This document shows, in pieces, positions 1 through 64,000 of a stretch of 64,000 nucleotides of DNA; the stretch's first letter is position 1, and every line of letters begins with the position of its first letter. Below the pieces are notes generated by a model that worked only from the letters and a program-made list of their open reading frames with translations, made no database searches and had not been told where the DNA came from. Origin of the DNA: an uncultured delta proteobacterium (GTDB lineage: Bacteria; Desulfobacterota; Binatia; UBA9968). The position numbers and the translations under genes were made by a program. The stretch is taken from contig CAVSHR010000005.1 in NCBI GenBank assembly GCA_963727625.1, forward strand, positions 224,001 to 288,000, in the 5' to 3' direction.

Positions 1-446
1 TGTTCCATCATTGACGGGGTCACTTGCTGGGTTTGCAGCAGGAACTTGAGCACTCGCTTCTCGGGCAGACGGCGCATCACGAGAGTGTATTCGGCGGGCT
101 CGCTCCATCCGCCCAGCCGCCAGCCGCTTTCGTCGAAGCAGATCGGCATCACGGCCAAATAGACCGACGGCGCCAGACGGCGGTTTAGCCGCAGTTCCTC
201 TTGCAGAAAATGCCGCCGCCGCGCCAGGGTCGAAAAATCGAGAAACGAATAGCGCACCGGCTTTTTTATTTTGTAAACCAAATCACCGACCAGAAAGACA
301 TGGGAGATATGGGTTTCCTGATGAACCACTTCATCCGCCGGCCTGGGATAGAAGACAGGCCTCAGCATCGCTGCTACGAGCTCATCCTGCGACTGTAAAC
401 CCGTGAGATTGCCGTTTGTCACGTGAACGCTCTGCAATAGGGGCAT
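1..446 (-). CDS. COG2187-type aminoglycoside phosphotransferase-like / AAA kinase protein (Rv2004c-like), N-terminal part, running off the window edge
   Basis: Not in the ORF track. Manual minus-strand translation reads MLRPVFYPRPADEVVHQETHISHVFLVGDLVYKIKKPVRYSFLDFSTLARRRHFLQEELRLNRRLAPSVYLAV, carrying the ETHIS, YKIKKPV and ELRLNRRLAP family motifs. Start is ATG 446 or GTG 422. Confidence 0.85.
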   Translation of the reverse strand, partial: MPLLQSVHVTNGNLTGLQSQDELVAAMLRPVFYPRPADEVVHQETHISHVFLVGDLVYKIKKPVRYSFLDFSTLARRRHFLQEELRLNRRLAPSVYLAVMPICFDESGWRLGGWSEPAEYTLVMRRLPEKRVLKFLLQTQQVTPSMME

Positions 447-461
447 CCTCTTGTCCACCCC

Positions 462-476
462 GCAATAACAATGCCA
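462..476 (-). promoter_or_regulatory. sigma54 (-24/-12) promoter
   Basis: Minus strand reads TGGCATTGTTATTGC (GG-N10-GC), directly upstream of the COG2187 gene. Confidence 0.7.
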
Positions 477-508
477 TGCTGAAAAATCACCACAAAATTG
501 CAGCGGCA

Positions 509-555
509 TTCCCACACCCTGGAAAAAACCCTTCTCCGAGTTGCACAAAATAGAC
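509..555. promoter_or_regulatory. putative activator binding sites (UAS)
   Basis: TTCCCA-CACC-CTGGAA at 509-524. A weak partner, GTTGCA-CAAA-ATAGAC, lies at 540-555 (+31 bp). Confidence 0.4.
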
Positions 556-727
556 ACCCAGGTGAAACCGGCGCGGGGGGACCAGTTAAAGCTACGGCGC
601 GGCAGGCGCGAAAATTAGCTCAACGAGCCGGGATCAATCCCGGACGAAACGTTGGGTAAACCCGCAGGGGGGATCGTAATGGGCTTGGAGGCGGTGAACT
701 CCCACCGCGGAATTCGGTACGGCAGGC

Positions 728-1732
728 CTAGGTAATTTCCAGTTCTTCGATCTTTCGGTAGAGCGACGACAAGCTGATGTCTAAAAGTTTCGCCGCTTCT
801 TTGCGGTCCTGCCCTGTCTGTTCGAGGGCGCGCAGAATATGCTGCTTTTCAAAGCACCGTAGCGCTTCCTTGAGGTTGAATGTGAACGCGGGGACTCCCT
901 GGCTTCCGGCAATCACCGACTGGGGCAAATCTTTGAGCGTGATTCGTTCGTCCTCGGCGAGAATCATCGTGTGCTCGATGACATTGTCGAGCTCGCGCAC
1001 ATTGCCCTTCCACGGCAGCGTCATCAACACACGCACCGCGTCCTCGTCGATGCCGGTACAGTTCTTGTTTAGCTCGGGATTATGGCGCTTGATGAAATGC
1101 TCGACCATCAGCGGGATATCCTCCGGCCGATCTTTTAGCGGCGGGATGTAGATCTCCATGATGTTGAGACGGTAAAAGAGGTCCTCGCGAAAGCGCCCGG
1201 CTTCGACTTCTTTTTTTAGATTGCGATTGGTCGCCGCGAGCACCCGAACGTCGACATGGCGCGGCGCCGTGCTGCCGATGGGCATGATATCCTTGGCTTC
1301 CAAAGCGCGCAGCAGTTTGACTTGCAGGTGCTGCGGAATTTCGCCGATCTCATCGAGGAAAATCGTTCCGCCGTGGGCTTTCTCGAACAGACCTTCCTGG
1401 TTCGCGAACGCCCCGGTGAAAGAACCCTTCATGTGGCCGAACAGGAGGCTTTCCAGCAGAGTCTCGGGCAACGCGCCACAGTTGACCGGCAGGAACAGCT
1501 TGTCCTTGCGGTCGCTGTGCGCGTGCAGCGCCAAGGCGATCAGCTCCTTGCCCGTGCCGCTGTCTCCGGTGATCAGCACCGTAGCTTGAGTGTTGGCAAC
1601 CTTTTTAACCAATTCCAAGACGTCTTTGATTGCCTTGCTCTTGCCGATGATGTTGTCGAAGTGAAATTCCATGCTGTCAAAATTCCAAGAACCCACGATG
1701 GCGACGCGTCCGGAGCCTAACATCGCTGTCAT
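728..1732 (-). CDS. sigma54-dependent transcriptional activator (AAA+ plus Fis-type HTH) with no N-terminal sensory domain
   Basis: Walker A GDSGTGKE, GSFTGA loop, Walker B IFLDEIGE, FREDLFYRLN, WKGNVREL and a C-terminal HTH. Alternative start ATG 1672. Confidence 0.95.
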   Translation of the reverse strand: MTAMLGSGRVAIVGSWNFDSMEFHFDNIIGKSKAIKDVLELVKKVANTQATVLITGDSGTGKELIALALHAHSDRKDKLFLPVNCGALPETLLESLLFGHMKGSFTGAFANQEGLFEKAHGGTIFLDEIGEIPQHLQVKLLRALEAKDIMPIGSTAPRHVDVRVLAATNRNLKKEVEAGRFREDLFYRLNIMEIYIPPLKDRPEDIPLMVEHFIKRHNPELNKNCTGIDEDAVRVLMTLPWKGNVRELDNVIEHTMILAEDERITLKDLPQSVIAGSQGVPAFTFNLKEALRCFEKQHILRALEQTGQDRKEAAKLLDISLSSLYRKIEELEIT

Positions 1733-1746
1733 ATTGGGATTTCGGC

Positions 1747-1775
1747 AAGATAAAAAGGAATTGCCAGAGTGTCAA
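1747..1775 (-). promoter_or_regulatory. sigma70-type promoter for the activator gene
   Basis: Minus strand TTGACA-N17-TATCTT. Confidence 0.55.
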
Positions 1776-1799
1776 TAATTGAAATGTTGGGTGTTAGCT

Positions 1800-2303
1800 T
1801 CAGAGTCGTTCCGCGGCTTGACGCAGCTCGGGATTGGAACAAAACTGGCGCAGCGCGGCTTTGAGCTTTTGCCGCTGCACGCTCGCCGGCACACCCAGAT
1901 TCTCCATGGTCTTGCCGACCTGGGGCCCGCCCAACTGCAGCAACTTGCCGTAGATCACGTCGATTTCCGAGCTTTCGATTTCCAGCGCAATCTTAAAAGC
2001 GTCTTCGACATCGAGCGCGGGAGTTCCCTGAGCGAGATAGCGTTGTAATCGACCGCTGAGATCCTCGGCCGTTTCGCGACTGATCATAGGATCCACCACC
2101 TCGTCCTCGTAATTGGCAATCATTGCCCGACAAGCCGCCAGGATACTGGCGTGCTGCTCTTCCTCCCGCCCCATCTCCCACCAGAAATCACGCAGCTCGG
2201 GCCGGGTTAGAAACAGATGCGAGAAACGAAAATAGATTTTAGCAACCAGCCGTTCGATCTCTGCAAAACCGATCAGGGGATCGAACGGCTCCGGCGCTAT
2301 CAT
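1800..2303 (-). CDS. ferritin-like / rubrerythrin-fold protein
   Basis: E...EEEQH motif in helix 2 and a second acidic cluster (ALEIESSE). Overlaps the upstream gene by 4 bp (ATGA). Confidence 0.7.
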   Translation of the reverse strand: MIAPEPFDPLIGFAEIERLVAKIYFRFSHLFLTRPELRDFWWEMGREEEQHASILAACRAMIANYEDEVVDPMISRETAEDLSGRLQRYLAQGTPALDVEDAFKIALEIESSEIDVIYGKLLQLGGPQVGKTMENLGVPASVQRQKLKAALRQFCSNPELRQAAERL

Positions 2304-2806
2304 GTGTTTTTTAAATTCTCCTTGAGAAATTTCAGCAGCTCGACATGCTTTTTAGAATCCCGGATCATCGCGTCGATGAGAATCTTGAAAGCTCCATGAT
2401 AGTAGCCGCTGCTCTCTTTCATGAGGGCTTTGTATTCTCTTATCCCTTCCTTTTCAAGCCGGATAAATTCCTCGGTGGCCTCGCGCAGTTTGTCGTTGAC
2501 GCTGGCGAGATCGGCAGCGCCTTCGAGGGTGCCGGCCGGTTTCGTCCAGGTGAGACTGCCCTTCAACGTCGACACCATCGCATGCACCACCGCGCGATGC
2601 TTCTCCTCGTCGGAAATGATCATCTGCATCACAAAGCGGGTCATCGGATTGGGCAGATGGGGCAACGCGTTTTTGTAAAATTCAACCGAGCGATCTTCCT
2701 TGGACTCATGGGCTTCGAATGCGTTGAGCAGCTTCTCTACCGGCGAGATCCCTTCCGCAATGCTTGCGAGCCCGAGCAAATTGCTTACATCTGCGAATTC
2801 TTCCAT
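2300..2806 (-). CDS. ferritin-like / rubrerythrin-fold protein
   Basis: Paired DEEKH and DSKKH motifs with preceding Glu residues. RBS AAGGAG. Confidence 0.8.
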   Translation of the reverse strand: MEEFADVSNLLGLASIAEGISPVEKLLNAFEAHESKEDRSVEFYKNALPHLPNPMTRFVMQMIISDEEKHRAVVHAMVSTLKGSLTWTKPAGTLEGAADLASVNDKLREATEEFIRLEKEGIREYKALMKESSGYYHGAFKILIDAMIRDSKKHVELLKFLKENLKNT

Positions 2807-3018
2807 GGCTTTTCTCCTTTTCTAGTCGTTAGATTACAGTCGGAATTTCTCCTCTCGAGCGAATTCGACAATCGTTGCCACCTAATCTCTTCGGGTCCGA
2901 TTTACCGGTAAAATGGGGAAACTCCTTTTCATCGTATTCCTGGACAAGGATTCGGTTATCGGTAGAACTTTCTTTGACCGGCTCCTTCTCCTATTTATAT
3001 TATTGCAACATAACGGCC

Positions 3019-3033
3019 GCAAAGTATATGCCA
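3019..3033 (-). promoter_or_regulatory. sigma54 promoter for the ferritin-like genes
   Basis: Minus strand TGGCATATACTTTGC (GG-N10-GC). Confidence 0.75.
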
Positions 3034-3083
3034 GAGGTAAGTAGGCCAAAAATAGACCAACATCCCCTGATGTCAAGATTGCT

Positions 3084-3130
3084 TTCTTAATCGTAGGAAC
3101 TCTTCCAGTCAATTTTCGCAGGGTTGCAAA
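3084..3130. promoter_or_regulatory. paired UAS palindromes shared by the divergent sigma54 promoters
   Basis: TTCTTA-ATCG-TAGGAA (3084-3099) and TTCGCA-GGGT-TGCAAA (3115-3130), 31 bp apart. Confidence 0.6.
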
Positions 3131-3181
3131 GAAATCCACCACGATTTGGTATTTTACCTAGAACATCGTGGATCTTTGCTC

Positions 3182-3197
3182 CGGCATGGAAATCGCT
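3182..3197 (+). promoter_or_regulatory. sigma54 promoter for pfk-gap-CBS
   Basis: CGGCATGGAAATCGCT (GG-N10-GC). Confidence 0.6.
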
Positions 3198-3246
3198 CTA
3201 AAGTACCTTGGACCCAAGCAATCAAGAATTGTTAAGGATTGAAAAC

Positions 3247-4578
3247 ATGGCGGAGCAAAACGAAAAATTGACGAGCCGACGCGGAAGCAACGTCGGCATC
3301 TTGGTCGGCGGCGGCCCGGCCCCAGGAATCAACGGCGTGATAGGCGCGGTCACTCTGGAATCGAGGACTCGCGCTTATAAGGTGATCGGCATTGCCGATG
3401 GCTTCCAGTGGCTCATGGCCGGCGATACAAGCCATGCCAGGGAGCTCAATCACGACGATGTCTCGCGCATTCATTTTCTCGGCGGCTCGGTGATAAATAC
3501 GTCGCGCGCCAACCCCACTAAGCGAATCGAAGATCTCGAACGCGTGGTCGCAACCTTGGACCGCTTGGATATCGGTTATCTCGCGACCATCGGCGGCGAC
3601 GACACTATGTTCGCCGCCGCCCAAGTGGCCAAGCAGGCGAACGGCCGAATCCGCGTGTGCCATGTGCCCAAGACCATCGATAATGACCTGCCGCTGCCCG
3701 GCGAGATCCCGACATTCGGCTTCGAAACCGCGCGCCAGATCGGCAGCGCGCTGGTGCAAAACCTGATGGAAGATTCGCGCACCACCGGGCGCTGGTACTT
3801 CGTCGTCGTGATGGGACGCTCGGCTGGCCATTTGGCCCTCGGCATCGGCAAGGCCACGGGCGCAACGCTGACGCTGATCCCCGAAGAATTTCCCGGTCCG
3901 ATTCGCATGGCCACCGTGTGCGATATCCTCGAAGGGGCGATCCTCAAACGCCAGGCGCTGTGGAACCGCTGCGACGGTGTTGCCGTAATCGCTGAAGGCT
4001 TGCTAGAGCACATGGCTGCGGAAGAACTGAGCGGCATCGAGGGTGTGCGCATCGCCCATGACAGCTACGGCCATTTGCGCCTGGCCGAAGTAGATCTCGC
4101 CTATATTTTAAAGACCCTCGTCGAACACCGCTTCGCCGGCCGGGGGGCGCCGATTGCTATCGTCCACAAAAACATCGGCTACGAGCTGCGCTGCGCCGCG
4201 CCCATCGCCTTCGACTGCGAGTATGTCCGCACCCTTGGTTACGGCGCGGTCGAGTTTTTGCTCAACCCACCCGCCGCGGCGCAAGCGCTGAACGGCGCGC
4301 TGGTTGCCCTGGTAAACGGCAAGCTCGACTATCTCGATTTTGCCAGCCTTCGAGACACCGAGACCGGCAAGACACGAGTGCGCAAGGTCGATATCGACAC
4401 GCCGTCCTACAAAGTCGCCCGCGAATACATGATTCGATTGGAACGAGAGGACTTTGCCGATCCGGAAAAGCTCCGGTTGCTCGCCCAAGCCGCATCTTCG
4501 GATAAAGCGCTCTGTTCGCCTGAACAATTTCGCGACCGCTATCAATATTTGGCCGCAGAAATTCGCGGCGGTCCATAA
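3247..4578 (+). CDS. pfp: 6-phosphofructokinase, probably pyrophosphate-dependent
   Basis: [14 protein letters not shown] (Asp at the PPi-specificity position), PKTIDND and MGRSAG motifs. Confidence 0.9.
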
Positions 4579-4594
4579 TTTAAAAGGAGAACGC

Positions 4595-5608
4595 ATGCCA
4601 ACCAGAATCGCCATCAATGGATTCGGCCGCATCGGCCGCCTGGTCCTGCGCACGATGATCGAGCGCCACAAGAAAGACTTCAGCGTCGTTGCCGTCAACG
4701 ACATGGCTGACTTAAAAACCAACGTGCACCTGTTTCGCTACGATTCCACTTACGGGATTTTCCCCGGTCAAGTCAGTGCCGGCGAAGGCGTTATGCGGAT
4801 CGATGGCAAAAACGTTACGGTTTTGAATCAAAAAGATCCAACCCGCTTGCCGTGGAGGGACCTCGCCGTCGACATCGTCATCGAATCCACCGGCGTGTTC
4901 ACCGACGGCGCCCAGGTGCGCGCCCATCTGGAAGCGGGCGCCAAGAGAGCGATCATCACTGCGCCGGCGACCAACGAAGACATCACGCTGGTCCTCGGCG
5001 TCAACGATTCCGCCTACGACCCGCGCAAGCATCACGTCGTCTCCAACGCCTCCTGCACCACCAACTGCTTGGCCCCGGTGGCCAAAGTGCTGCAAGATCA
5101 ATTCGGCGTCGAACGCGGCTTGATGACGACGATCCACTCTTACACCAACGATCAAAGGATTCTCGACCTGATGCATAAAGACCTGCGGCGAGCACGCGCC
5201 GCGGCGATGAACATCGTGCCAACCAGCACCGGCGCAGCCAAGGCCATCGGCCTGGTCATGCCGGAATTGAAGGGCAAACTGCACGGTATCTCGCTCCGAG
5301 TTCCGACTTCGACGGTCTCAGTCGTCGATCTGGTGGTCGATCTTAAAAAGAGCGCCAGCGTCGAGGCGATCAACGCGGCGCTGAAAAAATACGCTGACGG
5401 AAAAATGAACGGCATTCTTAGCTATTGCGACGAGCCCTTGGTTTCCAGCGATTTTCGTGGTAATCCCGCTTCCTCGACCGTTGACGGCCTATCGACCGTG
5501 GTGCTCGAAGGCAAAATGGCCAAAGTGCTTTCTTGGTACGATAACGAATGGGGCTACAGTTGCCGCGTCGGCGACCTCGCTAAACTGATGGTGGAAAAAG
5601 GACTGTAG
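4595..5608 (+). CDS. gap: type I glyceraldehyde-3-phosphate dehydrogenase
   Basis: [21 protein letters not shown] and [18 protein letters not shown] before ATG 4595. Confidence 0.97.
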
Positions 5609-5621
5609 GAGGAAACAATCC

Positions 5622-6011
5622 ATGATTGCCAAGCATATCATGACCAAGGACATCATCACGGTCAGTCCGACCATGACGATAAAAACTCTCGCCATGACGC
5701 TGATCAAAAATCAGATCAGCGGGGCCCCGGTCGCCGGAAAGAACGGCAAGATCATCGGCGTGGTCTCGGAAGCGGATATCGTTGCCAAAAAAGGCAAAGC
5801 CGTCAAATCCATCATGAGCAAAAAGATCATTAGCGTCGCCGAAGAGACCTCTGTCGAAGAGATCGCCGAGCTCATGACCACGCATAACATCAAACGCGTT
5901 CCGGTGATGCGCGGCGAGGAAGTGGTCGGCATCGTCAGTCGCGCCGATATCGTCAGCGCCATCGCCCGCGGCGAACATGTCGCGATCCATACGCCGGTTT
6001 ACGATCTATAA
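5622..6011 (+). CDS. stand-alone CBS-domain (Bateman module) protein
   Basis: Two CBS repeats (ISGAPV...GVVSEADI and IKRVPV...GIVSRADI). RBS AGGAGG. Confidence 0.9.
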   Translation: MIAKHIMTKDIITVSPTMTIKTLAMTLIKNQISGAPVAGKNGKIIGVVSEADIVAKKGKAVKSIMSKKIISVAEETSVEEIAELMTTHNIKRVPVMRGEEVVGIVSRADIVSAIARGEHVAIHTPVYDL

Positions 6012-6144
6012 ATACCCCGCGCGCCTTGTTTTTGAGATCTCGCCTTTTCGCGCCCGGCCTGGTCGAAGACCCGGCTCGCATGTTTGTGAGTCCTAATTTC
6101 ATGTTAAACCTTCCCCATTCCATCGTTGAGCTTCGCCGTCCTCG

Positions 6145-6191
6145 TTCCTAAGCCTAAGAAGCACGAGGCCGATGTTTCCAAGCATTAGGAA
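6145..6191. promoter_or_regulatory. paired UAS palindromes
   Basis: TTCCTA-AGCC-TAAGAA (6145-6160) and TTCCAA-GCAT-TAGGAA (6176-6191), 31 bp apart. Confidence 0.65.
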
Positions 6192-6248
6192 TTCCCCCAT
6201 CGCGCTTCCGATTAGCCTGTAAATTCCTTGGCGTTTTTAGCCTTTTGC

Positions 6249-6263
6249 TGGCATTTACTTTGC
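6249..6263 (+). promoter_or_regulatory. sigma54 promoter for the BoxB-like gene
   Basis: TGGCATTTACTTTGC (GG-N10-GC). Confidence 0.75.
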
Positions 6264-6333
6264 GAAGCTATGGGCGCAAATGCGCTGCAATTTCGGCCGG
6301 CGCGAAATCATTCAGACTTAAACAGGAGGGTTC

Positions 6334-7443
6334 ATGGCAGAACGCATCGCGAACTTCGATGATTGGAAAGATTTGTTTTACAAATGGCAAAAGGACATCG
6401 GCTTCGACGCCTCGCTGGTGAAAGATTACAAGTTCGATTCGATTTATGATGAGGGGACCAGTCCAATCATCGAGTTCGGCGACTTCAAAGGACGCAAGAA
6501 ATTCGAAAAAGTTTTGGACGTGCCAACCCAGGACATGCGCGACGCGCTCCTGCATTTGATTTTCTATCAGGGCGACACCGAGTTCGGCTCATCCGAGCAA
6601 CAGCGCATGCTGATCGACAACGCGCCCACCGATTATGACCGCCAGTGCCTGTTGCGGGTGATGCGCGAAGAACAGCGCCATGGCTGGCAAATGTGCCATG
6701 TGCTGATTAACAACTTCGGCGATTCGGGAAAGTTGGAGGCGCAAAAGCTGCTCGAACGGCGCGCCTATAAAAACACCCGTCTGCTTGGCGCGTTCAATCG
6801 CAACGTCGATGACTTTATCGACTTCGTCACCTACACCTGTTTCATCGACCGTGACGGCAAATACCAACTCACCATGCTCCATCATTCGAGCTTCGCGCCG
6901 CTCTCGCGCAGCATGGGACCCATGCTTAAAGAAGAAGCGTTTCATCTGTTCACCGGCCAGACCGGCCTGTCGCGCATCATCAAGGCCGGAAAAGTTCCCA
7001 TCGAAATTGTCCAGAGATATCTAAACAAGTGGCTCTCCACCGGTTACGACTTGCTGGGCAAAGACCGCTCCGGCTCCGCGGCGCGTTTCTACCGCTGGGG
7101 CTTCAAAGGCAGATTCGACGAAGCCACCGCCAAGGAACCACCCAAGGATCTCGAACGGCTGAACGAGGAAGCCAGACTGCTTTACTACAAAGAAGACTGC
7201 GAGATCATCGATTCGTTCAATCGCTTGATCCCCGAAGGCAAACCGAAGCTGCGCGCGCCCGATCTGAAGTTCAACCGGCAGATCGGCGAGTACGCCGGCA
7301 AGCACTACAGCGTCGAGGGCAATCCCCTAACCGAGGGCGAATACCAAGCCCATCTCGACAAAGTGCTGCCCGGACCCAAAGACCGCAAGAGCCTCGAGCC
7401 GATTTTCAAGACCGGCGACTGGATGAGCCCAGGCGCAGCCTGA
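6334..7443 (+). CDS. BoxB/PaaA-like diiron acyl-CoA epoxidase-family protein
   Basis: QGDTEFGSSEQQR, EEQRH, DRDGKYQL and EEAFH match the BoxB pattern (GDTE..SVEQQR, EEGRH, DRDGK.QL, EEAHH). Confidence 0.8.
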   Translation: MAERIANFDDWKDLFYKWQKDIGFDASLVKDYKFDSIYDEGTSPIIEFGDFKGRKKFEKVLDVPTQDMRDALLHLIFYQGDTEFGSSEQQRMLIDNAPTDYDRQCLLRVMREEQRHGWQMCHVLINNFGDSGKLEAQKLLERRAYKNTRLLGAFNRNVDDFIDFVTYTCFIDRDGKYQLTMLHHSSFAPLSRSMGPMLKEEAFHLFTGQTGLSRIIKAGKVPIEIVQRYLNKWLSTGYDLLGKDRSGSAARFYRWGFKGRFDEATAKEPPKDLERLNEEARLLYYKEDCEIIDSFNRLIPEGKPKLRAPDLKFNRQIGEYAGKHYSVEGNPLTEGEYQAHLDKVLPGPKDRKSLEPIFKTGDWMSPGAA

Positions 7444-7470
7444 ACGGTGCTGCCAGGAAGCCTTCCATAA

Positions 7471-7650
7471 AATGGCAAGCACTACCGGCTGCCGACCGCG
7501 GCCCAATGGGAATATGCCGCGCGCGCGGAAACTGAAACTGCCTACTGGTGGGGTAACGAGATGAAGCGAGGCTTAGCTAACTGTGTTGGCTACGGCACCC
7601 AGTGGGACAGAAAATAGACTGCGCCGGTATTTCAACCGAGCACTTTCAGT
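7471..7650 (+). pseudogene. remnant of an FGE-sulfatase (SUMF1/EgtB-like) domain gene
   Basis: The frame from 7471 reads [52 protein letters not shown]. It matches the RLPTEAEWEYAAR motif, has no start codon and has an in-frame TAG at 7615. Confidence 0.8.
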
Positions 7651-7764
7651 CCAACACGATTTATTCCCCTTGGCGATAATCCGGCGCTATCAAGCGACTT
7701 GTTTGCCTGCAAGCTTTGCGGGATAAAACACTAAACCTTGAGCATCTCTATCGTTAAAATGACC

Positions 7765-8167
7765 ATGAGCACGACGGTTTTCACCGAGATAGAGTTCTGG
7801 ATGTTGATCGTCTTTGCGGTTATATTCCCCTTCGCTATCGACAGATTACTTCTCGCGAAGAAAGCCATCTCTCGCAAGACAGTTCTAGCTTTCGGGCTCG
7901 CGCCTGTCGTGATTGCTGGAGTGGATTGATGTCTACCTCTTGCAAAGCTTGGCCGCCGCGGCAAAGGTCTCTCCATCTCTCGTGGATGATGCAGTCTTTT
8001 CATCCGAGTTATCCCTTGCGCTCTATCTGCTGCCCGCCATGTTCGGAGGCATTGGCATCAACGTTATTTCCCATATTCTTGTGCGGCATCTTGTTGAGGC
8101 CGAAAGCAGTATGAGCAGAAGCGTCGATATGCCTAACTTGTCGTTTGTGCGGAGTCTTGGGATCTGA
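7765..8167 (+). pseudogene. frameshifted small membrane protein
   Basis: Two overlapping hydrophobic ORFs (...VVIAGVD* and IDVYLLQSLA...) join across GTGGATTGATGTC at about 7921-7933 into one protein with about 3 TM segments. Confidence 0.6.
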
Positions 8168-8366
8168 ACCCACAATCGCGACCTAATAGCGACGGCTGAG
8201 CTTTGCGTTAACCGTTACCGTTTTCCACAACCCACGACCCCCGAGATTCCGAAACTGAGCACCCAGCCCTACTTCGACGCGAAGCTTTGCCGGTTTCGCC
8301 CTTCGGTTTCACTGCTTCCCGCTTCGAAGATTGCGCGCCGCGTCACCGCCGCCAGGCTTGATGAAA

Positions 8367-8413
8367 ATCTAAAAGTTGCGAATCCGGCGGCTGAGAATTC
8401 GCAATATTGAATG
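8367..8413. promoter_or_regulatory. paired UAS palindromes
   Basis: ATCTAA-AAGT-TGCGAA (8367-8382) and TTCGCA-ATAT-TGAATG (8398-8413), 31 bp apart. Confidence 0.5.
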
Positions 8414-8452
8414 GCGCCGGGCGAATTCCCACGTGAACTTGGCAGGCGCCGC

Positions 8453-8467
8453 TGGCACATAGATTGC
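8453..8467 (+). promoter_or_regulatory. sigma54 promoter
   Basis: TGGCACATAGATTGC, a consensus TGGCAC-N5-TTGC. Confidence 0.8.
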
Positions 8468-8511
8468 GGTTCTCTTGAGTAGTCCGAATGCAACGGAAGG
8501 GAGGGTAGGAT

Positions 8512-8790
8512 ATGTACACTCCACTCATCACCATTTCAGCGATCCTTGCGGCCGGAATTCTGTTTGTCCTTGCGCCGGTCGCGGTCGACACCTACCGGCG
8601 CTATCGCAACCGCAAAGTCGTCATCTGCCCGGAAAACAAGAACTTCGCCGAAGTAGAGCTAAAAGCGGGCCGCGCCGGTCTCATGTCGGCGTTGGGCAAA
8701 TCGAAACTCGCGGTGAAATGGTGCAGCCGCTGGCCGTACAAAAAAGGATGCGCTGAAGAGTGCGTGAAAGAGAACTGGACCGCGCCATAA
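8512..8790 (+). CDS. small membrane-anchored protein with four cysteines, function unknown
   Basis: N-terminal TM helix followed by CPE...CSRWP...CAEEC. RBS GGAGG. Confidence 0.75.
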   Translation: MYTPLITISAILAAGILFVLAPVAVDTYRRYRNRKVVICPENKNFAEVELKAGRAGLMSALGKSKLAVKWCSRWPYKKGCAEECVKENWTAP

Positions 8791-9007
8791 GGAGCACGCG
8801 GGCAGACCTCCAGGTAGTCGGCCTAGCTCCGGCCAACAGCGCCACTCGATGAAATGACCGCCGGATTACCGCGGTGGTCGACTTTTCCCCGAGCGTGCTA
8901 CCGCGTGGGTTAGATAGGCGCGTCAGCGGTAAAATTGAAAGTGCCGGGCGCGCTGCGGCTTGGGGTCGGCTTTGACGAGAATCCGTCTTTCCTGGCGGTT
9001 TTGATTC

Positions 9008-10078
9008 TCATCGAGCCGGCAGCGGTCCGCCGCCGGCCATTTGCTTATACAACTGAATAACTTCTTTATCTCGCGGCAATTCTTTGATCGCCTGTTCCAG
9101 TTCCTCGCCGCTAAGTGGGTTTGGAGGATCACCCATCAACTTTTTATACTCGGCGGGAAACTCCGGGTCGGCAAACGCCTTGCGCATCGCCGCGCGTATG
9201 ATCTTTACCGGCTCTTTCCGTGTTCCAGGAGGGAAGAGATACGGCCAGCGCGGGTATTGAAAGGCACGAAACATGGCCAGCAGCTTTCGTTCTTTATCTG
9301 ACTTGGCAAAGCTCTCCAATTGGGGCAGATCTTTAAAGGCGGGATGAGAACGTCCTTTCGGAACCGTCAGAGTCGCGTGAGGGTGGATCAGCTTCTTTTC
9401 GATCCATTCCGGTTTTTCGACGACAAAGCGCGCCGCACCGGTGACATGAGCATCCAATTCGCCGCGTTCGAGCCCGATGTAAATCTCCGGACCGGTAAAA
9501 CCGGTGACGAACTTAGGATCCTTCAAGCCGAGCACGTAGGCTACCATGCGCGCGGTGACATAGACCGGGTGGCCAACCGCGTGCGCGCCAAACCTGACGC
9601 CGCTTTTGGCTTGCAGTTTCGCCATACTGTCCAGTCCGGCTTCCGCCTTGGTGTAAAACACGTAAGGATCGCCTGTATCCGTAGAGCCAAGGTAGATGAA
9701 TTTATCGAGATCGTATTGACTGCCGGGTAGACCGAGAATCGGTCCGACGACAAGCCCCGCGCCGATCGATCCAATCGTTAACCCGTCGGGCTTCGTCGAG
9801 CTGAAAAGCATGTTCGCGGCTTTTCTACCGGCGGCGCCCGGCACGAAATCGATCATCAAAGTCGGATGACCTGGGATATGCTTCGCCAACGTATGCATCA
9901 GCGCCCGGGTCTGAAATTCGCCTGAGCCGCCGGGGCCGCCGCCGCGGATGATCTTGATCGTCTTGCCTTTGTAGAAGTCGCCCTGAGCAAGGGCATCGCC
10001 CGACGGTAGGAATAACAACAGCGCGAGCACCATCCCGAGCACAGACGCTGGCAACGTCGACCCACTATTCTTCTTCAT
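9008..10078 (-). CDS. Bug/TctC-family tripartite tricarboxylate transporter substrate-binding protein
   Basis: Signal peptide, FYKGKTIKII, PGAAG, PDGLTIG and DPEF motifs. Confidence 0.85.
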   Translation of the reverse strand: MKKNSGSTLPASVLGMVLALLLFLPSGDALAQGDFYKGKTIKIIRGGGPGGSGEFQTRALMHTLAKHIPGHPTLMIDFVPGAAGRKAANMLFSSTKPDGLTIGSIGAGLVVGPILGLPGSQYDLDKFIYLGSTDTGDPYVFYTKAEAGLDSMAKLQAKSGVRFGAHAVGHPVYVTARMVAYVLGLKDPKFVTGFTGPEIYIGLERGELDAHVTGAARFVVEKPEWIEKKLIHPHATLTVPKGRSHPAFKDLPQLESFAKSDKERKLLAMFRAFQYPRWPYLFPPGTRKEPVKIIRAAMRKAFADPEFPAEYKKLMGDPPNPLSGEELEQAIKELPRDKEVIQLYKQMAGGGPLPAR

Positions 10079-10292
10079 AAACACCCCCCACATGCCGTGA
10101 GATAATGAATTCTGGGTTCTATCGGCGGTTCGGTATCGTCTCGATGGCTGCGATTATATTGTTCGCAGATCCTAAAGAAAGAGGGCGGCCAACTTTCCCG
10201 TAACATGGCATCCAGGGTCGCGACTCTGACGCACGTTTGGCAATAGTGAAGCCGCTTTTCGGATCGCACGGTGCCGAAACTTTTGCCGGCGG

Positions 10293-11717
10293 TCAGAGCC
10301 CCTTCTTCATCTTCAGCGAAGTCAAGAGGGGGATCACGCTGATGCCGAGCGCAAACAGGTAGGTCACGTTCACCGAAGCGACGAAAACCTGCGTGTCGCC
10401 GGGGTTGGGCGTGGTACCGGGAATCCCCGAGTAGTAGCGGAAGGCCAAGGTCAGGAAAATCCCGCTGAGCGATATTCCGAGCATTTGACCCAGGCCGAAG
10501 ATCCCGTTGATGATGCCGATCGCCGTGCCCCAATTTTCTTTGGGGAGCGAGCCGATCATCACCGCCTGCGACGGAGTATTGAACATTGCCGATCCGACGC
10601 CGGTCAGGGCGAGCAGGAGCGCGGGCAAGATCCAATGCGAGTCGGGACGCAGGTTGGTGCCGATCAAGAAACTCGTCATCAGGGTGAGCACGCCCAGAAT
10701 CAATAGAAAGCGCGCTCCGATCCGATCGGTCAGCGCGCCGCTTACCGGCGAGATCACCATGCTAAGCAACGACGGGGCGAGAAACATCAGCCCCATGAAC
10801 GATGGAGAGAGCTTGAGCACGTCCTGAAGATAGAAAGGCGTAATGAACGTCGTGAGGCCTTGAGTGATACAGCACATCAACAGACCCACCGAGCCGAATT
10901 TAAACACCGGCACCGAGAAAAACGACAGATTGATCATCGGGCTTCGGGTCTTCTTTTCGTGTGCAATAAATCCCCAGAGCGCGCCGATAAAGACCATGAC
11001 CAAAAGCGTCTGGTTGCCGGTGCCAATGACCCGCGCAACTTTTTGATCCAGCAGCAGGGTGACCAGAATCGTCAGAGCGAGAAAGAGCAACGCGCCCTGG
11101 TAATCGACAGCTTGCGGTCGAGAAGTCGTTGACGGCACGGCGCGTCCGGTCAGGTAGCAAAGCACCGATCCAACCACACTCGGCACAAACAAGAAGAAAA
11201 AAATCCCCCGCCAGTGCACCCAATCGATGATCAAGCCGCCGATCGGCGGACCGATAAAAAAACCGAACTGGTGCGACATGGCCATGAGACCCTGGGCCTT
11301 TCCTTCCGACCCCGCCGGCATGGCCCGGAACGCCAAGGTGCGTCCGGATGACTGAATCATCGCGCCGCCGACGCCTTGCAGGAAGCGAAACAGAATCAAT
11401 TGCAATACGTTCTGCGACAGGCCGCAGAGCAGCGAGCCGACGGCCATGACAGCCATGCCAATACCGAAAGTTTTGTGATGGCCGTAGATATCGCCCAGCC
11501 GCCCGCAAATCACGCCCAGGCCGATCCCCGCCATCTGATAGACGATGAGCGCCCACGAGATTCCAAGGATGTCCGTCCCCAGCGCCGAGGCCAGTGTCGG
11601 CATCGAGATGATGAACACGCGCGTTGAGATGCCCGCGACGGTGACCCCGATGACCGAGTTGATCAGAGTAAGCCTGCGCAGCTTGTCATGCGCATGGGGT
11701 TGATCTTGCAAAATCAA
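10293..11717 (-). CDS. MFS transporter, DHA2-like (about 14 TM)
   Basis: Motif A GRLGDIYGHHK, FRFLQGVGGA and GPPIGG. Hydrophobic throughout. Confidence 0.9.
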   Translation of the reverse strand: MILQDQPHAHDKLRRLTLINSVIGVTVAGISTRVFIISMPTLASALGTDILGISWALIVYQMAGIGLGVICGRLGDIYGHHKTFGIGMAVMAVGSLLCGLSQNVLQLILFRFLQGVGGAMIQSSGRTLAFRAMPAGSEGKAQGLMAMSHQFGFFIGPPIGGLIIDWVHWRGIFFFLFVPSVVGSVLCYLTGRAVPSTTSRPQAVDYQGALLFLALTILVTLLLDQKVARVIGTGNQTLLVMVFIGALWGFIAHEKKTRSPMINLSFFSVPVFKFGSVGLLMCCITQGLTTFITPFYLQDVLKLSPSFMGLMFLAPSLLSMVISPVSGALTDRIGARFLLILGVLTLMTSFLIGTNLRPDSHWILPALLLALTGVGSAMFNTPSQAVMIGSLPKENWGTAIGIINGIFGLGQMLGISLSGIFLTLAFRYYSGIPGTTPNPGDTQVFVASVNVTYLFALGISVIPLLTSLKMKKGL

Positions 11718-11961
11718 ATTTCAAACCTTTCGTGCCGGTCAAAATACCCTCGCCGGTTCTCAGACCCTCGGCGTCTCCGCCGCCGCTTCGACAACGGTCG
11801 ATCGGCATAGCACGGAGACGAAATATGAGAAGGACCGGGACAGGACTGGAGGCTTCGATCCTATAGATTTGCGGCAGGTTTTTGTAGCCTTTCACAAATC
11901 ATTTCAAAGTCGCTCAACGCCGCATTCGACGTGGCGACTACCAGGTCCGGCCAAAAATATT

Positions 11962-12008
11962 TTTGCAAAGTTAAGAACGCCCGGAGCGCTATTTCCTAAA
12001 CGAGGGAC
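11962..12008. promoter_or_regulatory. paired UAS palindromes
   Basis: TTTGCA-AAGT-TAAGAA (11962-11977) and TTCCTA-AACG-AGGGAC (11993-12008), 31 bp apart, followed by an AT-rich tract before the promoter. Confidence 0.55.
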
Positions 12009-12083
12009 TGGGAGTTCGGCGAACAATTGTTTAAACAGTTAAATTTATTACATGAATCGAGTTCCAGGACCCTTCGATGGGCT

Positions 12084-12099
12084 TGGCGCAGTCCTTGCT
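12084..12099 (+). promoter_or_regulatory. sigma54 promoter
   Basis: TGGCGCAGTCCTTGCT (GG-N10-GC). Confidence 0.7.
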
Positions 12100-12226
12100 C
12101 AATTGAATTAGCGGGTTGCATTACAGTCCATTGTTCTTGTTGACGAGCTGGACACAGGTCGATAGCCCACGGATTTTTAAGACGACAATAACCAGGCCCA
12201 ACCGAACGAGAAAGGAGACCGCCAAC

Positions 12227-12508
12227 TTGAACGCCGCCGTTACCGCTGTCACGAATCTAGCATCAGTATTGACCAACAAAGAGGGTGCGCCTCCTAAGAA
12301 GATCTATAAGTCAGTGCCGGAAAGCTACAAGGTTCTGACGGAAACCAAGTACCACAAAGTCGTCTCGGATCTTGAATCGATTCTGCTCGACATCAGCACG
12401 GACGGGGTCGGCATCAACACCCCGGACGGAAAAATCAGCGCGTCAACGCTCAAGAGCTGGGCCGAGTCTTTGCGAGACGCTCTGGAGACCCTGTCGAAAG
12501 CTCAATGA
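12227..12508 (+). CDS. hypothetical protein (about 93 aa)
   Basis: RBS AAGGAG before TTG 12227, downstream of a sigma54 promoter. No recognisable motif. Confidence 0.55.
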   Translation: MNAAVTAVTNLASVLTNKEGAPPKKIYKSVPESYKVLTETKYHKVVSDLESILLDISTDGVGINTPDGKISASTLKSWAESLRDALETLSKAQ

Positions 12509-12551
12509 GCGGGAGGGCGTCGCCCCCCATCTTCAAGCCAAGTGCCCGCGC

Positions 12552-12974
12552 TCAACTGCCGCGGGTCCGGTTTTGCGGCCCGACTTTTTCGATCGTGACG
12601 CGGATGGCGATGCGCCCTTCGGCGAGGGTTTTTTTTCGGATATCGTCCCAGTTTTCCGGCTCGCCGCGGATCTGGCGATGCCAGTCGAGCACGATGTCCA
12701 TGGCTTGCGGATGGGACACCACTTCGGCCCTGCCGTCGATCTGAATATAGTTGGAGCCGTTGAACTTCTCTCCATAAACCAGCAGAGAAACTTCCGGATT
12801 GCGCCGAATATTTTTCACCTTGTAAGTGTTATCCCGCGCCGTGATCGTCACCCTGCCATCGGCGCCGATGACCGGCGACACCAGCGTCATCTGCAGCGAC
12901 CCGTCGCGCTTGCGCGCCACCAATACACCGTGATGATTATGCTTCAAAAACTCCTGTGCCTCGGAAATATCCAT
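12552..12974 (-). CDS. PPOX-class (putatively F420-dependent) split-barrel oxidoreductase
   Basis: VLVARKRDGSLQ, KVKNIRRNPEVSL and YIQIDGRAEV. Confidence 0.85.
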   Translation of the reverse strand: MDISEAQEFLKHNHHGVLVARKRDGSLQMTLVSPVIGADGRVTITARDNTYKVKNIRRNPEVSLLVYGEKFNGSNYIQIDGRAEVVSHPQAMDIVLDWHRQIRGEPENWDDIRKKTLAEGRIAIRVTIEKVGPQNRTRGS

Positions 12975-13207
12975 GGATCCTCCGCAAAATTATGTTCCGC
13001 CGATCTTAGCTAATTTGCCCCGCCGCTGCCAGACAGAGCTCCCAGCTGAACCGCCACCCCGCCAGCTCCGATCGTTCGAGCGGCACGCTCCAGTCGTCAT
13101 TTAAAAACCGGCGGCATATTCACCGCAACCAAAACAATGTTGCAACTTAGCAATTTTTATTTTCTACTCCCGGCTGGTGCATTGAACTCATGAGGAGGAC
13201 GAGAGCA

Positions 13208-14032
13208 ATGGCAAGGGCAAATAATGAACATCCGGGAATAGGCGAAGGACGGGACCGGCTCGTAGGCAAAGTCGCCATCGTCACCGGTGCCAACAGTGGC
13301 ATCGGCCGCGCCACGGCGCGCCTTTTCGCTCGCGAAGGCGCGCAGGTGGTCTGCTGCGATATTCAGGAGCAGTTGAGCCCGCGCATCGACGACCTGATCG
13401 CGCAGGACGGCGGTTCCGCCCTGTTTCTAAAGACCGATGCCACCAGTGAAGCGGACTGGACCAGGACCGTAAGTTCGACACTGGAGCGTTTCGGCGATCT
13501 GGATATTCTCTATAACAACGCCGGCGGCGGCGTGCGCGGCAAGATCGGCAAGCTCAAGAACGACGAGTGGCACTTCATCATGAACTTGAATCTCAACTCG
13601 ATCTACTACGGCTCGCGCGCCGTGTTGCCCCACTTCTTAGCCAAACGCCGGGGCAACATCATCAACACCGCCTCGACGTTCGGCATTCTCGCCTCGGAAG
13701 AGAATCCTGCCTATTGCGCGACCAAGGCGGCGGTGATCAACCTTACGCGCCAGATCGCCCTCGATTATGGAACCCAGGGAATCCGCGTCAACTGCATCTG
13801 TCCCGGCGCCACCGACACACCACGATTCAGGGGCGTGCCGCCACGGGCGATGTTCGAAAGCGGCTTGCCGCCGGAGCAGATTGACCGGCTATCGAAACTC
13901 AACCGCGCCCTCAACCGCCTTGCCCGGCCGGAAGAGATCGCCTACGGCGTGCTCTTTCTCGCCTCGGACGAGGCCTCCTTCGTCACCGGCAGCGCACTGG
14001 TGGTCGACGGCGGCCAGACCATCGATGCGTAG
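13208..14032 (+). CDS. short-chain dehydrogenase/reductase
   Basis: TGANSGIG, NNAG, YCATK and VDGG. Confidence 0.93.
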   Translation: MARANNEHPGIGEGRDRLVGKVAIVTGANSGIGRATARLFAREGAQVVCCDIQEQLSPRIDDLIAQDGGSALFLKTDATSEADWTRTVSSTLERFGDLDILYNNAGGGVRGKIGKLKNDEWHFIMNLNLNSIYYGSRAVLPHFLAKRRGNIINTASTFGILASEENPAYCATKAAVINLTRQIALDYGTQGIRVNCICPGATDTPRFRGVPPRAMFESGLPPEQIDRLSKLNRALNRLARPEEIAYGVLFLASDEASFVTGSALVVDGGQTIDA

Positions 14033-14040
14033 AAAAAAAA

Positions 14041-14110
14041 TTGGCGTGATGGGGTGTTGGAGTAATGGGTCATGGTCCGGCAACAATACTTCGGAGCGCC
14101 ATCGCTCCGG
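14041..14110. repeat. degenerate 8-mer tandem repeats with inverted counterpart
   Basis: TTGGCGTGATGGGGTGTTGGAGTAATGGG ... CAATACTTC..CCATCGCTCC between convergent genes. Confidence 0.4.
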
Positions 14111-14181
14111 CTCAGCGGCGCTGCTACCTTCCTACACTAAAGAAGCAGCAAGCGGGATATTGTCGCTTCGCTAAATCCAAT

Positions 14182-14634
14182 TCACGCTGCGGTATTGCCG
14201 CCGCGGCTGCCGCTGGGAAACATCGAGCCCAAGTACTCGCCGAGGATGCGACAAACGTCGATGGCCGACAGGATGCCGGCCAGTTTGCCCTGGCGCTGCA
14301 CGATCACCGATCCGATGCGCCGCTTGGCCATTTCCATAACCACGGCGTCGAGCGGCGCCCGGAAGGGCACGATATAGGGTTGGGTCACCATGATATGGCG
14401 CGCCTGAATCGTGTCTTTCTCCGCTTGCGGCGTGTCGCGTTTGACATGGTGGTGCAGGTCGCGCTCGGACACGATGCCGATGACCTTGCCGTTCTCCTGC
14501 ACAGGCAAATGGCGGATGCCGTGCTCATCCATCATCCGCTCCAGGGTCGTTGCCGTGTCGTCGACCTCGACGAAGTAAGGAAAGGAAGTCATCACGGCAC
14601 CGACGATGGGCATCTTTTTTTGTCGTTTTTTCAT
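14182..14634 (-). CDS. CBS-domain protein
   Basis: IRHLPV...GIVSERDL and IGSVIV...GILSAIDV. Confidence 0.9.
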   Translation of the reverse strand: MKKRQKKMPIVGAVMTSFPYFVEVDDTATTLERMMDEHGIRHLPVQENGKVIGIVSERDLHHHVKRDTPQAEKDTIQARHIMVTQPYIVPFRAPLDAVVMEMAKRRIGSVIVQRQGKLAGILSAIDVCRILGEYLGSMFPSGSRGGNTAA

Positions 14635-14687
14635 TCCGCCTCCCCCTCACGGCCCTGCAGCGCTTAGTCGCCGGTTATATTGTCGGC

Positions 14688-15210
14688 TCAAACATCGGCC
14701 CAGCGCCAGCCACGAATATCCGGCAGGTCGCCGCCCTGGGTCGTGATGTCTTCCTTATGCCCGATCAGTTTATCGCGAACGGCCTGCTTGCCGTAGGCCG
14801 CGTGGTAGCCCGGCTTGGGCACCGGGCCGATCAACCCCGCGACCGGAGGGTAGCGATCCATATCATTGCGCGCGACCATGTCCAACGGAGTCGTCGTCGT
14901 GCCCTCTTCCTGGTAACCGCACACGTGGAGATTTTTATGATTAGTCCGCCGATAGGTCAAGCGATGGATCAGCTCAAATGCAGGGTCGGCAGCCCGCCGT
15001 TGGTGTCGGGATTGAGAAATTCAATGGGTGTAAATGAAGTTGAGCCCCGGCGTGGCGGCCCAGCAGCCACAGTTTTATAGGCTCGCCTTCAACGGTTCCT
15101 TGACCAGCGGATTGTCGAGCAGGTGAATTCAACCTGCGGATAAGGGATTGGCCGCTCGCCAATAGGCAAGGATGGCCTCGATTTCGGAGTTCGACAAAGC
15201 CTTAAATTAA
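14688..15210 (-). pseudogene. xfp: phosphoketolase remnant with a large internal deletion
   Basis: The N-terminal piece AYWRAANPLSAG*IHLLDNPLVKEPLK/../TPGLNFIYTH (about 15020-15190, with stops and frameshifts) lies next to the C-terminal piece [28 protein letters not shown]...IRGWRW. Confidence 0.88.
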
Positions 15211-15228
15211 CGTTCTCCTTGTCGATAT

Positions 15229-16437
15229 TTATTTCACTTCGCGCCGCACCAGCCGCGCCGTCTCTCGGGCAATGATCACGCCTTCGTCGCTGGGTATCAC
15301 GTAAGCGCCGATGCGCGACCCGGGCGCTGAGATACAGGCTTCGCTGCCGACAGCCGCGGCGTTGTTTTTTTCGTCGAGGATCAAGCCGCACCAATCCATG
15401 CCGGCATAAATTTTTTCGCGCACCGAGGGCGCGTTTTCGCCGATGCCGCCGCTGAAGATCACCGCCTGCGCGCCGTCGAGAGCGGCCAAGTAGGCGCCCA
15501 AATATTTGCGCGCCCGGTAGCAAAAAAGATCCACCGCAACGCGCGCGCGCGGATCGCGATCATAGACGGCGAGCAGCTCTCGCATATCGCTGGAGATGCC
15601 CGATAAGCCGAGCAGACCCGAGCGCTTGTTGAGCCAATTTTCCACTTCAACGGCGTCGACATTTTCCACCCGCGCCAGAAAGCCCACCAGCGCCGGATCG
15701 AGATCGCCCGAGCGCGTGCCCATCACCAGACCCTCGAGCGGCGTGAAACCCATCGACGTATCGACCGATCTACCGCCGCGGATCGCGCATGCCGAGCAGC
15801 CGTTGCCGAGATGCATGGTGACGAGATTGATCTGTTCGACGGGGATGCCGCTTATCTCGCTATAGCGCAGCAAGGAAAAATGATGCGCCAGGCCATGGAA
15901 GCCGTAACGGCGGAGCGAATGTTTTTCCGAGAGCTCGCTCGGAATCGCGTAAAGCGCGGCGATCTGCGGCATGGTCTGATGAAACGACGTGTCGAACGCC
16001 GCCGCCATCGGCACGCGGGCGCCGAGAATTTTCCGCATCGCATGGATGCCGCTCACGGCCGCCGGGTTGTGCAGCGGCGCCAACTCGTTCAATGATTCGA
16101 TTTGCCCCAGCACCGCGTCGCTGATCAGCACCGTCGAGGCGAACAAATTCCCGCCATGGACCACGCGGTGGCCCACCGCATCGATTTCGAACTTGCGGGG
16201 CGCGGCCGAGTCCGCCAGGCCGAGCCGAGTGACGATTAGACGTACCGCCGCGTCGTGGTCCGCCGCAGCGCATCTTTCTTCGGTGAGCGGAGTAGCATCG
16301 GCATACCCGATGCGCAGCGCTGCACGAGCACCGATCTCATCGACGATTCCCGAGACCAGCTTGCGCTCGGCACCGGCAGTCTCGATGATCTGAAACTTTA
16401 CCGAAGAGCTGCCGCAATTGAGCACCAGTACGTTCAT
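15229..16437 (-). CDS. ackA: acetate kinase
   Basis: LNCGSSSVK, VGHRVVHGG, LAPLHNP, FDTSFH, HLGNG and TSMGFTPLEG. Confidence 0.96.
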   Translation of the reverse strand: MNVLVLNCGSSSVKFQIIETAGAERKLVSGIVDEIGARAALRIGYADATPLTEERCAAADHDAAVRLIVTRLGLADSAAPRKFEIDAVGHRVVHGGNLFASTVLISDAVLGQIESLNELAPLHNPAAVSGIHAMRKILGARVPMAAAFDTSFHQTMPQIAALYAIPSELSEKHSLRRYGFHGLAHHFSLLRYSEISGIPVEQINLVTMHLGNGCSACAIRGGRSVDTSMGFTPLEGLVMGTRSGDLDPALVGFLARVENVDAVEVENWLNKRSGLLGLSGISSDMRELLAVYDRDPRARVAVDLFCYRARKYLGAYLAALDGAQAVIFSGGIGENAPSVREKIYAGMDWCGLILDEKNNAAAVGSEACISAPGSRIGAYVIPSDEGVIIARETARLVRREVK

Positions 16438-16557
16438 GCTGATATTAATTGTACGGGAAATCTTGCGGAATGGAACTACTGCGCAGCAAGCTGTGGGGTC
16501 TCAAACGGAACGGATAAGCCGCGGAGCGAGACGAAACCAAACTTTGTTACGAGAGGG

Positions 16558-17289
16558 TCAGCTCGACACCGGTTCTGACATCGACGATTCCAAGAACTCG
16601 GCCGCCAACGGCACCTCCTGCACCGAGCCATACACCGCGCGCATGCTGTAGGCCCGCGCGCCGCGCTTGGAGGCGATGACTTTGAAAATCTCTGTGCCTT
16701 TGAAGTGCACGCCGGTCCAATCCTCGATGGCCATGCCGGCGGAAATTTTACTCGAACTTAACAGGCGGTGATAGGACGGCCGGCGCTGCGGCTCGCCGTC
16801 GTAGTGCGGGCAGCAACTGCCGGGGAGAAAGCCCAAACCGTCGAGGGGCCGCAGACCGTCGGAAAAGGAATCGGTCAGTCCCTGCTCGAACCAGCAGATC
16901 GCCCCGGCGCTCACACCGGTCAGGACAATTCCGCACTCCCAGGCTTCCCGGAGAACTTCCACCACCCCCCAGTCGCGCCATAGGGCGAGCAGGCTCTTGG
17001 TGTTGCCACCGCCGACATAGATCACATCCTGATTGAGCAGAAACGAGCGAAGATCGGGCGTGCGTTTGAAAAAGGTCAGCACCGACGGGCAGCAACCCAA
17101 TTTCAGAAACGCCGAGTAAAAACTCGCAATATAATGATCCGGCTCGCCGCTCGCCGTCGGCACGAATGCGACCCGCGCATGCTCCACGCCAGTTTGGCGA
17201 ATCACATATTTTTCCAGCTCGAGATTCTCCGCATCACGATAGAATCCGCCGCCGCCGATGGGAATGATCTGTCGCTCTTTTTCCGCCAT
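16558..17289 (-). CDS. pepE: peptidase E (S51 family)
   Basis: FVPTASG, YVGGGNT, catalytic GVSAGA and PHYD. Confidence 0.88.
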   Translation of the reverse strand: MAEKERQIIPIGGGGFYRDAENLELEKYVIRQTGVEHARVAFVPTASGEPDHYIASFYSAFLKLGCCPSVLTFFKRTPDLRSFLLNQDVIYVGGGNTKSLLALWRDWGVVEVLREAWECGIVLTGVSAGAICWFEQGLTDSFSDGLRPLDGLGFLPGSCCPHYDGEPQRRPSYHRLLSSSKISAGMAIEDWTGVHFKGTEIFKVIASKRGARAYSMRAVYGSVQEVPLAAEFLESSMSEPVSS

Positions 17290-17338
17290 GAATCCGGTTC
17301 TCGCTTGTGATTTTCTTATTTGCGACTGCGCACGGTTG

Positions 17339-18646
17339 TTAATACGCCGTGCAAATCCCCGCCTCGCCGCCCCAGATATCGACTCCGCCGATAATCATAT
17401 CGCGCGCGTCCAGAGTGAACGCGCCGCGCGCCGAAGTCTCCGGTGCGCCGGGGTAACTGAGAACGCAAATATCCTCATAGGGACCGATAAGCCGCTCCGC
17501 CGCGGGCAATTCGATCCACCGGTCGCGGCTGCCGGTGCTCACCACCGCGGTCGCTTCCGGAGTGTAATACAGCAGCGGCGAGTCCACACCGTCCTTGCCG
17601 CCATATTCGTAAGTCACCAACGTGGTCTTGATGCCGATGCGCTCGCAAGCACGAATGGTCAACATGACGTCGACGAAGGCATTGCCGGAGCCGAGCCAGG
17701 TGACCAGCGCCGCGTCCGCGCCGATGCGCGCGGCGAGCTGCGCCGTGTTGCGCGCCACCACTTCTTTGCCATGAATCGTGTCGTAGGCGATCCGCTCGAC
17801 GATCACACCGGCAAAACTCAGGTGTCCCGCGGCCTGTTCGCGATACAATTCCAGCGCCAGCGGATGATTCTGCCAATCCCAAGTCGTCGGGTAATAGCCG
17901 ATCCCGCGGGTGGTGTTGGTGGTTACCGCGCCGTCGAACAATTCGTTGGGATGGATCAGCGTCGACAGCGACTCGCGGATCGGCAGGCCGTAGTAGCTGA
18001 CGCCGGAATGGGGCTGGCCGCCGTTGGTGATGCAGCCCTGGATCAGCGCCACGCGCGGCGCGGCGTGTACAGCTGAAGCCAATTCGAAATTCGCGACATG
18101 CTCGGGGCTCTGTCCCTCGGTGAGCTCCGCCAATTTTTTTGCCACGAGGAACTCGGCTCGCTGGATCGCGCTGTGGGCGTCATATTCGCCGAGCCCTGGC
18201 TTGAGCCGCAGAATCAAAACCAGATGCTTGAATTTGCCGAAGCGCGACGCCGCCGCGCCCGGCCCCCACATGTCGAGAATAGCGCTGCGCTGCACGCCGG
18301 TGCCGGCGCGGATTGTGCCCTCGTAAGCTGCCGTTGCGACGATGGTCATGCCGGAGAGGCGATGCGTCACTCCGCTGCCCACGCATTCCACCGGACAGAT
18401 CGCGCCGGGAAACACTTGAGCGCCTGCGCCGAATTTCGCTCTGGGCTCGACGATGTCGCGAATGCCGGTAATGCGCGCGTGTTCCTCCGGGCGAACGGTT
18501 TCGAATCTCGCTGAGTCGATGCGAGCATCTTCGAGAACCGTTTGCGCCAGCTCGTCTGAATTCAACTCCAGCCGGCCGCTCTGATAACGGCACGAATTAC
18601 CGAAGCGAATTTCATGTACCGGAAACGATGCCAACTCGAGTTGCAT
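17339..18646 (-). CDS. glycine/sarcosine/betaine reductase component B alpha/beta-like proprotein (GrdE-like)
   Basis: RITGIRDIVEPRAK, VGSGVTHRLSG, ILDMWGPGA, HPNELFDGA, QNHP and AVVSTG, as in the GrdE family. Confidence 0.8.
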   Translation of the reverse strand: MQLELASFPVHEIRFGNSCRYQSGRLELNSDELAQTVLEDARIDSARFETVRPEEHARITGIRDIVEPRAKFGAGAQVFPGAICPVECVGSGVTHRLSGMTIVATAAYEGTIRAGTGVQRSAILDMWGPGAAASRFGKFKHLVLILRLKPGLGEYDAHSAIQRAEFLVAKKLAELTEGQSPEHVANFELASAVHAAPRVALIQGCITNGGQPHSGVSYYGLPIRESLSTLIHPNELFDGAVTTNTTRGIGYYPTTWDWQNHPLALELYREQAAGHLSFAGVIVERIAYDTIHGKEVVARNTAQLAARIGADAALVTWLGSGNAFVDVMLTIRACERIGIKTTLVTYEYGGKDGVDSPLLYYTPEATAVVSTGSRDRWIELPAAERLIGPYEDICVLSYPGAPETSARGAFTLDARDMIIGGVDIWGGEAGICTAY

Positions 18647-18653
18647 ATAATCG

Positions 18654-19541
18654 CTATAAGGCGCCGATCGAAGCCAGCGTGCGCTTCACCTCTTCGACGC
18701 CCTCGGGTGAAAGCGGCGCCTGCGGCGGCAGCGGTGCACCGACGGGATAACCCTGCAGCTCCAGCGCGCCCTTGATGCAGGCGGCGAGATTGTACTTGGC
18801 AAAAGCCTGATTCAAACCCCAAAGAGGTCGCTGCAAATCCATCGCCGTCTGCCAACCGCCGCGCCGGCACGTTTCGTAAAGCTCCACGCTCTGCCGCGGC
18901 GCCACACATGCCGGTCCGGCCATCCAACCGACACCGCCGATCAACATCACGCAGGTCGGGATATGCGCCGACGCCGCGAAGACTTTCATCCGCCCGTCCA
19001 CCTGATTGAGGATCGACAACAACCGGCCGGTGTTCGTCGATGCGTCTTTGATGTAACGAATGTTCGGCACATGGCTCAGGCGCTGGATAACCGGCAGACT
19101 CAAGTCCGAGCGTTGGAAGCTTGGATTGGTGTACAACACCACCGGCAAGGAAACGGCATCGGCAATCGCCTTGAAGTACTGAAAAACGCCATCGTCTGAA
19201 ATCGGAAAGTAAGCTTCGAGGATCGCGAGGATCCCTTGGCAACCGAGGCGCTCATAGTCGCGCGCTTGGATGACCGCGTCGGCAATCGTCGTCGAAGCCA
19301 CTCCCGCCACCACCGGCACGCGCCCGCGCGCCGCTTGTACAACGATCTCGACAATGCCGCGCCGCTGTTGCAAAGATAGATACGGAAATTCTCCCGTAGA
19401 ACCAAGCGGCGTGAGCCCATGCACGCCTGCTTTGATCAGATCATCGCACAACCGCGCCAGCACATCGGATTTTACTTTACCGGTAGCGTCGATGGGAGAA
19501 ACCAGATACGGAAATACTCCGTGAAATTCTGCGGCACTCAT
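18654..19541 (-). CDS. dihydrodipicolinate synthase / N-acetylneuraminate lyase family protein
   Basis: GSTGE, LYTNP and a Schiff-base Lys in YIKDAS. Confidence 0.9.
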
Positions 19542-19778
19542 AGCCACATAATCTATCATGGTATTTCGATGCGACAAAAGAGTACTTTAAGGCAGGTCTC
19601 CTATTGGCTTGAAAACGACACTTTTCACGCAGTCGCAGATGATTTGGAGTCCGTGACCACGCGTCGGCCCCGGGTGGTGACATCGAGGGCTTTTTTGAGT
19701 AGAGTCCGGAGAGGCACAGGGCACCCGCACAAAACTCCGTCGCAGACCGGTGCCGCTCGATTACTGGAGGTCATTGTA

Positions 19779-21056
19779 TTGGAAACTGCCGCGCGTGAAT
19801 TTCAGATCATGGTCAAGACCATCGGGGCGATCTGCAACCTCGACTGCCACTACTGCTATTATCTCGACAAAGAGAATCTCTACCCCAAGGGCACGAATTT
19901 TCGTCTAGACGACAAGACCCTAGAACGCTATATCGAGCAGCATATTAAGGCCACGCCCGGCGAGATCGTCAGCTTTTCCTGGCACGGCGGCGAGCCGACG
20001 CTGCTCGGCGTCGAGTTTTTCCGCAAGGCCGTGGCACTGCAAAAAAAACATCTGCCCGACAACAAAAAAATCATCAACGGCATTCAGACCAACGGCACGA
20101 CCATCGACGACGAATGGTGCGAGTTCCTCGCCAAGGAGAGTTTTTACATCGGCTTGAGCCTCGATGGGCCGCGGGAGCTGCACGATCATTATCGCGTGAC
20201 CAAAGGTCAGAAGCCGACGCACAAGCAGGTAGTGCAGGCTTTCCACATGTTGCGCAAAGCCAAGGTCCACGTCGACCTGCTGACCGTCGTGCATGACGTT
20301 AATGTTCAACACCCCACGCAAGTGTACCGATACTTGAAAGAGATCGGCGGGCAGTATTTGCAATTTTTACCGCTGGTCGAAAAGACCGGCGATCCGAACA
20401 ACCCCGTGCACAAACGTTCGGTGCCGGCGGCGGCGTATGGAAAATTTTTGAATACCATCTTCGACGAATGGGTGCGGCGCGATATCGGCAAGATCTTCAT
20501 CCAGCTCTTCGACGAATCGGTTCGGCCGTTTCTCGGCATGGAACACGCGCTGTGCATCTACCGCGAAACCTGCGGCGACGTGCCGGTGGTCGAGCACAAC
20601 GGCGACTTTTATTCCTGCGACCACTACGTCCAGCCGGAATTTAAGATCGGCAATATCCACGAACGGCCGTTAGCGGAAATGGTCGACGACCCCAAACAGC
20701 GCGAGTTCGGCCAGGCCAAATGGACCAGCCTGCCGAAGTATTGCCGCGAGTGCGAAGTCTTGAGCATGTGCAACGGCGGCTGCCCCAAAGACCGCATCAT
20801 CAAGACGCCGGACGGCGAGGACGGCTTGAATTACCTCTGCGCCGGACTCAAGGGTTTTTTCACCCACAGCAAACCTTACTTTCAAAAATTTTCCGAATTG
20901 GTCGAGGCCGGCGAGCCGGCGGAGAAATTGATGGAAATCGTCCGCGCCGCCGAGGCCAAAGCTTCGGTCCGCCAGGCCGGCCGCAACGACCCTTGCCCCT
21001 GCGGTAGCGGCAAGAAATTCAAGCGCTGCTGCGGTAGCACCCGGCCGGCTCTGTAA
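19779..21056 (+). CDS. anaerobic sulfatase maturase-type radical SAM/SPASM protein with C-terminal SEC-C motif
   Basis: CNLDCHYC, WHGGEP, SPASM cysteines (YSCDHY, CRECEVLSMCNGGCPK) and GRNDPCPCGSGKKFKRCC. RBS GGAGG before TTG 19779. Confidence 0.92.
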   Translation: METAAREFQIMVKTIGAICNLDCHYCYYLDKENLYPKGTNFRLDDKTLERYIEQHIKATPGEIVSFSWHGGEPTLLGVEFFRKAVALQKKHLPDNKKIINGIQTNGTTIDDEWCEFLAKESFYIGLSLDGPRELHDHYRVTKGQKPTHKQVVQAFHMLRKAKVHVDLLTVVHDVNVQHPTQVYRYLKEIGGQYLQFLPLVEKTGDPNNPVHKRSVPAAAYGKFLNTIFDEWVRRDIGKIFIQLFDESVRPFLGMEHALCIYRETCGDVPVVEHNGDFYSCDHYVQPEFKIGNIHERPLAEMVDDPKQREFGQAKWTSLPKYCRECEVLSMCNGGCPKDRIIKTPDGEDGLNYLCAGLKGFFTHSKPYFQKFSELVEAGEPAEKLMEIVRAAEAKASVRQAGRNDPCPCGSGKKFKRCCGSTRPAL

Positions 21057-21150
21057 CATAGACCTGTTCGTTTCGTGTTACTCGCATGGCGCGTGTGCAA
21101 AGCCTTAAGGTCTGGCGGCCCTTTCCTGCAACCTTAAGCAGTCAACGATA

Positions 21151-21277
21151 GGATTGACTCGCGCCAAGGCGCAAAGCACGCTAAGTTCGGAAAGGGATCA
21201 TGGCTACCTTACAGACGATCCTCGCTATTCCTCTCCGACCTTTGCGGCCGTGGCGTCTTTGCGCGAGGTATTCCGAT
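21151..21277 (+). repeat. dispersed ~125-bp intergenic repeat (REP/MITE-like), copy 1
   Basis: CGCCAAGGCGCAAAGCACGCTAAGTTCGGAA ... CTCCGACCTTTGCGGCCGTGGCGTCTTTGCGCGAGGTATTCCGA. A reverse-complement copy lies at about 53744-53872. Confidence 0.8.
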
Positions 21278-21336
21278 ATGTCATCGCGCCGATGGTGCAG
21301 CGGATCTTTCGTGGTAATTAATTCCGAGGTGACAGC

Positions 21337-22227
21337 ATGACCCTCTACGACGACATGATGGAAGGCGTGATCGATATTCACTGCCACATCGACTTTGAAT
21401 TCTCCGCCAAGGAGCGCAAACGCGAGCCGGAATTTCTCTGGCTGCCGAAAGCCGAGGCCATGGGCATGCGCGGCGTCGTGCTCAAGTCTCACTGGTGGCC
21501 GACCATCAACGTCGTGCCCTACATTCTTTCAACCGTGGAAACCAAAGTCGCGCTCTGGTCGAGCGTCGCGCTCAACAGCACCGCCGGCGGGCCGAATGCC
21601 TGCATCGTCGAGGCCTGCGCCGAGCTCGGCGGCAGGATGGTCTTTCTGCCGACCTGGAGCGCGCGCAACGACGTCGAGCGCAAGGGCTTCAGCAACCGCC
21701 TGAAATCCTACTATCGGAGTCATGCGAAACTCGAGAATCCCAATTATTATTTTCTCGACGACAAGGGCAAGCTCATTCGGCGCGGCTATGAGATCATCGA
21801 AGCCTGCAAGGCCCGCGATCTCACCCTCGGCATGGGCCATGTATCGTGGCAGGAATCGATGGCGTTCATTGAGGCGGCGCGCGATATGGGCTACAGCCAT
21901 AGAATCGTCGTCAACCACGTGCAGAGCCACATCATCGCCATGCCGGTCGACGCCATGAAACGCGCCGCGGAGATGGGCGCATTTCTCGAAGCCTGCTGGA
22001 ACGCGCTGGCGCCGGGCCGGATGGATTCCCCTGAACTGGTCAAGCAATTTCGCGAAACGGGTCTAAGACAGGTGATCGCCAGCACCGACTACTTCCGCCC
22101 CTACAGCCCCAACCCTGCCGAACTTTTCCGTATGTATCTCGGCATGCTGCACGAAGGCGGACTGAGCGAGGGCGAAGTCAATCAAGTCGCATCGATCAAT
22201 CCGGCGCGGCTGATGGGGCTGGCGTAG
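21337..22227 (+). CDS. metal-dependent hydrolase, amidohydrolase/PHP-like fold (DUF6282-like)
   Basis: IDIHCH, VVLKSH, GH, VNH, STD and NPARL motifs. Confidence 0.75.
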   Translation: MTLYDDMMEGVIDIHCHIDFEFSAKERKREPEFLWLPKAEAMGMRGVVLKSHWWPTINVVPYILSTVETKVALWSSVALNSTAGGPNACIVEACAELGGRMVFLPTWSARNDVERKGFSNRLKSYYRSHAKLENPNYYFLDDKGKLIRRGYEIIEACKARDLTLGMGHVSWQESMAFIEAARDMGYSHRIVVNHVQSHIIAMPVDAMKRAAEMGAFLEACWNALAPGRMDSPELVKQFRETGLRQVIASTDYFRPYSPNPAELFRMYLGMLHEGGLSEGEVNQVASINPARLMGLA

Positions 22228-22233
22228 ACTGAA

Positions 22234-22432
22234 CCGGGATTCCGCAGTTGGTTGTGAATCATTTCGGTCGGAGAAAAAAGTGATTATAGGTTTGGTCTTT
22301 GAGAGCCCTGGCAAGTTTCAGAAATCACCCGCTTCAACTGCGCCGCAGTTAGAATCGCTACGGATAAGTATTTAAAACGTAAGCACAATTCTTATTCGTA
22401 TATCTCTTGGGATTCTGACTGCGGAATCCGGG
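22234..22432. mobile_element. 199-bp MITE with 15-bp terminal inverted repeats and a 5-bp target duplication
   Basis: CTGAA|CCGGGATTCCGCAGT ... ACTGCGGAATCCGGG|CTGAA. TIRs match at 14/15 and the interior is AT-rich and non-coding. Confidence 0.75.
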
Positions 22433-22880
22433 CTGAATGACATCCGTCCACCAGCGTGAGTAGGATCAATCTGACGCGCAGACTTGCGAAAATTTTGCGA
22501 AGCATGGCGGTCACTGGGTTGTGTCGATGCGGCGTAGCCGGTTAACGCCGCAGCTCGTCACGATTATCTGCGCCCTTATCCACAGCGCCGTGCGCCAAAC
22601 ATTCCCGCGCCAGCAGCATCTTGCCCAGCCGGCGCCCTGCACAGCAGGGACACTTTTCACCATAAGGGTAGGTCGCTGTGCAGACGGTTTCTGTCTAATA
22701 GCTGAAATAGTTTTCAGCGAACTGCTCAAGACCTCCCGCCCTCGGCCAGCCGTGTACGGAGGCCTTCTAGTTCTGCCGCGCGGTTCTGCTCCTGAAGGCT
22801 TGTCCCTCATCACGCAGCCCATCGGAACCCTCTCTCTACCGGCCCCGGCGCCGACGCTGCGCCGCACGGGCTTTGTTTTG

Positions 22881-24412
22881 CGTTGGTCTTTTTCATATTG
22901 ACTGTTCCTTCTGATCTAAGGTTTCCGATGGTTGTAAAAGCGCCGCGGCACTGGTCATCTCGACCCGGTTGCGTCCCGCCTTCTTGGCTTCGTACAGCGC
23001 TGCGTCGGCCGCGTGCACCAGGGATTCCATATCGCTACCGTCCTCGGGAAATAACGCCACGCCGAGCGACAGCGTCACCGGCCCGAGCACCTTGCCGTCT
23101 GACTTCACTTCGAGTGCCGCGGCTCCTGCGCGAATGGCCTCGGCGCGCTGCCGCGCGTTGTGGTGATCCATCTGCGGCAGCACCAGGCAGAACTCCTCGC
23201 CGCCGTAGCGACAGGCGATATCGTCGGCGCGAACCGAGCGGACAAAAACGACCCCAGCGCCTGCAACACGGCATCGCCCGCATCGTGCCCAAAACTATCG
23301 TTGAAGCGCTTGAAATGGTCCACGTCGATCATGACGATCGCCATCGGCGCACCGGAGCGCTGCGCCCGGGCGAACTCGCGCACCAGCGTCTCGGTCAGGT
23401 AGCGCCGGTTAAACAGACCGGTGAGGGGGTCGCGGATCGCCTGCTCCTTTAGGGTCTGGCGGAGCCGGATGTTTGCGAGCGTGATCGCGAGCCCGTCGCC
23501 GGCCAGGGTGACGAGTTGAAGTCTCGATTGGAGCGTCGAGGCGTCGGGACCGCGCAGATGCAGTACGCCGAGCACTTCGCCGTAGGCCATCAGGGGCACA
23601 CATAACGTGGCGCCCACTTTAAACGATCCGGCGTGCTCGCAGGGCGGGGTGGAGGTCCCGTTGCCGAGGTAATAATTGCCGCGCCTGAGTCCCCAGCAGT
23701 GCTCGGGACTGAACGGCATCACTGCATCGGGCCACTCGCCCCACGTGGCAGCCGGCGTGAGTTGGTTGCGCGAGGCGGCATAAATATGCAATGCGCCGGT
23801 CGATGATTCGAACAGCTCGGGCGCGGCACGGCCGAATATGTCGAAGGCCTCATCGGAACTCGCGCAGGCAAGAAGCAGGTCATTCATCTTGGCAAGCGCC
23901 GCGCGTTCCACAGTTAACCGCTGCGATTCCTCCGTCTGACGTTGCAACGCGTCGTTGGCGGCTGCGGCGGCGAAGATCCGCTGGTCCAGCTCGGTGGCGA
24001 ACTGCAACAGCTCCGCGTCGGCGCGCTTGCGCTCGGTGATGTCGCGCATGATCGTGGACAAGGTCTCGATCTTCCCGTCGGGGGCTTTGTGACACAGGAT
24101 GACTTGGGAGACGGGTATTTCTGGGCCGCGACGGCTTAACAAGACTGTCTCGCCGCTCCAGCTGCCCTGGCGGACAGCAGCGGGAATTCCTTCGCTCAAT
24201 ATTGGATGACTGGCGGGGTCGGGAAGGAAATCGGCGATGACAGTTTTGGTGATATCTTCATCAATACCCACGCCGAGCAGAGATCGGCCGGCGCCGTTCA
24301 TATAGAGGATGCGTCCGTCCGGATCGCTGGTGGCGACTAAGTCGGTGGTGGATTCGAGAATGGCAACCATTTGGTCGCGGGCCACTTCCGCGCGCTTGCG
24401 CTCGGTGATGTC
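22881..24412. repeat. 1.53-kb direct repeat, copy 1 (PAS-GAF-GGDEF coding block)
   Basis: Nearly identical to 26264-27796. Confidence 0.95.
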
Positions 24413-25366
24413 GGTAGCCACACCGACCAGATACGTACCCTTTGCCGTGTCTGCTCTCGTCGCATTCAAACTAAAGTCGCGTATCCCGGACTTGGTGACG
24501 AGGCGCGCCTCGGTGATCGCCGCGCCTTGTTCGAAAACTTGCTCGATTGTTTGGCCAACCGCCAGTCGGTCCGCCTCGTAAATTGTGTTTAGCGCGTTGG
24601 TTGCCGCCATTTGTGTATCGGAGAGGCCGAGTACATCCCTCATCTTGTCGTTCCAGCGGATAAACCCCCCGGTGGACTCGAACACGCAGAACGGGTCCGG
24701 CAGGCTTGCGATCAAAGTGTTGGTGAAAATCCTTTCGTCGATCAATGCCTGTTCGGCTTGTTTGCGTTCAGTGATTTTCACCTGCAAGGTCTCGTTAGAT
24801 ATTTCGAGGTCGTGCGCGTGGCTCTCAGCTTTGTTGCGCGCGCCATGCAACTCGGCGAGCGTATGCCGCAGGGCACGCAGCGGGAGGACCCGCAGCGCAA
24901 CAAGGATCGCCGCCGCGAGGAATAGGCCGAGCACCGCGGCGAGGGCCGTTTCCTCCAGTACTGGACGTAGCGAGTGCTCAACGCGGATCACCGCGACCTG
25001 CACTCCAGCGTCAAACAGCGGCGCCTCAACGCTGAGCGTAGGTGACGCCGGCGACGGACCGGTCCGCGCGATAACGCCGCCATCCTGCTCGATGAGAATG
25101 GCCGCGACCCGGCCGCTACTAAAATCGGCCAATTCGCGGCGCAGAAGCTCGCCCAGGTGGGATAGAAACTTCCATCCTCTCGGCTGCTCGAAAACCAACC
25201 GTGACATCCTCAGTGACAGGAGGTTGGCCTGGCCGTCGCTCGCGGTTTGGAGATTACGATACACGGCCAGAAAGTAGCCGAGCGGCAGAGTGAGCGCCAC
25301 GAGAATGGCGATCGTTACAGCGACGCTGGTGATGATCCGTGCTGGGTCTTTGGACGTTGACAGCAT
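22893..25366 (-). pseudogene. membrane-bound PAS-PAS-GAF-GGDEF diguanylate cyclase, frameshifted within the GGDEF domain
   Basis: One base is missing at about 23243 relative to the paralog (GGACAAAAACG vs GGACGAAAAACG), putting RYGGEEF out of frame. Confidence 0.85.
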
Positions 25367-25376
25367 TTTGCCTCGT

Positions 25377-26183
25377 TTAGCGCGCCGGGATTGGCACCTG
25401 ACCGGTGCGCTCGAGGATCGCTCGACCCGCTGGAGACTGGATGAACGCCGCGAACCCACGTGTGCTCGCGCCTGCGCGCGGACCAATAACAACGTAGAAA
25501 CGTTTGTTCAATTGGTAGCGACCATCAGCCAGCGTCTTGGCGCTGGGCGACACACCGTCGAGCTTGAGGATCTTGGCATTACGCCTCTCAGACAGCAGCA
25601 ACGCGAGGCTCGTGGCGCCGAGCGAACCCTCGGTGCGTTCGATTAGGTTCGCGGCCTCCGTGTCGGTATCTGCGATCAACATGCCCTGGCGCTTGCCGGC
25701 AGCCGCCACCGCGTCGCGCAAGCCTGGTGAGATATCGGATAAGATTTGTGTGTCAGTGTCGCCTGATGGGCGTAGTACGAGCCGGACCCTCGTGCGATCG
25801 GGCCAGTGTGGGCGCCTCGCGGCGTAGAATTCGGCGAGTTCCGCCACGGTCACGCCGTCGATCGGGTTCCCCGGCCAGCTGGCGAATATGAACGGCGTGC
25901 GGGCATATTCGATCGCCGTAAGAGCATGATCCTTTTCCTCCGCGCTGAGCGGCCGCGAGATCACCGCGACCTCGATGGCTCCGGCGAGCAGGGCCTTGAT
26001 GGCACCGCTGCTTCCCAGCGCGTGCAGCACGCTCATCCGCGTCTGCGTGTTGGTGGCATGGAATGCGTCGGCCTGCAAGCGCATGGTGCCGAGCGCAGAC
26101 CCAGTGCCGCCGATGCGGACATCCTCGGCGCTAGCGAGGGCCGCGCAAAATACGAATGCCGCGGTAAGAATAATTTTCAACAT
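25377..26183 (-). CDS. PstS-like periplasmic substrate-binding protein
   Basis: Signal peptide, IGGTGS, LGSSGAIKAL, ISRPL and LVLRP. RBS GGAG before ATG 26183. Confidence 0.85.
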   Translation of the reverse strand: MLKIILTAAFVFCAALASAEDVRIGGTGSALGTMRLQADAFHATNTQTRMSVLHALGSSGAIKALLAGAIEVAVISRPLSAEEKDHALTAIEYARTPFIFASWPGNPIDGVTVAELAEFYAARRPHWPDRTRVRLVLRPSGDTDTQILSDISPGLRDAVAAAGKRQGMLIADTDTEAANLIERTEGSLGATSLALLLSERRNAKILKLDGVSPSAKTLADGRYQLNKRFYVVIGPRAGASTRGFAAFIQSPAGRAILERTGQVPIPAR

Positions 26184-26263
26184 GGCTGGCTCCCGCCGCT
26201 GGTGAGTTGATCCAGGACTTGAAAACTGATCGGCGCTTTCGCTAGCGCAATGGTTTTGCTGTT

Positions 26264-27796
26264 CGTTGGTCTTTTTCATATTGACTGTTCCTTCTGATCT
26301 AAGGTTTCCGATGGTTGTAAAAGCGCCGCGGCACTGGTCATCTCGACCCGGTTGCGTCCCGCCTTCTTGGCTTCGTACAGCGCTGCGTCGGCCGCGTGCA
26401 CCAGGGATTCCATATCGCTACCGTCCTCGGGAAATAACGCCACGCCGAGCGACAGCGTCACCGGCCCGAGCACCTTGCCGTCTGACTTCACTTCGAGTGC
26501 CGCGGCTCCTGCGCGAATGGCCTCGGCGCGCTGCCGCGCATTGTGGTGATCCATCTGCGGCAGCACCAAGCAGAACTCCTCGCCGCCGTAGCGACAGGCG
26601 ATATCGTCGGCGCGAACCGAGCGGACGAAAAACGACCCCAGCGCCTGCAACACGGCATCGCCCGCATCGTGCCCAAAACTATCGTTGAAGCGCTTGAAAT
26701 GGTCCACGTCGATCATGACGATCGCCATCGGCGCACCGGAGCGCTGCGCCCGGGCGAACTCGCGCACCAGCGTCTCGGTCAGGTAGCGCCGGTTGAACAG
26801 ACCGGTGAGGGGGTCGCGGATCGCCTGCTCCTTTAGGGTCTGGCGGAGCCGGATGTTTGCGAGCGTGATCGCGAGCCCGTCGCCGGCCAGGGTGACGAGT
26901 TGAAGTCTCGATTGGAGCGTCGAGGCGTCGGGACCGCGCAGATGCAGTACGCCGAGCACTTCGCCGTAGGCCATCAGGGGCACACATAACGTGGCGCCCA
27001 CTTTAAACGATCCGGCGTGCTCGCAGGGCGGGGTGGAGGTCCCGTTGCCGAGGTAATAATTGCCGCGCCTGAGTCCCCAGCAGTGCTCGGGACTGAACGG
27101 CATCACTGCATCGGGCCACTCGCCCCACGTGGCAGCCGGCGTGAGTTGGTTGCGCGAGGCGGCATAAATATGCAATGCGCCGGTCGATGATTCGAACAGC
27201 TCGGGCGCGGCACGGCCGAATATGTCGAAGGCCTCATCGGAACTCGCGCAGGCAAGAAGCAGGTCATTCATCTTGGCAAGCGCCGCGCGTTCCACAGTTA
27301 ACCGCTGCGATTCCTCCGTCTGACGTTGCAACGCGTCGTTGGCGGCTGCGGCGGCGAAGATCCGCTGGTCCAGCTCGGTGGCGAACTGCAACAGCTCCGC
27401 GTCGGCGTGCTTGCGCTCGGTGATGTCGCGCATGATCGTGGACAAGGTCTCGATCTTCCCGTCGGGGGCTTTGTGACACAGGATGACTTGGGAGACGGGT
27501 ATTTCTGGGCCGCGACGGCTTAACAAGACTGTCTCGCCGCTCCAGCTGCCCTGGCGGACAGCAGCGGGAATTCCTTCGCTCAATATTGGATGACTGGCGG
27601 GGTCGGGAAGGAAATCGGCGATGACAGTTTTGGTGATATCTTCATCAATGCCCACGCCGAGCAGAGATCGGCCGGCGCCGTTCATATAGAGGATGCGTCC
27701 GTCCGGATCGCTGGTGGCGACTAAGTCGGTGGTGGATTCGAGAATGGCAACCATTTGGTCGCGGGCCACTTCCGCGCGCTTGCGCTCGGTGATGTC
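26264..27796. repeat. 1.53-kb direct repeat, copy 2
   Basis: Nearly identical to 22881-24412. Confidence 0.95.
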
Positions 27797-28972
27797 ACGA
27801 AAGAACCATATCCGCCCGCAGTATTTGCCGTCCTCCCCGTTCATCGGCGCGGTATAGCGGTCGATGATCCTGCCATCCTTGAGACTGATCTCTTCATGGC
27901 TTTTCTCCGAGCTGTGCTCATACAGATATTTGACGCGGGCAAGAAATGCATCCGCGTCCTTTACCTGTGCGACGACCGCTTGAAGCACCGGCTCATCAAC
28001 GCGTGCCTCTACCATCTCTTGCGGCAGTCCCCAGAGCTCGACAAAGTGCCTATTGTAGGAAATGATTTTTGCCTGCTCGTTCACCACGAGGATCGCGTCC
28101 GGCGAGACTTCCTGCTGCGTAGTCAGAAGGACGTTCTTGAATTGGAGCTCCTGGTGCGCAAGCGATTCGCTGAACAGATGCAGCATGCTGACCAGCAGGC
28201 CGGCCATCGCGCAGATGTACGAGCCGGCCTTCAGCAGGTGGGCCGCGTCGAACATCATGTCGTAAACCCGGCCGGAGAAGGACATGAACATGGTCTGCCC
28301 CATGAAGCTGACAATAAGGCTCAGCACCAGCCAGTGCTCGAACGCATCTAATTTCCATTTGCCCTTGCGCAGGTAACCGATCAGGGCGAGCAGAAAGAAC
28401 AACGCGGGGACAAACTCCTGCGGCCGCGGGAAAACGAGCTGCCGATAGTAAGCGGCCGGCAGCGGCACGAACGCGACGACGGCAAAGCACGCGAGCGCCA
28501 GCGCAACGACGGTACCGTAAACCAGACTCTCACTGACCCGGCCCGCCGCGCCGCGCCGGTCTTGGCGCCGCCACATCAGCCAGCTCAGCCACAACAGCAT
28601 GGACAAGAAGATGCGCGACGCGAACCAGCTCCAGGCGATGAGCGCAGGCGGAGTCGACGGAAATGTTTCGATAAAATGGGAAGAGCTGACCACCGCGTGA
28701 TAACCATCTAGAAAAGCGGTGGCGACAAAGCCCGTGCCGATGAAGAGGAACGTGTTGTCCTTGTTACTGTAGAACCGGAGCAGCGCGAGACAGCCGACGG
28801 CAAGCGACAATACCGTCGCGACCGTTTCCATCAGGGTATGCAGCTCGATATCACCGTGCCAAGTTGAATCTCTGAGGTAGAGGTAAGCGAAGAAAAGGAC
28901 TGCAAACATGGCGACGTAGGCAAACCGCCTGCGCCTTACCACCGTGCCATCGATATCGGGCAAGTCATCCAT
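26276..28972 (-). CDS. diguanylate cyclase: membrane sensor (MASE3-like)-PAS-PAS-GAF-GGDEF
   Basis: Multi-TM N-terminus with HTLME and FLDGYH, two PAS domains ending in DITERK, intact RYGGEEF and an RxxD I-site (RADD). Confidence 0.92.
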   Translation of the reverse strand: MDDLPDIDGTVVRRRRFAYVAMFAVLFFAYLYLRDSTWHGDIELHTLMETVATVLSLAVGCLALLRFYSNKDNTFLFIGTGFVATAFLDGYHAVVSSSHFIETFPSTPPALIAWSWFASRIFLSMLLWLSWLMWRRQDRRGAAGRVSESLVYGTVVALALACFAVVAFVPLPAAYYRQLVFPRPQEFVPALFFLLALIGYLRKGKWKLDAFEHWLVLSLIVSFMGQTMFMSFSGRVYDMMFDAAHLLKAGSYICAMAGLLVSMLHLFSESLAHQELQFKNVLLTTQQEVSPDAILVVNEQAKIISYNRHFVELWGLPQEMVEARVDEPVLQAVVAQVKDADAFLARVKYLYEHSSEKSHEEISLKDGRIIDRYTAPMNGEDGKYCGRIWFFRDITERKRAEVARDQMVAILESTTDLVATSDPDGRILYMNGAGRSLLGVGIDEDITKTVIADFLPDPASHPILSEGIPAAVRQGSWSGETVLLSRRGPEIPVSQVILCHKAPDGKIETLSTIMRDITERKHADAELLQFATELDQRIFAAAAANDALQRQTEESQRLTVERAALAKMNDLLLACASSDEAFDIFGRAAPELFESSTGALHIYAASRNQLTPAATWGEWPDAVMPFSPEHCWGLRRGNYYLGNGTSTPPCEHAGSFKVGATLCVPLMAYGEVLGVLHLRGPDASTLQSRLQLVTLAGDGLAITLANIRLRQTLKEQAIRDPLTGLFNRRYLTETLVREFARAQRSGAPMAIVMIDVDHFKRFNDSFGHDAGDAVLQALGSFFVRSVRADDIACRYGGEEFCLVLPQMDHHNARQRAEAIRAGAAALEVKSDGKVLGPVTLSLGVALFPEDGSDMESLVHAADAALYEAKKAGRNRVEMTSAAALLQPSETLDQKEQSI

Positions 28973-29095
28973 CCTATTTCACCGCGTCAAAGAGTGTCTC
29001 CCGTTGTTTCTTGACTTCAGCGCGTGCCGCTTCAAGCCAGAGTGCGGGGCGCTTGGTGGACGAGTCATCCGGATCATTATCTTCATCACGATTCC

Positions 29096-32011
29096 TCAAG
29101 CGGCGGCAGCCAGAGCCAGGAAACTTGTTTCAAAGATTTCCGCCGGCACCGCTTTGCTGAATAAAAAGCCCTGCATCTCGTCGCAGGTCAGCAGCCGCAG
29201 CAGGCGGGACTGCTCTTCGGTTTCGACTCCTTCCGCCACCACCTTGAGCTTCAACGAATGCCCCAGGTTGATGATCGTCGACACCAGCGCCATTCCCTGC
29301 GGCCCGGTCGTCATGTTGGTCACGAATGAGCGGTCGATCTTCAGCGTGTCCACCGGCAGTTTGGCGAGGTAACTGAGCGAGGAGAATCCGGTGCCGAAGT
29401 CGTCTATAGCTATGGTTATACCCATGGCGCGGATCGCCTGCAGGCTGGTGATGCTGCGCTTGATGTCCTCCATGATTAAGCTTTCGGTGACCTCCAGTTC
29501 CAGTCCGGCCGCTGCCTGAGGGTCAATACTGATGGCCTGCTCGATCTCGGCGATGAAGCCGCGACTGCGCAGTTGCAGCGGTGACACGTTCACCGAAATG
29601 CGCACGGCGGCCAGGCCCGCGGCGCGCCAGCGCAAATAGTCTTCGATCGCTTGACGCACTGCCCAGCGCCCGACTTCATGGATCAATCCGGTTTCTTCCA
29701 GGACCGGGATGAACCGGCCCGGCGGCACCAGGCCGGTGCGCGGATCGTTCCAGCGGATCAGCGCCTCGGCGCTGGTCATCTTGCCGTTCAAGAGGTTCAC
29801 CTTGGGCTGGTAGTGGAGCACGAACTCTCCCTTGTCGAGCGCCTGGCGCAGGTTGTTCTCCAGGGAGAGACTTTCGGCGACGCGCGCGTTCATGGTCTGG
29901 GTGTAAAACAGGTAACGCTCACCGCCCGCCTTGGCCTTCTTGAGCGCGGCCTCGGCATTTCTGAACAAAGTCTCCGCGTCGGCGCCGTCACCGGGGTACA
30001 TCGCAATACCGAACTTGCCGGAGACCCGTAGCTCGGATTCGCCGATCCGAAATGGCGGGCCGAAGACTTCGCTAACCCGTTGTTCGATCAGGCGCGCCAG
30101 CTCTTCCGCGCTCTGCACTTCCGGCACCATGACCGCAAAGTGATCGGCGTCGCCCCGTGCCAGCCGGCCGGCGTCCCCGGCAAAAGCCGTCATGCGCCCG
30201 GCCACTTCCTTGAGCAGCGCATCGCCTGTCGGCCGGCCCAGCGAGTCGTTGATGCTCTTGAATCGTTCGATGTCGATGAGCACGAGCGCAAGTTTGCCGC
30301 CCCGCTCTTCTGCATTCACCACGCTTTGGTTCAGACGCTCGTGGAACAAAGCTCGGTTGGCAAGCCCGGTGAGCGCGTCGTAGTAGGCGAGGTAGTCGAG
30401 CCGCTCCTGCTTGTCGAGGTGATCGATGGCGAATGCGATGTCGCCGGCCAGCTCGGTCAAAAGCTTGATCTCTTCTTCATCGAAATACCCGGCTTCCGCG
30501 GAGTAGAGCGCGAGCGCGCCTACTCCTTGATCCGCGACAATCAGCGGCAAAATCACCATGGAGCGGACTCCGGCCTCGGCGTATTTCTTGCCGAACAAAA
30601 CTCTGGGATCGTGTAGCGAATCGTTGGACACGACCGCCTTTTTCTCCCTGAGCGCCTGGGCGATCATGGTGCTGGGCGCGTCTTCACTCGACGATAAGCG
30701 AACCTTGATGGCGCTCAGGAGCTCTTCATCCACACCCGCCGAGACGACCGAGACAACCTTCGTCACTCCCGGATCGACGACGCTCAGCATGGCCATGCGA
30801 AACCCGCCGTCCTCGACCGCGATCCGGCAGGCCTCTCTGAATAGCTCGTCGCGCTCGTGCACGCGCACGATCAGCGTGTTGATGCCGCTCAGCGCACGAA
30901 GCATTCGGTTGGCCTTCTTTAGATCTCGGCTCGCCGCCGCTATTTCCACCTGGTGCGCCTGCACCGCTTCGGCAGTGCGATCGACGACAGCCATGAGCTC
31001 TCCGAGCTCGCCCCTGGGATAGGGCGGGCCGTTTCGAGCACTCAAATCCTCCGCCCCAATATGCCCGGCCACATTCGCGATGCTCCGCACATGACGGCGG
31101 ATGGCGGTCTCCGCGACGTACCAGGCGACTATGAATGCCAACAGCGAAATGCCCAACAGCAAAATCAGCGCGTCGCGCAGGCTCCGATTGGCTTCCGCCA
31201 CCAGCATGCCCTGCGAGATACCCAGAACCATGCGCGCGCCGCCGCCGCGGGGCTCGGGCAGGACACCTATCGCCCAGACCCGACTCACTCCATCCGCCCC
31301 CGGCAACGTGGCCCAAGCTCCGGAGTTCTGTGAAGCCGTGAAGCGAAACAATTCAGACGCGGCAAAATCCTTACCGACTAGGTCCGTGCGCCCGGCGTCC
31401 GGCTTACGCACCATCAGGATTCCGTTTCGATTCCAGATCAGCAAGCTGATGTCGGGGTAATGGCTCGCCGCGGCGACACCCTCGGCAAACTCGGAAAGGT
31501 TCAGCGAGGCGAGGAGCACGTACTTGAGCGATCCCTGACCGTCAAGCACCGGGTAGGCTACCTGCAGCACCGCAATTCCGGTCAGCCTGCCGATCACCAC
31601 GTCGAAAGCGGGCTGCAGTGACGAGCGCACCTGCTTGAAGTATCCGCGCCCGTTCACGTTTAGCTTGCGGCCCGTGCGCAACGAATCGCAATGCAGGTCG
31701 CCATTCGGCTTGATGGTAAGCAAACCGGTATACTGCGGATAACGCCCGAGCACGCCGGCGAGAAACGCCGAGCAGACGGCCGCGTCCGTTGTGTCGATGT
31801 CCGGCGCGCGCGACAGGCCGTACAGCAATTGCACCGTGCCCTTGACCTTGTGGTCCAGGTTCTCAGCCGCGAACTTCGCCAGAGCACCGAGGTGGTCCTT
31901 CGCTTCGTCGATGGCGCGGTCGCGCTCGTTGAAGAAATAAAACCCCAACACGACGGCCGGCATGAGGGTAGCAAGCAGGACGAGCAGCAGGATGCGGGCG
32001 CGCAAACTCAT
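29096..32011 (-). CDS. Cache-HAMP-GAF-GGDEF(degenerate)-EAL c-di-GMP phosphodiesterase
   Basis: Periplasmic Cache-like domain between two TM helices, GGDEF site degenerate (RGDADHF), intact EAL, DDFGTG and EGVE. Confidence 0.92.
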   Translation of the reverse strand: MSLRARILLLVLLATLMPAVVLGFYFFNERDRAIDEAKDHLGALAKFAAENLDHKVKGTVQLLYGLSRAPDIDTTDAAVCSAFLAGVLGRYPQYTGLLTIKPNGDLHCDSLRTGRKLNVNGRGYFKQVRSSLQPAFDVVIGRLTGIAVLQVAYPVLDGQGSLKYVLLASLNLSEFAEGVAAASHYPDISLLIWNRNGILMVRKPDAGRTDLVGKDFAASELFRFTASQNSGAWATLPGADGVSRVWAIGVLPEPRGGGARMVLGISQGMLVAEANRSLRDALILLLGISLLAFIVAWYVAETAIRRHVRSIANVAGHIGAEDLSARNGPPYPRGELGELMAVVDRTAEAVQAHQVEIAAASRDLKKANRMLRALSGINTLIVRVHERDELFREACRIAVEDGGFRMAMLSVVDPGVTKVVSVVSAGVDEELLSAIKVRLSSSEDAPSTMIAQALREKKAVVSNDSLHDPRVLFGKKYAEAGVRSMVILPLIVADQGVGALALYSAEAGYFDEEEIKLLTELAGDIAFAIDHLDKQERLDYLAYYDALTGLANRALFHERLNQSVVNAEERGGKLALVLIDIERFKSINDSLGRPTGDALLKEVAGRMTAFAGDAGRLARGDADHFAVMVPEVQSAEELARLIEQRVSEVFGPPFRIGESELRVSGKFGIAMYPGDGADAETLFRNAEAALKKAKAGGERYLFYTQTMNARVAESLSLENNLRQALDKGEFVLHYQPKVNLLNGKMTSAEALIRWNDPRTGLVPPGRFIPVLEETGLIHEVGRWAVRQAIEDYLRWRAAGLAAVRISVNVSPLQLRSRGFIAEIEQAISIDPQAAAGLELEVTESLIMEDIKRSITSLQAIRAMGITIAIDDFGTGFSSLSYLAKLPVDTLKIDRSFVTNMTTGPQGMALVSTIINLGHSLKLKVVAEGVETEEQSRLLRLLTCDEMQGFLFSKAVPAEIFETSFLALAAAA

Positions 32012-32039
32012 GCGATCGACGCCCCCATGGCGTCCCGGC

Positions 32040-32300
32040 TCGATGCGACAAGCCGGTCGCGCCCGCCATAAATCGCCTCGGGCAACGCCGCATGAGCGAA
32101 TTCGCAGGGCGCGATAGATATCGCTCCCTGCTGAGACGGCATGCCAATCCCAAAGGGGATCGTCACTCGTCCCTGCGCATTCCGCTCGTGCATAAGTTTC
32201 AACCCGTTCATCGCATCACCCTGGCGCAGGCAGAGCCAGGAAACTTGTTTCAAAGATCTCTCCCGGCACCGCTTTGCTGAATAAAAAGCCCTGCATCTCG
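32040..32300 (-). pseudogene. remnants of an EAL-gene 3' end and a degenerate GGDEF 3' end
   Basis: 32231-32300 is a near copy of 29111-29180 and reads EMQGFLFSKAVPGEIFETSFLAL. The following segment, VTIPFGIG...AHAALPEAIYGGRDRLV, resembles a GGDEF C-terminus. Confidence 0.65.
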
Positions 32301-32788
32301 CAAGCGCCTGCGCGGAGTTCCGCGCGTCGAGGGCGAACATAGAGCCGGCACTTGAATAAGTCCCAGATGTTCTTGTTAGTGGTTTGTCATGCACCTTCAT
32401 GCCGTTATCGGCCCCGGCGCCGCTCTCGCATCCAGCTTAGGCGTCGCGTCAATTGCTTCTCATATGCAGCGCTCGGGCTTAACCCCTCAGTCACACAAAC
32501 AGGCTGCCACAGAGAAACAACTTCGCTTTGAGTATATAGCGACGGGGAGACAGGTAACGTTCACTATTGGACTGGTTTGAAAGAATCCGCAGTGCCCCAA
32601 GGAAATGAGAAAAAAAGTATAGTAAAGATGCGGGCCGAGTCTTGCGATGACATAGAATGACAACGCAAGACACTTTCATGAGTCTGGATGGGCGCTTCGT
32701 TTCTTAAAAGAACTCTCAGGTGCTTTACCGCGGCGGGCATGACAATCCCGTCATCCCGAGTAATCCTAGGGAAATCTTTCCCAAGCTG

Positions 32789-33175
32789 TTACTTCGAATC
32801 GCGCCGAGTCGGCATATGGCAAGCGCGCGAAATCCAATAGCGGTTGTCGGCAAAGGCGCGGTAACCGGCATCGAAAAGCCGGCGCAGTATGGGAAGAGTC
32901 GAAAGAAACCAGAGCGGCTTGGCCCACCAGATGCGCCGCATTAAGTAGCGATACACATCCGCGCCGGCAATTTTTTCGCCATCGGCGAGCAACAATCGAA
33001 AATCCGCGGTCAACTCGTCCTCGATCAATTCGAATTTATCCGCAACCCAATCCGCCTGCAGCGGCGCGATGCGAAAGCCGCGTTTGGCGAGCGTCTTTTC
33101 CCAGAACGGCACCCAGCGGCTGCAAAAACCGCAATTGCCGTCGTAGAGCACCCAGCCTTTGATTTCGTCGGCCAT
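32789..33175 (-). CDS. DCC1-like thiol-disulfide oxidoreductase (DUF393)
   Basis: YDGNCGFC motif and C-terminal YRAFADNRY. Confidence 0.85.
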   Translation of the reverse strand: MADEIKGWVLYDGNCGFCSRWVPFWEKTLAKRGFRIAPLQADWVADKFELIEDELTADFRLLLADGEKIAGADVYRYLMRRIWWAKPLWFLSTLPILRRLFDAGYRAFADNRYWISRACHMPTRRDSK

Positions 33176-33184
33176 GAGCAAGAC

Positions 33185-33943
33185 TCAAGCGATCCGCCGC
33201 GCCGTGTATACGGTAATCTCCGATCCTTCGGCGAGAAACGCCGAAGAAGGCGACCCACTAAGCGCTTGCGCGAACTGTTTGCCGTAGAGATTCGCCACGT
33301 CGCATTCGAGCCGGCAGCTTTGCGCCTGCCAGACGCGCCAGGCCGGATGATCCACGCGATATTCCACCGTGCCGCCGTCTCTCTGTGTCGAATAACCCCA
33401 ATAATGTTGGGTGATAAATTCCTCCTCGGAGCCTTCCGAGAAATGGCTCGGTTGGCCGCGCGTCGCGAGTTCAATGTATTGCAACTTATTCCCGAAAGTC
33501 CAAAAATATTTGGCTGTTTCCATGTTGGCCGGATTGTCTTGCGACCTAAGAATCACATTCCCTGTCGGCAAGGCTACGTAGTTCTCGTTATACAACCATC
33601 GCGCTGTCAGCGCGATCGTTGCCCGCGGCACAATCTCTTTGACAAACACCACGCCGCGGCGCCAGCCGTCCTCTCCCTTGAGGCGCACGTAGAAGCGCAA
33701 ATTGATCTCTTCAAAGTCCCGATGAAATGGGATCGCGATTCCCATCACTTGCGTGTTGAGAAAAAGAAAACCGACCATGCTGACAAACGTCTTTCCCCTC
33801 CACCCATCCAACTCCGTGCCCTTCGGCACCAACCGCATCAAAATCTCCGGCTCGATCTCGTAGTTGAGCATGGCCAGAGAGCGCCACTCGGCGGTGAGAA
33901 ATCGCGTGCCAAAGTCAGCGTTTGACGTCATCCTCTTCGCCAT
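33185..33943 (-). CDS. DUF2071 (YqjF) family protein
   Basis: FLTAEWRSL, FEEINLRFYV, FITQHYWGY and VDHPAW. Confidence 0.85.
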   Translation of the reverse strand: MAKRMTSNADFGTRFLTAEWRSLAMLNYEIEPEILMRLVPKGTELDGWRGKTFVSMVGFLFLNTQVMGIAIPFHRDFEEINLRFYVRLKGEDGWRRGVVFVKEIVPRATIALTARWLYNENYVALPTGNVILRSQDNPANMETAKYFWTFGNKLQYIELATRGQPSHFSEGSEEEFITQHYWGYSTQRDGGTVEYRVDHPAWRVWQAQSCRLECDVANLYGKQFAQALSGSPSSAFLAEGSEITVYTARRIA

Positions 33944-34083
33944 GCTGTCGTGTAGCCCCCAGCTTCGCCGGACGAGCCGGGTCAGGCGCGCAGCAACGTT
34001 GTTTCAGTGGACCGAACCGCCATGGTCAATGGAGGGAGATGGCGCATGAAAGATTCGCACCCCGAGGGACGAAAGTTAGTCGC

Positions 34084-34791
34084 TCAATCTTCAGCGCTTT
34101 GCGCGCCGCTCTTTTGCAGTTCTTCGAGCGCCAGCTTGGCCGCTTCCTGTTCGGATTGCTTTTTGCTGCGGCCAGAGCCTTTGCCCAAAACTTTACCGCC
34201 CACGTCAATTTCCGTGACAAAAAATTTTTCGTGATCCGGCCCGCTCTCGGAAACGATCCGGTAGCTCGGCGGCGCGCGGAAAAGCATCTGGCTGATTTCT
34301 TGTAGCCGGGTTTTGTAATCGTGCTGTCCGAGTGTTTTGGCGGTCACGTCGGCGCCGAAGTAACGTTCCACGACCTGCTGCGCCGCGCTATAGCCGCCAT
34401 CCCGATAAATTCCGCCCAAAAGAGCCTCGAAGGCTCCGGCGAGAATCGACGGCTTGGCGCGCCCGCCGCTCAGTTCTTCGCCTTTTCCGATCCGCAGGAG
34501 CGGACCGATATTTAGCTGAGTTGCTTTTTCCGCCAGCACGGCGGCGTTCACCAGCGCCGCGCGCATTTTCGAGAGCACGCCTTCAGTCTTGTCGGGATTG
34601 CGGCGCATCAAGAGATCGCTCACCGCGAGATCGAGCACGGCGTCGCCGAGAAATTCGAGCACTTCATTGTGTCCTTCGGATTTCTTCCGATCGAAGGACA
34701 CATGGGTTAGGCCGCGCAAAAGCAGCGCGGGATCTTTGAACTCATATCCCAGCGCTTGTTGTAATTCCTGGAGTTGCGTCTGGTTTTTCAA
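34084..34791 (-). CDS. rnc: ribonuclease III
   Basis: NEVLEFLGDAVL, FEALLGGIY and dsRBD (DYKTRLQE...SKKQSEQEAA). Confidence 0.95.
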   Translation of the reverse strand: MKNQTQLQELQQALGYEFKDPALLLRGLTHVSFDRKKSEGHNEVLEFLGDAVLDLAVSDLLMRRNPDKTEGVLSKMRAALVNAAVLAEKATQLNIGPLLRIGKGEELSGGRAKPSILAGAFEALLGGIYRDGGYSAAQQVVERYFGADVTAKTLGQHDYKTRLQEISQMLFRAPPSYRIVSESGPDHEKFFVTEIDVGGKVLGKGSGRSKKQSEQEAAKLALEELQKSGAQSAED

Positions 34792-34798
34792 ACTGCGC

Positions 34799-36148
34799 CT
34801 ACTGCAGCTGAAGCATCGCTGTCGCACCGTCGGCGGACTCGATCGTATAGTCACCCACGACGCTGCCGGTTAACCAGCCGTTGTGAAAGCCGTCGAGCCG
34901 CACGTCAAGCTCGCGGTTAGCTAAACCCTCGGCGCCGACCACTGCGACCGATAGATAATTGCGGCTAAACCCACGCCGCAGTCCGCTGGCCTTGTCGAAT
35001 TTATCCTCGATCAACACGGTGATCCGTCGCCCGAGAAAACCGGCATAAAAGTCCTTTTTCTTTTGCGCGCCGAGCTCGCGCATGCGCCGGGCCCGGATTT
35101 TTTTTACAGCGCCAGGAACGTGGTCGGCTAATCCGGCCGCCGTCGTGCCGCGCCGAAAGGAATAGGGAAATACGTGAAAGTAGGTAAGCGGCAGGGACGC
35201 GAAATATTCCAGCGAGCTCTCGAACTGCGCCTCGCTCTCGCCGGGAAAACCGACGATGATATCGCTCCCCAGAGCGGCCTCGGGCAGACGCTCGCGCACG
35301 CGCGCAAGCAAGTCCCGGAAGTAAACCGTATCGTAGTTGCGCCGCATCCGTTTGAGAATCTCATCGTCGCCGGCTTGGGCGCAGATATGCATGTGCGCGC
35401 AGACGGTGTCGGAACGGGCGATCGAATCGAGCAAGCGATCCGGCACTTCGCGCGGATCCAGCGAACTCAGACGCAGACGCGCAATCGCACCGCTCGCTGC
35501 AATCATTTCAATGAGCGCGGTTAGATCGATCTTCGGTTTGAGGTCTTGTCCATAGCCGCCGAGATGAATCCCGGTGAGCACGATCTCCTTATAGCCAGCG
35601 TCGGCGAGCTGGCGCACCTGCTCCATCACCTGGCGCGGCGCCACGCTGCGGCTCAACCCCCGCGCCGTCGGAATGATGCAATAGGTGCAAGTATAGTTGC
35701 AGCCCTCCTGGATTTTTAGGAAAGCCCGGGTGTGGCCGGGTAGAACCCGGGTTCCAAGCACCGCCACGCCGCGCTCCCGTTTGACGTCGCTGACGGCGAG
35801 CTGCGGCGCTGACGCCGGCGCGCTCTCGACGAAGCGAATCAAATCGTCGAGTCGATTGAGCCCGACGACGAAATCGACGCCGGGGACTTCGGAGACTTCC
35901 TGCGCACTCACCTGGGCGTAGCAGCCAGTGACCAATACTCTGGCCGCGGGGTTCGCCCGCTTTGCGCGGCGCACCAGCTGGCGCGCCTCCCAGTCGGCGC
36001 GGTCGGTCACCGTGCAGGTGTTGATCACGTAGCAGTCCGCCGATTCCTCGAACGGCACGAACGCATGGTGCTCCTGCAAACGGCTTTGAATCACCGCCGA
36101 ATCGTATTGGTTGATTTTGCAACCGAGTGTGGTAATCGCGATACGCAT
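34799..36148 (-). CDS. mtaB: tRNA t6A37 methylthiotransferase
   Basis: TLGCKINQYD, INTCTVT, LKIQEGCNYTCTYC and HVFPYS. Confidence 0.92.
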   Translation of the reverse strand: MRIAITTLGCKINQYDSAVIQSRLQEHHAFVPFEESADCYVINTCTVTDRADWEARQLVRRAKRANPAARVLVTGCYAQVSAQEVSEVPGVDFVVGLNRLDDLIRFVESAPASAPQLAVSDVKRERGVAVLGTRVLPGHTRAFLKIQEGCNYTCTYCIIPTARGLSRSVAPRQVMEQVRQLADAGYKEIVLTGIHLGGYGQDLKPKIDLTALIEMIAASGAIARLRLSSLDPREVPDRLLDSIARSDTVCAHMHICAQAGDDEILKRMRRNYDTVYFRDLLARVRERLPEAALGSDIIVGFPGESEAQFESSLEYFASLPLTYFHVFPYSFRRGTTAAGLADHVPGAVKKIRARRMRELGAQKKKDFYAGFLGRRITVLIEDKFDKASGLRRGFSRNYLSVAVVGAEGLANRELDVRLDGFHNGWLTGSVVGDYTIESADGATAMLQLQ

Positions 36149-36152
36149 ATTC

Positions 36153-36234
36153 TAGGCAATAGGCATTAGGCACCAGGCAATAGTAAAACTCGGATTGAAT
36201 TTCACTGTTGCCAATTTCCTGTGGCCTGTTGCCT
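36153..36234. repeat. heptamer tandem repeat followed by inverted heptamer repeat
   Basis: TAGGCAATAGGCATTAGGCACCAGGCAATAG, then CTGTTGCCAATTTCCTGTGGCCTGTTGCCT. Confidence 0.7.
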
Positions 36235-37302
36235 TTCCTCTTTAATGGCTCGCTCGATCCAGCCTCCGCCTAACACTTTCTCGCCGTGATAAAAGACCGC
36301 CGCTTGCCCGGGCGTCACCGCCGCCGCCGGCTCGTGGAAGCGCACTTCGCAACGAGAATCGCTCTGGAGGCGAATCACGCAGGTGACGGCCGGCGCCCGG
36401 TAACGGATCTGCACTTCGGCTGCGAACTCGGATGCGTTCGGCAGCTCCTGCCAATGAACCGCGCGCGCGGTCAACCCGGCCGATAACAGCTCAGGCTTCT
36501 TGCCGACCACCACCCGCTTGCTTCGATCGTCGATTTCGACCACGTAGAGCGGCTCCTCAGCGGAAATCCCCAAGCCGCGCCGCTGGCCGATGGTCACGCC
36601 GTGAATCCCTCCATGGCGCCCCAGAACTTTGCCCGATCGATCGACCACTTCGCCGCCGGCGCTCTCGCTCTCCCGCGCGTAGGCTGCGACCAGACTTTTG
36701 TAGTCCCCGAAGCAGATATCCTGGCTCTCCGGGCGTTCCGCTGCGGGGAGTGCGAGACGGCGCGCGCGTTCGCGCACCTCTGTTTTTTGCATTTCGCCGA
36801 GAGGAAACCACGTTTGCGCGAGTTGCTCCTGCGAAAGGGCAAAAAGAAAATAGGACTGGTCTTTGCCGCGATCGGCGCCGCGCAGCAAAGCAACCCGCGC
36901 GGTGGACGCATCCCGCGCCAGCCGCGCATAGTGGCCGGTAGCAACGAACTCGGCGCCCTGCGCATGCGCCCACTTGAGCAGAGTGCCGAGCTTGAAATCG
37001 CGATTGCAGGCAACGCAAGGATTTGGGGTGCGGCCGCTGAGATAATCCGCGGCAAAGGGCTTTACCACCTGCTCGACAAATTGGCCGCGCAAATCGAGCA
37101 GCGTGTAACTGATGCCAAGCAGCTTGGCGACTTCTACCGCACCCCGATGATCGGAGCAAACCCGCGGGCCGTGATTCTCCTCCCACATGCGCAGCGAGAC
37201 GCCGTGAACGTCGAAGCCTTGCTCGACGAGCAGCGACGCCGCTACAGAGCTATCAACGCCGCCGCTCATCGCGACAACAATTTTCTTTCCTGACCCAGAC
37301 AT
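36202..37302 (-). CDS. mnmA: tRNA 2-thiouridylase
   Basis: AMSGGVDSS, TPNPCVACN, ATGHYAR, KDQSYFL, ESQDICF and TPGQAAVFY. Confidence 0.96.
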   Translation of the reverse strand: MSGSGKKIVVAMSGGVDSSVAASLLVEQGFDVHGVSLRMWEENHGPRVCSDHRGAVEVAKLLGISYTLLDLRGQFVEQVVKPFAADYLSGRTPNPCVACNRDFKLGTLLKWAHAQGAEFVATGHYARLARDASTARVALLRGADRGKDQSYFLFALSQEQLAQTWFPLGEMQKTEVRERARRLALPAAERPESQDICFGDYKSLVAAYARESESAGGEVVDRSGKVLGRHGGIHGVTIGQRRGLGISAEEPLYVVEIDDRSKRVVVGKKPELLSAGLTARAVHWQELPNASEFAAEVQIRYRAPAVTCVIRLQSDSRCEVRFHEPAAAVTPGQAAVFYHGEKVLGGGWIERAIKEERQQATGNWQQ

Positions 37303-37325
37303 TACTTTCGACTTTGATCTACAAC

Positions 37326-37362
37326 CATTGAAACCTATGGAACGATTGGAACACTTGGAACG
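37326..37362. repeat. 9-bp period tandem repeat
   Basis: CATTGAAAC CTATGGAAC GATTGGAAC ACTTGGAAC. A similar array lies at about 55371-55395. Confidence 0.6.
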
Positions 37363-37382
37363 GATTTTATTACGGCGCCCGG

Positions 37383-38117
37383 TTAGCTTCCGGTATTCTT
37401 CAACATCTCTTTTACCTTGTTCAGCACTTCGCTGTCCTCGGCGGTTTTTTCCTCTAATCCGCCTTGGCGCGCGCTGAGTTCATCGACCTTTCGCTCCAAT
37501 TTTTCGACGTAGTCGGCCAAGCTGCCAAAAGCTTTTGCCACCACGTCGGGCAGGTCGGCGGAATTGAGATCGATAATCGCTTTCCCGGTTTGGGTATGCA
37601 GCGCTTCGGTTTTAACCACCCGGCCCGGAATACCGACCACCGTCGAATGCGCCGGCACGGAGGTCACCAGCACAGAGCCGGCGCCGATGCGGCTATGGCG
37701 GCCGACCGTCACCGGTCCAAGCACTGCCGCTCCGCTGAAAATCGTCACTGAGTCCTCAATGGTCGGGTGTCGTTTGATCCGCGCCGTCGAGGTGCCGCCG
37801 AGTGTCACACCCTGGTAGATCGTCACGTCGTCGCCGACCTCGCTGGTCTCGCCGATCACGACACCCATGCCGTGATCGATAAAAAAGCGCCGCCCGATTC
37901 TCGCTCCAGGGTGGATCTCGATACCGGTCAAGAAACGACTGACATGGCTGATGAATCGAGCCAGCGTAGTGAGCCCCCGTTGCCACAGCCAATGCGCCAG
38001 CCGGTGCATGACGACGGCGTGAAAGCCGGGATAGGCAAGCACGATCTCCCACACCGAGCGCAAGGCCGGATCGCGCAGAGAAACAACCTGAAAGTCTTCT
38101 TTAACGGTTTGCCACAT
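37383..38117 (-). CDS. cysE: serine O-acetyltransferase
   Basis: [26 protein letters not shown] and KRHPT. Confidence 0.95.
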
Positions 38118-38127
38118 GCCGGATAAG

Positions 38128-38192
38128 CAATAGGCGTTAGGCAATAACAGAAGTGGGGCTTCCCGCAGTCTATTCCTAATGCCTATTGTCTC
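38128..38192. repeat. heptamer tandem and inverted repeat, same family as 36153-36234
   Basis: GCAATAGGCGTTAGGCAATA ... TATTCCTAATGCCTATTG. Confidence 0.65.
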
Positions 38193-38197
38193 CTTTG

Positions 38198-39778
38198 CTA
38201 ATTTCCCCGGTGCCGGGAATCTTTATAGAGCTTGTAATCGATGCTGTCGACCAGCGCTTGCCAGCTCGCTTCAATGACGTTTTGCGACACGCCGACTGTA
38301 CCCCAACGGTCTTTTCCGTCGCCGGACTCAATCAACACGCGCACCACCGCAGCCGTGCCTTCTCCCGAAGACAAGACGCGGACTTTGTAATCCAAAAGCT
38401 CCACCTCTTTGAGCGCCGGATAAAATTTCGTCAGCGCGCGTCGCAGCGCCTGGTCCAGCGCGTTCACCGGGCCGTTGCCCATCGCCGCGGCGTGCTCCAT
38501 CACGCCGTCAACCTGCACCATGATGGTCGCTTCGGAAATCGGCGCCTCGCCTTCCTTTCGTTTTTCGTCGATCACCCGGAAACCGACGAGATTGAAATTT
38601 TTCCGCTTCTTGCCCAGCGCCTCTTGAATCAACAGCTCGAAGGAAGCTTCGGCGGCTTGGAATTCGTACCCCTGGCTTTCCAGCTCTTTGGTGCGCCGCA
38701 GAATCTCCTTGACCGCGTCACCCTTGTCCTTCAAGTCGATGCCGTACTCTTTGCCCTTGTAGACGATGTTGCTCTGGCCCGACAGATCGGAGACCAGCAC
38801 GCGCTGGCGATTGCCGACCAGTTCCGGATCGATGTGCTCATAGGTCTCGCGATTTTTGAGCACGCCGGAAACATGCAAGCCGCCCTTATGCGCGAAGGCG
38901 CTGTCGCCGACATAGGCTTGGCGCTTGTTGGGATGAATATTCGCCAGCTCGTAGAAGAACTGCGAGACCTCGCGAAGTTTCTTCAGCTGTGCCGGAGTCA
39001 CGCATTTTTTGCCCATTTTGAGCTGCAGGTTGGCGATCACCGAAATCAAGTTCATGTTGCCGCAGCGCTCGCCGAAACCGTTGATCGTGCCCTGCACCTG
39101 CGTCACGCCCATTTCCACCCCGGCAAGGGTGTTGGCAACCGCCAGTTCACCGTCGTTGTGACAGTGAATTCCCAGCGGCGTCTTGATCTCGCGCACGACA
39201 TGATTCAGCGCGTCGCGCACCTCGCCGGGCAGCCGTCCGCCGTTGGTCTCGCACAGCACGATCCAATCGGCGCCGCCTTCCTGGGCCGCCTTGAGACATT
39301 CGATGGCATAGTCCGGATTGGCGCGGAAGCCGTCGAAAAAATGCTCGGCGTCGAAAATGACTTCGTCGACGTGCTTTTTCATATACGAGATCGAGTCGGC
39401 GATGATCTCCAAGTTGGCTTTCTGGCTGATCCGCAGATCGTCGCGCACGTGCAGGTCCCAGGTTTTGCCGACCAGCGTCACCACCGGCGTCTCCGCGGCC
39501 AGCAGAACCTTGAGATTGATATCCTGCGACGGCTTGGCGCCGACTTTTCGGGTTGTGCCAAAGGATGCGATTTTGGCGTTCTTTAGTTTCAGTTTCTTGA
39601 CCTGCTTGAAAAAATCGGCATCGCGCACGTTGGAACCCGGATAGCCGCCTTCGATGTAGTCGATGCCCAGCTCCTCGAGCTTCTCCGCGATGCGGAGTTT
39701 GTCCTCGAGCGTGAACGAAACATCCTCGGCCTGACAGCCGTCCCGAAGTGTCGTGTCGTATAGCAAAACATCCTTCAT
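38198..39778 (-). CDS. cimA: citramalate synthase
   Basis: [27 protein letters not shown] and GNGPVNALD. Located after lysC. Confidence 0.92.
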
Positions 39779-40998
39779 ACCGCCCCCTGCTTGCCGATAA
39801 ACGCCTCGTGCAATACCCGCACGGCGAGCTCCGCGTATTTAGCGTCGATGACCACGGAGATCTTAATTTCCGAAGTGGAGATCATCTCGATATTGATCCC
39901 CTCGCGGGCCAGCACTTCGAACATTTTCGCGGCCACGCCGGCGTGCGTGCGCATGCCGACACCGACCACGGAAATCTTCGCCATGTCGGCGTCCAGCTTG
40001 ACGCCATGGGCGTTGACCGCCGGCGCGGTTTTTTCGACGATGGCAAACGCTCTTTTATGATCGGCCTTGGGCACGGTGAAAGTCAAATCCGTAGTGCCGT
40101 CTTCACTGGCGTTCTGGATAATCATGTCGACAACGATGTGCGCGTCGGCGATCGGGCCGAACACCTGGGCCGCCAATCCGGGCCGGTCCGGCACCCGCAG
40201 CAGCGTGATCTTGGCTTCATTTTTGTCGCAGGCCACGCCCGACACCAACACATCGTTCATGGTATCCTCCTCATTGACCAACCATGTCCCTTCGACATCG
40301 GAAAAAGTCGAACGGACATGCACCGGAACGGAAAAATTTTTGGCAAACTCCACGGAACGGATTTCGAGGACTTTAGCGCCGGTGCTGGCAAACTCGATCA
40401 TCTCATCATAGGAAACGCGCGCGAGCTTGCGCGCCTCGGGACAAATGCCCGGATCGGTGGTAAAGACCCCTTCCACGTCGGTGTAGATTTCGCAGGCGTC
40501 GGCGCACAGAAACGCCGCCAGCGCCACCGCGCTGGTATCCGAGCCGCCGCGCCCGAGCGTCGTGATATTGTCGTCTTCGTCCACACCCTGAAATCCGGCG
40601 ACCACCACCACTTCGCCGGCCTTGAGCGCGCGCTGAATTTTCGTCGAATCGATGCTCAAGATGCGCGCTTTGCCGTAGGCGTTATCCGTTGCGATGCGCA
40701 CCTGATGGCCCAAGAAGGAACGGGCCGGCTGACCGTATTCTTTCAATGCTAAAGTTAACAAGGCCACCGATACCTGCTCGCCGGAAGCGAGCAAAACATC
40801 CTTTTCACGCTCGTCGGGAAGCTCCGCGATCTCTTGAGCCAGCGCAACCAAACGATTAGTCTCCCCAGCCATGGCTGAAACGACCACCACCAATTCATTT
40901 CCTGCCCGCTTGGCCGCAGCGACCTTCGCCGCGACCTGCTTGATGCGCTCAATCGAACCGACCGATGTCCCGCCGTATTTCTGTACCAGCAATGCCAC
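39775..40998 (-). CDS. lysC: aspartate kinase
   Basis: [19 protein letters not shown] and two ACT domains. Confidence 0.96.
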
Positions 40999-41018
40999 TG
41001 CTTCTTCCTAACCTTTGT

Positions 41019-41053
41019 TCCTTGAACCCTTGACCCCTTGATCTTTTGAACGC
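41019..41053. repeat. 8-bp period tandem repeat
   Basis: CCTTGAAC CCTTGACC CCTTGATC TTTTGAAC in the tsaE-lysC gap. Confidence 0.6.
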
Positions 41054-41054
41054 T

Positions 41055-41528
41055 TTAACGACGCTCCTTTAGCGCTTCGAGCAAACGCTCGTAGCGCGCA
41101 CCGTGAGAAACAAAAGTGATTTCTCGCTTCGCACCACCGGCGTGGGCGATTTTGACTTCGAGATAACCGTCCACTTCGCCCGCCGGCAGATATTCGAACC
41201 ATTCGACGAGACTGACCCCATCCGAGTACAGATACTCCCGCAAATTGAGCGACTCGATCTCCTCTTGCTTGCCGACGCGGTAGAGGTCGATGTGATAAAC
41301 CGGCAACCAGCCCTGGTATTCGTTGATGAGGGTGAAAGTGGGGCTGCGGACCCAGGCGTCCTTGCCGACTTTCGCCCCCGCGGCAAAACCACGCACAAAA
41401 CAGGTCTTACCGGAGCCCAACTCACCAATCAAACCAATGATTTCGCCCCCTTGTACCAACTTTCCAAGCTTCTGCCCTAAGCTCATGGTCTTACGGGGAG
41501 AATTAGCAACGACCGTACACGAACCCAT
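41055..41528 (-). CDS. tsaE: tRNA t6A biosynthesis ATPase
   Basis: GELGSGKT, SPTFTL, HIDLYR and VEW. Confidence 0.95.
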   Translation of the reverse strand: MGSCTVVANSPRKTMSLGQKLGKLVQGGEIIGLIGELGSGKTCFVRGFAAGAKVGKDAWVRSPTFTLINEYQGWLPVYHIDLYRVGKQEEIESLNLREYLYSDGVSLVEWFEYLPAGEVDGYLEVKIAHAGGAKREITFVSHGARYERLLEALKERR

Positions 41529-41664
41529 TGCCAAGCGGGCCTCCAAGTACAACTAGTATATTTTTCAAGAGATTTCGAGACTGACTCACCGGCAACTGGC
41601 GGCGGTAAACAATCTCATCGGCGCTCTAAAGCCGGTTTGCGTTGATGAAAACGAACACCGAAAA

Positions 41665-43236
41665 TCACCGGGAACTTCCACGCAGAGTCTCAGCAGCAAG
41701 CGCATTCATCCCTGCCGGCAGTCTTTGAATGATGTCCGATGCAATCAGTCCGATTTCACCTTGGCTTGCGGCGATCTGGTCGGCGACAAATCCATGCAGA
41801 TAAACGCCGAGTTTCATGGCGTCTTCGGCTGGCAGCCCCTGGCCGAGCAGCGCCGCCAGAATTCCAGCCAACACATCACCCATGCCGCCGCTAGCCATGC
41901 CCGGATTACCGGTCGGATTGATGAAGACTTTTCCCGCCACCGTCGCAATCACCGTGCGCGCGCCTTTTAAGATTAAATGACAGCGGTGCTCTAGGGCGAA
42001 CGCGCGCGCGATGCCCACTCGATCCGCATTGACCGCGGCAATATCTTTGCCGATGAGCCTGGCCATCTCGCCCGGATGGGGCGTCAACACCGGCGGGAAC
42101 TTGGCGTGGTGCAAACGATCGATTGCGAGAGCCAGATTATTGAGGCCGTCGGCATCGATCACCCACGGTATGTCTAAATTTCTCAGCAGCCAGCGCGTGA
42201 TATTTTGCGTCGCCGAATTGACCCCGACACCGGGCCCGAAGAGCAAAGCATTTTTTCGCGCCAGCAAAGCGCGCCAATCGTCGTCGCTGAGAGCCTCCAT
42301 CTCCTCGGCTGCGTTATCGCGCAACGGCTCGGTCATCACCTCGACCAGCGCGCCGGCGAAAATATTATTGAGCGAGCGCGGTGCCGCGAGAGTCACCAAC
42401 CCGGCGCCCGTACGCATCGCCGCCCGGCAAGCTAAGATTGCCGCGCCGGTCTTTCCGCGCGAACCTGCAACGACCAGAAGATGGCCGTAGGTGCCCTTAT
42501 GGGTATCTGCCTCGCGCCGTGGTACTAGCCAGCGAATATTTTCGCGATCGAGAAGTTCTGTCTTTGACGAAACTTCCGCCACCGCCCGGTCATCGATACC
42601 GATATCGGCGACGACCAGCTCACCACAATAAGAGGCGCCCGGGTAAATAACCTCGCCCAATTTTGCGAAAGCCAAGGCGACCGTCATTTCCGCTTGAACC
42701 GCGACACCGAGCGGCCCGCCGTTGTCGGTGTCAAGCCCGGAAGGAATATCCACCGCGACGATCGGCAGTCCCGCGGCGTTGATCAGTGTAATGGCCTCGG
42801 CAAGCCGGCCGCGCACTTCGCTCTTAATTCCAGTGCCGAGGATGGCGTCGACGATCAAACCGTTTTTGCCAATACGGCGGCTAAGCAATTTGAAATCGTC
42901 GGCGGCCATTTCATAGACCTTGCCTTTAAGTTTGAGGAAGGCGTGCAGGTTGTGTGCCGCGTCGGCTGATAGTTCGTCCTTGCGCGCCAGCAGCGCCACT
43001 TCGCAAGGAATTCGTCTCTTTTTGAGCAAACGCGCGACGACGAAGCCATCGCCGCCGTTGTTGCCTTTCCCGGCAATGACCAAGACGCCTTTCTTTGCCG
43101 TGCGCCCGAAGCGCCCAACAATGGCCTGGGCAATCCCGGCACCGGCCCGCTCCATCAAAGCGAGGCTTGGCACGCCGTACTTTTGGATCGTCAAACGATC
43201 CATCTCGCGCATCTGCTCGGCGGTTACGATCAACAT
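41665..43236 (-). CDS. nnr: bifunctional NAD(P)H-hydrate epimerase/dehydratase
   Basis: LMERAG, GKGNNGGDG, DIPSG, HKGTYG, TPHPGE and GMGDVLAG. Confidence 0.95.
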   Translation of the reverse strand: MLIVTAEQMREMDRLTIQKYGVPSLALMERAGAGIAQAIVGRFGRTAKKGVLVIAGKGNNGGDGFVVARLLKKRRIPCEVALLARKDELSADAAHNLHAFLKLKGKVYEMAADDFKLLSRRIGKNGLIVDAILGTGIKSEVRGRLAEAITLINAAGLPIVAVDIPSGLDTDNGGPLGVAVQAEMTVALAFAKLGEVIYPGASYCGELVVADIGIDDRAVAEVSSKTELLDRENIRWLVPRREADTHKGTYGHLLVVAGSRGKTGAAILACRAAMRTGAGLVTLAAPRSLNNIFAGALVEVMTEPLRDNAAEEMEALSDDDWRALLARKNALLFGPGVGVNSATQNITRWLLRNLDIPWVIDADGLNNLALAIDRLHHAKFPPVLTPHPGEMARLIGKDIAAVNADRVGIARAFALEHRCHLILKGARTVIATVAGKVFINPTGNPGMASGGMGDVLAGILAALLGQGLPAEDAMKLGVYLHGFVADQIAASQGEIGLIASDIIQRLPAGMNALAAETLRGSSR

Positions 43237-43311
43237 GAAAACCGTGACGCGTGTTCGTACCCCGTGTTCGTGGAGCTCAAGATTACCTCTCAATCTCTAA
43301 GAAGATCACGA

Positions 43312-44037
43312 TCACGTTTCACGAACACGATTCAGAAGTTCTTTCATTTCCCGCACCGCTTGCTCGATGCCGACGATGACGGCGCGGGCGATGATGCTGT
43401 GACCGATGTTGAGCTCGACGATCTCTGGGATGGCCGCGATCGGCGAGACGTTCTGATAATCGAGGCCGTGGCCACCATGCACTTCAAGACCGAGGCGGCG
43501 TGCCAAAGCCGCTGCTGAGGCGATCGCCTGGAGTTCTTTTTCAACGGCCGCGCCCGTAGCGTTACAGTAACGTCCGGTGTGGATCTCGATGGCATGGGCG
43601 CCGCTGTCGCGAGCCGCCTCGATTTGGGCCGCGGCGGGATCGATAAACAGGCTTACGTGAATGCCGCGCTCTTGCAATCTCGCCACCGCCTCATTAATCT
43701 TGGTTTGCTGGGCGACGACGTCGAGACCGCCTTCGGTGGTCAACTCCCGGCGTTTCTCGGGCACCAAGCAGGCGTCGTTGGGACGAACCTTCTCCGCGTA
43801 GGCCACCATGGCCGGCGCCGCGGCCATCTCTAAATTAATTTTTGTCGTGGCAAGCTCGCGCAGGCGTTCAACGTCGCGCTCCTGAATATGCCGGCGGTCT
43901 TCGCGGAGGTGCACGGTGACGCCGTCGGCGCCAGCCTTTTCCGCCAGCAGTGCAGCTTCAACAGGATCGGGGACATCGGCGAGGCGCGCTTGCCGCACCG
44001 TCGCCACGTGATCGACGTTCACTCCCAGGCGCAGCAT
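43312..44037 (-). CDS. pdxJ: pyridoxine 5'-phosphate synthase
   Basis: [24 protein letters not shown] and ELNIGHS. Confidence 0.97.
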
Positions 44038-44039
44038 CG

Positions 44040-45491
44040 CTATTTGCCGACCTCGGCGCGAATCTCATCGGCGATTTCTTCTGCCATGGCGCGAATCTTT
44101 TTTTCCTCCTCGCCTTCCAACATCACCCGCGCCAGCAGCTCGGTGCCGGAATAGCGCACCAGCACCCGACCGCGGTCGCCGAGCGTGCGCTCCACGTCGG
44201 CGATCTTGCGCCGCACCTTTGCCATCTCGGAGAAATCCCTTTTCTCCTTCACTTTGACGTTGAGCAATACCTGTGGCAGCCGGGTCATGATCCCCTTGAG
44301 CTCGCTCAGCCGCTTGTGTTTTTCCACCATTAACGCGAGGATCTGCAGACTGGTAATCGCCCCATCACCGGTGGTGTTGTGATCGAGGAAGAGAATATGG
44401 CCGGACTGTTCGCCGCCGAGATTGTAGCCCTCTGCCAACATCCTCTCGACGACGTAGCGGTCGCCCACCTGAGCGCGCACGACTTTGATACCTGCGCCGC
44501 GCAACGCCAGTTCCAGTCCCATGTTGCTCATCACCGTGGCAACGATGCCGGAGCTCTTGAGTGTGCCGTTGCGCTGCATATCCAAGGCGCAAATCGCGAG
44601 CACCTGGTCACCGTCGAGAATGTCGCCGGTCTCGTCGATGAAGATCGCCCGATCGGCGTCGCCGTCGAGGGACACGGCAAAATCGGCTCCCTCATGGAGC
44701 AGAATATCGCGGGCCGTTTCCGGATAGAGCGCGCCGCTGCGCCGGTTGATGTTTTCGCCGTCCGGTTGTACGCCGATGGGCAACACTTCGGCGCCGAGCT
44801 CGGACAAAACTTCCGGCACGACTCGATATGCGGCTCCGTGGCCGCAATCGACAACGATCTTCAAGCCTTCGAGAGTCAGATGGCGCGGGAAGCTATTTTT
44901 GAGAAACACGTTGTATCTGCCGACGGCGTCGGAGATACGAAAAGCCTTGCCGATCTCCGAAGCGGTCGGGCGCGATTCCTCAGTCTCGCCGCTAAAAATC
45001 ATTCCCTCCATGCGCGCTTCAACTTCATCCGGCAGCTTGAAGCCGTCCCAAGAAAAAAACTTGATGCCGTTGTCTTGATAGGGATTGTGCGAAGCGGAAA
45101 TCACCACCCCCGCGTCAGCGCGCATGCTCCTGGTTAAGAAAGCCACGCCGGGCGTCGGCAAGGGCCCCACCAACAACACGTCGGCGCCCATCGAAACAAT
45201 CCCGGATGCCAATGCGGTCTCGATCATGTAGCCGGACAGCCGGGTATCTTTGCCGATCAAGATTTTATAGCGATGTTTGCCGTTTTCCTCCAACTTGCGG
45301 GAAAACGCCGGCGGCCGCCCGCGCCCCGTTTGCTCGCGGGGTTTGGACTCATGCAGCACTTTGGCGATGGCGCGGCCAAGCTTCAGTGCCATTTCCGAAG
45401 TCATCGGCTCTTGATTGGCGACTCCGCGCACCCCGTCGGTGCCGAATAATTGGCGCTTGGGCTTGCGGTTTTTTACCAGTGGCTGAATCAT
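44040..45491 (-). CDS. glmM: phosphoglucosamine mutase
   Basis: [21 protein letters not shown] and GGEQSGH. Confidence 0.96.
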
Positions 45492-45520
45492 TGCAGGTAA
45501 CTCCTGTGCACGACGATTGA

Positions 45521-46450
45521 TTATTCCGCCGTTTTGGTAATCCGCACCCGAAAACGCTCTGGTTTTTGCTCGACCACCTTGATTTCCGCGGGCAGATTTA
45601 ACTCCAGCGTCACATTATGATCACCGACCGTCATGCCTTGCAAATTCAAATGGACTTGTTCTGGAAACAATTTCAACGGCTCAATGATGCTTTTCGGTCC
45701 GCTCAGTTTTAAAGATACGTTTGGCGGCGATACGGTGTAGACGCCCTTGAAATCCGGCGCGCTCACGTCGATCCGCTCGAAGGCGCGGGTCATCTGCACT
45801 TCTTCGATGGTGATCGTCACCTCGACCTGGTCCGGCGCAATCGAGAGCGGCTTGCCGTCGTTGGACAGGCGCACCGTACGCCGCACGACACCGCGGCTAT
45901 CTACGACGTCGATCGGGATCGTTTCAATGGCGGTCAAGCGCCGCACCTCTTCGGCCGGCCCCTGCACGGAGACACTCTCCGGTCGGACCACGCTTTGGGT
46001 GATCCGATAGCCGGCTAATGGCTTGCCCGAGGTACGCACCGATACCGGCAGCGTCCGCCGCGCGACCGGCTCGAGCCGAACATGGAGCACCGGAGGAGTG
46101 ATACGCGCGATCGTGACACCGCGTGGAATGCTGAAATAACCGGAGGCCAAGGGATAGCTCAATGCGCCCGACTTCGCGCCGCTCAGATCCAAACTGAGTT
46201 TTAAATCACTGGCATTGAGCGTCGAGATCAAGGTGCGCGGTCCCATCAAGCGCAACACCACGTAATCGACGCGGTTGTCCATAACCATTAGATCCGCCGG
46301 AATGTTGCGAAATTCCAGCGGCACTTCGATGGCCCGCTCGATATCGCGATGGCCGGCCAACCAGAGTCCCACCGCGATAATCAGCGCCAGCGCCTTCAGA
46401 CCGAGATTGCTCCCCGCCAGCGCAACGATTTTTTCCCAGAGCCGCTTCAT
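45521..46450 (-). CDS. cdaR: CdaR/YbbR-like regulator of diadenylate cyclase
   Basis: N-terminal TM and YbbR-like repeats, located between cdaA and glmM. Confidence 0.85.
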
Positions 46451-47205
46451 GCCTTAAGTAAATCGCGCAGGGCGGAGCGCAGCCTGGCACCGTCGATGTT
46501 CTCGGTCACGTTGCCTCCCACCACCAGCGCCGTCGTGCCCTCCTGTTCAGAGACCACCACCGCAACCGCATCGGTCTCTTCGGTCACCCCCAGCGCGGCG
46601 CGATGGCGGGTACCCCAGGTCTTGCGCAGATTCGGGTTTGTGCTGAGCGGCAAAAGGCAGCGCACCGCAGTGACCCTGCCTTTCTGAATCACCAAAGCAC
46701 CATCGTGGATTGGCGAATGGGGTAAAAATACGCTTTCCACCAGTTCCCGACTTACCCGCGCGTCAAGCCGCGTGCCGATTTCCATATACTCGTTCAGGCC
46801 CACTTCGCGCTCGATAACGATCAACGCACCGACCTTTTTCTCGGCGAGCGCCACGGCCGCCTGGGCAACTTCTTCGATGAGATCCTCGCCGTGCAATGCG
46901 ACGCGATCCACGGTACCAAACAACGGCGCGCTGCCGACTTGGGTGAGCGCGCGGCGAATATCGCTTTGGAAAATAACGATGATGACCAAGATGATCGAGC
47001 CGAGAAAATTATCAAGGATCCAGTTGAGCGTGAGCAGCCCGAGGGCGCGCGACGATACGTAGGCGACTAAGATCACCGCCAAACCGATGATCATCTGCAT
47101 GGCGCGGCTACCGCGCACGATCTGCAGTGCGCGATAGACTAAAAACGTAATGATGCCGATATCGAGCAGGTCTTGCCAACGAAGCGGCTGGAGCATTTCG
47201 AACAT
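46447..47205 (-). CDS. cdaA: diadenylate cyclase
   Basis: Three TM helices and the catalytic motifs HDGA and GTRHRAA. Confidence 0.95.
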   Translation of the reverse strand: MFEMLQPLRWQDLLDIGIITFLVYRALQIVRGSRAMQMIIGLAVILVAYVSSRALGLLTLNWILDNFLGSIILVIIVIFQSDIRRALTQVGSAPLFGTVDRVALHGEDLIEEVAQAAVALAEKKVGALIVIEREVGLNEYMEIGTRLDARVSRELVESVFLPHSPIHDGALVIQKGRVTAVRCLLPLSTNPNLRKTWGTRHRAALGVTEETDAVAVVVSEQEGTTALVVGGNVTENIDGARLRSALRDLLKA

Positions 47206-47219
47206 CGGTTGCTTTTCGG

Positions 47220-48133
47220 TCACTGCGCCAAGCCGAAACGGATCGCATCCGCGACCCGTATGGCCCTGCAAGTCTCGGGCACGTCGTGCACGCGCAGGAT
47301 ATTAGCGCCGCCCAATACCGCCACCGTCCCTGCCGCCAGGCTACCCTCTAGACGATCGTCGGGGCCGATCTCTAAGATTTTGCCGATGAAGGTCTTGCGT
47401 GACACCCCAACCATGAGCGGCTGCCCTAGTGCCGCGAACATCGGAAGGCCGCGGAGCAACAGCAGATTGTGCTCCAAGGTTTTACCGAAACCGATGCCGG
47501 GATCGAGGATAATCGAGTCGGGCACGATCCCTGCCTCCATCGCTTCGTAAAGTTGCATGGCGAGAAAATCCCTCACCTCGCGCGCGACATCTTCGTACTG
47601 TGGCTCCTGTTGCATGGTTCGCGGCGTTCCCTGCATATGCATCAAGATCACTGGCACCTTCTCCGCTGCGATCAGCGAAGCCATCGCCGGGTCGAAACGC
47701 AACGCACTGATGTCGTTGACGATATCCGCGCCGGCACCTAAAGCAGCGCGGGCGATCTTCGATTTGTAAGTGTCGATGGAAATCGGCACGGGGACTGCGC
47801 GGCGCAAGCCTGCGACGACCGGCAATACCCGGGCCAATTCTTCGTCTTCGGACACTGACTGAGCGCCAGGACGAGTCGACTCGCCGCCGATGTCGATGAT
47901 ATCCGCGCCGCGCGCCGCCATCACCACGCCATCGGCAATCGCCTCGGCCGGGTCGACACGCCGCCCCCCGTCATAAAACGAATCCGGCGTGACGTTTAAT
48001 ATGCCCATGACTAAAGTGCGGTCGCTAAAATAAGATCGCCGTGGCGCGTGCGCAACGCTTTGCGCTCGCTGCTGATTAACGGCGCGAAATGAGTCAAGCT
48101 ATCGCTAAACTTTTGCGGCTTGTTATCGTCCAT
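47220..48133 (-). CDS. folP: dihydropteroate synthase, with an apparent 1-bp frameshift near 48030 (core ORF 47220-48008)
   Basis: MGILNVTPDSF, GGESTRPG, DPGIGFGK, SRK and RVHDV. The upstream frame ...RTRHGDL continues as FSDRTLVMG only if one base is restored. Confidence 0.9.
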
Positions 48134-48278
48134 AGGCCATACATCCGCGCAAAATCCAGCTACCATTGCTGGCCCAGCGCACGAGACACTCGTTGCCAAA
48201 GCCAAAGAGCGGCTCGTGCGTGGGATGATCGAAAATTTGGAACGGAAGAATTTGGGAGCCGATGCTCCGGGAGAAAGC

Positions 48279-50117
<1,839 letters not shown>

Positions 50118-50146
50118 CCGATCCTCCAAAAGTTACTAACCAAAAA

Positions 50147-50175
50147 AGTTTAACATACGCAAGCAGTTCTATCAA
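50147..50175 (-). promoter_or_regulatory. sigma70-type promoter upstream of ftsH
   Basis: Minus strand TTGATA-N17-TAAACT with a TG extension. Confidence 0.45.
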
Positions 50176-50192
50176 TAATAGAGTGTTTTTGG

Positions 50193-51614
50193 CTAGCTCG
50201 AAATCACCAGGACTTTTAGCTCCAGAACAGCGGTGGTTTTAGCCCCGACTCGCGCCGTCTCGCTTCGACCATAGCCGGGAATCCACAAGACTTCTTCGCC
50301 GCGCGTCAAAAGCGGCCAGCAGGCGCGAATCGACAGTGGTACTCGCTTTTCGATGAATAAATCTTTGACCTTCTTATGTCCACTCATCCCTAGCGGCTGG
50401 AAACAATCACCGTGACGAAAATTACGCACTGATAATCCCCCGCCCACATCGGTCAGGTCAAACATAGCTTCCATCAGGCCCTCAGGCCGCCGCCCCAACG
50501 GCGCCGCGACAGTACTGCTGTGAATTTGAAGATGAGCTTCGGGAATCGCCAATACTGAGCCGATTGTCAGTTGATACCTATAACACACCGGACGTAACTT
50601 CCGATCCCGTTTTGTCAGCCGCAGCCGTTCATATTGCCGCTCAAGCTCCCAGCCTCCGGAAATCGACACACGCCCCTGCGGCGGCCCGTGAGCGATTAGA
50701 CGTAGCATTATCTCGATGTGAATAAACTCTAAGCCGTGCGGCCGGCTGCGCGTCCGTTCAACCCATAGGCGAAGAATCCTGCGTTGCAACGCCTTAGGTC
50801 GCGCTAGAAAGGCCGGGCGGGCCAATCCATCCTTTTCCAACAGCGTAGTAAGATGCTGGCGCGCCAGATCATCGAGATAATCATCCTCATCGCGCACTAG
50901 CTCCGCGAGTTGGCCCAAACGCTCGGGCACATGGGGATCGACGCGCCGGGCGATCATCGGCAGCAACTCCGCCCGGATCCAATTACGCAAAAAAGCCGGG
51001 TCCTCATTGCTCTTGTCCATGCGGTAGGCGAACTGCCGATCGGATAGGTATTGGAGAAGCTCCGACTTGGAGATATCGAGCAACGGGCGAACCACCACGA
51101 GATCATGGGTCAACTCGCCGCTGGCGACTTTGAGCTTTGACACCGGCGCCATGCCACCCAACCCCTTCATGCCGGCGCCCCGCAGAAACCACATGAGCAT
51201 GGTCTCCGCCTGATCATCCTGCGTATGCGCCGTGGCGACTTTATTAAGCTGGCGTTGTTGGACGGTATCGGCAAAAAAGCGATAGCGCTCGGCCCGCGCG
51301 AGAGCTTCGAGGTTGCCCTTGCCAGCGGCACTTTTAATTCCCGGCAGATCAACCTCTTTGAGGTGAAACGGCAGTTGAAACTGCTCCGCTAGATCGGCCA
51401 CAAACCGGGCGTCAGTCCCGGCCTCCTCGCCACGAATTCCATGCTGGAGATGCGCGACTTCCAGATGCAAGCCTAATTCCTGGTGCAACTCGCACAAAAT
51501 GTGCAGCAACGCCACCGAATCCGGCCCGCCTGACACGGCGACGAGCAGACGATCTCCACGCGAAAGCAATTGCCTCCTTAGTAGAAACTCTTGCACCCGT
51601 CGACGAATGTCCAT
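50193..51614 (-). CDS. tilS: tRNA(Ile)-lysidine synthase
   Basis: VSGGPDS, ATAHTQDDQAET, RPLL, RNWIR and a TilS_C domain. Confidence 0.95.
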   Translation of the reverse strand: MDIRRRVQEFLLRRQLLSRGDRLLVAVSGGPDSVALLHILCELHQELGLHLEVAHLQHGIRGEEAGTDARFVADLAEQFQLPFHLKEVDLPGIKSAAGKGNLEALARAERYRFFADTVQQRQLNKVATAHTQDDQAETMLMWFLRGAGMKGLGGMAPVSKLKVASGELTHDLVVVRPLLDISKSELLQYLSDRQFAYRMDKSNEDPAFLRNWIRAELLPMIARRVDPHVPERLGQLAELVRDEDDYLDDLARQHLTTLLEKDGLARPAFLARPKALQRRILRLWVERTRSRPHGLEFIHIEIMLRLIAHGPPQGRVSISGGWELERQYERLRLTKRDRKLRPVCYRYQLTIGSVLAIPEAHLQIHSSTVAAPLGRRPEGLMEAMFDLTDVGGGLSVRNFRHGDCFQPLGMSGHKKVKDLFIEKRVPLSIRACWPLLTRGEEVLWIPGYGRSETARVGAKTTAVLELKVLVISS

Positions 51615-51615
51615 T

Positions 51616-52815
51616 TTAGAGAGTGAGCTTACCAGCATACCCGGTCATCTCAACATACCCCGCGCCATTGATCGGTCTATCCTTTGCTGAACCCAACACT
51701 CTTACCGCCCCTTCCCAATAAGTCACTCGGGTGCTGCGATTGGTGATCAATTCCTGATCGGGTAAGGCAGGCAGGATCTCCAATTCGATCCCCTCACCGG
51801 GAACCGTCACTTTCCATTTCATCGGATATTCGGCGCCGCTCTTGGGGCTCTTCCACCGATCCAGCACTTCGATCCGATAATCCTTGAGATTCAAATGGGT
51901 CGTTTTCCCCCTCGCGTCGACCAGCGTGCCGCTGGAATATGGATCGACTGAACCGTCTTTGCGGCGCATGAGGTAGAGCATCAGCTCCGTGTTGTTGTCG
52001 AGCTGGATGCTGAACCAATCCCAGCCTACTTGGTCCGCGCGCAACTGATTGCTGCCGAACTCGTGATCCATCCAGCTTAGCCCCCGTACGTTCTTCGTCA
52101 TGCCATCGATCGTCAACTCGCCGTTGGTTTGCATGCGGGTCAGCGAATAGTAATACGATGCTCGTCCCTCGCCCTCGCCTTTTTGGCTAAGACCGTTGTC
52201 GCCATGTAAAACCGGCGGCTTGAGCGATTTTAGATTGAGCCGCAGCCGGGTTCCGCGATCGGCGACTTGAATCGAGTGGTTTATTGAATCGCCTTGGACG
52301 CTCCAGTCTTCATTCCAGACTAGATAGCGGTCCGTCGCCGCACCGGCCTTGTTATTGTAGCCGCGATTGATTCGTTCGCGGTAATGAAACTTCTTCGCGC
52401 CGAGGTCGGACAGCGCGAAGTGCGCCATGTACAATTCGCTGAACAAGGGTTTTTCTTTGAGCCCGTTCTGGCGATCGCGCAAACCGAAGCGAAAAAAAGT
52501 GACCTGATAGCCATAGCGTTTGCCGCTGTCCGTTTTTAGGTGGCCCGTGTAGTACCACCACTCGGTCTTGAAATCCGGGTGCGAGAAATGCTCCGCGGGA
52601 AATGTAAGTTTACGACCAGGGAGAGCGAGCTGATAGGTAAAACCGGAGAAAATGAGAAAGCAACAAATCAAAGCGACACTGACGAGCCAGCGCCGTTCAC
52701 CCTCACCCCCGGATCGACTCCGGGGCAGGCTCTTCCGTCTCCCGTCGAGGGAGAGGGTGCAGAAGAATACCCAGCGTGACCTAAGAGCCGAATTAAAAAT
52801 ATTGTCCGATCGCAA
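51616..52815 (-). CDS. AttH/CrtC-like lipocalin-domain secreted protein
   Basis: HPDFKTEWWYYTG, SYYYS, WMDHEF, GWDWFS, YWEG and YVEMTGY. Confidence 0.85.
   Translation of the reverse strand: MRSDNIFNSALRSRWVFFCTLSLDGRRKSLPRSRSGGEGERRWLVSVALICCFLIFSGFTYQLALPGRKLTFPAEHFSHPDFKTEWWYYTGHLKTDSGKRYGYQVTFFRFGLRDRQNGLKEKPLFSELYMAHFALSDLGAKKFHYRERINRGYNNKAGAATDRYLVWNEDWSVQGDSINHSIQVADRGTRLRLNLKSLKPPVLHGDNGLSQKGEGEGRASYYYSLTRMQTNGELTIDGMTKNVRGLSWMDHEFGSNQLRADQVGWDWFSIQLDNNTELMLYLMRRKDGSVDPYSSGTLVDARGKTTHLNLKDYRIEVLDRWKSPKSGAEYPMKWKVTVPGEGIELEILPALPDQELITNRSTRVTYWEGAVRVLGSAKDRPINGAGYVEMTGYAGKLTL
52698..52759. repeat. compound REP-like palindrome
   Basis: CACCCTC...CTCCC..GGGAGAGGGTG outer arms with a nested CCCCGGATCGACTCCGGGG hairpin. 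Confidence 0.6.
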
Positions 52816-52853
52816 GATTGCAGTGCCTTTTCGACTAATGTTATAGGGGACGT

Positions 52854-53687
52854 ATGAACCAAGAATATACGCGTGAAAGCCTCCTCACAACAGTCGAGGA
52901 ATTACAAAACAAACTCGGAGCAGCTAATCTTTGCATCATCGACACTCGTCCGGCCGAAGACTACGCCAAGGGGCATATTCCCGGCGCGACCCATTTCGAC
53001 CTTTTCGGTTTGAGCCTGATCGATACGAGTGAAGCGCCGCTGAAAGCATTCATGTTCATGATCCGCCATGTGCTCGAGCTGCGCGGCGTGAATGAAAACA
53101 AAGAAGTCGTCTTTTACGAAGCCAACTCGGGCATGCGCGCGGCGCGAGGCCTGTGGTTTCTCGAATACTACGGTCATCCGAACGCAAAGATGCTCGACGG
53201 CGGCTTCCTGGTCTGGAAGGCCGCAGGCGCGCCAATCACGACCGATTCCGCGCTGCCCAAGGCAGCGCCGCTTAAAATCACCGAGCGCCGCGATGTCCTG
53301 GCGACCGCCGATGACGTACTAAACTCGCTAAACAAACAAGACATCGCAATTCTCGACACCCGCAGCAAAGGTGAATACTTGGGCAACCATGTGCGCGCGG
53401 CGCGCGGCGGCGCGATCCCCGGCGCCATTCATATCGAGTGGACGGACAACCTCGCTCCAGATGGAAAATTCAAATCCAACGACGAGCTCAAAGCCTTGTA
53501 CGAAAGAGCCGGCATCACCCCGGACAAGGAAGTCATCTCCTATTGCCAGGGCGGTTACCGTGCCGCGCACAGCTATGTAGCCTTGCGATTGCTCGGGTTT
53601 GCCAAAGTGCGCAATTACATCGGCTCCTGGAAAGAATGGGGCGACCGCGCCGACCTGCCGCTGGAAATCCCGCAGCAAAATAGCTGA
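52854..53687 (+). CDS. tandem-rhodanese sulfurtransferase (SseA-like)
   Basis: GHIPGA, LDGG, catalytic YCQGGYRA and YIGSWKEW. Confidence 0.93.
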   Translation: MNQEYTRESLLTTVEELQNKLGAANLCIIDTRPAEDYAKGHIPGATHFDLFGLSLIDTSEAPLKAFMFMIRHVLELRGVNENKEVVFYEANSGMRAARGLWFLEYYGHPNAKMLDGGFLVWKAAGAPITTDSALPKAAPLKITERRDVLATADDVLNSLNKQDIAILDTRSKGEYLGNHVRAARGGAIPGAIHIEWTDNLAPDGKFKSNDELKALYERAGITPDKEVISYCQGGYRAAHSYVALRLLGFAKVRNYIGSWKEWGDRADLPLEIPQQNS

Positions 53688-53743
53688 CGGGAATTTGGAC
53701 CGTTAACTGCATCCAGCGCAGCGCGGCAAAGCCGCAACCGAAA

Positions 53744-53872
53744 TTCGGAATATCTCGCGCAACGACGCAAAGGCCGCAAAGGTCGGAGAAAAATGATGAA
53801 GACCGTTCGTAAGAGTAACTATCTTTCTCTTCCGAACTTGGCGTGCTTAGCGCCTTGGCGGGATCAAATCCC
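53744..53872 (-). repeat. dispersed ~125-bp repeat, copy 2 (inverted relative to 21151-21277)
   Basis: TCGGAATATCTCGCGC..GACGC..AGGCCGCAAAGGTCGGAG ... TTCCGAACTTGGCGTGCTTAGCGCCTTGGCG. Confidence 0.8.
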
Positions 53873-53879
53873 GAACACG

Positions 53880-54569
53880 GGTAGCCGCAAAACAATAAAT
53901 TGCTTTCTCATAATAGCGTTATGCGCATTCACGCTCCCCCAGCCGAACTCAGCCATGGGCGCCGAGCTCAGAAAAACCACCTTTTCCTATTCCGCCGTCA
54001 GTTCTTTCGGCAACACACAGGCGATCCTAACAGAAAAACATCTTCAATATTTGGGATTGAAAAAGGGCGAGTATCAGTTGTTGGCCATGGGCGCGACGCC
54101 GGCACGGATTGCCGCTCTCGATAAAAATCTCGTCCAGGGTAGCCTGATGCCGCTGCCGACCAACGTTCAGCTCGAAAGCAGGGGCTACCGTTTGCTCGGC
54201 AATTCCGCGGAAATTATTATCAACCCGATCGCCGGTATCGGCGTCCAAGCAGAAAAAATCAGGAAGGACCCGGATCTGATCAAACATGTGCTCCGCGCCA
54301 CTCTGCGCAGCTTGCAGCTCTTGCAGTCGAATCCCCGCGATACGGTGAAGATCCTGATGAAATGGACCGGCGCGACGGAAAAAGACGCGCTCCGCTCGTT
54401 GGAGCTGGCCAAGCCCGGCTTTAGCAAGAACGGGATGCTGACCGATGAAGATCTCGGTGTCGAGTGGGGCTTTCTACAGCAACAGACGAAGAAGACCAAC
54501 GTACAGGTATCGATAGCACACGATATGTCGCTGCTGCGCGAGACCCAACGGGAGCTCGGATTGCAGTAG
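53880..54569 (+). pseudogene. NMT1/SsuA-like ABC substrate-binding protein with an apparent internal deletion
   Basis: The signal peptide and KTTFSYSA run straight into VSSFGNTQ, a second-lobe motif. The mature protein is only about 200 aa. The only upstream ATG lies inside the repeat. Confidence 0.6.
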
Positions 54570-54585
54570 ACAGGCGGGGTGGAGA

Positions 54586-55332
54586 ATGGAAATCACCGGT
54601 CAAACAGCGATCGTCACCGGCGGCGGCAGCGGCCTCGGCCAGGCCATGGCCATCGGACTGGCCCATGCCGGGGCTAAAGTACTCATTGCCGATGTCCGCG
54701 AAGAAAGCGCGAGAAAAACCCGGCAAGAAATCCAAAACCAGGGCGGCCGCGCCGATGTTTTTATCGGCGATCTGAGCCAGGAGTTCGTCGCCCAACGGTT
54801 GATCGATGACTGCGCGAAACAATTTTCCAGCGTTGACATTTTGATCAACAATGCCGGCCTGCGCATGGAAGTGCACGACGACGGTGTTTACGAAGACTGG
54901 CGCTGTCTCAAACAACGCCCCACCCATGAAGTGCCGGCGGGCGACTGGGACTTGCTCATGGGCGTCAACCTGCGGGCGGTTTACCTGTGCACGCACTTCG
55001 CGTTGCCGCATATGATCAAGCAAAAGCACGGCGTCGTCATCGGCATTTCGTCCAACGCCGGCCATGAAGGCGTCGCCGGCAAATGCGCCTATGTGGCTTC
55101 GAAACACGCCGTGGAAGGTTTGATGAAGACGGTGGCCAAAGAAATGCAACCCCACGGCGTCAGCGCCAACGCCATCCACCCGGGCGGACGGGTCAACGTC
55201 GACGGCAGAGGCGGCCAGCCCGCCGAGGTCGTCGTGCCGCTGGTGTTGTTTTTGGCACAGCAAGACCGACCGACGATCACCGGCAAAGTGATCAAAGCCC
55301 AGGATTGGAACGCCGGCAAACGAGACTTTTAA
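54586..55332 (+). CDS. short-chain dehydrogenase/reductase
   Basis: TGGGSGLG, NNAG and YVASK. Confidence 0.92.
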   Translation: MEITGQTAIVTGGGSGLGQAMAIGLAHAGAKVLIADVREESARKTRQEIQNQGGRADVFIGDLSQEFVAQRLIDDCAKQFSSVDILINNAGLRMEVHDDGVYEDWRCLKQRPTHEVPAGDWDLLMGVNLRAVYLCTHFALPHMIKQKHGVVIGISSNAGHEGVAGKCAYVASKHAVEGLMKTVAKEMQPHGVSANAIHPGGRVNVDGRGGQPAEVVVPLVLFLAQQDRPTITGKVIKAQDWNAGKRDF

Positions 55333-55450
55333 AAAAGACCTCTCCGAACTCTTGACCGGAACAAAGTGATTGAACAATTAGAACGGTTTGAACCCGGAAT
55401 AAGGCGAAAGCTATTGCAGCGACAAAACGAACTAGAAGAGGAGATAAACC

Positions 55451-56398
55451 ATGCGAACTCTAGATCTTTTGGCCAGCGATTCATCCCACCTGCCGTTCCT
55501 CTACGTCTTCAAGGAATCCAAGGTGATGGAGAAATACGGCTACGAAATCGACCTGCATATCGTCGGCGGCGCCAAGGCGCCGACCATGGCGCACCGCGCC
55601 AAGCTCGCGCTCGCCGGGGAGATCGATTTTCTGAGCGGCCTGCATCATGAAACCTATCGCGAGCGCGCCAAGGGCGAAAAGCGCCTCACCTACCTGGCGC
55701 AGGCGCAGAACAACTGGGACGACCGACTGGTCGCACTGCCGGAGATCAAAACCGTCGAGGACCTCAAGGGCAAAAAGATCGTCTGCCATTCCAAGGCTCC
55801 TTGCGTCTCCGGCAACCTGCGCGCGGTGCTGCAAGATTGCGGGCTCAAGCCCGAGGAAATCAATATGGATGTCATCGACGATACGTCGGGTAAATTTTTG
55901 GACTTCGTCGATGAGATTACTTCGGGCAAGGCGGTAGCCGCGCTGGTCGATATGCCTTTCGATCTCTACGGCATCAAGAAAGGGTTGCATGTCGTCGATC
56001 TGCCGGACCGCCCGGTGATTCACAATACGACGCTGCTGGCGACCAGCGATTACATCAAAGAGAACGAAGAAACGGTCAACGCCTTTATCAAGGGGTTCGT
56101 CGAAGCGCTGCATTTTTTCAAAACCAAGCCGGCGGAAGTCGTGCCCATTCTGAAAAAGAACCTGGCCAAGCGCTACGGCTTGGAAGACGACGAGTACTAC
56201 GTCCATCTGCAGCGCGAGTGGGCCAAGCTGCTCAACAAGAAACCGTATCCGCTGCCGAGCGCAATTCAGAACGTTTACGATCTCGACGTCGGCAAGGATC
56301 CCAAGATGCGCCACATCGGCCCCATGGAACCCTGGGATCTGCACTATCTCAGGAAAATCGACGACAGCGGTTTTATCGATCAGCTCTACGCGCAATAA
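55451..56398 (+). CDS. NMT1/THI5-like substrate-binding-fold protein with no evident signal peptide
   Basis: GEIDF, IKTVEDLKGKKI and DDSGFIDQLY. RBS GAGGAG. Confidence 0.8.
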   Translation: MRTLDLLASDSSHLPFLYVFKESKVMEKYGYEIDLHIVGGAKAPTMAHRAKLALAGEIDFLSGLHHETYRERAKGEKRLTYLAQAQNNWDDRLVALPEIKTVEDLKGKKIVCHSKAPCVSGNLRAVLQDCGLKPEEINMDVIDDTSGKFLDFVDEITSGKAVAALVDMPFDLYGIKKGLHVVDLPDRPVIHNTTLLATSDYIKENEETVNAFIKGFVEALHFFKTKPAEVVPILKKNLAKRYGLEDDEYYVHLQREWAKLLNKKPYPLPSAIQNVYDLDVGKDPKMRHIGPMEPWDLHYLRKIDDSGFIDQLYAQ

Positions 56399-56402
56399 GA
56401 AG

Positions 56403-57788
56403 ATGCCGCCGCTCGATCTTCGCCATTTTCTTGGTCAGCTGCGCAAACACGGCGAATTGCTGGCGGTGAGCGACGAAGTCGACCTGCGCTACGAGCTCTG
56501 CGAATTCCTCCATCAAGCCGACCGCGCCCATGGCCCGGCGCTCGCCTTCGAGCGGATCAAGGGGCACTCGATGAAAGTCGTCGGCAATCTGGTCGGCACA
56601 AAAAAACGCTTGGCGCTCGCCTTCGGTCTCACCAACGAAAACAAACTTCTCGAGGTTTACCGCAAGCGGCGCGGCAGCGTCGGCAGACCACGGCGGGTCA
56701 AAGACGGTCCGGTCAAAGAGGTGATCTTACGAAACGGCAAGCAGGTCGATCTCAATGCTTTGCCTATTCCGACTTACCACGAGGATGACGCCGGTCCTTA
56801 TATCACCTGCGGCATCCTTACCGCCAAGGATCCGCAAACCGGCGCAAGAAGCATGGGACTGCACCGGTTGCAGGTAAAGGGCAGCCGGCGCCTGGGCGTG
56901 CATTTGGCCAATCCGCCGATCTCGCATTTCGTCGCCAAGGCCGAAGAAAACAATCGCCCCCTCGACGTCGCGATCAGCCTGGGTGTTCATCCGATTCTTT
57001 TGCTTGCGTCCATCGTCAGCGCGCCCACCGAAGATAAAATCGCCATCGCCGGCAGCCTGCTCGGCAGCCCGTTGGCGCTCGCCCGATGCGACACTTCCGA
57101 TGTCGATATTCCGGCCCACGCCGAGGTGGTGATCGAAGGCCGGGTACTGCCGAAAGTGAGAGAGCCGGAAGGCCCCTTCGGCGAGACTTCAGGGTATTAT
57201 TTCAGCGATCAAAGCCACGTCATCGAAGTCACCGCCATCACGCATCGAAAGGATCCCATTCTCCAGGCTCTTCATCCGACATCGCGGGAAGTCGCCCTAC
57301 TTTGCGGCCCGGCCGGCGAAGCGGAGATCGTTCAGATGCTGCACGAGAAGGGATTCGCCGTGGAGGATGTGGCGCTCAGTGCGCCGAGTGGACGAACCCA
57401 TGTCGTTATAGCGTTGAAAAAACGCCACGATTCGGACCCGAAGCAACTTCTACATTTTTTGCTTGCCGGCGTGCCGTACATCAAGCACGCAGTCGTGGTC
57501 GATGCAGACGTCGACGTTCAAGATCCGAGAGACATGGAATGGGCGATCGCCACGCGCGTTCAAGGCGACGAGGATCTCGTGATTATGCCCGGGCTGCGCG
57601 GCCGCAGCATCGATCCGTCTCACAAGAAGGACATGATCGGCGCCAAGGTCGGTATCGACGCGACGGTGCCGCTCGCGGAAAAACCGCGCTTCAAGCGCAT
57701 CGGCGTCCCCGCCGATGTTAGCCGAAGCGTGGCCACGCGCTTGACGAAGCTCCTGAACACCGAAACGACGGTTAAAATCAAGGGATAA
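56403..57788 (+). CDS. UbiD-family (prFMN-dependent) decarboxylase
   Basis: LPIP...DAGPYIT, HRLQ, EGPFGE, VVVDADVD and KVGIDAT. Confidence 0.93.
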   Translation: MPPLDLRHFLGQLRKHGELLAVSDEVDLRYELCEFLHQADRAHGPALAFERIKGHSMKVVGNLVGTKKRLALAFGLTNENKLLEVYRKRRGSVGRPRRVKDGPVKEVILRNGKQVDLNALPIPTYHEDDAGPYITCGILTAKDPQTGARSMGLHRLQVKGSRRLGVHLANPPISHFVAKAEENNRPLDVAISLGVHPILLLASIVSAPTEDKIAIAGSLLGSPLALARCDTSDVDIPAHAEVVIEGRVLPKVREPEGPFGETSGYYFSDQSHVIEVTAITHRKDPILQALHPTSREVALLCGPAGEAEIVQMLHEKGFAVEDVALSAPSGRTHVVIALKKRHDSDPKQLLHFLLAGVPYIKHAVVVDADVDVQDPRDMEWAIATRVQGDEDLVIMPGLRGRSIDPSHKKDMIGAKVGIDATVPLAEKPRFKRIGVPADVSRSVATRLTKLLNTETTVKIKG

Positions 57789-57811
57789 AAAAGAGCTCGG
57801 TAAGGCTGAAA

Positions 57812-58372
57812 ATGCGGTCCTGGGCTTGGCACAAGTCGTTCTTAATAGGTGCCGTCAATTGCGCGATGGCTTTCGCGTCAGGCGCCGGCGGCGCCGAATT
57901 TAAAGCTGCGCAAACATTTGCTCTGAAAAGTCCGGGGTTCCAATCCGGTGCCGCCATCCCGCACAAATACACTTGTGACGCCAAAGATCTCTCGCCGCCG
58001 TTGCGCTGGGAGAACGTGCCGGCAGCAGCCAAAGCTTACGCGCTGGTCGCCGACGACCCCGACGCGCCGGGCGGAACTTGGGTGCACTGGGTGATCTATG
58101 ATTTGCCTGCGGCGGCAAACGAGCTCGCCGGAGGTACCGCCAAGACCGCAACTCTGGCCACTGGCGCCAAGCAAGGCATAAACAGTTTTCGGCGGATCGG
58201 CTACGGCGGTCCCTGCCCGCCGGCGGGGCCGGCGCATCGCTACTATTTTAAGCTTTATGCGCTGGACGCCCCGACCGGTCTCCAACCGGGCGCAAGCAAA
58301 GCGCAACTCCTCGAAGCGATCAAAGGCCACGTGCTCGGCCAAGCCGAGCTCATGGGCCATTACCAACGCTGA
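57812..58372 (+). CDS. YbhB/YbcL (PEBP) family protein
   Basis: DDPDAP, WVHWV and YGGPCPP...HRYYF. Confidence 0.93.
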   Translation: MRSWAWHKSFLIGAVNCAMAFASGAGGAEFKAAQTFALKSPGFQSGAAIPHKYTCDAKDLSPPLRWENVPAAAKAYALVADDPDAPGGTWVHWVIYDLPAAANELAGGTAKTATLATGAKQGINSFRRIGYGGPCPPAGPAHRYYFKLYALDAPTGLQPGASKAQLLEAIKGHVLGQAELMGHYQR

Positions 58373-58436
58373 CAGTGCACTTTGCCGGTATTGGAAAAAT
58401 GCCGGCCGGATTTTGCGACGCTGCGAGCCGAGATCG

Positions 58437-59495
58437 TTAATGAACCTCGATAATCAGTGGACCTTTGCGCTGCGGGTAAGGCTCAAGAATCGGTCCCGAA
58501 GGCTCGGGCGCAAGCACCGGCTTGGCGATTTCCCAGAGGTACAACATATGAACATCTCCCACAGCGTCGCGATAGGATTCGGTAATTTTCGGTTGCCAGT
58601 CACCCATGTCGAATGTGTACGAGATCACTCGCGCGCCCCGCTTGAGCTGCCGGTTTAATTGCTCGCGCACCGCAAGATTGCCGTCGTAGGAAAGATAAAG
58701 CGTCACCACCGACGCCGATGACAAATCCGCCGCGAGGAAATCTTCCTGGCGGATTCTTACCAGCTTCTCCACACCCGCTCTGCGAACATTCTCGCGGGCT
58801 AACTTCACCAACCCCGTGTCGATTTCATAGCCGACACCGCGCGCGCCGTATTTTTTTGCTGCGGCAATGAGAATCCGTCCGTCTCCCGAACCCAAGTCAT
58901 AAATTACGTCGCCCTTTTTCACGCTGGCAAGCACGAGCATGCGCTCGACGACTTCATGGGGCGTCGGGTCGAAAGGCGCCACCTGGTCAGGACCGCGCCC
59001 CGGCACCACGCTCGATGGACCGTCAGCGTAGCGGCGCTCCTCTTGCACCACGCCCGGCGCCACCTCGGTAATTACCGTTGTACCGTACGTCCACGGCCCA
59101 TCGAAAATGACGACCCCCGGGTGAGGATGCGGTGGCCGCGGCCGGCGCGGGCGATCCGGTCGGCCTACCCATTTGGGCGACTTGGGCCATCGGCTCGCGG
59201 GTGGAATCACAATCATGGAAGGGCCCGATGGCACCGAGGGCCTCGCTCCGGGCGTTTTACGAGTCTGAGTTTGCTGCACCGTCACGCCCGGGCTAGGACC
59301 GGAATTGGCCGGCGGAGATGACGGGCTTTGAGGAGACGGTAGCCTTTGAAAGGACGGGTTAGCGGGCGCGGGCGGTGCCGTCCAACCACCCCTGCCAGAC
59401 CCCCACCCATGGGCGCTGCGTAAACCCTGGCCATAGGCAGGGGAAAGCGCGACGATCAAAAAAAACCAGGTTAAAGGCAATGCCGGGGATTTCAT
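58437..59495 (-). CDS. class I SAM-dependent methyltransferase with signal peptide and Pro-rich linker
   Basis: APFDPTP, DLGSGDGRI and VVTLYL, after a hydrophobic N-terminus and about 130 aa of Pro/Ser-rich sequence. Confidence 0.85.
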   Translation of the reverse strand: MKSPALPLTWFFLIVALSPAYGQGLRSAHGWGSGRGGWTAPPAPANPSFQRLPSPQSPSSPPANSGPSPGVTVQQTQTRKTPGARPSVPSGPSMIVIPPASRWPKSPKWVGRPDRPRRPRPPHPHPGVVIFDGPWTYGTTVITEVAPGVVQEERRYADGPSSVVPGRGPDQVAPFDPTPHEVVERMLVLASVKKGDVIYDLGSGDGRILIAAAKKYGARGVGYEIDTGLVKLARENVRRAGVEKLVRIRQEDFLAADLSSASVVTLYLSYDGNLAVREQLNRQLKRGARVISYTFDMGDWQPKITESYRDAVGDVHMLYLWEIAKPVLAPEPSGPILEPYPQRKGPLIIEVH

Positions 59496-59804
59496 AGTGG
59501 CGCCCTCGAATGGAGTAATCATAGGAAGCGCCAATGGGTTAAGTCAACTCGTTGAGCTCACGGCTAAACCGCGCATCACCGGCGCGCGCCAAGCCACCAG
59601 AACGGCGAGAACGATGACCAACAATCCCATGTCGCTGACCTTCGCCGGGGCGCCGATCGGCACCAAGCCGCGATCAAGCGCATAGGTGCTCATCACCCGG
59701 CCGCGCCCGGTATCGGATGCTATCGTTTAAGGGGTTGAATGTTTGAAATTTATCCGTTCATGCCGAGCGTGTCGAGCCATTCCGACGCGTTTTTCAGCGA
59801 CCTG

Positions 59805-60587
59805 CTAGTTCGCTCTGCTGAGGAACATAGCATCGTCAGCGTGAATGAAGCCGGGCGGTTTACCGTGTTTTGAGCGGATTTCGAGCCACCCACCGGCCGA
59901 GCCGACAACCGTGATCTGTGTCCCCCGGCCGATTTGCGCTATGACTCGGGACGAATTGGCCGGCTCTTTGTAGACCGGGGTGGTTCGTATGGTTTCATAG
60001 AGGCGCGGCTCCACGGTCCGGTTGGCGCGCGCGGTCACCGTGGGCGCGGGGGGCGGATCTATGGTGCGCGCCGTCGGTAGCGGACCCGAAGCGATTCGGC
60101 TCGCCGACAGGCGTGCGATTTCGCGATTGGCGCTAGTAAGCTTGCTCTGCGCCTGCGCCAGGTCCTTCTGGGTTTCCTCTAGATTTGCCTTTAACTGTCC
60201 AATCTGCTGGCGGGTACCCTGGTTATCCTGACGCAGCTGCGCGAGTTGCGATTCAAGATCTTTGACCTTTTCGTCCTTTTCTTGGATCGCCCGTTGCTGT
60301 TCGGCCAACTGCGGCCCCATATCGTGGCGTTCGACGTTGCCGCCGACGAGATAAATCCCGAGAGCGAAAACGGCCAACCCCAAAACCAAGATTGCCTTCG
60401 ATTTTACCGTGAGCTTTTCTTTTTCGGGTAGAGCGGCCGGATGGTCCAGATCTTCGACATGTCGCGGCCACTCAGGCTCGATCGATAAAACCAGATCCGC
60501 CTTACAGTAGGGACAGGTCAGGGCTTCCGCGGCAATGCTGTTGGCGCAATGCGGACAAAGCCGGGTGTGAATTTTTGCGTCCGCCAT
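59805..60587 (-). CDS. zinc-ribbon / TM / coiled-coil / SH3b protein
   Basis: CPHC...CPYC, one TM, a heptad-rich region and a C-terminal GWLEI...GFI SH3-like domain. Confidence 0.75.
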   Translation of the reverse strand: MADAKIHTRLCPHCANSIAAEALTCPYCKADLVLSIEPEWPRHVEDLDHPAALPEKEKLTVKSKAILVLGLAVFALGIYLVGGNVERHDMGPQLAEQQRAIQEKDEKVKDLESQLAQLRQDNQGTRQQIGQLKANLEETQKDLAQAQSKLTSANREIARLSASRIASGPLPTARTIDPPPAPTVTARANRTVEPRLYETIRTTPVYKEPANSSRVIAQIGRGTQITVVGSAGGWLEIRSKHGKPPGFIHADDAMFLSRAN

Positions 60588-60887
60588 TTTTGATATTCCG
60601 TCTTTCCTATTTTAGCACGCCCCTTTGGAAAAATTCCCTCTCTCGCACTATTACTGGATATTATCGATTGCATGGAACCCTCGGTCAAGCCACTTGAGGT
60701 TAAGTTTTGCGCTCCCCGTCACCCGTCAGGGACCCACGGCTGTCTTCGGGTTTGGCCCCAAGACAGGCAACGCTTTAGCCATTCCGGCTGAACCTTTATT
60801 TTCGCTTAGACGTTCGAAGAAACCATTATGAACCGCTTGTCCGGCTTTTTTCCTTGAGCTATAGAACCCTTGGAGGATTTTCGATCC

Positions 60888-61829
60888 ATGGCATTGATCA
60901 TCAGCGAAACGCAAACCCGAAAGCTCATTGGCATGGCGCAGGCCATCGCCCAGCTCGACAAGATGTTCCGCGACCGCGCCGCCGGTAAGATGCGCAGCGT
61001 GCCGCGTCGCCGTCTCAAGGGCAGCGAAAAGCAGCTCAACATGATGGCGGCGTGGCACCAAGAGATGGACTTGATTTGTCTGCGCGCCTACGCTGGGGGC
61101 GCCAACACCATCACGCTTTACCACGGCCGCAAGGGCGGTATCCAAGCGATCATCGACATGAGCTACTTGAGCAGTCTGCGCACCGGCGCCGCCACCGGCG
61201 TCGCGGCCAAATATCTCGCGCCGAAAAATAGCAAGGTGCTCGGCATCATCGGCCCGGGTTGGCAAGCGACATTTCAAGTGGAAGCCGTGGCCGAGACGTG
61301 CCCGATCGAGCAGGTGGTGGTCTGGGGACGCACGCCCAAACGGCGCAAAGATTTTATCAAGCAGATGAGCAAAGTCGTCAAAGCCGATTGGCAGGAGGTC
61401 GGCACCGTCGACGAAGTTGAAGCGGCGTCCGATATCCTGGTCGTCTCCACCAGCTCGACCACGCCGGTAGCCACCGGCAGCAGCTTGAAGGACGAAGTTT
61501 TGGTCGCATCCATAGGCGCCAATTCCACCGTCAAGCATGAAGTGTCGAATTATTTAATCCGGCAAATGGACTTGATCGTCACCGAAGATCTGGCCGCGGC
61601 GAAAGCCGATAGCGGCGATCTGGCCGAAGCCTGCCAGAATGGCATCGCCCGTTGGGAAGATATCCTGCCGCTGGAAAAAATCGTCGCCGAAGGCATGTTG
61701 CAACCGCGGCCGAAACGAATCTTCTTTCAATCCAACGGCATCGCCGACGAAGACTTAGCCGTCGGCAAATATGTCTTGGATCAAGCCAAAAGGAAAAAAT
61801 TGAAGCTCCGCAACGTGGCGGAGATCTGA
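60888..61829 (+). CDS. ornithine cyclodeaminase / mu-crystallin family protein
   Basis: LRTGAATGVAAKYLA, GIIGPGWQA, SIGAN and FQSNGIADED. Confidence 0.88.
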   Translation: MALIISETQTRKLIGMAQAIAQLDKMFRDRAAGKMRSVPRRRLKGSEKQLNMMAAWHQEMDLICLRAYAGGANTITLYHGRKGGIQAIIDMSYLSSLRTGAATGVAAKYLAPKNSKVLGIIGPGWQATFQVEAVAETCPIEQVVVWGRTPKRRKDFIKQMSKVVKADWQEVGTVDEVEAASDILVVSTSSTTPVATGSSLKDEVLVASIGANSTVKHEVSNYLIRQMDLIVTEDLAAAKADSGDLAEACQNGIARWEDILPLEKIVAEGMLQPRPKRIFFQSNGIADEDLAVGKYVLDQAKRKKLKLRNVAEI

Positions 61830-61836
61830 CGCGGCA

Positions 61837-62553
61837 TTACGGCTTCACAAACTCCAGCACGAAGCGGTCGTCTTGGTTGCGTCGCCGATTGACGTTGAAG
61901 TCACGCGTGTCCTCAGGCTTGCGCAGCATATTGCCTTCGTTGGCGAGCTTGAACCCGGCTGCCGTGACATCTTTGATGACCTGATATTTATCGATGCGAT
62001 GTAGGGTCTTGTTGGCTTCGTTACCCGACCCGTCTTTCGCCGAGTGATCAACCACGGCGTAAATCCCGCCGCGTTTGAGCGCCGCGAGCACTCTTCGATT
62101 CATCGGCCCGCGTACCGCCGGCGCCAGGTCATGATAGTTGAGATGAATGAGCGCGAAATCGAGCGAACCATCCTGGGGCAGTGCGAGCTTGTCGAAGGGC
62201 CCATCGGCCACCCGGACATTGGCGAATTTCGCCGATTTCCAGCGCTGGTTGATTTCATCGCGCGAGCGCGCATTCACCGTGTAGACGATTCCCTGCGGTC
62301 CGACGACCTGCGAGAGTATCGCGGTGTAGTAGCCGCGCCCCGCCGAGATATCCGCGACTTTATCGCCGGGCTTGACACCGTAAAAGGCCAGCACCTGGTC
62401 CGGCTTACGCGCGCCGTCGAGGGCGCGCTCATTCTGTGGCCGATCCGGATCGGCGATTATCGAGGTATAATTCGCCGATGCCGCCGCGCAGCCCGCGAGC
62501 ATCACCGCTAGCAGTAACCGCCAACCCTTAGTCAGCAAACGTAAGTTTTTCAT
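61837..62553 (-). CDS. class I SAM-dependent methyltransferase (COG4798-like), probable lipoprotein
   Basis: Lipobox LAGC, RKP.QVL.F, AGRGYYT, LKRGG, LHRID and DRFVLEF. RBS GGAGG. Confidence 0.85.
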   Translation of the reverse strand: MKNLRLLTKGWRLLLAVMLAGCAAASANYTSIIADPDRPQNERALDGARKPDQVLAFYGVKPGDKVADISAGRGYYTAILSQVVGPQGIVYTVNARSRDEINQRWKSAKFANVRVADGPFDKLALPQDGSLDFALIHLNYHDLAPAVRGPMNRRVLAALKRGGIYAVVDHSAKDGSGNEANKTLHRIDKYQVIKDVTAAGFKLANEGNMLRKPEDTRDFNVNRRRNQDDRFVLEFVKP

Positions 62554-62740
62554 CAAAGCGCGCCTCCTCCGTTCATCAGCTGTTCGAATGTAGAATGTCC
62601 GAAAAGAAAAGCAAGAGTTGCTGCACTGAAACGCCGCTCGCGTTCGGTCCAGTGCTCTGTCATCTACCGTGATCGTCCGCCCGGCGCGGCCTCGCGGGAT
62701 ACGGTCGGGCAGCGGAGCAGCGGTGATTTTTAATCGGCAG

Positions 62741-62780
62741 GGGGTCAAATTCCCAGCAGCTTGCTGCGGGGTGGTTCATT
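62741..62780. repeat. REP-like palindrome
   Basis: CCCAGCAGCTTGCTGCGGGG hairpin just downstream of the ABC ATPase gene. Confidence 0.4.
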
Positions 62781-62788
62781 GGTCGGGC

Positions 62789-63565
62789 CTAGCTTCGGTT
62801 GCTTTGGAGCGCGGCGTCCACGTCATAGCGCAGCAGGTTCCAGATCTTTTCCATGCATAGTGAGAAGTCCGGGTCGCGCATGCTTTTCATCGTGCGCGGG
62901 CGCGGGATATCCACGGTGACGATTTCTTTGATCAGGCCCGGCCTGGAGCTCATGACCGCGATGCGATCGCAGAGCATCACTGCTTCCTCGAGATTGTGGG
63001 TCACCAGAACCACGGTTTTCTTGTCACGCTCCCAAATCCGCAACAATTCTTCGCGCATGACCAGCCGGGTCTGCGCGTCAAGATTGGCGAACGGCTCATC
63101 CATCAGCACCACTTCGGGATCGTTTGCCAAGGCCCGCGCGATCGCGACCTTCTGTTTCATGCCGCCCGATAATTCATGGGGCCGCGCGCCGGCGAAATCC
63201 AACAGCCGGACGATATCGAGAAAAAATCGGCTGATTCGCTTGTAAACCGACGGCTCCTCCCCGCGAAATTCCGCGCCCAGCGGCACGTTTTCTTCGACGG
63301 TGCGCCAGGGCATTAGCGCCGCGTCTTGAAAAACCATGGAGACCGGCGACTTGGAGCGCTGCTCGCCGATAAATTCGACTGTGCCCGTGCTCGGCGTCTC
63401 CAGGCAGCCCATGATGTGCAGCAACGTCGTCTTGCCGCATCCCGTCGGTCCGATAATGCCGAAGAATTCCCGGTCGCGCACTTCGAGATTAATCCCGCCG
63501 AGAGCGCGAATGCCGCCCTGGCTGGTCTCATACTGTTTGGTTAAACCGTGAACGACGACTTTCAT
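62789..63565 (-). CDS. NitT/TauT-family ABC transporter ATP-binding protein
   Basis: GPTGCGKTT, LSGGMKQK, LMDEPF and VTH. Confidence 0.94.
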   Translation of the reverse strand: MKVVVHGLTKQYETSQGGIRALGGINLEVRDREFFGIIGPTGCGKTTLLHIMGCLETPSTGTVEFIGEQRSKSPVSMVFQDAALMPWRTVEENVPLGAEFRGEEPSVYKRISRFFLDIVRLLDFAGARPHELSGGMKQKVAIARALANDPEVVLMDEPFANLDAQTRLVMREELLRIWERDKKTVVLVTHNLEEAVMLCDRIAVMSSRPGLIKEIVTVDIPRPRTMKSMRDPDFSLCMEKIWNLLRYDVDAALQSNRS

Positions 63566-63647
63566 AAAGTGTCTACAGTCTCCGAGGTCTGGCAGCCAGC
63601 GTCCAGTGTTTAATCCGAGATCCCGACACCGGACTCTAACCGGAGCT

Positions 63648-64000
63648 TTATCCGAGAAAATCTTCCAATTTCACATTCGCCAAACCCATCGGCTTCACCG
63701 GTTCAAAGTAGGCACGCAGCTCCGGCGTCTGCGCCGCGCCTTTGGTGGCATCGATCAGCATCTTCGAGCCGATGCGCGGATGAAACCCCATATGATCGCC
63801 GGCATCCGGCAATAGCTCAGCGGTTAGATCACCGGTGTGGCACAGGGTATCGGGAATAATCAACACATCCGATTTCGGGTTCACCCGGGTGGACAGCGCG
63901 TACAGGATCGATTGCGCATTATGGGGATCGACATCCTCGTCGACGGCAATGCCGATCTTGGGGTGGAGATACGGGCTGGAGAGCAGCGCCATCAGCATGC
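63648..64000 (-). CDS. UbiD-family decarboxylase, C-terminal part
   Basis: AVDEDVDP, ALSTRV and KMLIDAT. Continues beyond the window. Confidence 0.85.
   Translation of the reverse strand, partial: MLMALLSSPYLHPKIGIAVDEDVDPHNAQSILYALSTRVNPKSDVLIIPDTLCHTGDLTAELLPDAGDHMGFHPRIGSKMLIDATKGAAQTPELRAYFEPVKPMGLANVKLEDFLG

Follow-up and report, generated by a model that had tools for sequence, protein, structure and literature searches.

A 31-bp pair of palindromes marks the sigma-54 promoters of a probable low-oxygen survival regulon in Binatia

Paired palindromes that start 31 bp apart are real elements of this uncultured Binatia genome, and they mark the sigma-54 promoters of a regulon. We analysed a 64,000-nucleotide stretch of DNA (the window), together with the genome that contains it and its relatives. 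The regulon is most likely a low-oxygen survival programme that operates via a heme O2-sensing kinase and a second, sensor-less activator. Our joint explanation, to which we give a probability of roughly 0.7, is an O2-responsive sigma-54 dormancy regulon with a kinase-driven activator (the C12 activator) and a receiver-less paralogue that is held by the ferritin-fold protein FerB. The promoters and enhancer pairs in the window are as follows.

461..477, minus strand: sigma-54 -24/-12 box of the COG2187 gene (ATG at 443); all 12 aligned promoters keep TGGCA and TTGC
509..555, no strand: enhancer pair on the COG2187 side; proximal site 509 good, distal site 540 decayed
3018..3034, minus strand: sigma-54 box of the ferA-ferB-activator unit, before ferA (2806)
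3084..3130, no strand: 31-bp enhancer pair, score 30.3, common to two divergent promoters
3181..3197, plus strand: sigma-54 box of the PFK-GAPDH-CBS unit, before PFK (3247); weak by consensus, conserved
6145..6191, no strand: 31-bp enhancer pair, score 26.2
6248..6264, plus strand: sigma-54 box before the BoxB/PaaA-like gene at 6334
8367..8413, no strand: 31-bp enhancer pair, score 21.6
8452..8468, plus strand: sigma-54 box before the ORF at 8512
11962..12008, no strand: 31-bp enhancer pair, score 21.5
12083..12099, plus strand: sigma-54 box of the 93-aa protein gene, before TTG 12227

All six GG-N10-GC boxes reported in an earlier note on this DNA are in place, each facing a gene on the same strand. 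Gene calls and the -24/-12 score, which is built on the sigma-54 promoter consensus, are home-made; on this scale the 3181 box is the weakest, at 5.5, yet 12/12 aligned promoters keep its GGCA and CGC columns unchanged. The four pairs (3084/3115, 6145/6176, 8367/8398 and 11962/11993) do start exactly 31 bp apart, and the 6-bp half-sites of the 6145 site are, as described, those of the 3084 site reversed. The sites were also called palindromes, which holds for these four pairs in an imperfect form, with 3 to 6 of 8 arm pairs matching. Half of the weaker pair proposed at 509/540 stands: 509 is a site at 10.1 bits, whereas 540 is below threshold and decayed, and occupies the position at which relatives have their distal site, 30–31 bp away (12 aligned promoters). 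Iteration refined the consensus to TTY(G/T/C)CA-N4-TG(C/A/G)RAA; because the iterated matrix was trained on 31-bp pairs, its counts are descriptive only.

Our chance tests, run outside the training region with a matrix derived solely from the 8 sites in the window, show that the 31-bp spacing stands out, with 17 pairs against 0–5 at each other spacing from 17 to 60 bp. A second threshold gives 25 pairs at 31 bp in the same DNA, of which 20 have a -24/-12 box 20–90 nt away, compared with 12/153 pairs at other spacings; a box lies at the same distance from 53/3000 random intergenic positions. The comparison with shuffled intergenic DNA that the earlier note had proposed gives 23 pairs in real DNA against a mean of 1.35 and a maximum of 6 in 20 dinucleotide shuffles. 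Genome-wide, we find 35 pairs, and a box is present 15–100 nt away in 31 of them. Among 82 pairs from other genomes, 73 have a box, and the distance from pair end to GG peaks at 39–41, 51–53, 59–63 and 72–75 nt. The 15-nt spacers are unrelated (mean 5.0/15 identical; 1/595 comparisons reaching at least 11), which, together with the lack of an Rfam match in positions 1–14000, speaks against a mobile repeat or structured RNA. Fnr-type boxes (TTGA-N6-TCAA) occur within 120 nt of 0/35 pairs.

Conservation, another check proposed at the outset, bears the element out: the 31-bp pair is present in 17/18 congeneric genomes and 50/151 genomes of the class. The 3084 pair is kept, with a variable spacer, in 12 aligned regions, one of which has a 1-nt gap. 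Ahead of the downstream genes, the 6145 pair is found in 3/3 orthologues and 0/4 paralogues, the 8367 pair in 2/4 orthologues with enough flank, and the 11962 pair in 3/3 orthologues. The target genes in the window are listed below.

3..443, minus strand: COG2187-type kinase gene (phosphotransferase and AAA_33), 5′ part, running past the window start
3247..4578, plus strand: PPi-dependent phosphofructokinase (PFK); NF041103, 577.2 bits, cut-off 550
4595..5608, plus strand: type I GAPDH; TIGR01534, above cut-off
5622..6011, plus strand: CBS-pair protein; PF00571
6334..7443, plus strand: BoxB/PaaA-like di-iron protein; PF05138, TIGR03225 213 bits
8512..8790, plus strand: small membrane-anchored Cys-rich protein, no named family; homologues in 5/5 genomes searched
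12227..12508, plus strand: 93-aa protein, no named family; TTG start behind a strong RBS

The COG2187-type gene continues in L001 with an AAA_33 match and a weak APH match; in many relatives it comes after the activator gene. The protein at 6334..7443 is not a BoxB equivalog, its 213 bits to TIGR03225 being below the cut-off of 499. The protein at 8512..8790 matches unnamed Atlas clusters only. The small ORF placed earlier at 12116 actually starts at TTG 12227 and encodes 93 aa; homologues occur in 3/5 genomes, and the RBS and TTG are kept in all 3. Across the regulon, targets assigned by Pfam family include universal stress proteins (USPs), HSP20, CBS proteins, RtcB-archease and PFOR, and the families overlap the DosR, lxa and NmpR sets. 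For some targets a link with low oxygen is not obvious, which counts against our explanation: BoxB/PaaA-like proteins, a fatty-acid desaturase, a Tct transporter and a copper-gene region.

Two activators of one clade, with a near-identical recognition helix, fit the site, and their binding to it is predicted. One is encoded in the window, in a unit with two ferritin-like proteins.

728..1672, minus strand: receiver-less sigma-54 activator (AAA+ with GSFTGA, Fis-type HTH; Pfam), likely start ATG 1672
1800..2303, minus strand: FerB, ferritin-fold, predicted partner (anti-activator) of the receiver-less activator; model pLDDT 83.8
2300..2806, minus strand: FerA, rubrerythrin-like, first gene of the ferA-ferB-activator unit; PF02915 just above cut-off

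The other, the C12 activator, is encoded on a separate contig, C12. It is of NtrC type (receiver, AAA+ and Fis HTH), its gene comes after that of a kinase carrying a heme PAS of FixL type, and the surrounding island holds 16/35 pairs, one of which overlaps the regulator's own start. Both carry GSFTGA and HTH_8, the helix SLS[ST]LYRK occurs in only these 2 of the 27 activators of the genome, and a quick tree places them in one clade with class-wide orthologues (SH-aLRT 100). The earlier proposal of a 728–1732 protein as the activator needs amending: this same-clade candidate fits the site, but the genome has two such activators, and the one in the window lacks a receiver and probably begins at ATG 1672. 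Likewise, co-control of these sigma-54 promoters by one activator specificity is well supported by the sequence comparisons, but the clade has two activators here and the regulon is larger (35 pairs). The receiver-less form is conserved, which rules out a truncation artefact: across 11 loci in 10 congeneric genomes the protein is 78–93% identical, with an internal stop at one locus, and 45/47 activators that lie after ferB have no receiver. Motif and clade also travel together, the motif being found in 45/81 class genomes with the clade and 5/70 without it (kin are not independent), and pairs adjoin the activator-clade gene in other families. Three observations count against our explanation: 36/81 clade-positive genomes have no strict motif match; in one genome (G045), where no clade member was found, there are 10 near-perfect pairs; and another (G016) carries the FerB module although no pair matches the strict pattern there.

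The neighbouring kinases point to oxygen. The last PAS domain of the C12 kinase matches FixL (E = 5.9e-28) and keeps one His and two Arg columns, which we take to be the heme proximal His and the distal Arg residues; these columns are kept in both of the genome's own kinases and in 6/6 kinases directly upstream of the regulator in relatives. A FixL-type PAS is present in 9/10 congeners with the receiver-bearing regulator and 0/8 without it. Across 20 neighbourhoods of the activator clade in the class, 10 have a protoglobin kinase and 4 a FixL-type PAS kinase; the remaining 6/20 have no heme kinase within 10 kb, which counts against our explanation. In the window's own genome (98% complete), searches for a protoglobin kinase gave neither a PF11563 match nor a tblastn match.

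FerB is predicted to bind the AAA+ domain of the receiver-less activator. The gene precedes that of the activator in 11/11 loci, and the complex model scores 0.80 against 0.00 for the best control, the controls being proteins other than the close cousins FerA and the C12 activator; runs share at least 75% of contacts and partner pLDDT is at least 77. The mark used for such models is reached by 116/157 solved complexes and 2/215 mismatched pairs, and is only rough for the alignments used here. The predicted interface is neither enriched in residues specific to the receiver-less clade (3/21, p = 0.59) nor more conserved than the remainder of FerB (p = 0.25). An apparent FerB-activator fusion (P0001) was rejected as Rosetta-stone evidence, because the two are joined only through an out-of-frame stretch, a frameshift artefact. 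The best structural match of FerB is the ferritin-like TM1526, with Z 14.4 and rmsd 2.5 over 139 residues in VIA-align, whose bar for helical bundles is about Z 13; Foldseek with either model returned no match at E ≤ 0.001, and a PDB sequence search found nothing credible and no solved relative. Compared with the carboxylate/His metal ligands of four-helix ferritin-like proteins, E17, E48, E49, H51, E110, E113 and Q143 of FerB are invariant in 39 sequences and the second ExxH is absent, and the DEEKH and DSxKH motifs of FerA are invariant in 11 sequences. In 22/76 ferB loci there is no activator downstream despite room, which counts against our explanation.

In the mechanism that we favour, the 31-bp pairs would each bind two dimers in tandem, serving as upstream activator sequences for a single NtrC-family clade, whose activators would switch on about 30–40 sigma-54 promoters, a dormancy and microoxic metabolism programme, as oxygen falls. 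A FixL-type heme-PAS kinase, active with O2-free heme, would phosphorylate the receiver-bearing C12 activator; in other Binatia families the same clade appears to be paired with a protoglobin kinase instead. At the output, which is partly borne out, the two sites would face the same side of the helix as each other and as the promoter. A second and weaker proposed input is positive feedback, in which the regulon would turn on the receiver-less paralogue that belongs to it. FerB may cover the FTGA loop of the paralogue's AAA+ domain and hold it off, a hold probably governed by the FerB metal site; judged only from the predicted interface, FerB would thus be an inhibitor. A bolder version, which we regard as possible but on balance doubtful, lets two O2 signals reach the same enhancer independently: a heme kinase, which may be of either FixL-PAS or protoglobin type, would act on the receiver-bearing activator, and FerB would be an O2- or iron-sensing anti-activator, with a metal centre, of the receiver-less paralogue. 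In some genomes the second module would control the regulon alone.

It is unlikely that only the kinase-coupled C12 regulator acts, with the receiver-less protein an amplifier or competing repressor and FerA and FerB ordinary iron or peroxide targets that make no contact. A regulon of this kind would be expected to include ferritin-like proteins, 13 loci have ferA-ferB but no activator, and both the ferB loci that have no activator and the two null interface tests speak for this account. However, three genomes (G007, 98% complete, G012 and G015) keep the FerB module and 4–10 pairs, while neither a FixL PAS nor a clade member with a receiver was found in them, and the FerB complex model passed its controls. 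Somewhat less likely still is a general stress or energy-limitation programme in which oxygen is one signal or not the main one. The kinases do carry extra GAF, PAS or HAMP domains, and the targets do include chaperones, copper-region genes and lipid enzymes, but two unrelated types of heme O2 sensor adjoin the activator clade in 14/20 neighbourhoods and the target set agrees with hypoxia-induced sets. Finally, the many pairs in G045, where no clade member was found, would suit a factor outside the clade (another activator or a repressor), or mobile repeats. We consider this very improbable given the co-occurrence of motif and clade, the pairs that adjoin clade genes in other families, the unrelated spacers and the absence of both TTGA-N6-TCAA near the 35 pairs and Rfam matches in 1–14000.

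Binatia are widespread and are described as not yet cultured (PMC8262859), so a readable enhancer code would be useful: it offers a way to predict the genes that respond to falling oxygen in any Binatia genome. The target transcripts could serve as in-situ markers of low oxygen, and many unannotated targets gain a low-oxygen function as a lead. If the bolder version with two O2 inputs is right, FerB would represent a new class of regulator that acts in trans on sigma-54 activators, and the arrangement would form a self-locking switch. If FerB is an anti-activator, the ferritin fold would gain a regulatory role.

The earlier note knew of no described regulon with this motif and membership. A literature search, with figures and most subscription papers outside its reach, turned up no paper describing this motif or a sigma-54 regulon in Binatia; membership and logic are, by contrast, paralleled by NmpR, DosR and lxa. 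By analogy, the Binatia regulon would work like NmpR of Myxococcus xanthus, with a different site. In the accessible parts of the NmpR reports (PMC11841059, PMC6211767), an NtrC-like activator acts at sigma-54 promoters with tandem dyads about three turns apart, activates itself, and is coupled to a heme O2-sensing kinase, with CBS, USP, hemerythrin and P-type ATPase targets, features that have observed or proposed counterparts in Binatia. NmpU of the NmpRSTU system is a protoglobin kinase, the type that adjoins the Binatia clade in 10/20 neighbourhoods, whereas the window's own genome has a FixL-type PAS and no protoglobin found. Those parts describe a GCGCA-N5-TGCGC site, 14–15 nt apart, at seven promoters, and neither a receiver-less paralogue nor a ferritin partner; the Binatia site has an N4 core, TT/AA edges and a 31-bp period at about 35 pairs, and both proteins are present. 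Searches for NmpR homologues had no protein named NmpR among the 120 matches listed in each.

The sensor resembles FixL, as far as the available portions of its description go (PMC13327599, PDB 1dp6), in having the PAS directly ahead of the kinase core and in the kept heme His and distal Arg columns. It differs in the additional GAF, PAS or HAMP domains of the Binatia kinases and in its partner: FixJ is a receiver with a LuxR HTH, whereas the gene after the C12 kinase encodes receiver, AAA+ and Fis HTH. The predicted FerB contact is reminiscent of PspF-PspA, HrpRS-HrpV and NifA-NifL as they appear in the consulted sections of PMC7057263 and PMC12998190, in which a neighbouring protein sits on the AAA+ domain of an activator that has no cis regulatory domain; here the partner is instead a ferritin-fold protein, with inhibition suggested by the predicted interface only.

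The gene content is closest to that of DosR (Mycobacterium tuberculosis, PMC5309233) and lxa (Burkholderia cenocepacia, PMC3721108), matched by Pfam family and not by orthology: USPs, alpha-crystallin, ribonucleotide reductase, cation ATPase, phosphofructokinase, RtcB, phosphoribosyltransferase, nicotinate recycling, M50 protease and ribosome hibernation factor, with genes in islands. The phosphofructokinases themselves differ, the Binatia enzyme being a PfkA-family PPi-PFK and the one in the comparison sets PfkB. Control in those systems is by DosR or by an Anr/Fnr-like motif (TGA-N6-TCA), as opposed to sigma-54 and enhancer pairs in Binatia. The implication is that a third logic, built on sigma-54 and a FixL-type or globin sensor, may have taken over control of the dormancy genes known from DosR and lxa.

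Our examination of the window sequence confirms the six sigma-54 -24/-12 boxes (GG-N10-GC) reported in the earlier note, each facing a gene, and its four pairs of palindromes starting 31 bp apart. The palindromes are present but imperfect, with 3-6 of 8 arm pairs matching, and the weak pair at 509/540 has a decayed distal site in the window, where relatives retain one. A scoring matrix built only from the eight window sites was used to search this 6.6 Mb, 98% complete genome, with counts taken outside the training region, and returned 17 pairs at the 31-bp spacing, whereas each other spacing from 17 to 60 yielded 0-5. At a second threshold, 20 of 25 pairs at 31 bp had a box 20-90 nt away, compared with 12/153 pairs at other spacings and 53/3000 random intergenic positions. 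Pairs also exceeded the expectation from shuffled DNA, with 23 in real intergenic sequence against a mean of 1.35 and a maximum of 6 in 20 dinucleotide shuffles. The iterated matrix yielded 35 pairs genome-wide, 31 of them beside a box, including 16 in a 200-kb island on contig C12 and 7 in C5:200-240 kb, on the window's own contig. A weaker pair at window 58381-58427 (15.9 at 31 bp, 20.3 at 30 bp) has no -24/-12 box found near it. Two near-identical pairs with similar spacers, C4:108251 and C4:120768, lie in a copper and cytochrome region and are probably a duplicated promoter.

The arrangement is conserved: a degenerate 31-bp-period pattern gives 145 matches, spread over 17 of 18 congeneric genomes, compared with 5 matches in 4 genomes for the same pattern at 36 bp, and is present in 50/151 genomes of the class. 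Around ferB homologues (76 loci), 82 pairs are spaced at 31 bp, 24 at 30, 7 at 32 and 0-3 elsewhere; the distances from these 82 pairs to the GG fall into groups at 39-41, 51-53, 59-63 and 72-75 nt, separated by about one helical turn. Between ferA and PFK, both the pair and the PFK box are retained across 12 aligned genomes, with a variable spacer. Pairs precede 3/3 orthologues and 0/4 paralogues of the BoxB-like gene, 3/3 orthologues of ORF 12227, and 2/4 orthologues of ORF 8512 whose flank was long enough to judge (that of a fifth was limited to 60 nt). Short, broken-looking ORF fragments occupy window 7440-8170, between the BoxB-like gene and ORF 8512.

Among the genome's 27 sigma-54 activators, the nearest to the receiver-less activator of the window is a receiver-bearing regulator at C12:383547-384896 (55.8% identity), and the helix SLS[ST]LYRK that both share occurs in no other of the 27. 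A quick tree unites them with class-wide orthologues in one clade (SH-aLRT 100). The motif occurs in 45/81 class genomes with the clade versus 5/70 without it, a cross-count over kin that are not independent. Four of these five genomes have a single match; in the fifth, G045, ten matches were found and no clade member; a missing gene or a different activator may account for this. The G045 pairs are near-perfect and lie on contigs C14, C26, C48, C64 and others. In other families, the clade gene sits among USP, CBS and ATPase genes, often with a pair adjoining. At the C12 regulator, a pair separates the start codon from the gene's own -24/-12-like box. A third paralogue type (L033, L034, L050, L051 and L071; about 60% identical, helix SRSSLYRK) has no pair within 1.5 kb and may recognise another site.

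Two kinases of this genome carry a FixL-type PAS domain.

G000:C12:385087-387672 (L009:15087-17672), minus strand: C12 kinase, GAF-PAS-PAS-PAS, FixL-type PAS, directly before the C12 regulator
G000:C9:315936-318278 (L099:5936-8278), minus strand: C9 kinase, HAMP-PAS-PAS, same FixL-type heme PAS

The last PAS of the C12 kinase matches Bradyrhizobium japonicum FixL (E 5.9e-28) and retains the columns of FixL H200, R206 and R220, the heme His and two distal Arg; the R220 column is the position mutated to Ala in PDB 1y28. The C9 kinase has no clade regulator adjoining it in this genome, but in five relatives the regulator is preceded by a homologue of this kinase. A FixL-PAS kinase lies directly 5′ of the regulator in 6/10 congeneric orthologues, with H, R and R in 6/6, and a FixL-type PAS is found in 9/10 congeners having the regulator and 0/8 without it. 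In 20 neighbourhoods from other genomes of the class, the kinase is a protoglobin kinase in 10 and a FixL-type PAS kinase in 4 (one has Tyr in place of the first Arg, and another is just 45% identical and 7 kb away), with neither found in 6. The case for oxygen as the signal rests most strongly on two unrelated O2 sensors adjoining a single activator clade. FixL with O2-bound heme is described as inactive in the available part of PMC13327599.

We annotated 224 proteins picked from 21 regions around most pairs. Products encoded 3′ of pairs include USPs, HSP20s, CBS proteins, an S30EA-cold-shock protein, archease-RtcB, hemerythrin, ribonucleotide reductase, an M50-CBS protease and cation ATPases. 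An ATP synthase operon, two sets of PFOR genes and one of pyruvate dehydrogenase type also follow pairs, as do electron-transfer units (MtrA/MtrB-like and NrfD-type) and genes for BcrAD/HGD-D proteins, isocitrate lyase and malate synthase. Nicotinate phosphoribosyltransferase is preceded by a pair scoring 18.8, just below the cut-off. A desaturase, PaaA/BoxB-like proteins, the copper-gene region and a Tct transporter have no obvious low-oxygen fit. Overall, the sigma-54 regulon is real, conserved and present across the class, and we take a low-oxygen dormancy programme to be its most likely function (probability about 0.7).

The ATP synthase operon (L006:3003-9203, contig C12) has the N-ATPase-like order beta-epsilon-...-a-c-b-alpha-gamma and lies 3′ of genes for HSP20 and three USPs, which themselves follow a pair. 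At L015:6560-10707 and L018:6252-12881, pairs are followed by BcrAD/HGD-D genes and by a xanthine-oxidase-family set that includes CoA ligases, possibly for anaerobic aromatic or hydroxyacyl-CoA metabolism. A CBS protein (window 14182-14634) and acetate kinase (15229-16437, minus strand) are typical of low-oxygen regulons; no pair was found upstream of either at the thresholds used.

The receiver-less activator, 78-93% identical across 11 loci in 10 congeners, is directly preceded by ferB in 11/11. Among 76 ferB loci, the activator is next in 47 (45 without a receiver, 2 with), absent in 22 and cut off in 7. The two receiver-bearing cases (L119, L160) fall within an otherwise receiver-less subclade and likely show the ancestral state. 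In the incomplete assemblies G007, G012 and G015, the FerB-activator module and 4-10 pairs were found, with no receiver-bearing clade member or FixL PAS; the module in G016, also incomplete, comes with no strict pair. At L062 (G018, with only two pairs), a frameshift or stop interrupts the receiver-less gene close to its 3′ end. The sole apparent FerB-activator fusion comes from a frameshift and is rejected as an artefact. FerB also has a distant homologue (28%; L249:7806-8267, G053) 3′ of a receiver-bearing activator, near FixL-PAS kinase, COG2187, CBS, USP and HSP20 genes.

The predicted FerB structure matches ferritin-like TM1526 (Z 14.4, rmsd 2.5, 139 residues), with E17, E48, E49, H51, E110, E113 and Q143 invariant; the closest Atlas cluster is commonest in Binatota. 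A model of FerB with the activator AAA+ domain scores 0.80 (best control 0.00), with at least 75% of contacts agreeing between runs and partner pLDDT of at least 77; the mark applied is attained by 116/157 solved and 2/215 mismatched pairs, counts roughly applicable here. The predicted contacts, at activator residues 63-75, 84-91 (FTGA loop) and 218-237, would prevent the activator from contacting sigma-54 or from assembling its ring. The interface shows no enrichment of clade-specific residues (3/21, p=0.59), and on the FerB side it is no more conserved than the rest of the protein (p=0.25). The full two-input reading, with a heme kinase acting on the receiver-bearing activator and FerB as anti-activator of its receiver-less paralogue, is offered tentatively.

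The earlier note knew of no described regulon with this motif and membership; the motif is indeed absent from the literature searched, as far as its accessible text extends, but the target families parallel NmpR, DosR and lxa. Rv2004c belongs to the COG2187 type, and Rv2630 is an archease. In the accessible portions of the reports, the DosR set includes USPs, RtcB, B12-dependent RNR, phosphoribosyltransferase, nicotinamide recycling, PfkB, Rip3 and RafH (PMC5309233), and the lxa set USPs, alpha-crystallin, RNR, PFK and cation ATPase under the control motif TGA-N6-TCA (PMC3721108). The agreement is at protein-family level and does not imply orthology. The available text of a genome-wide sigma-54 survey makes no mention of 'Binat' (PMC12316311). 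In its working, the regulon most resembles that of NmpR. The accessible text places this NtrC-like activator downstream of a protoglobin kinase and describes its binding at seven promoters, to GCGCA-N5-TGCGC sites separated by 14-15 nt; the targets include genes for CBS and USP proteins, hemerythrin and a P-type ATPase (PMC11841059, PMC6211767). Because the site here has N4 rather than the N5 reported there, and no protoglobin was found in this 98% complete genome, we do not class the regulon as Nmp; common descent of the two systems is possible. Activators without a regulatory domain are inhibited in trans in PspF-PspA and HrpRS-HrpV (PMC7057263), and NifL-NifA is a further case of in-trans inhibition (PMC12998190), according to the parts of these sources available. 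The regulon is a variation on designs already described, and its newest element relative to them would be the predicted ferritin-fold anti-activator.
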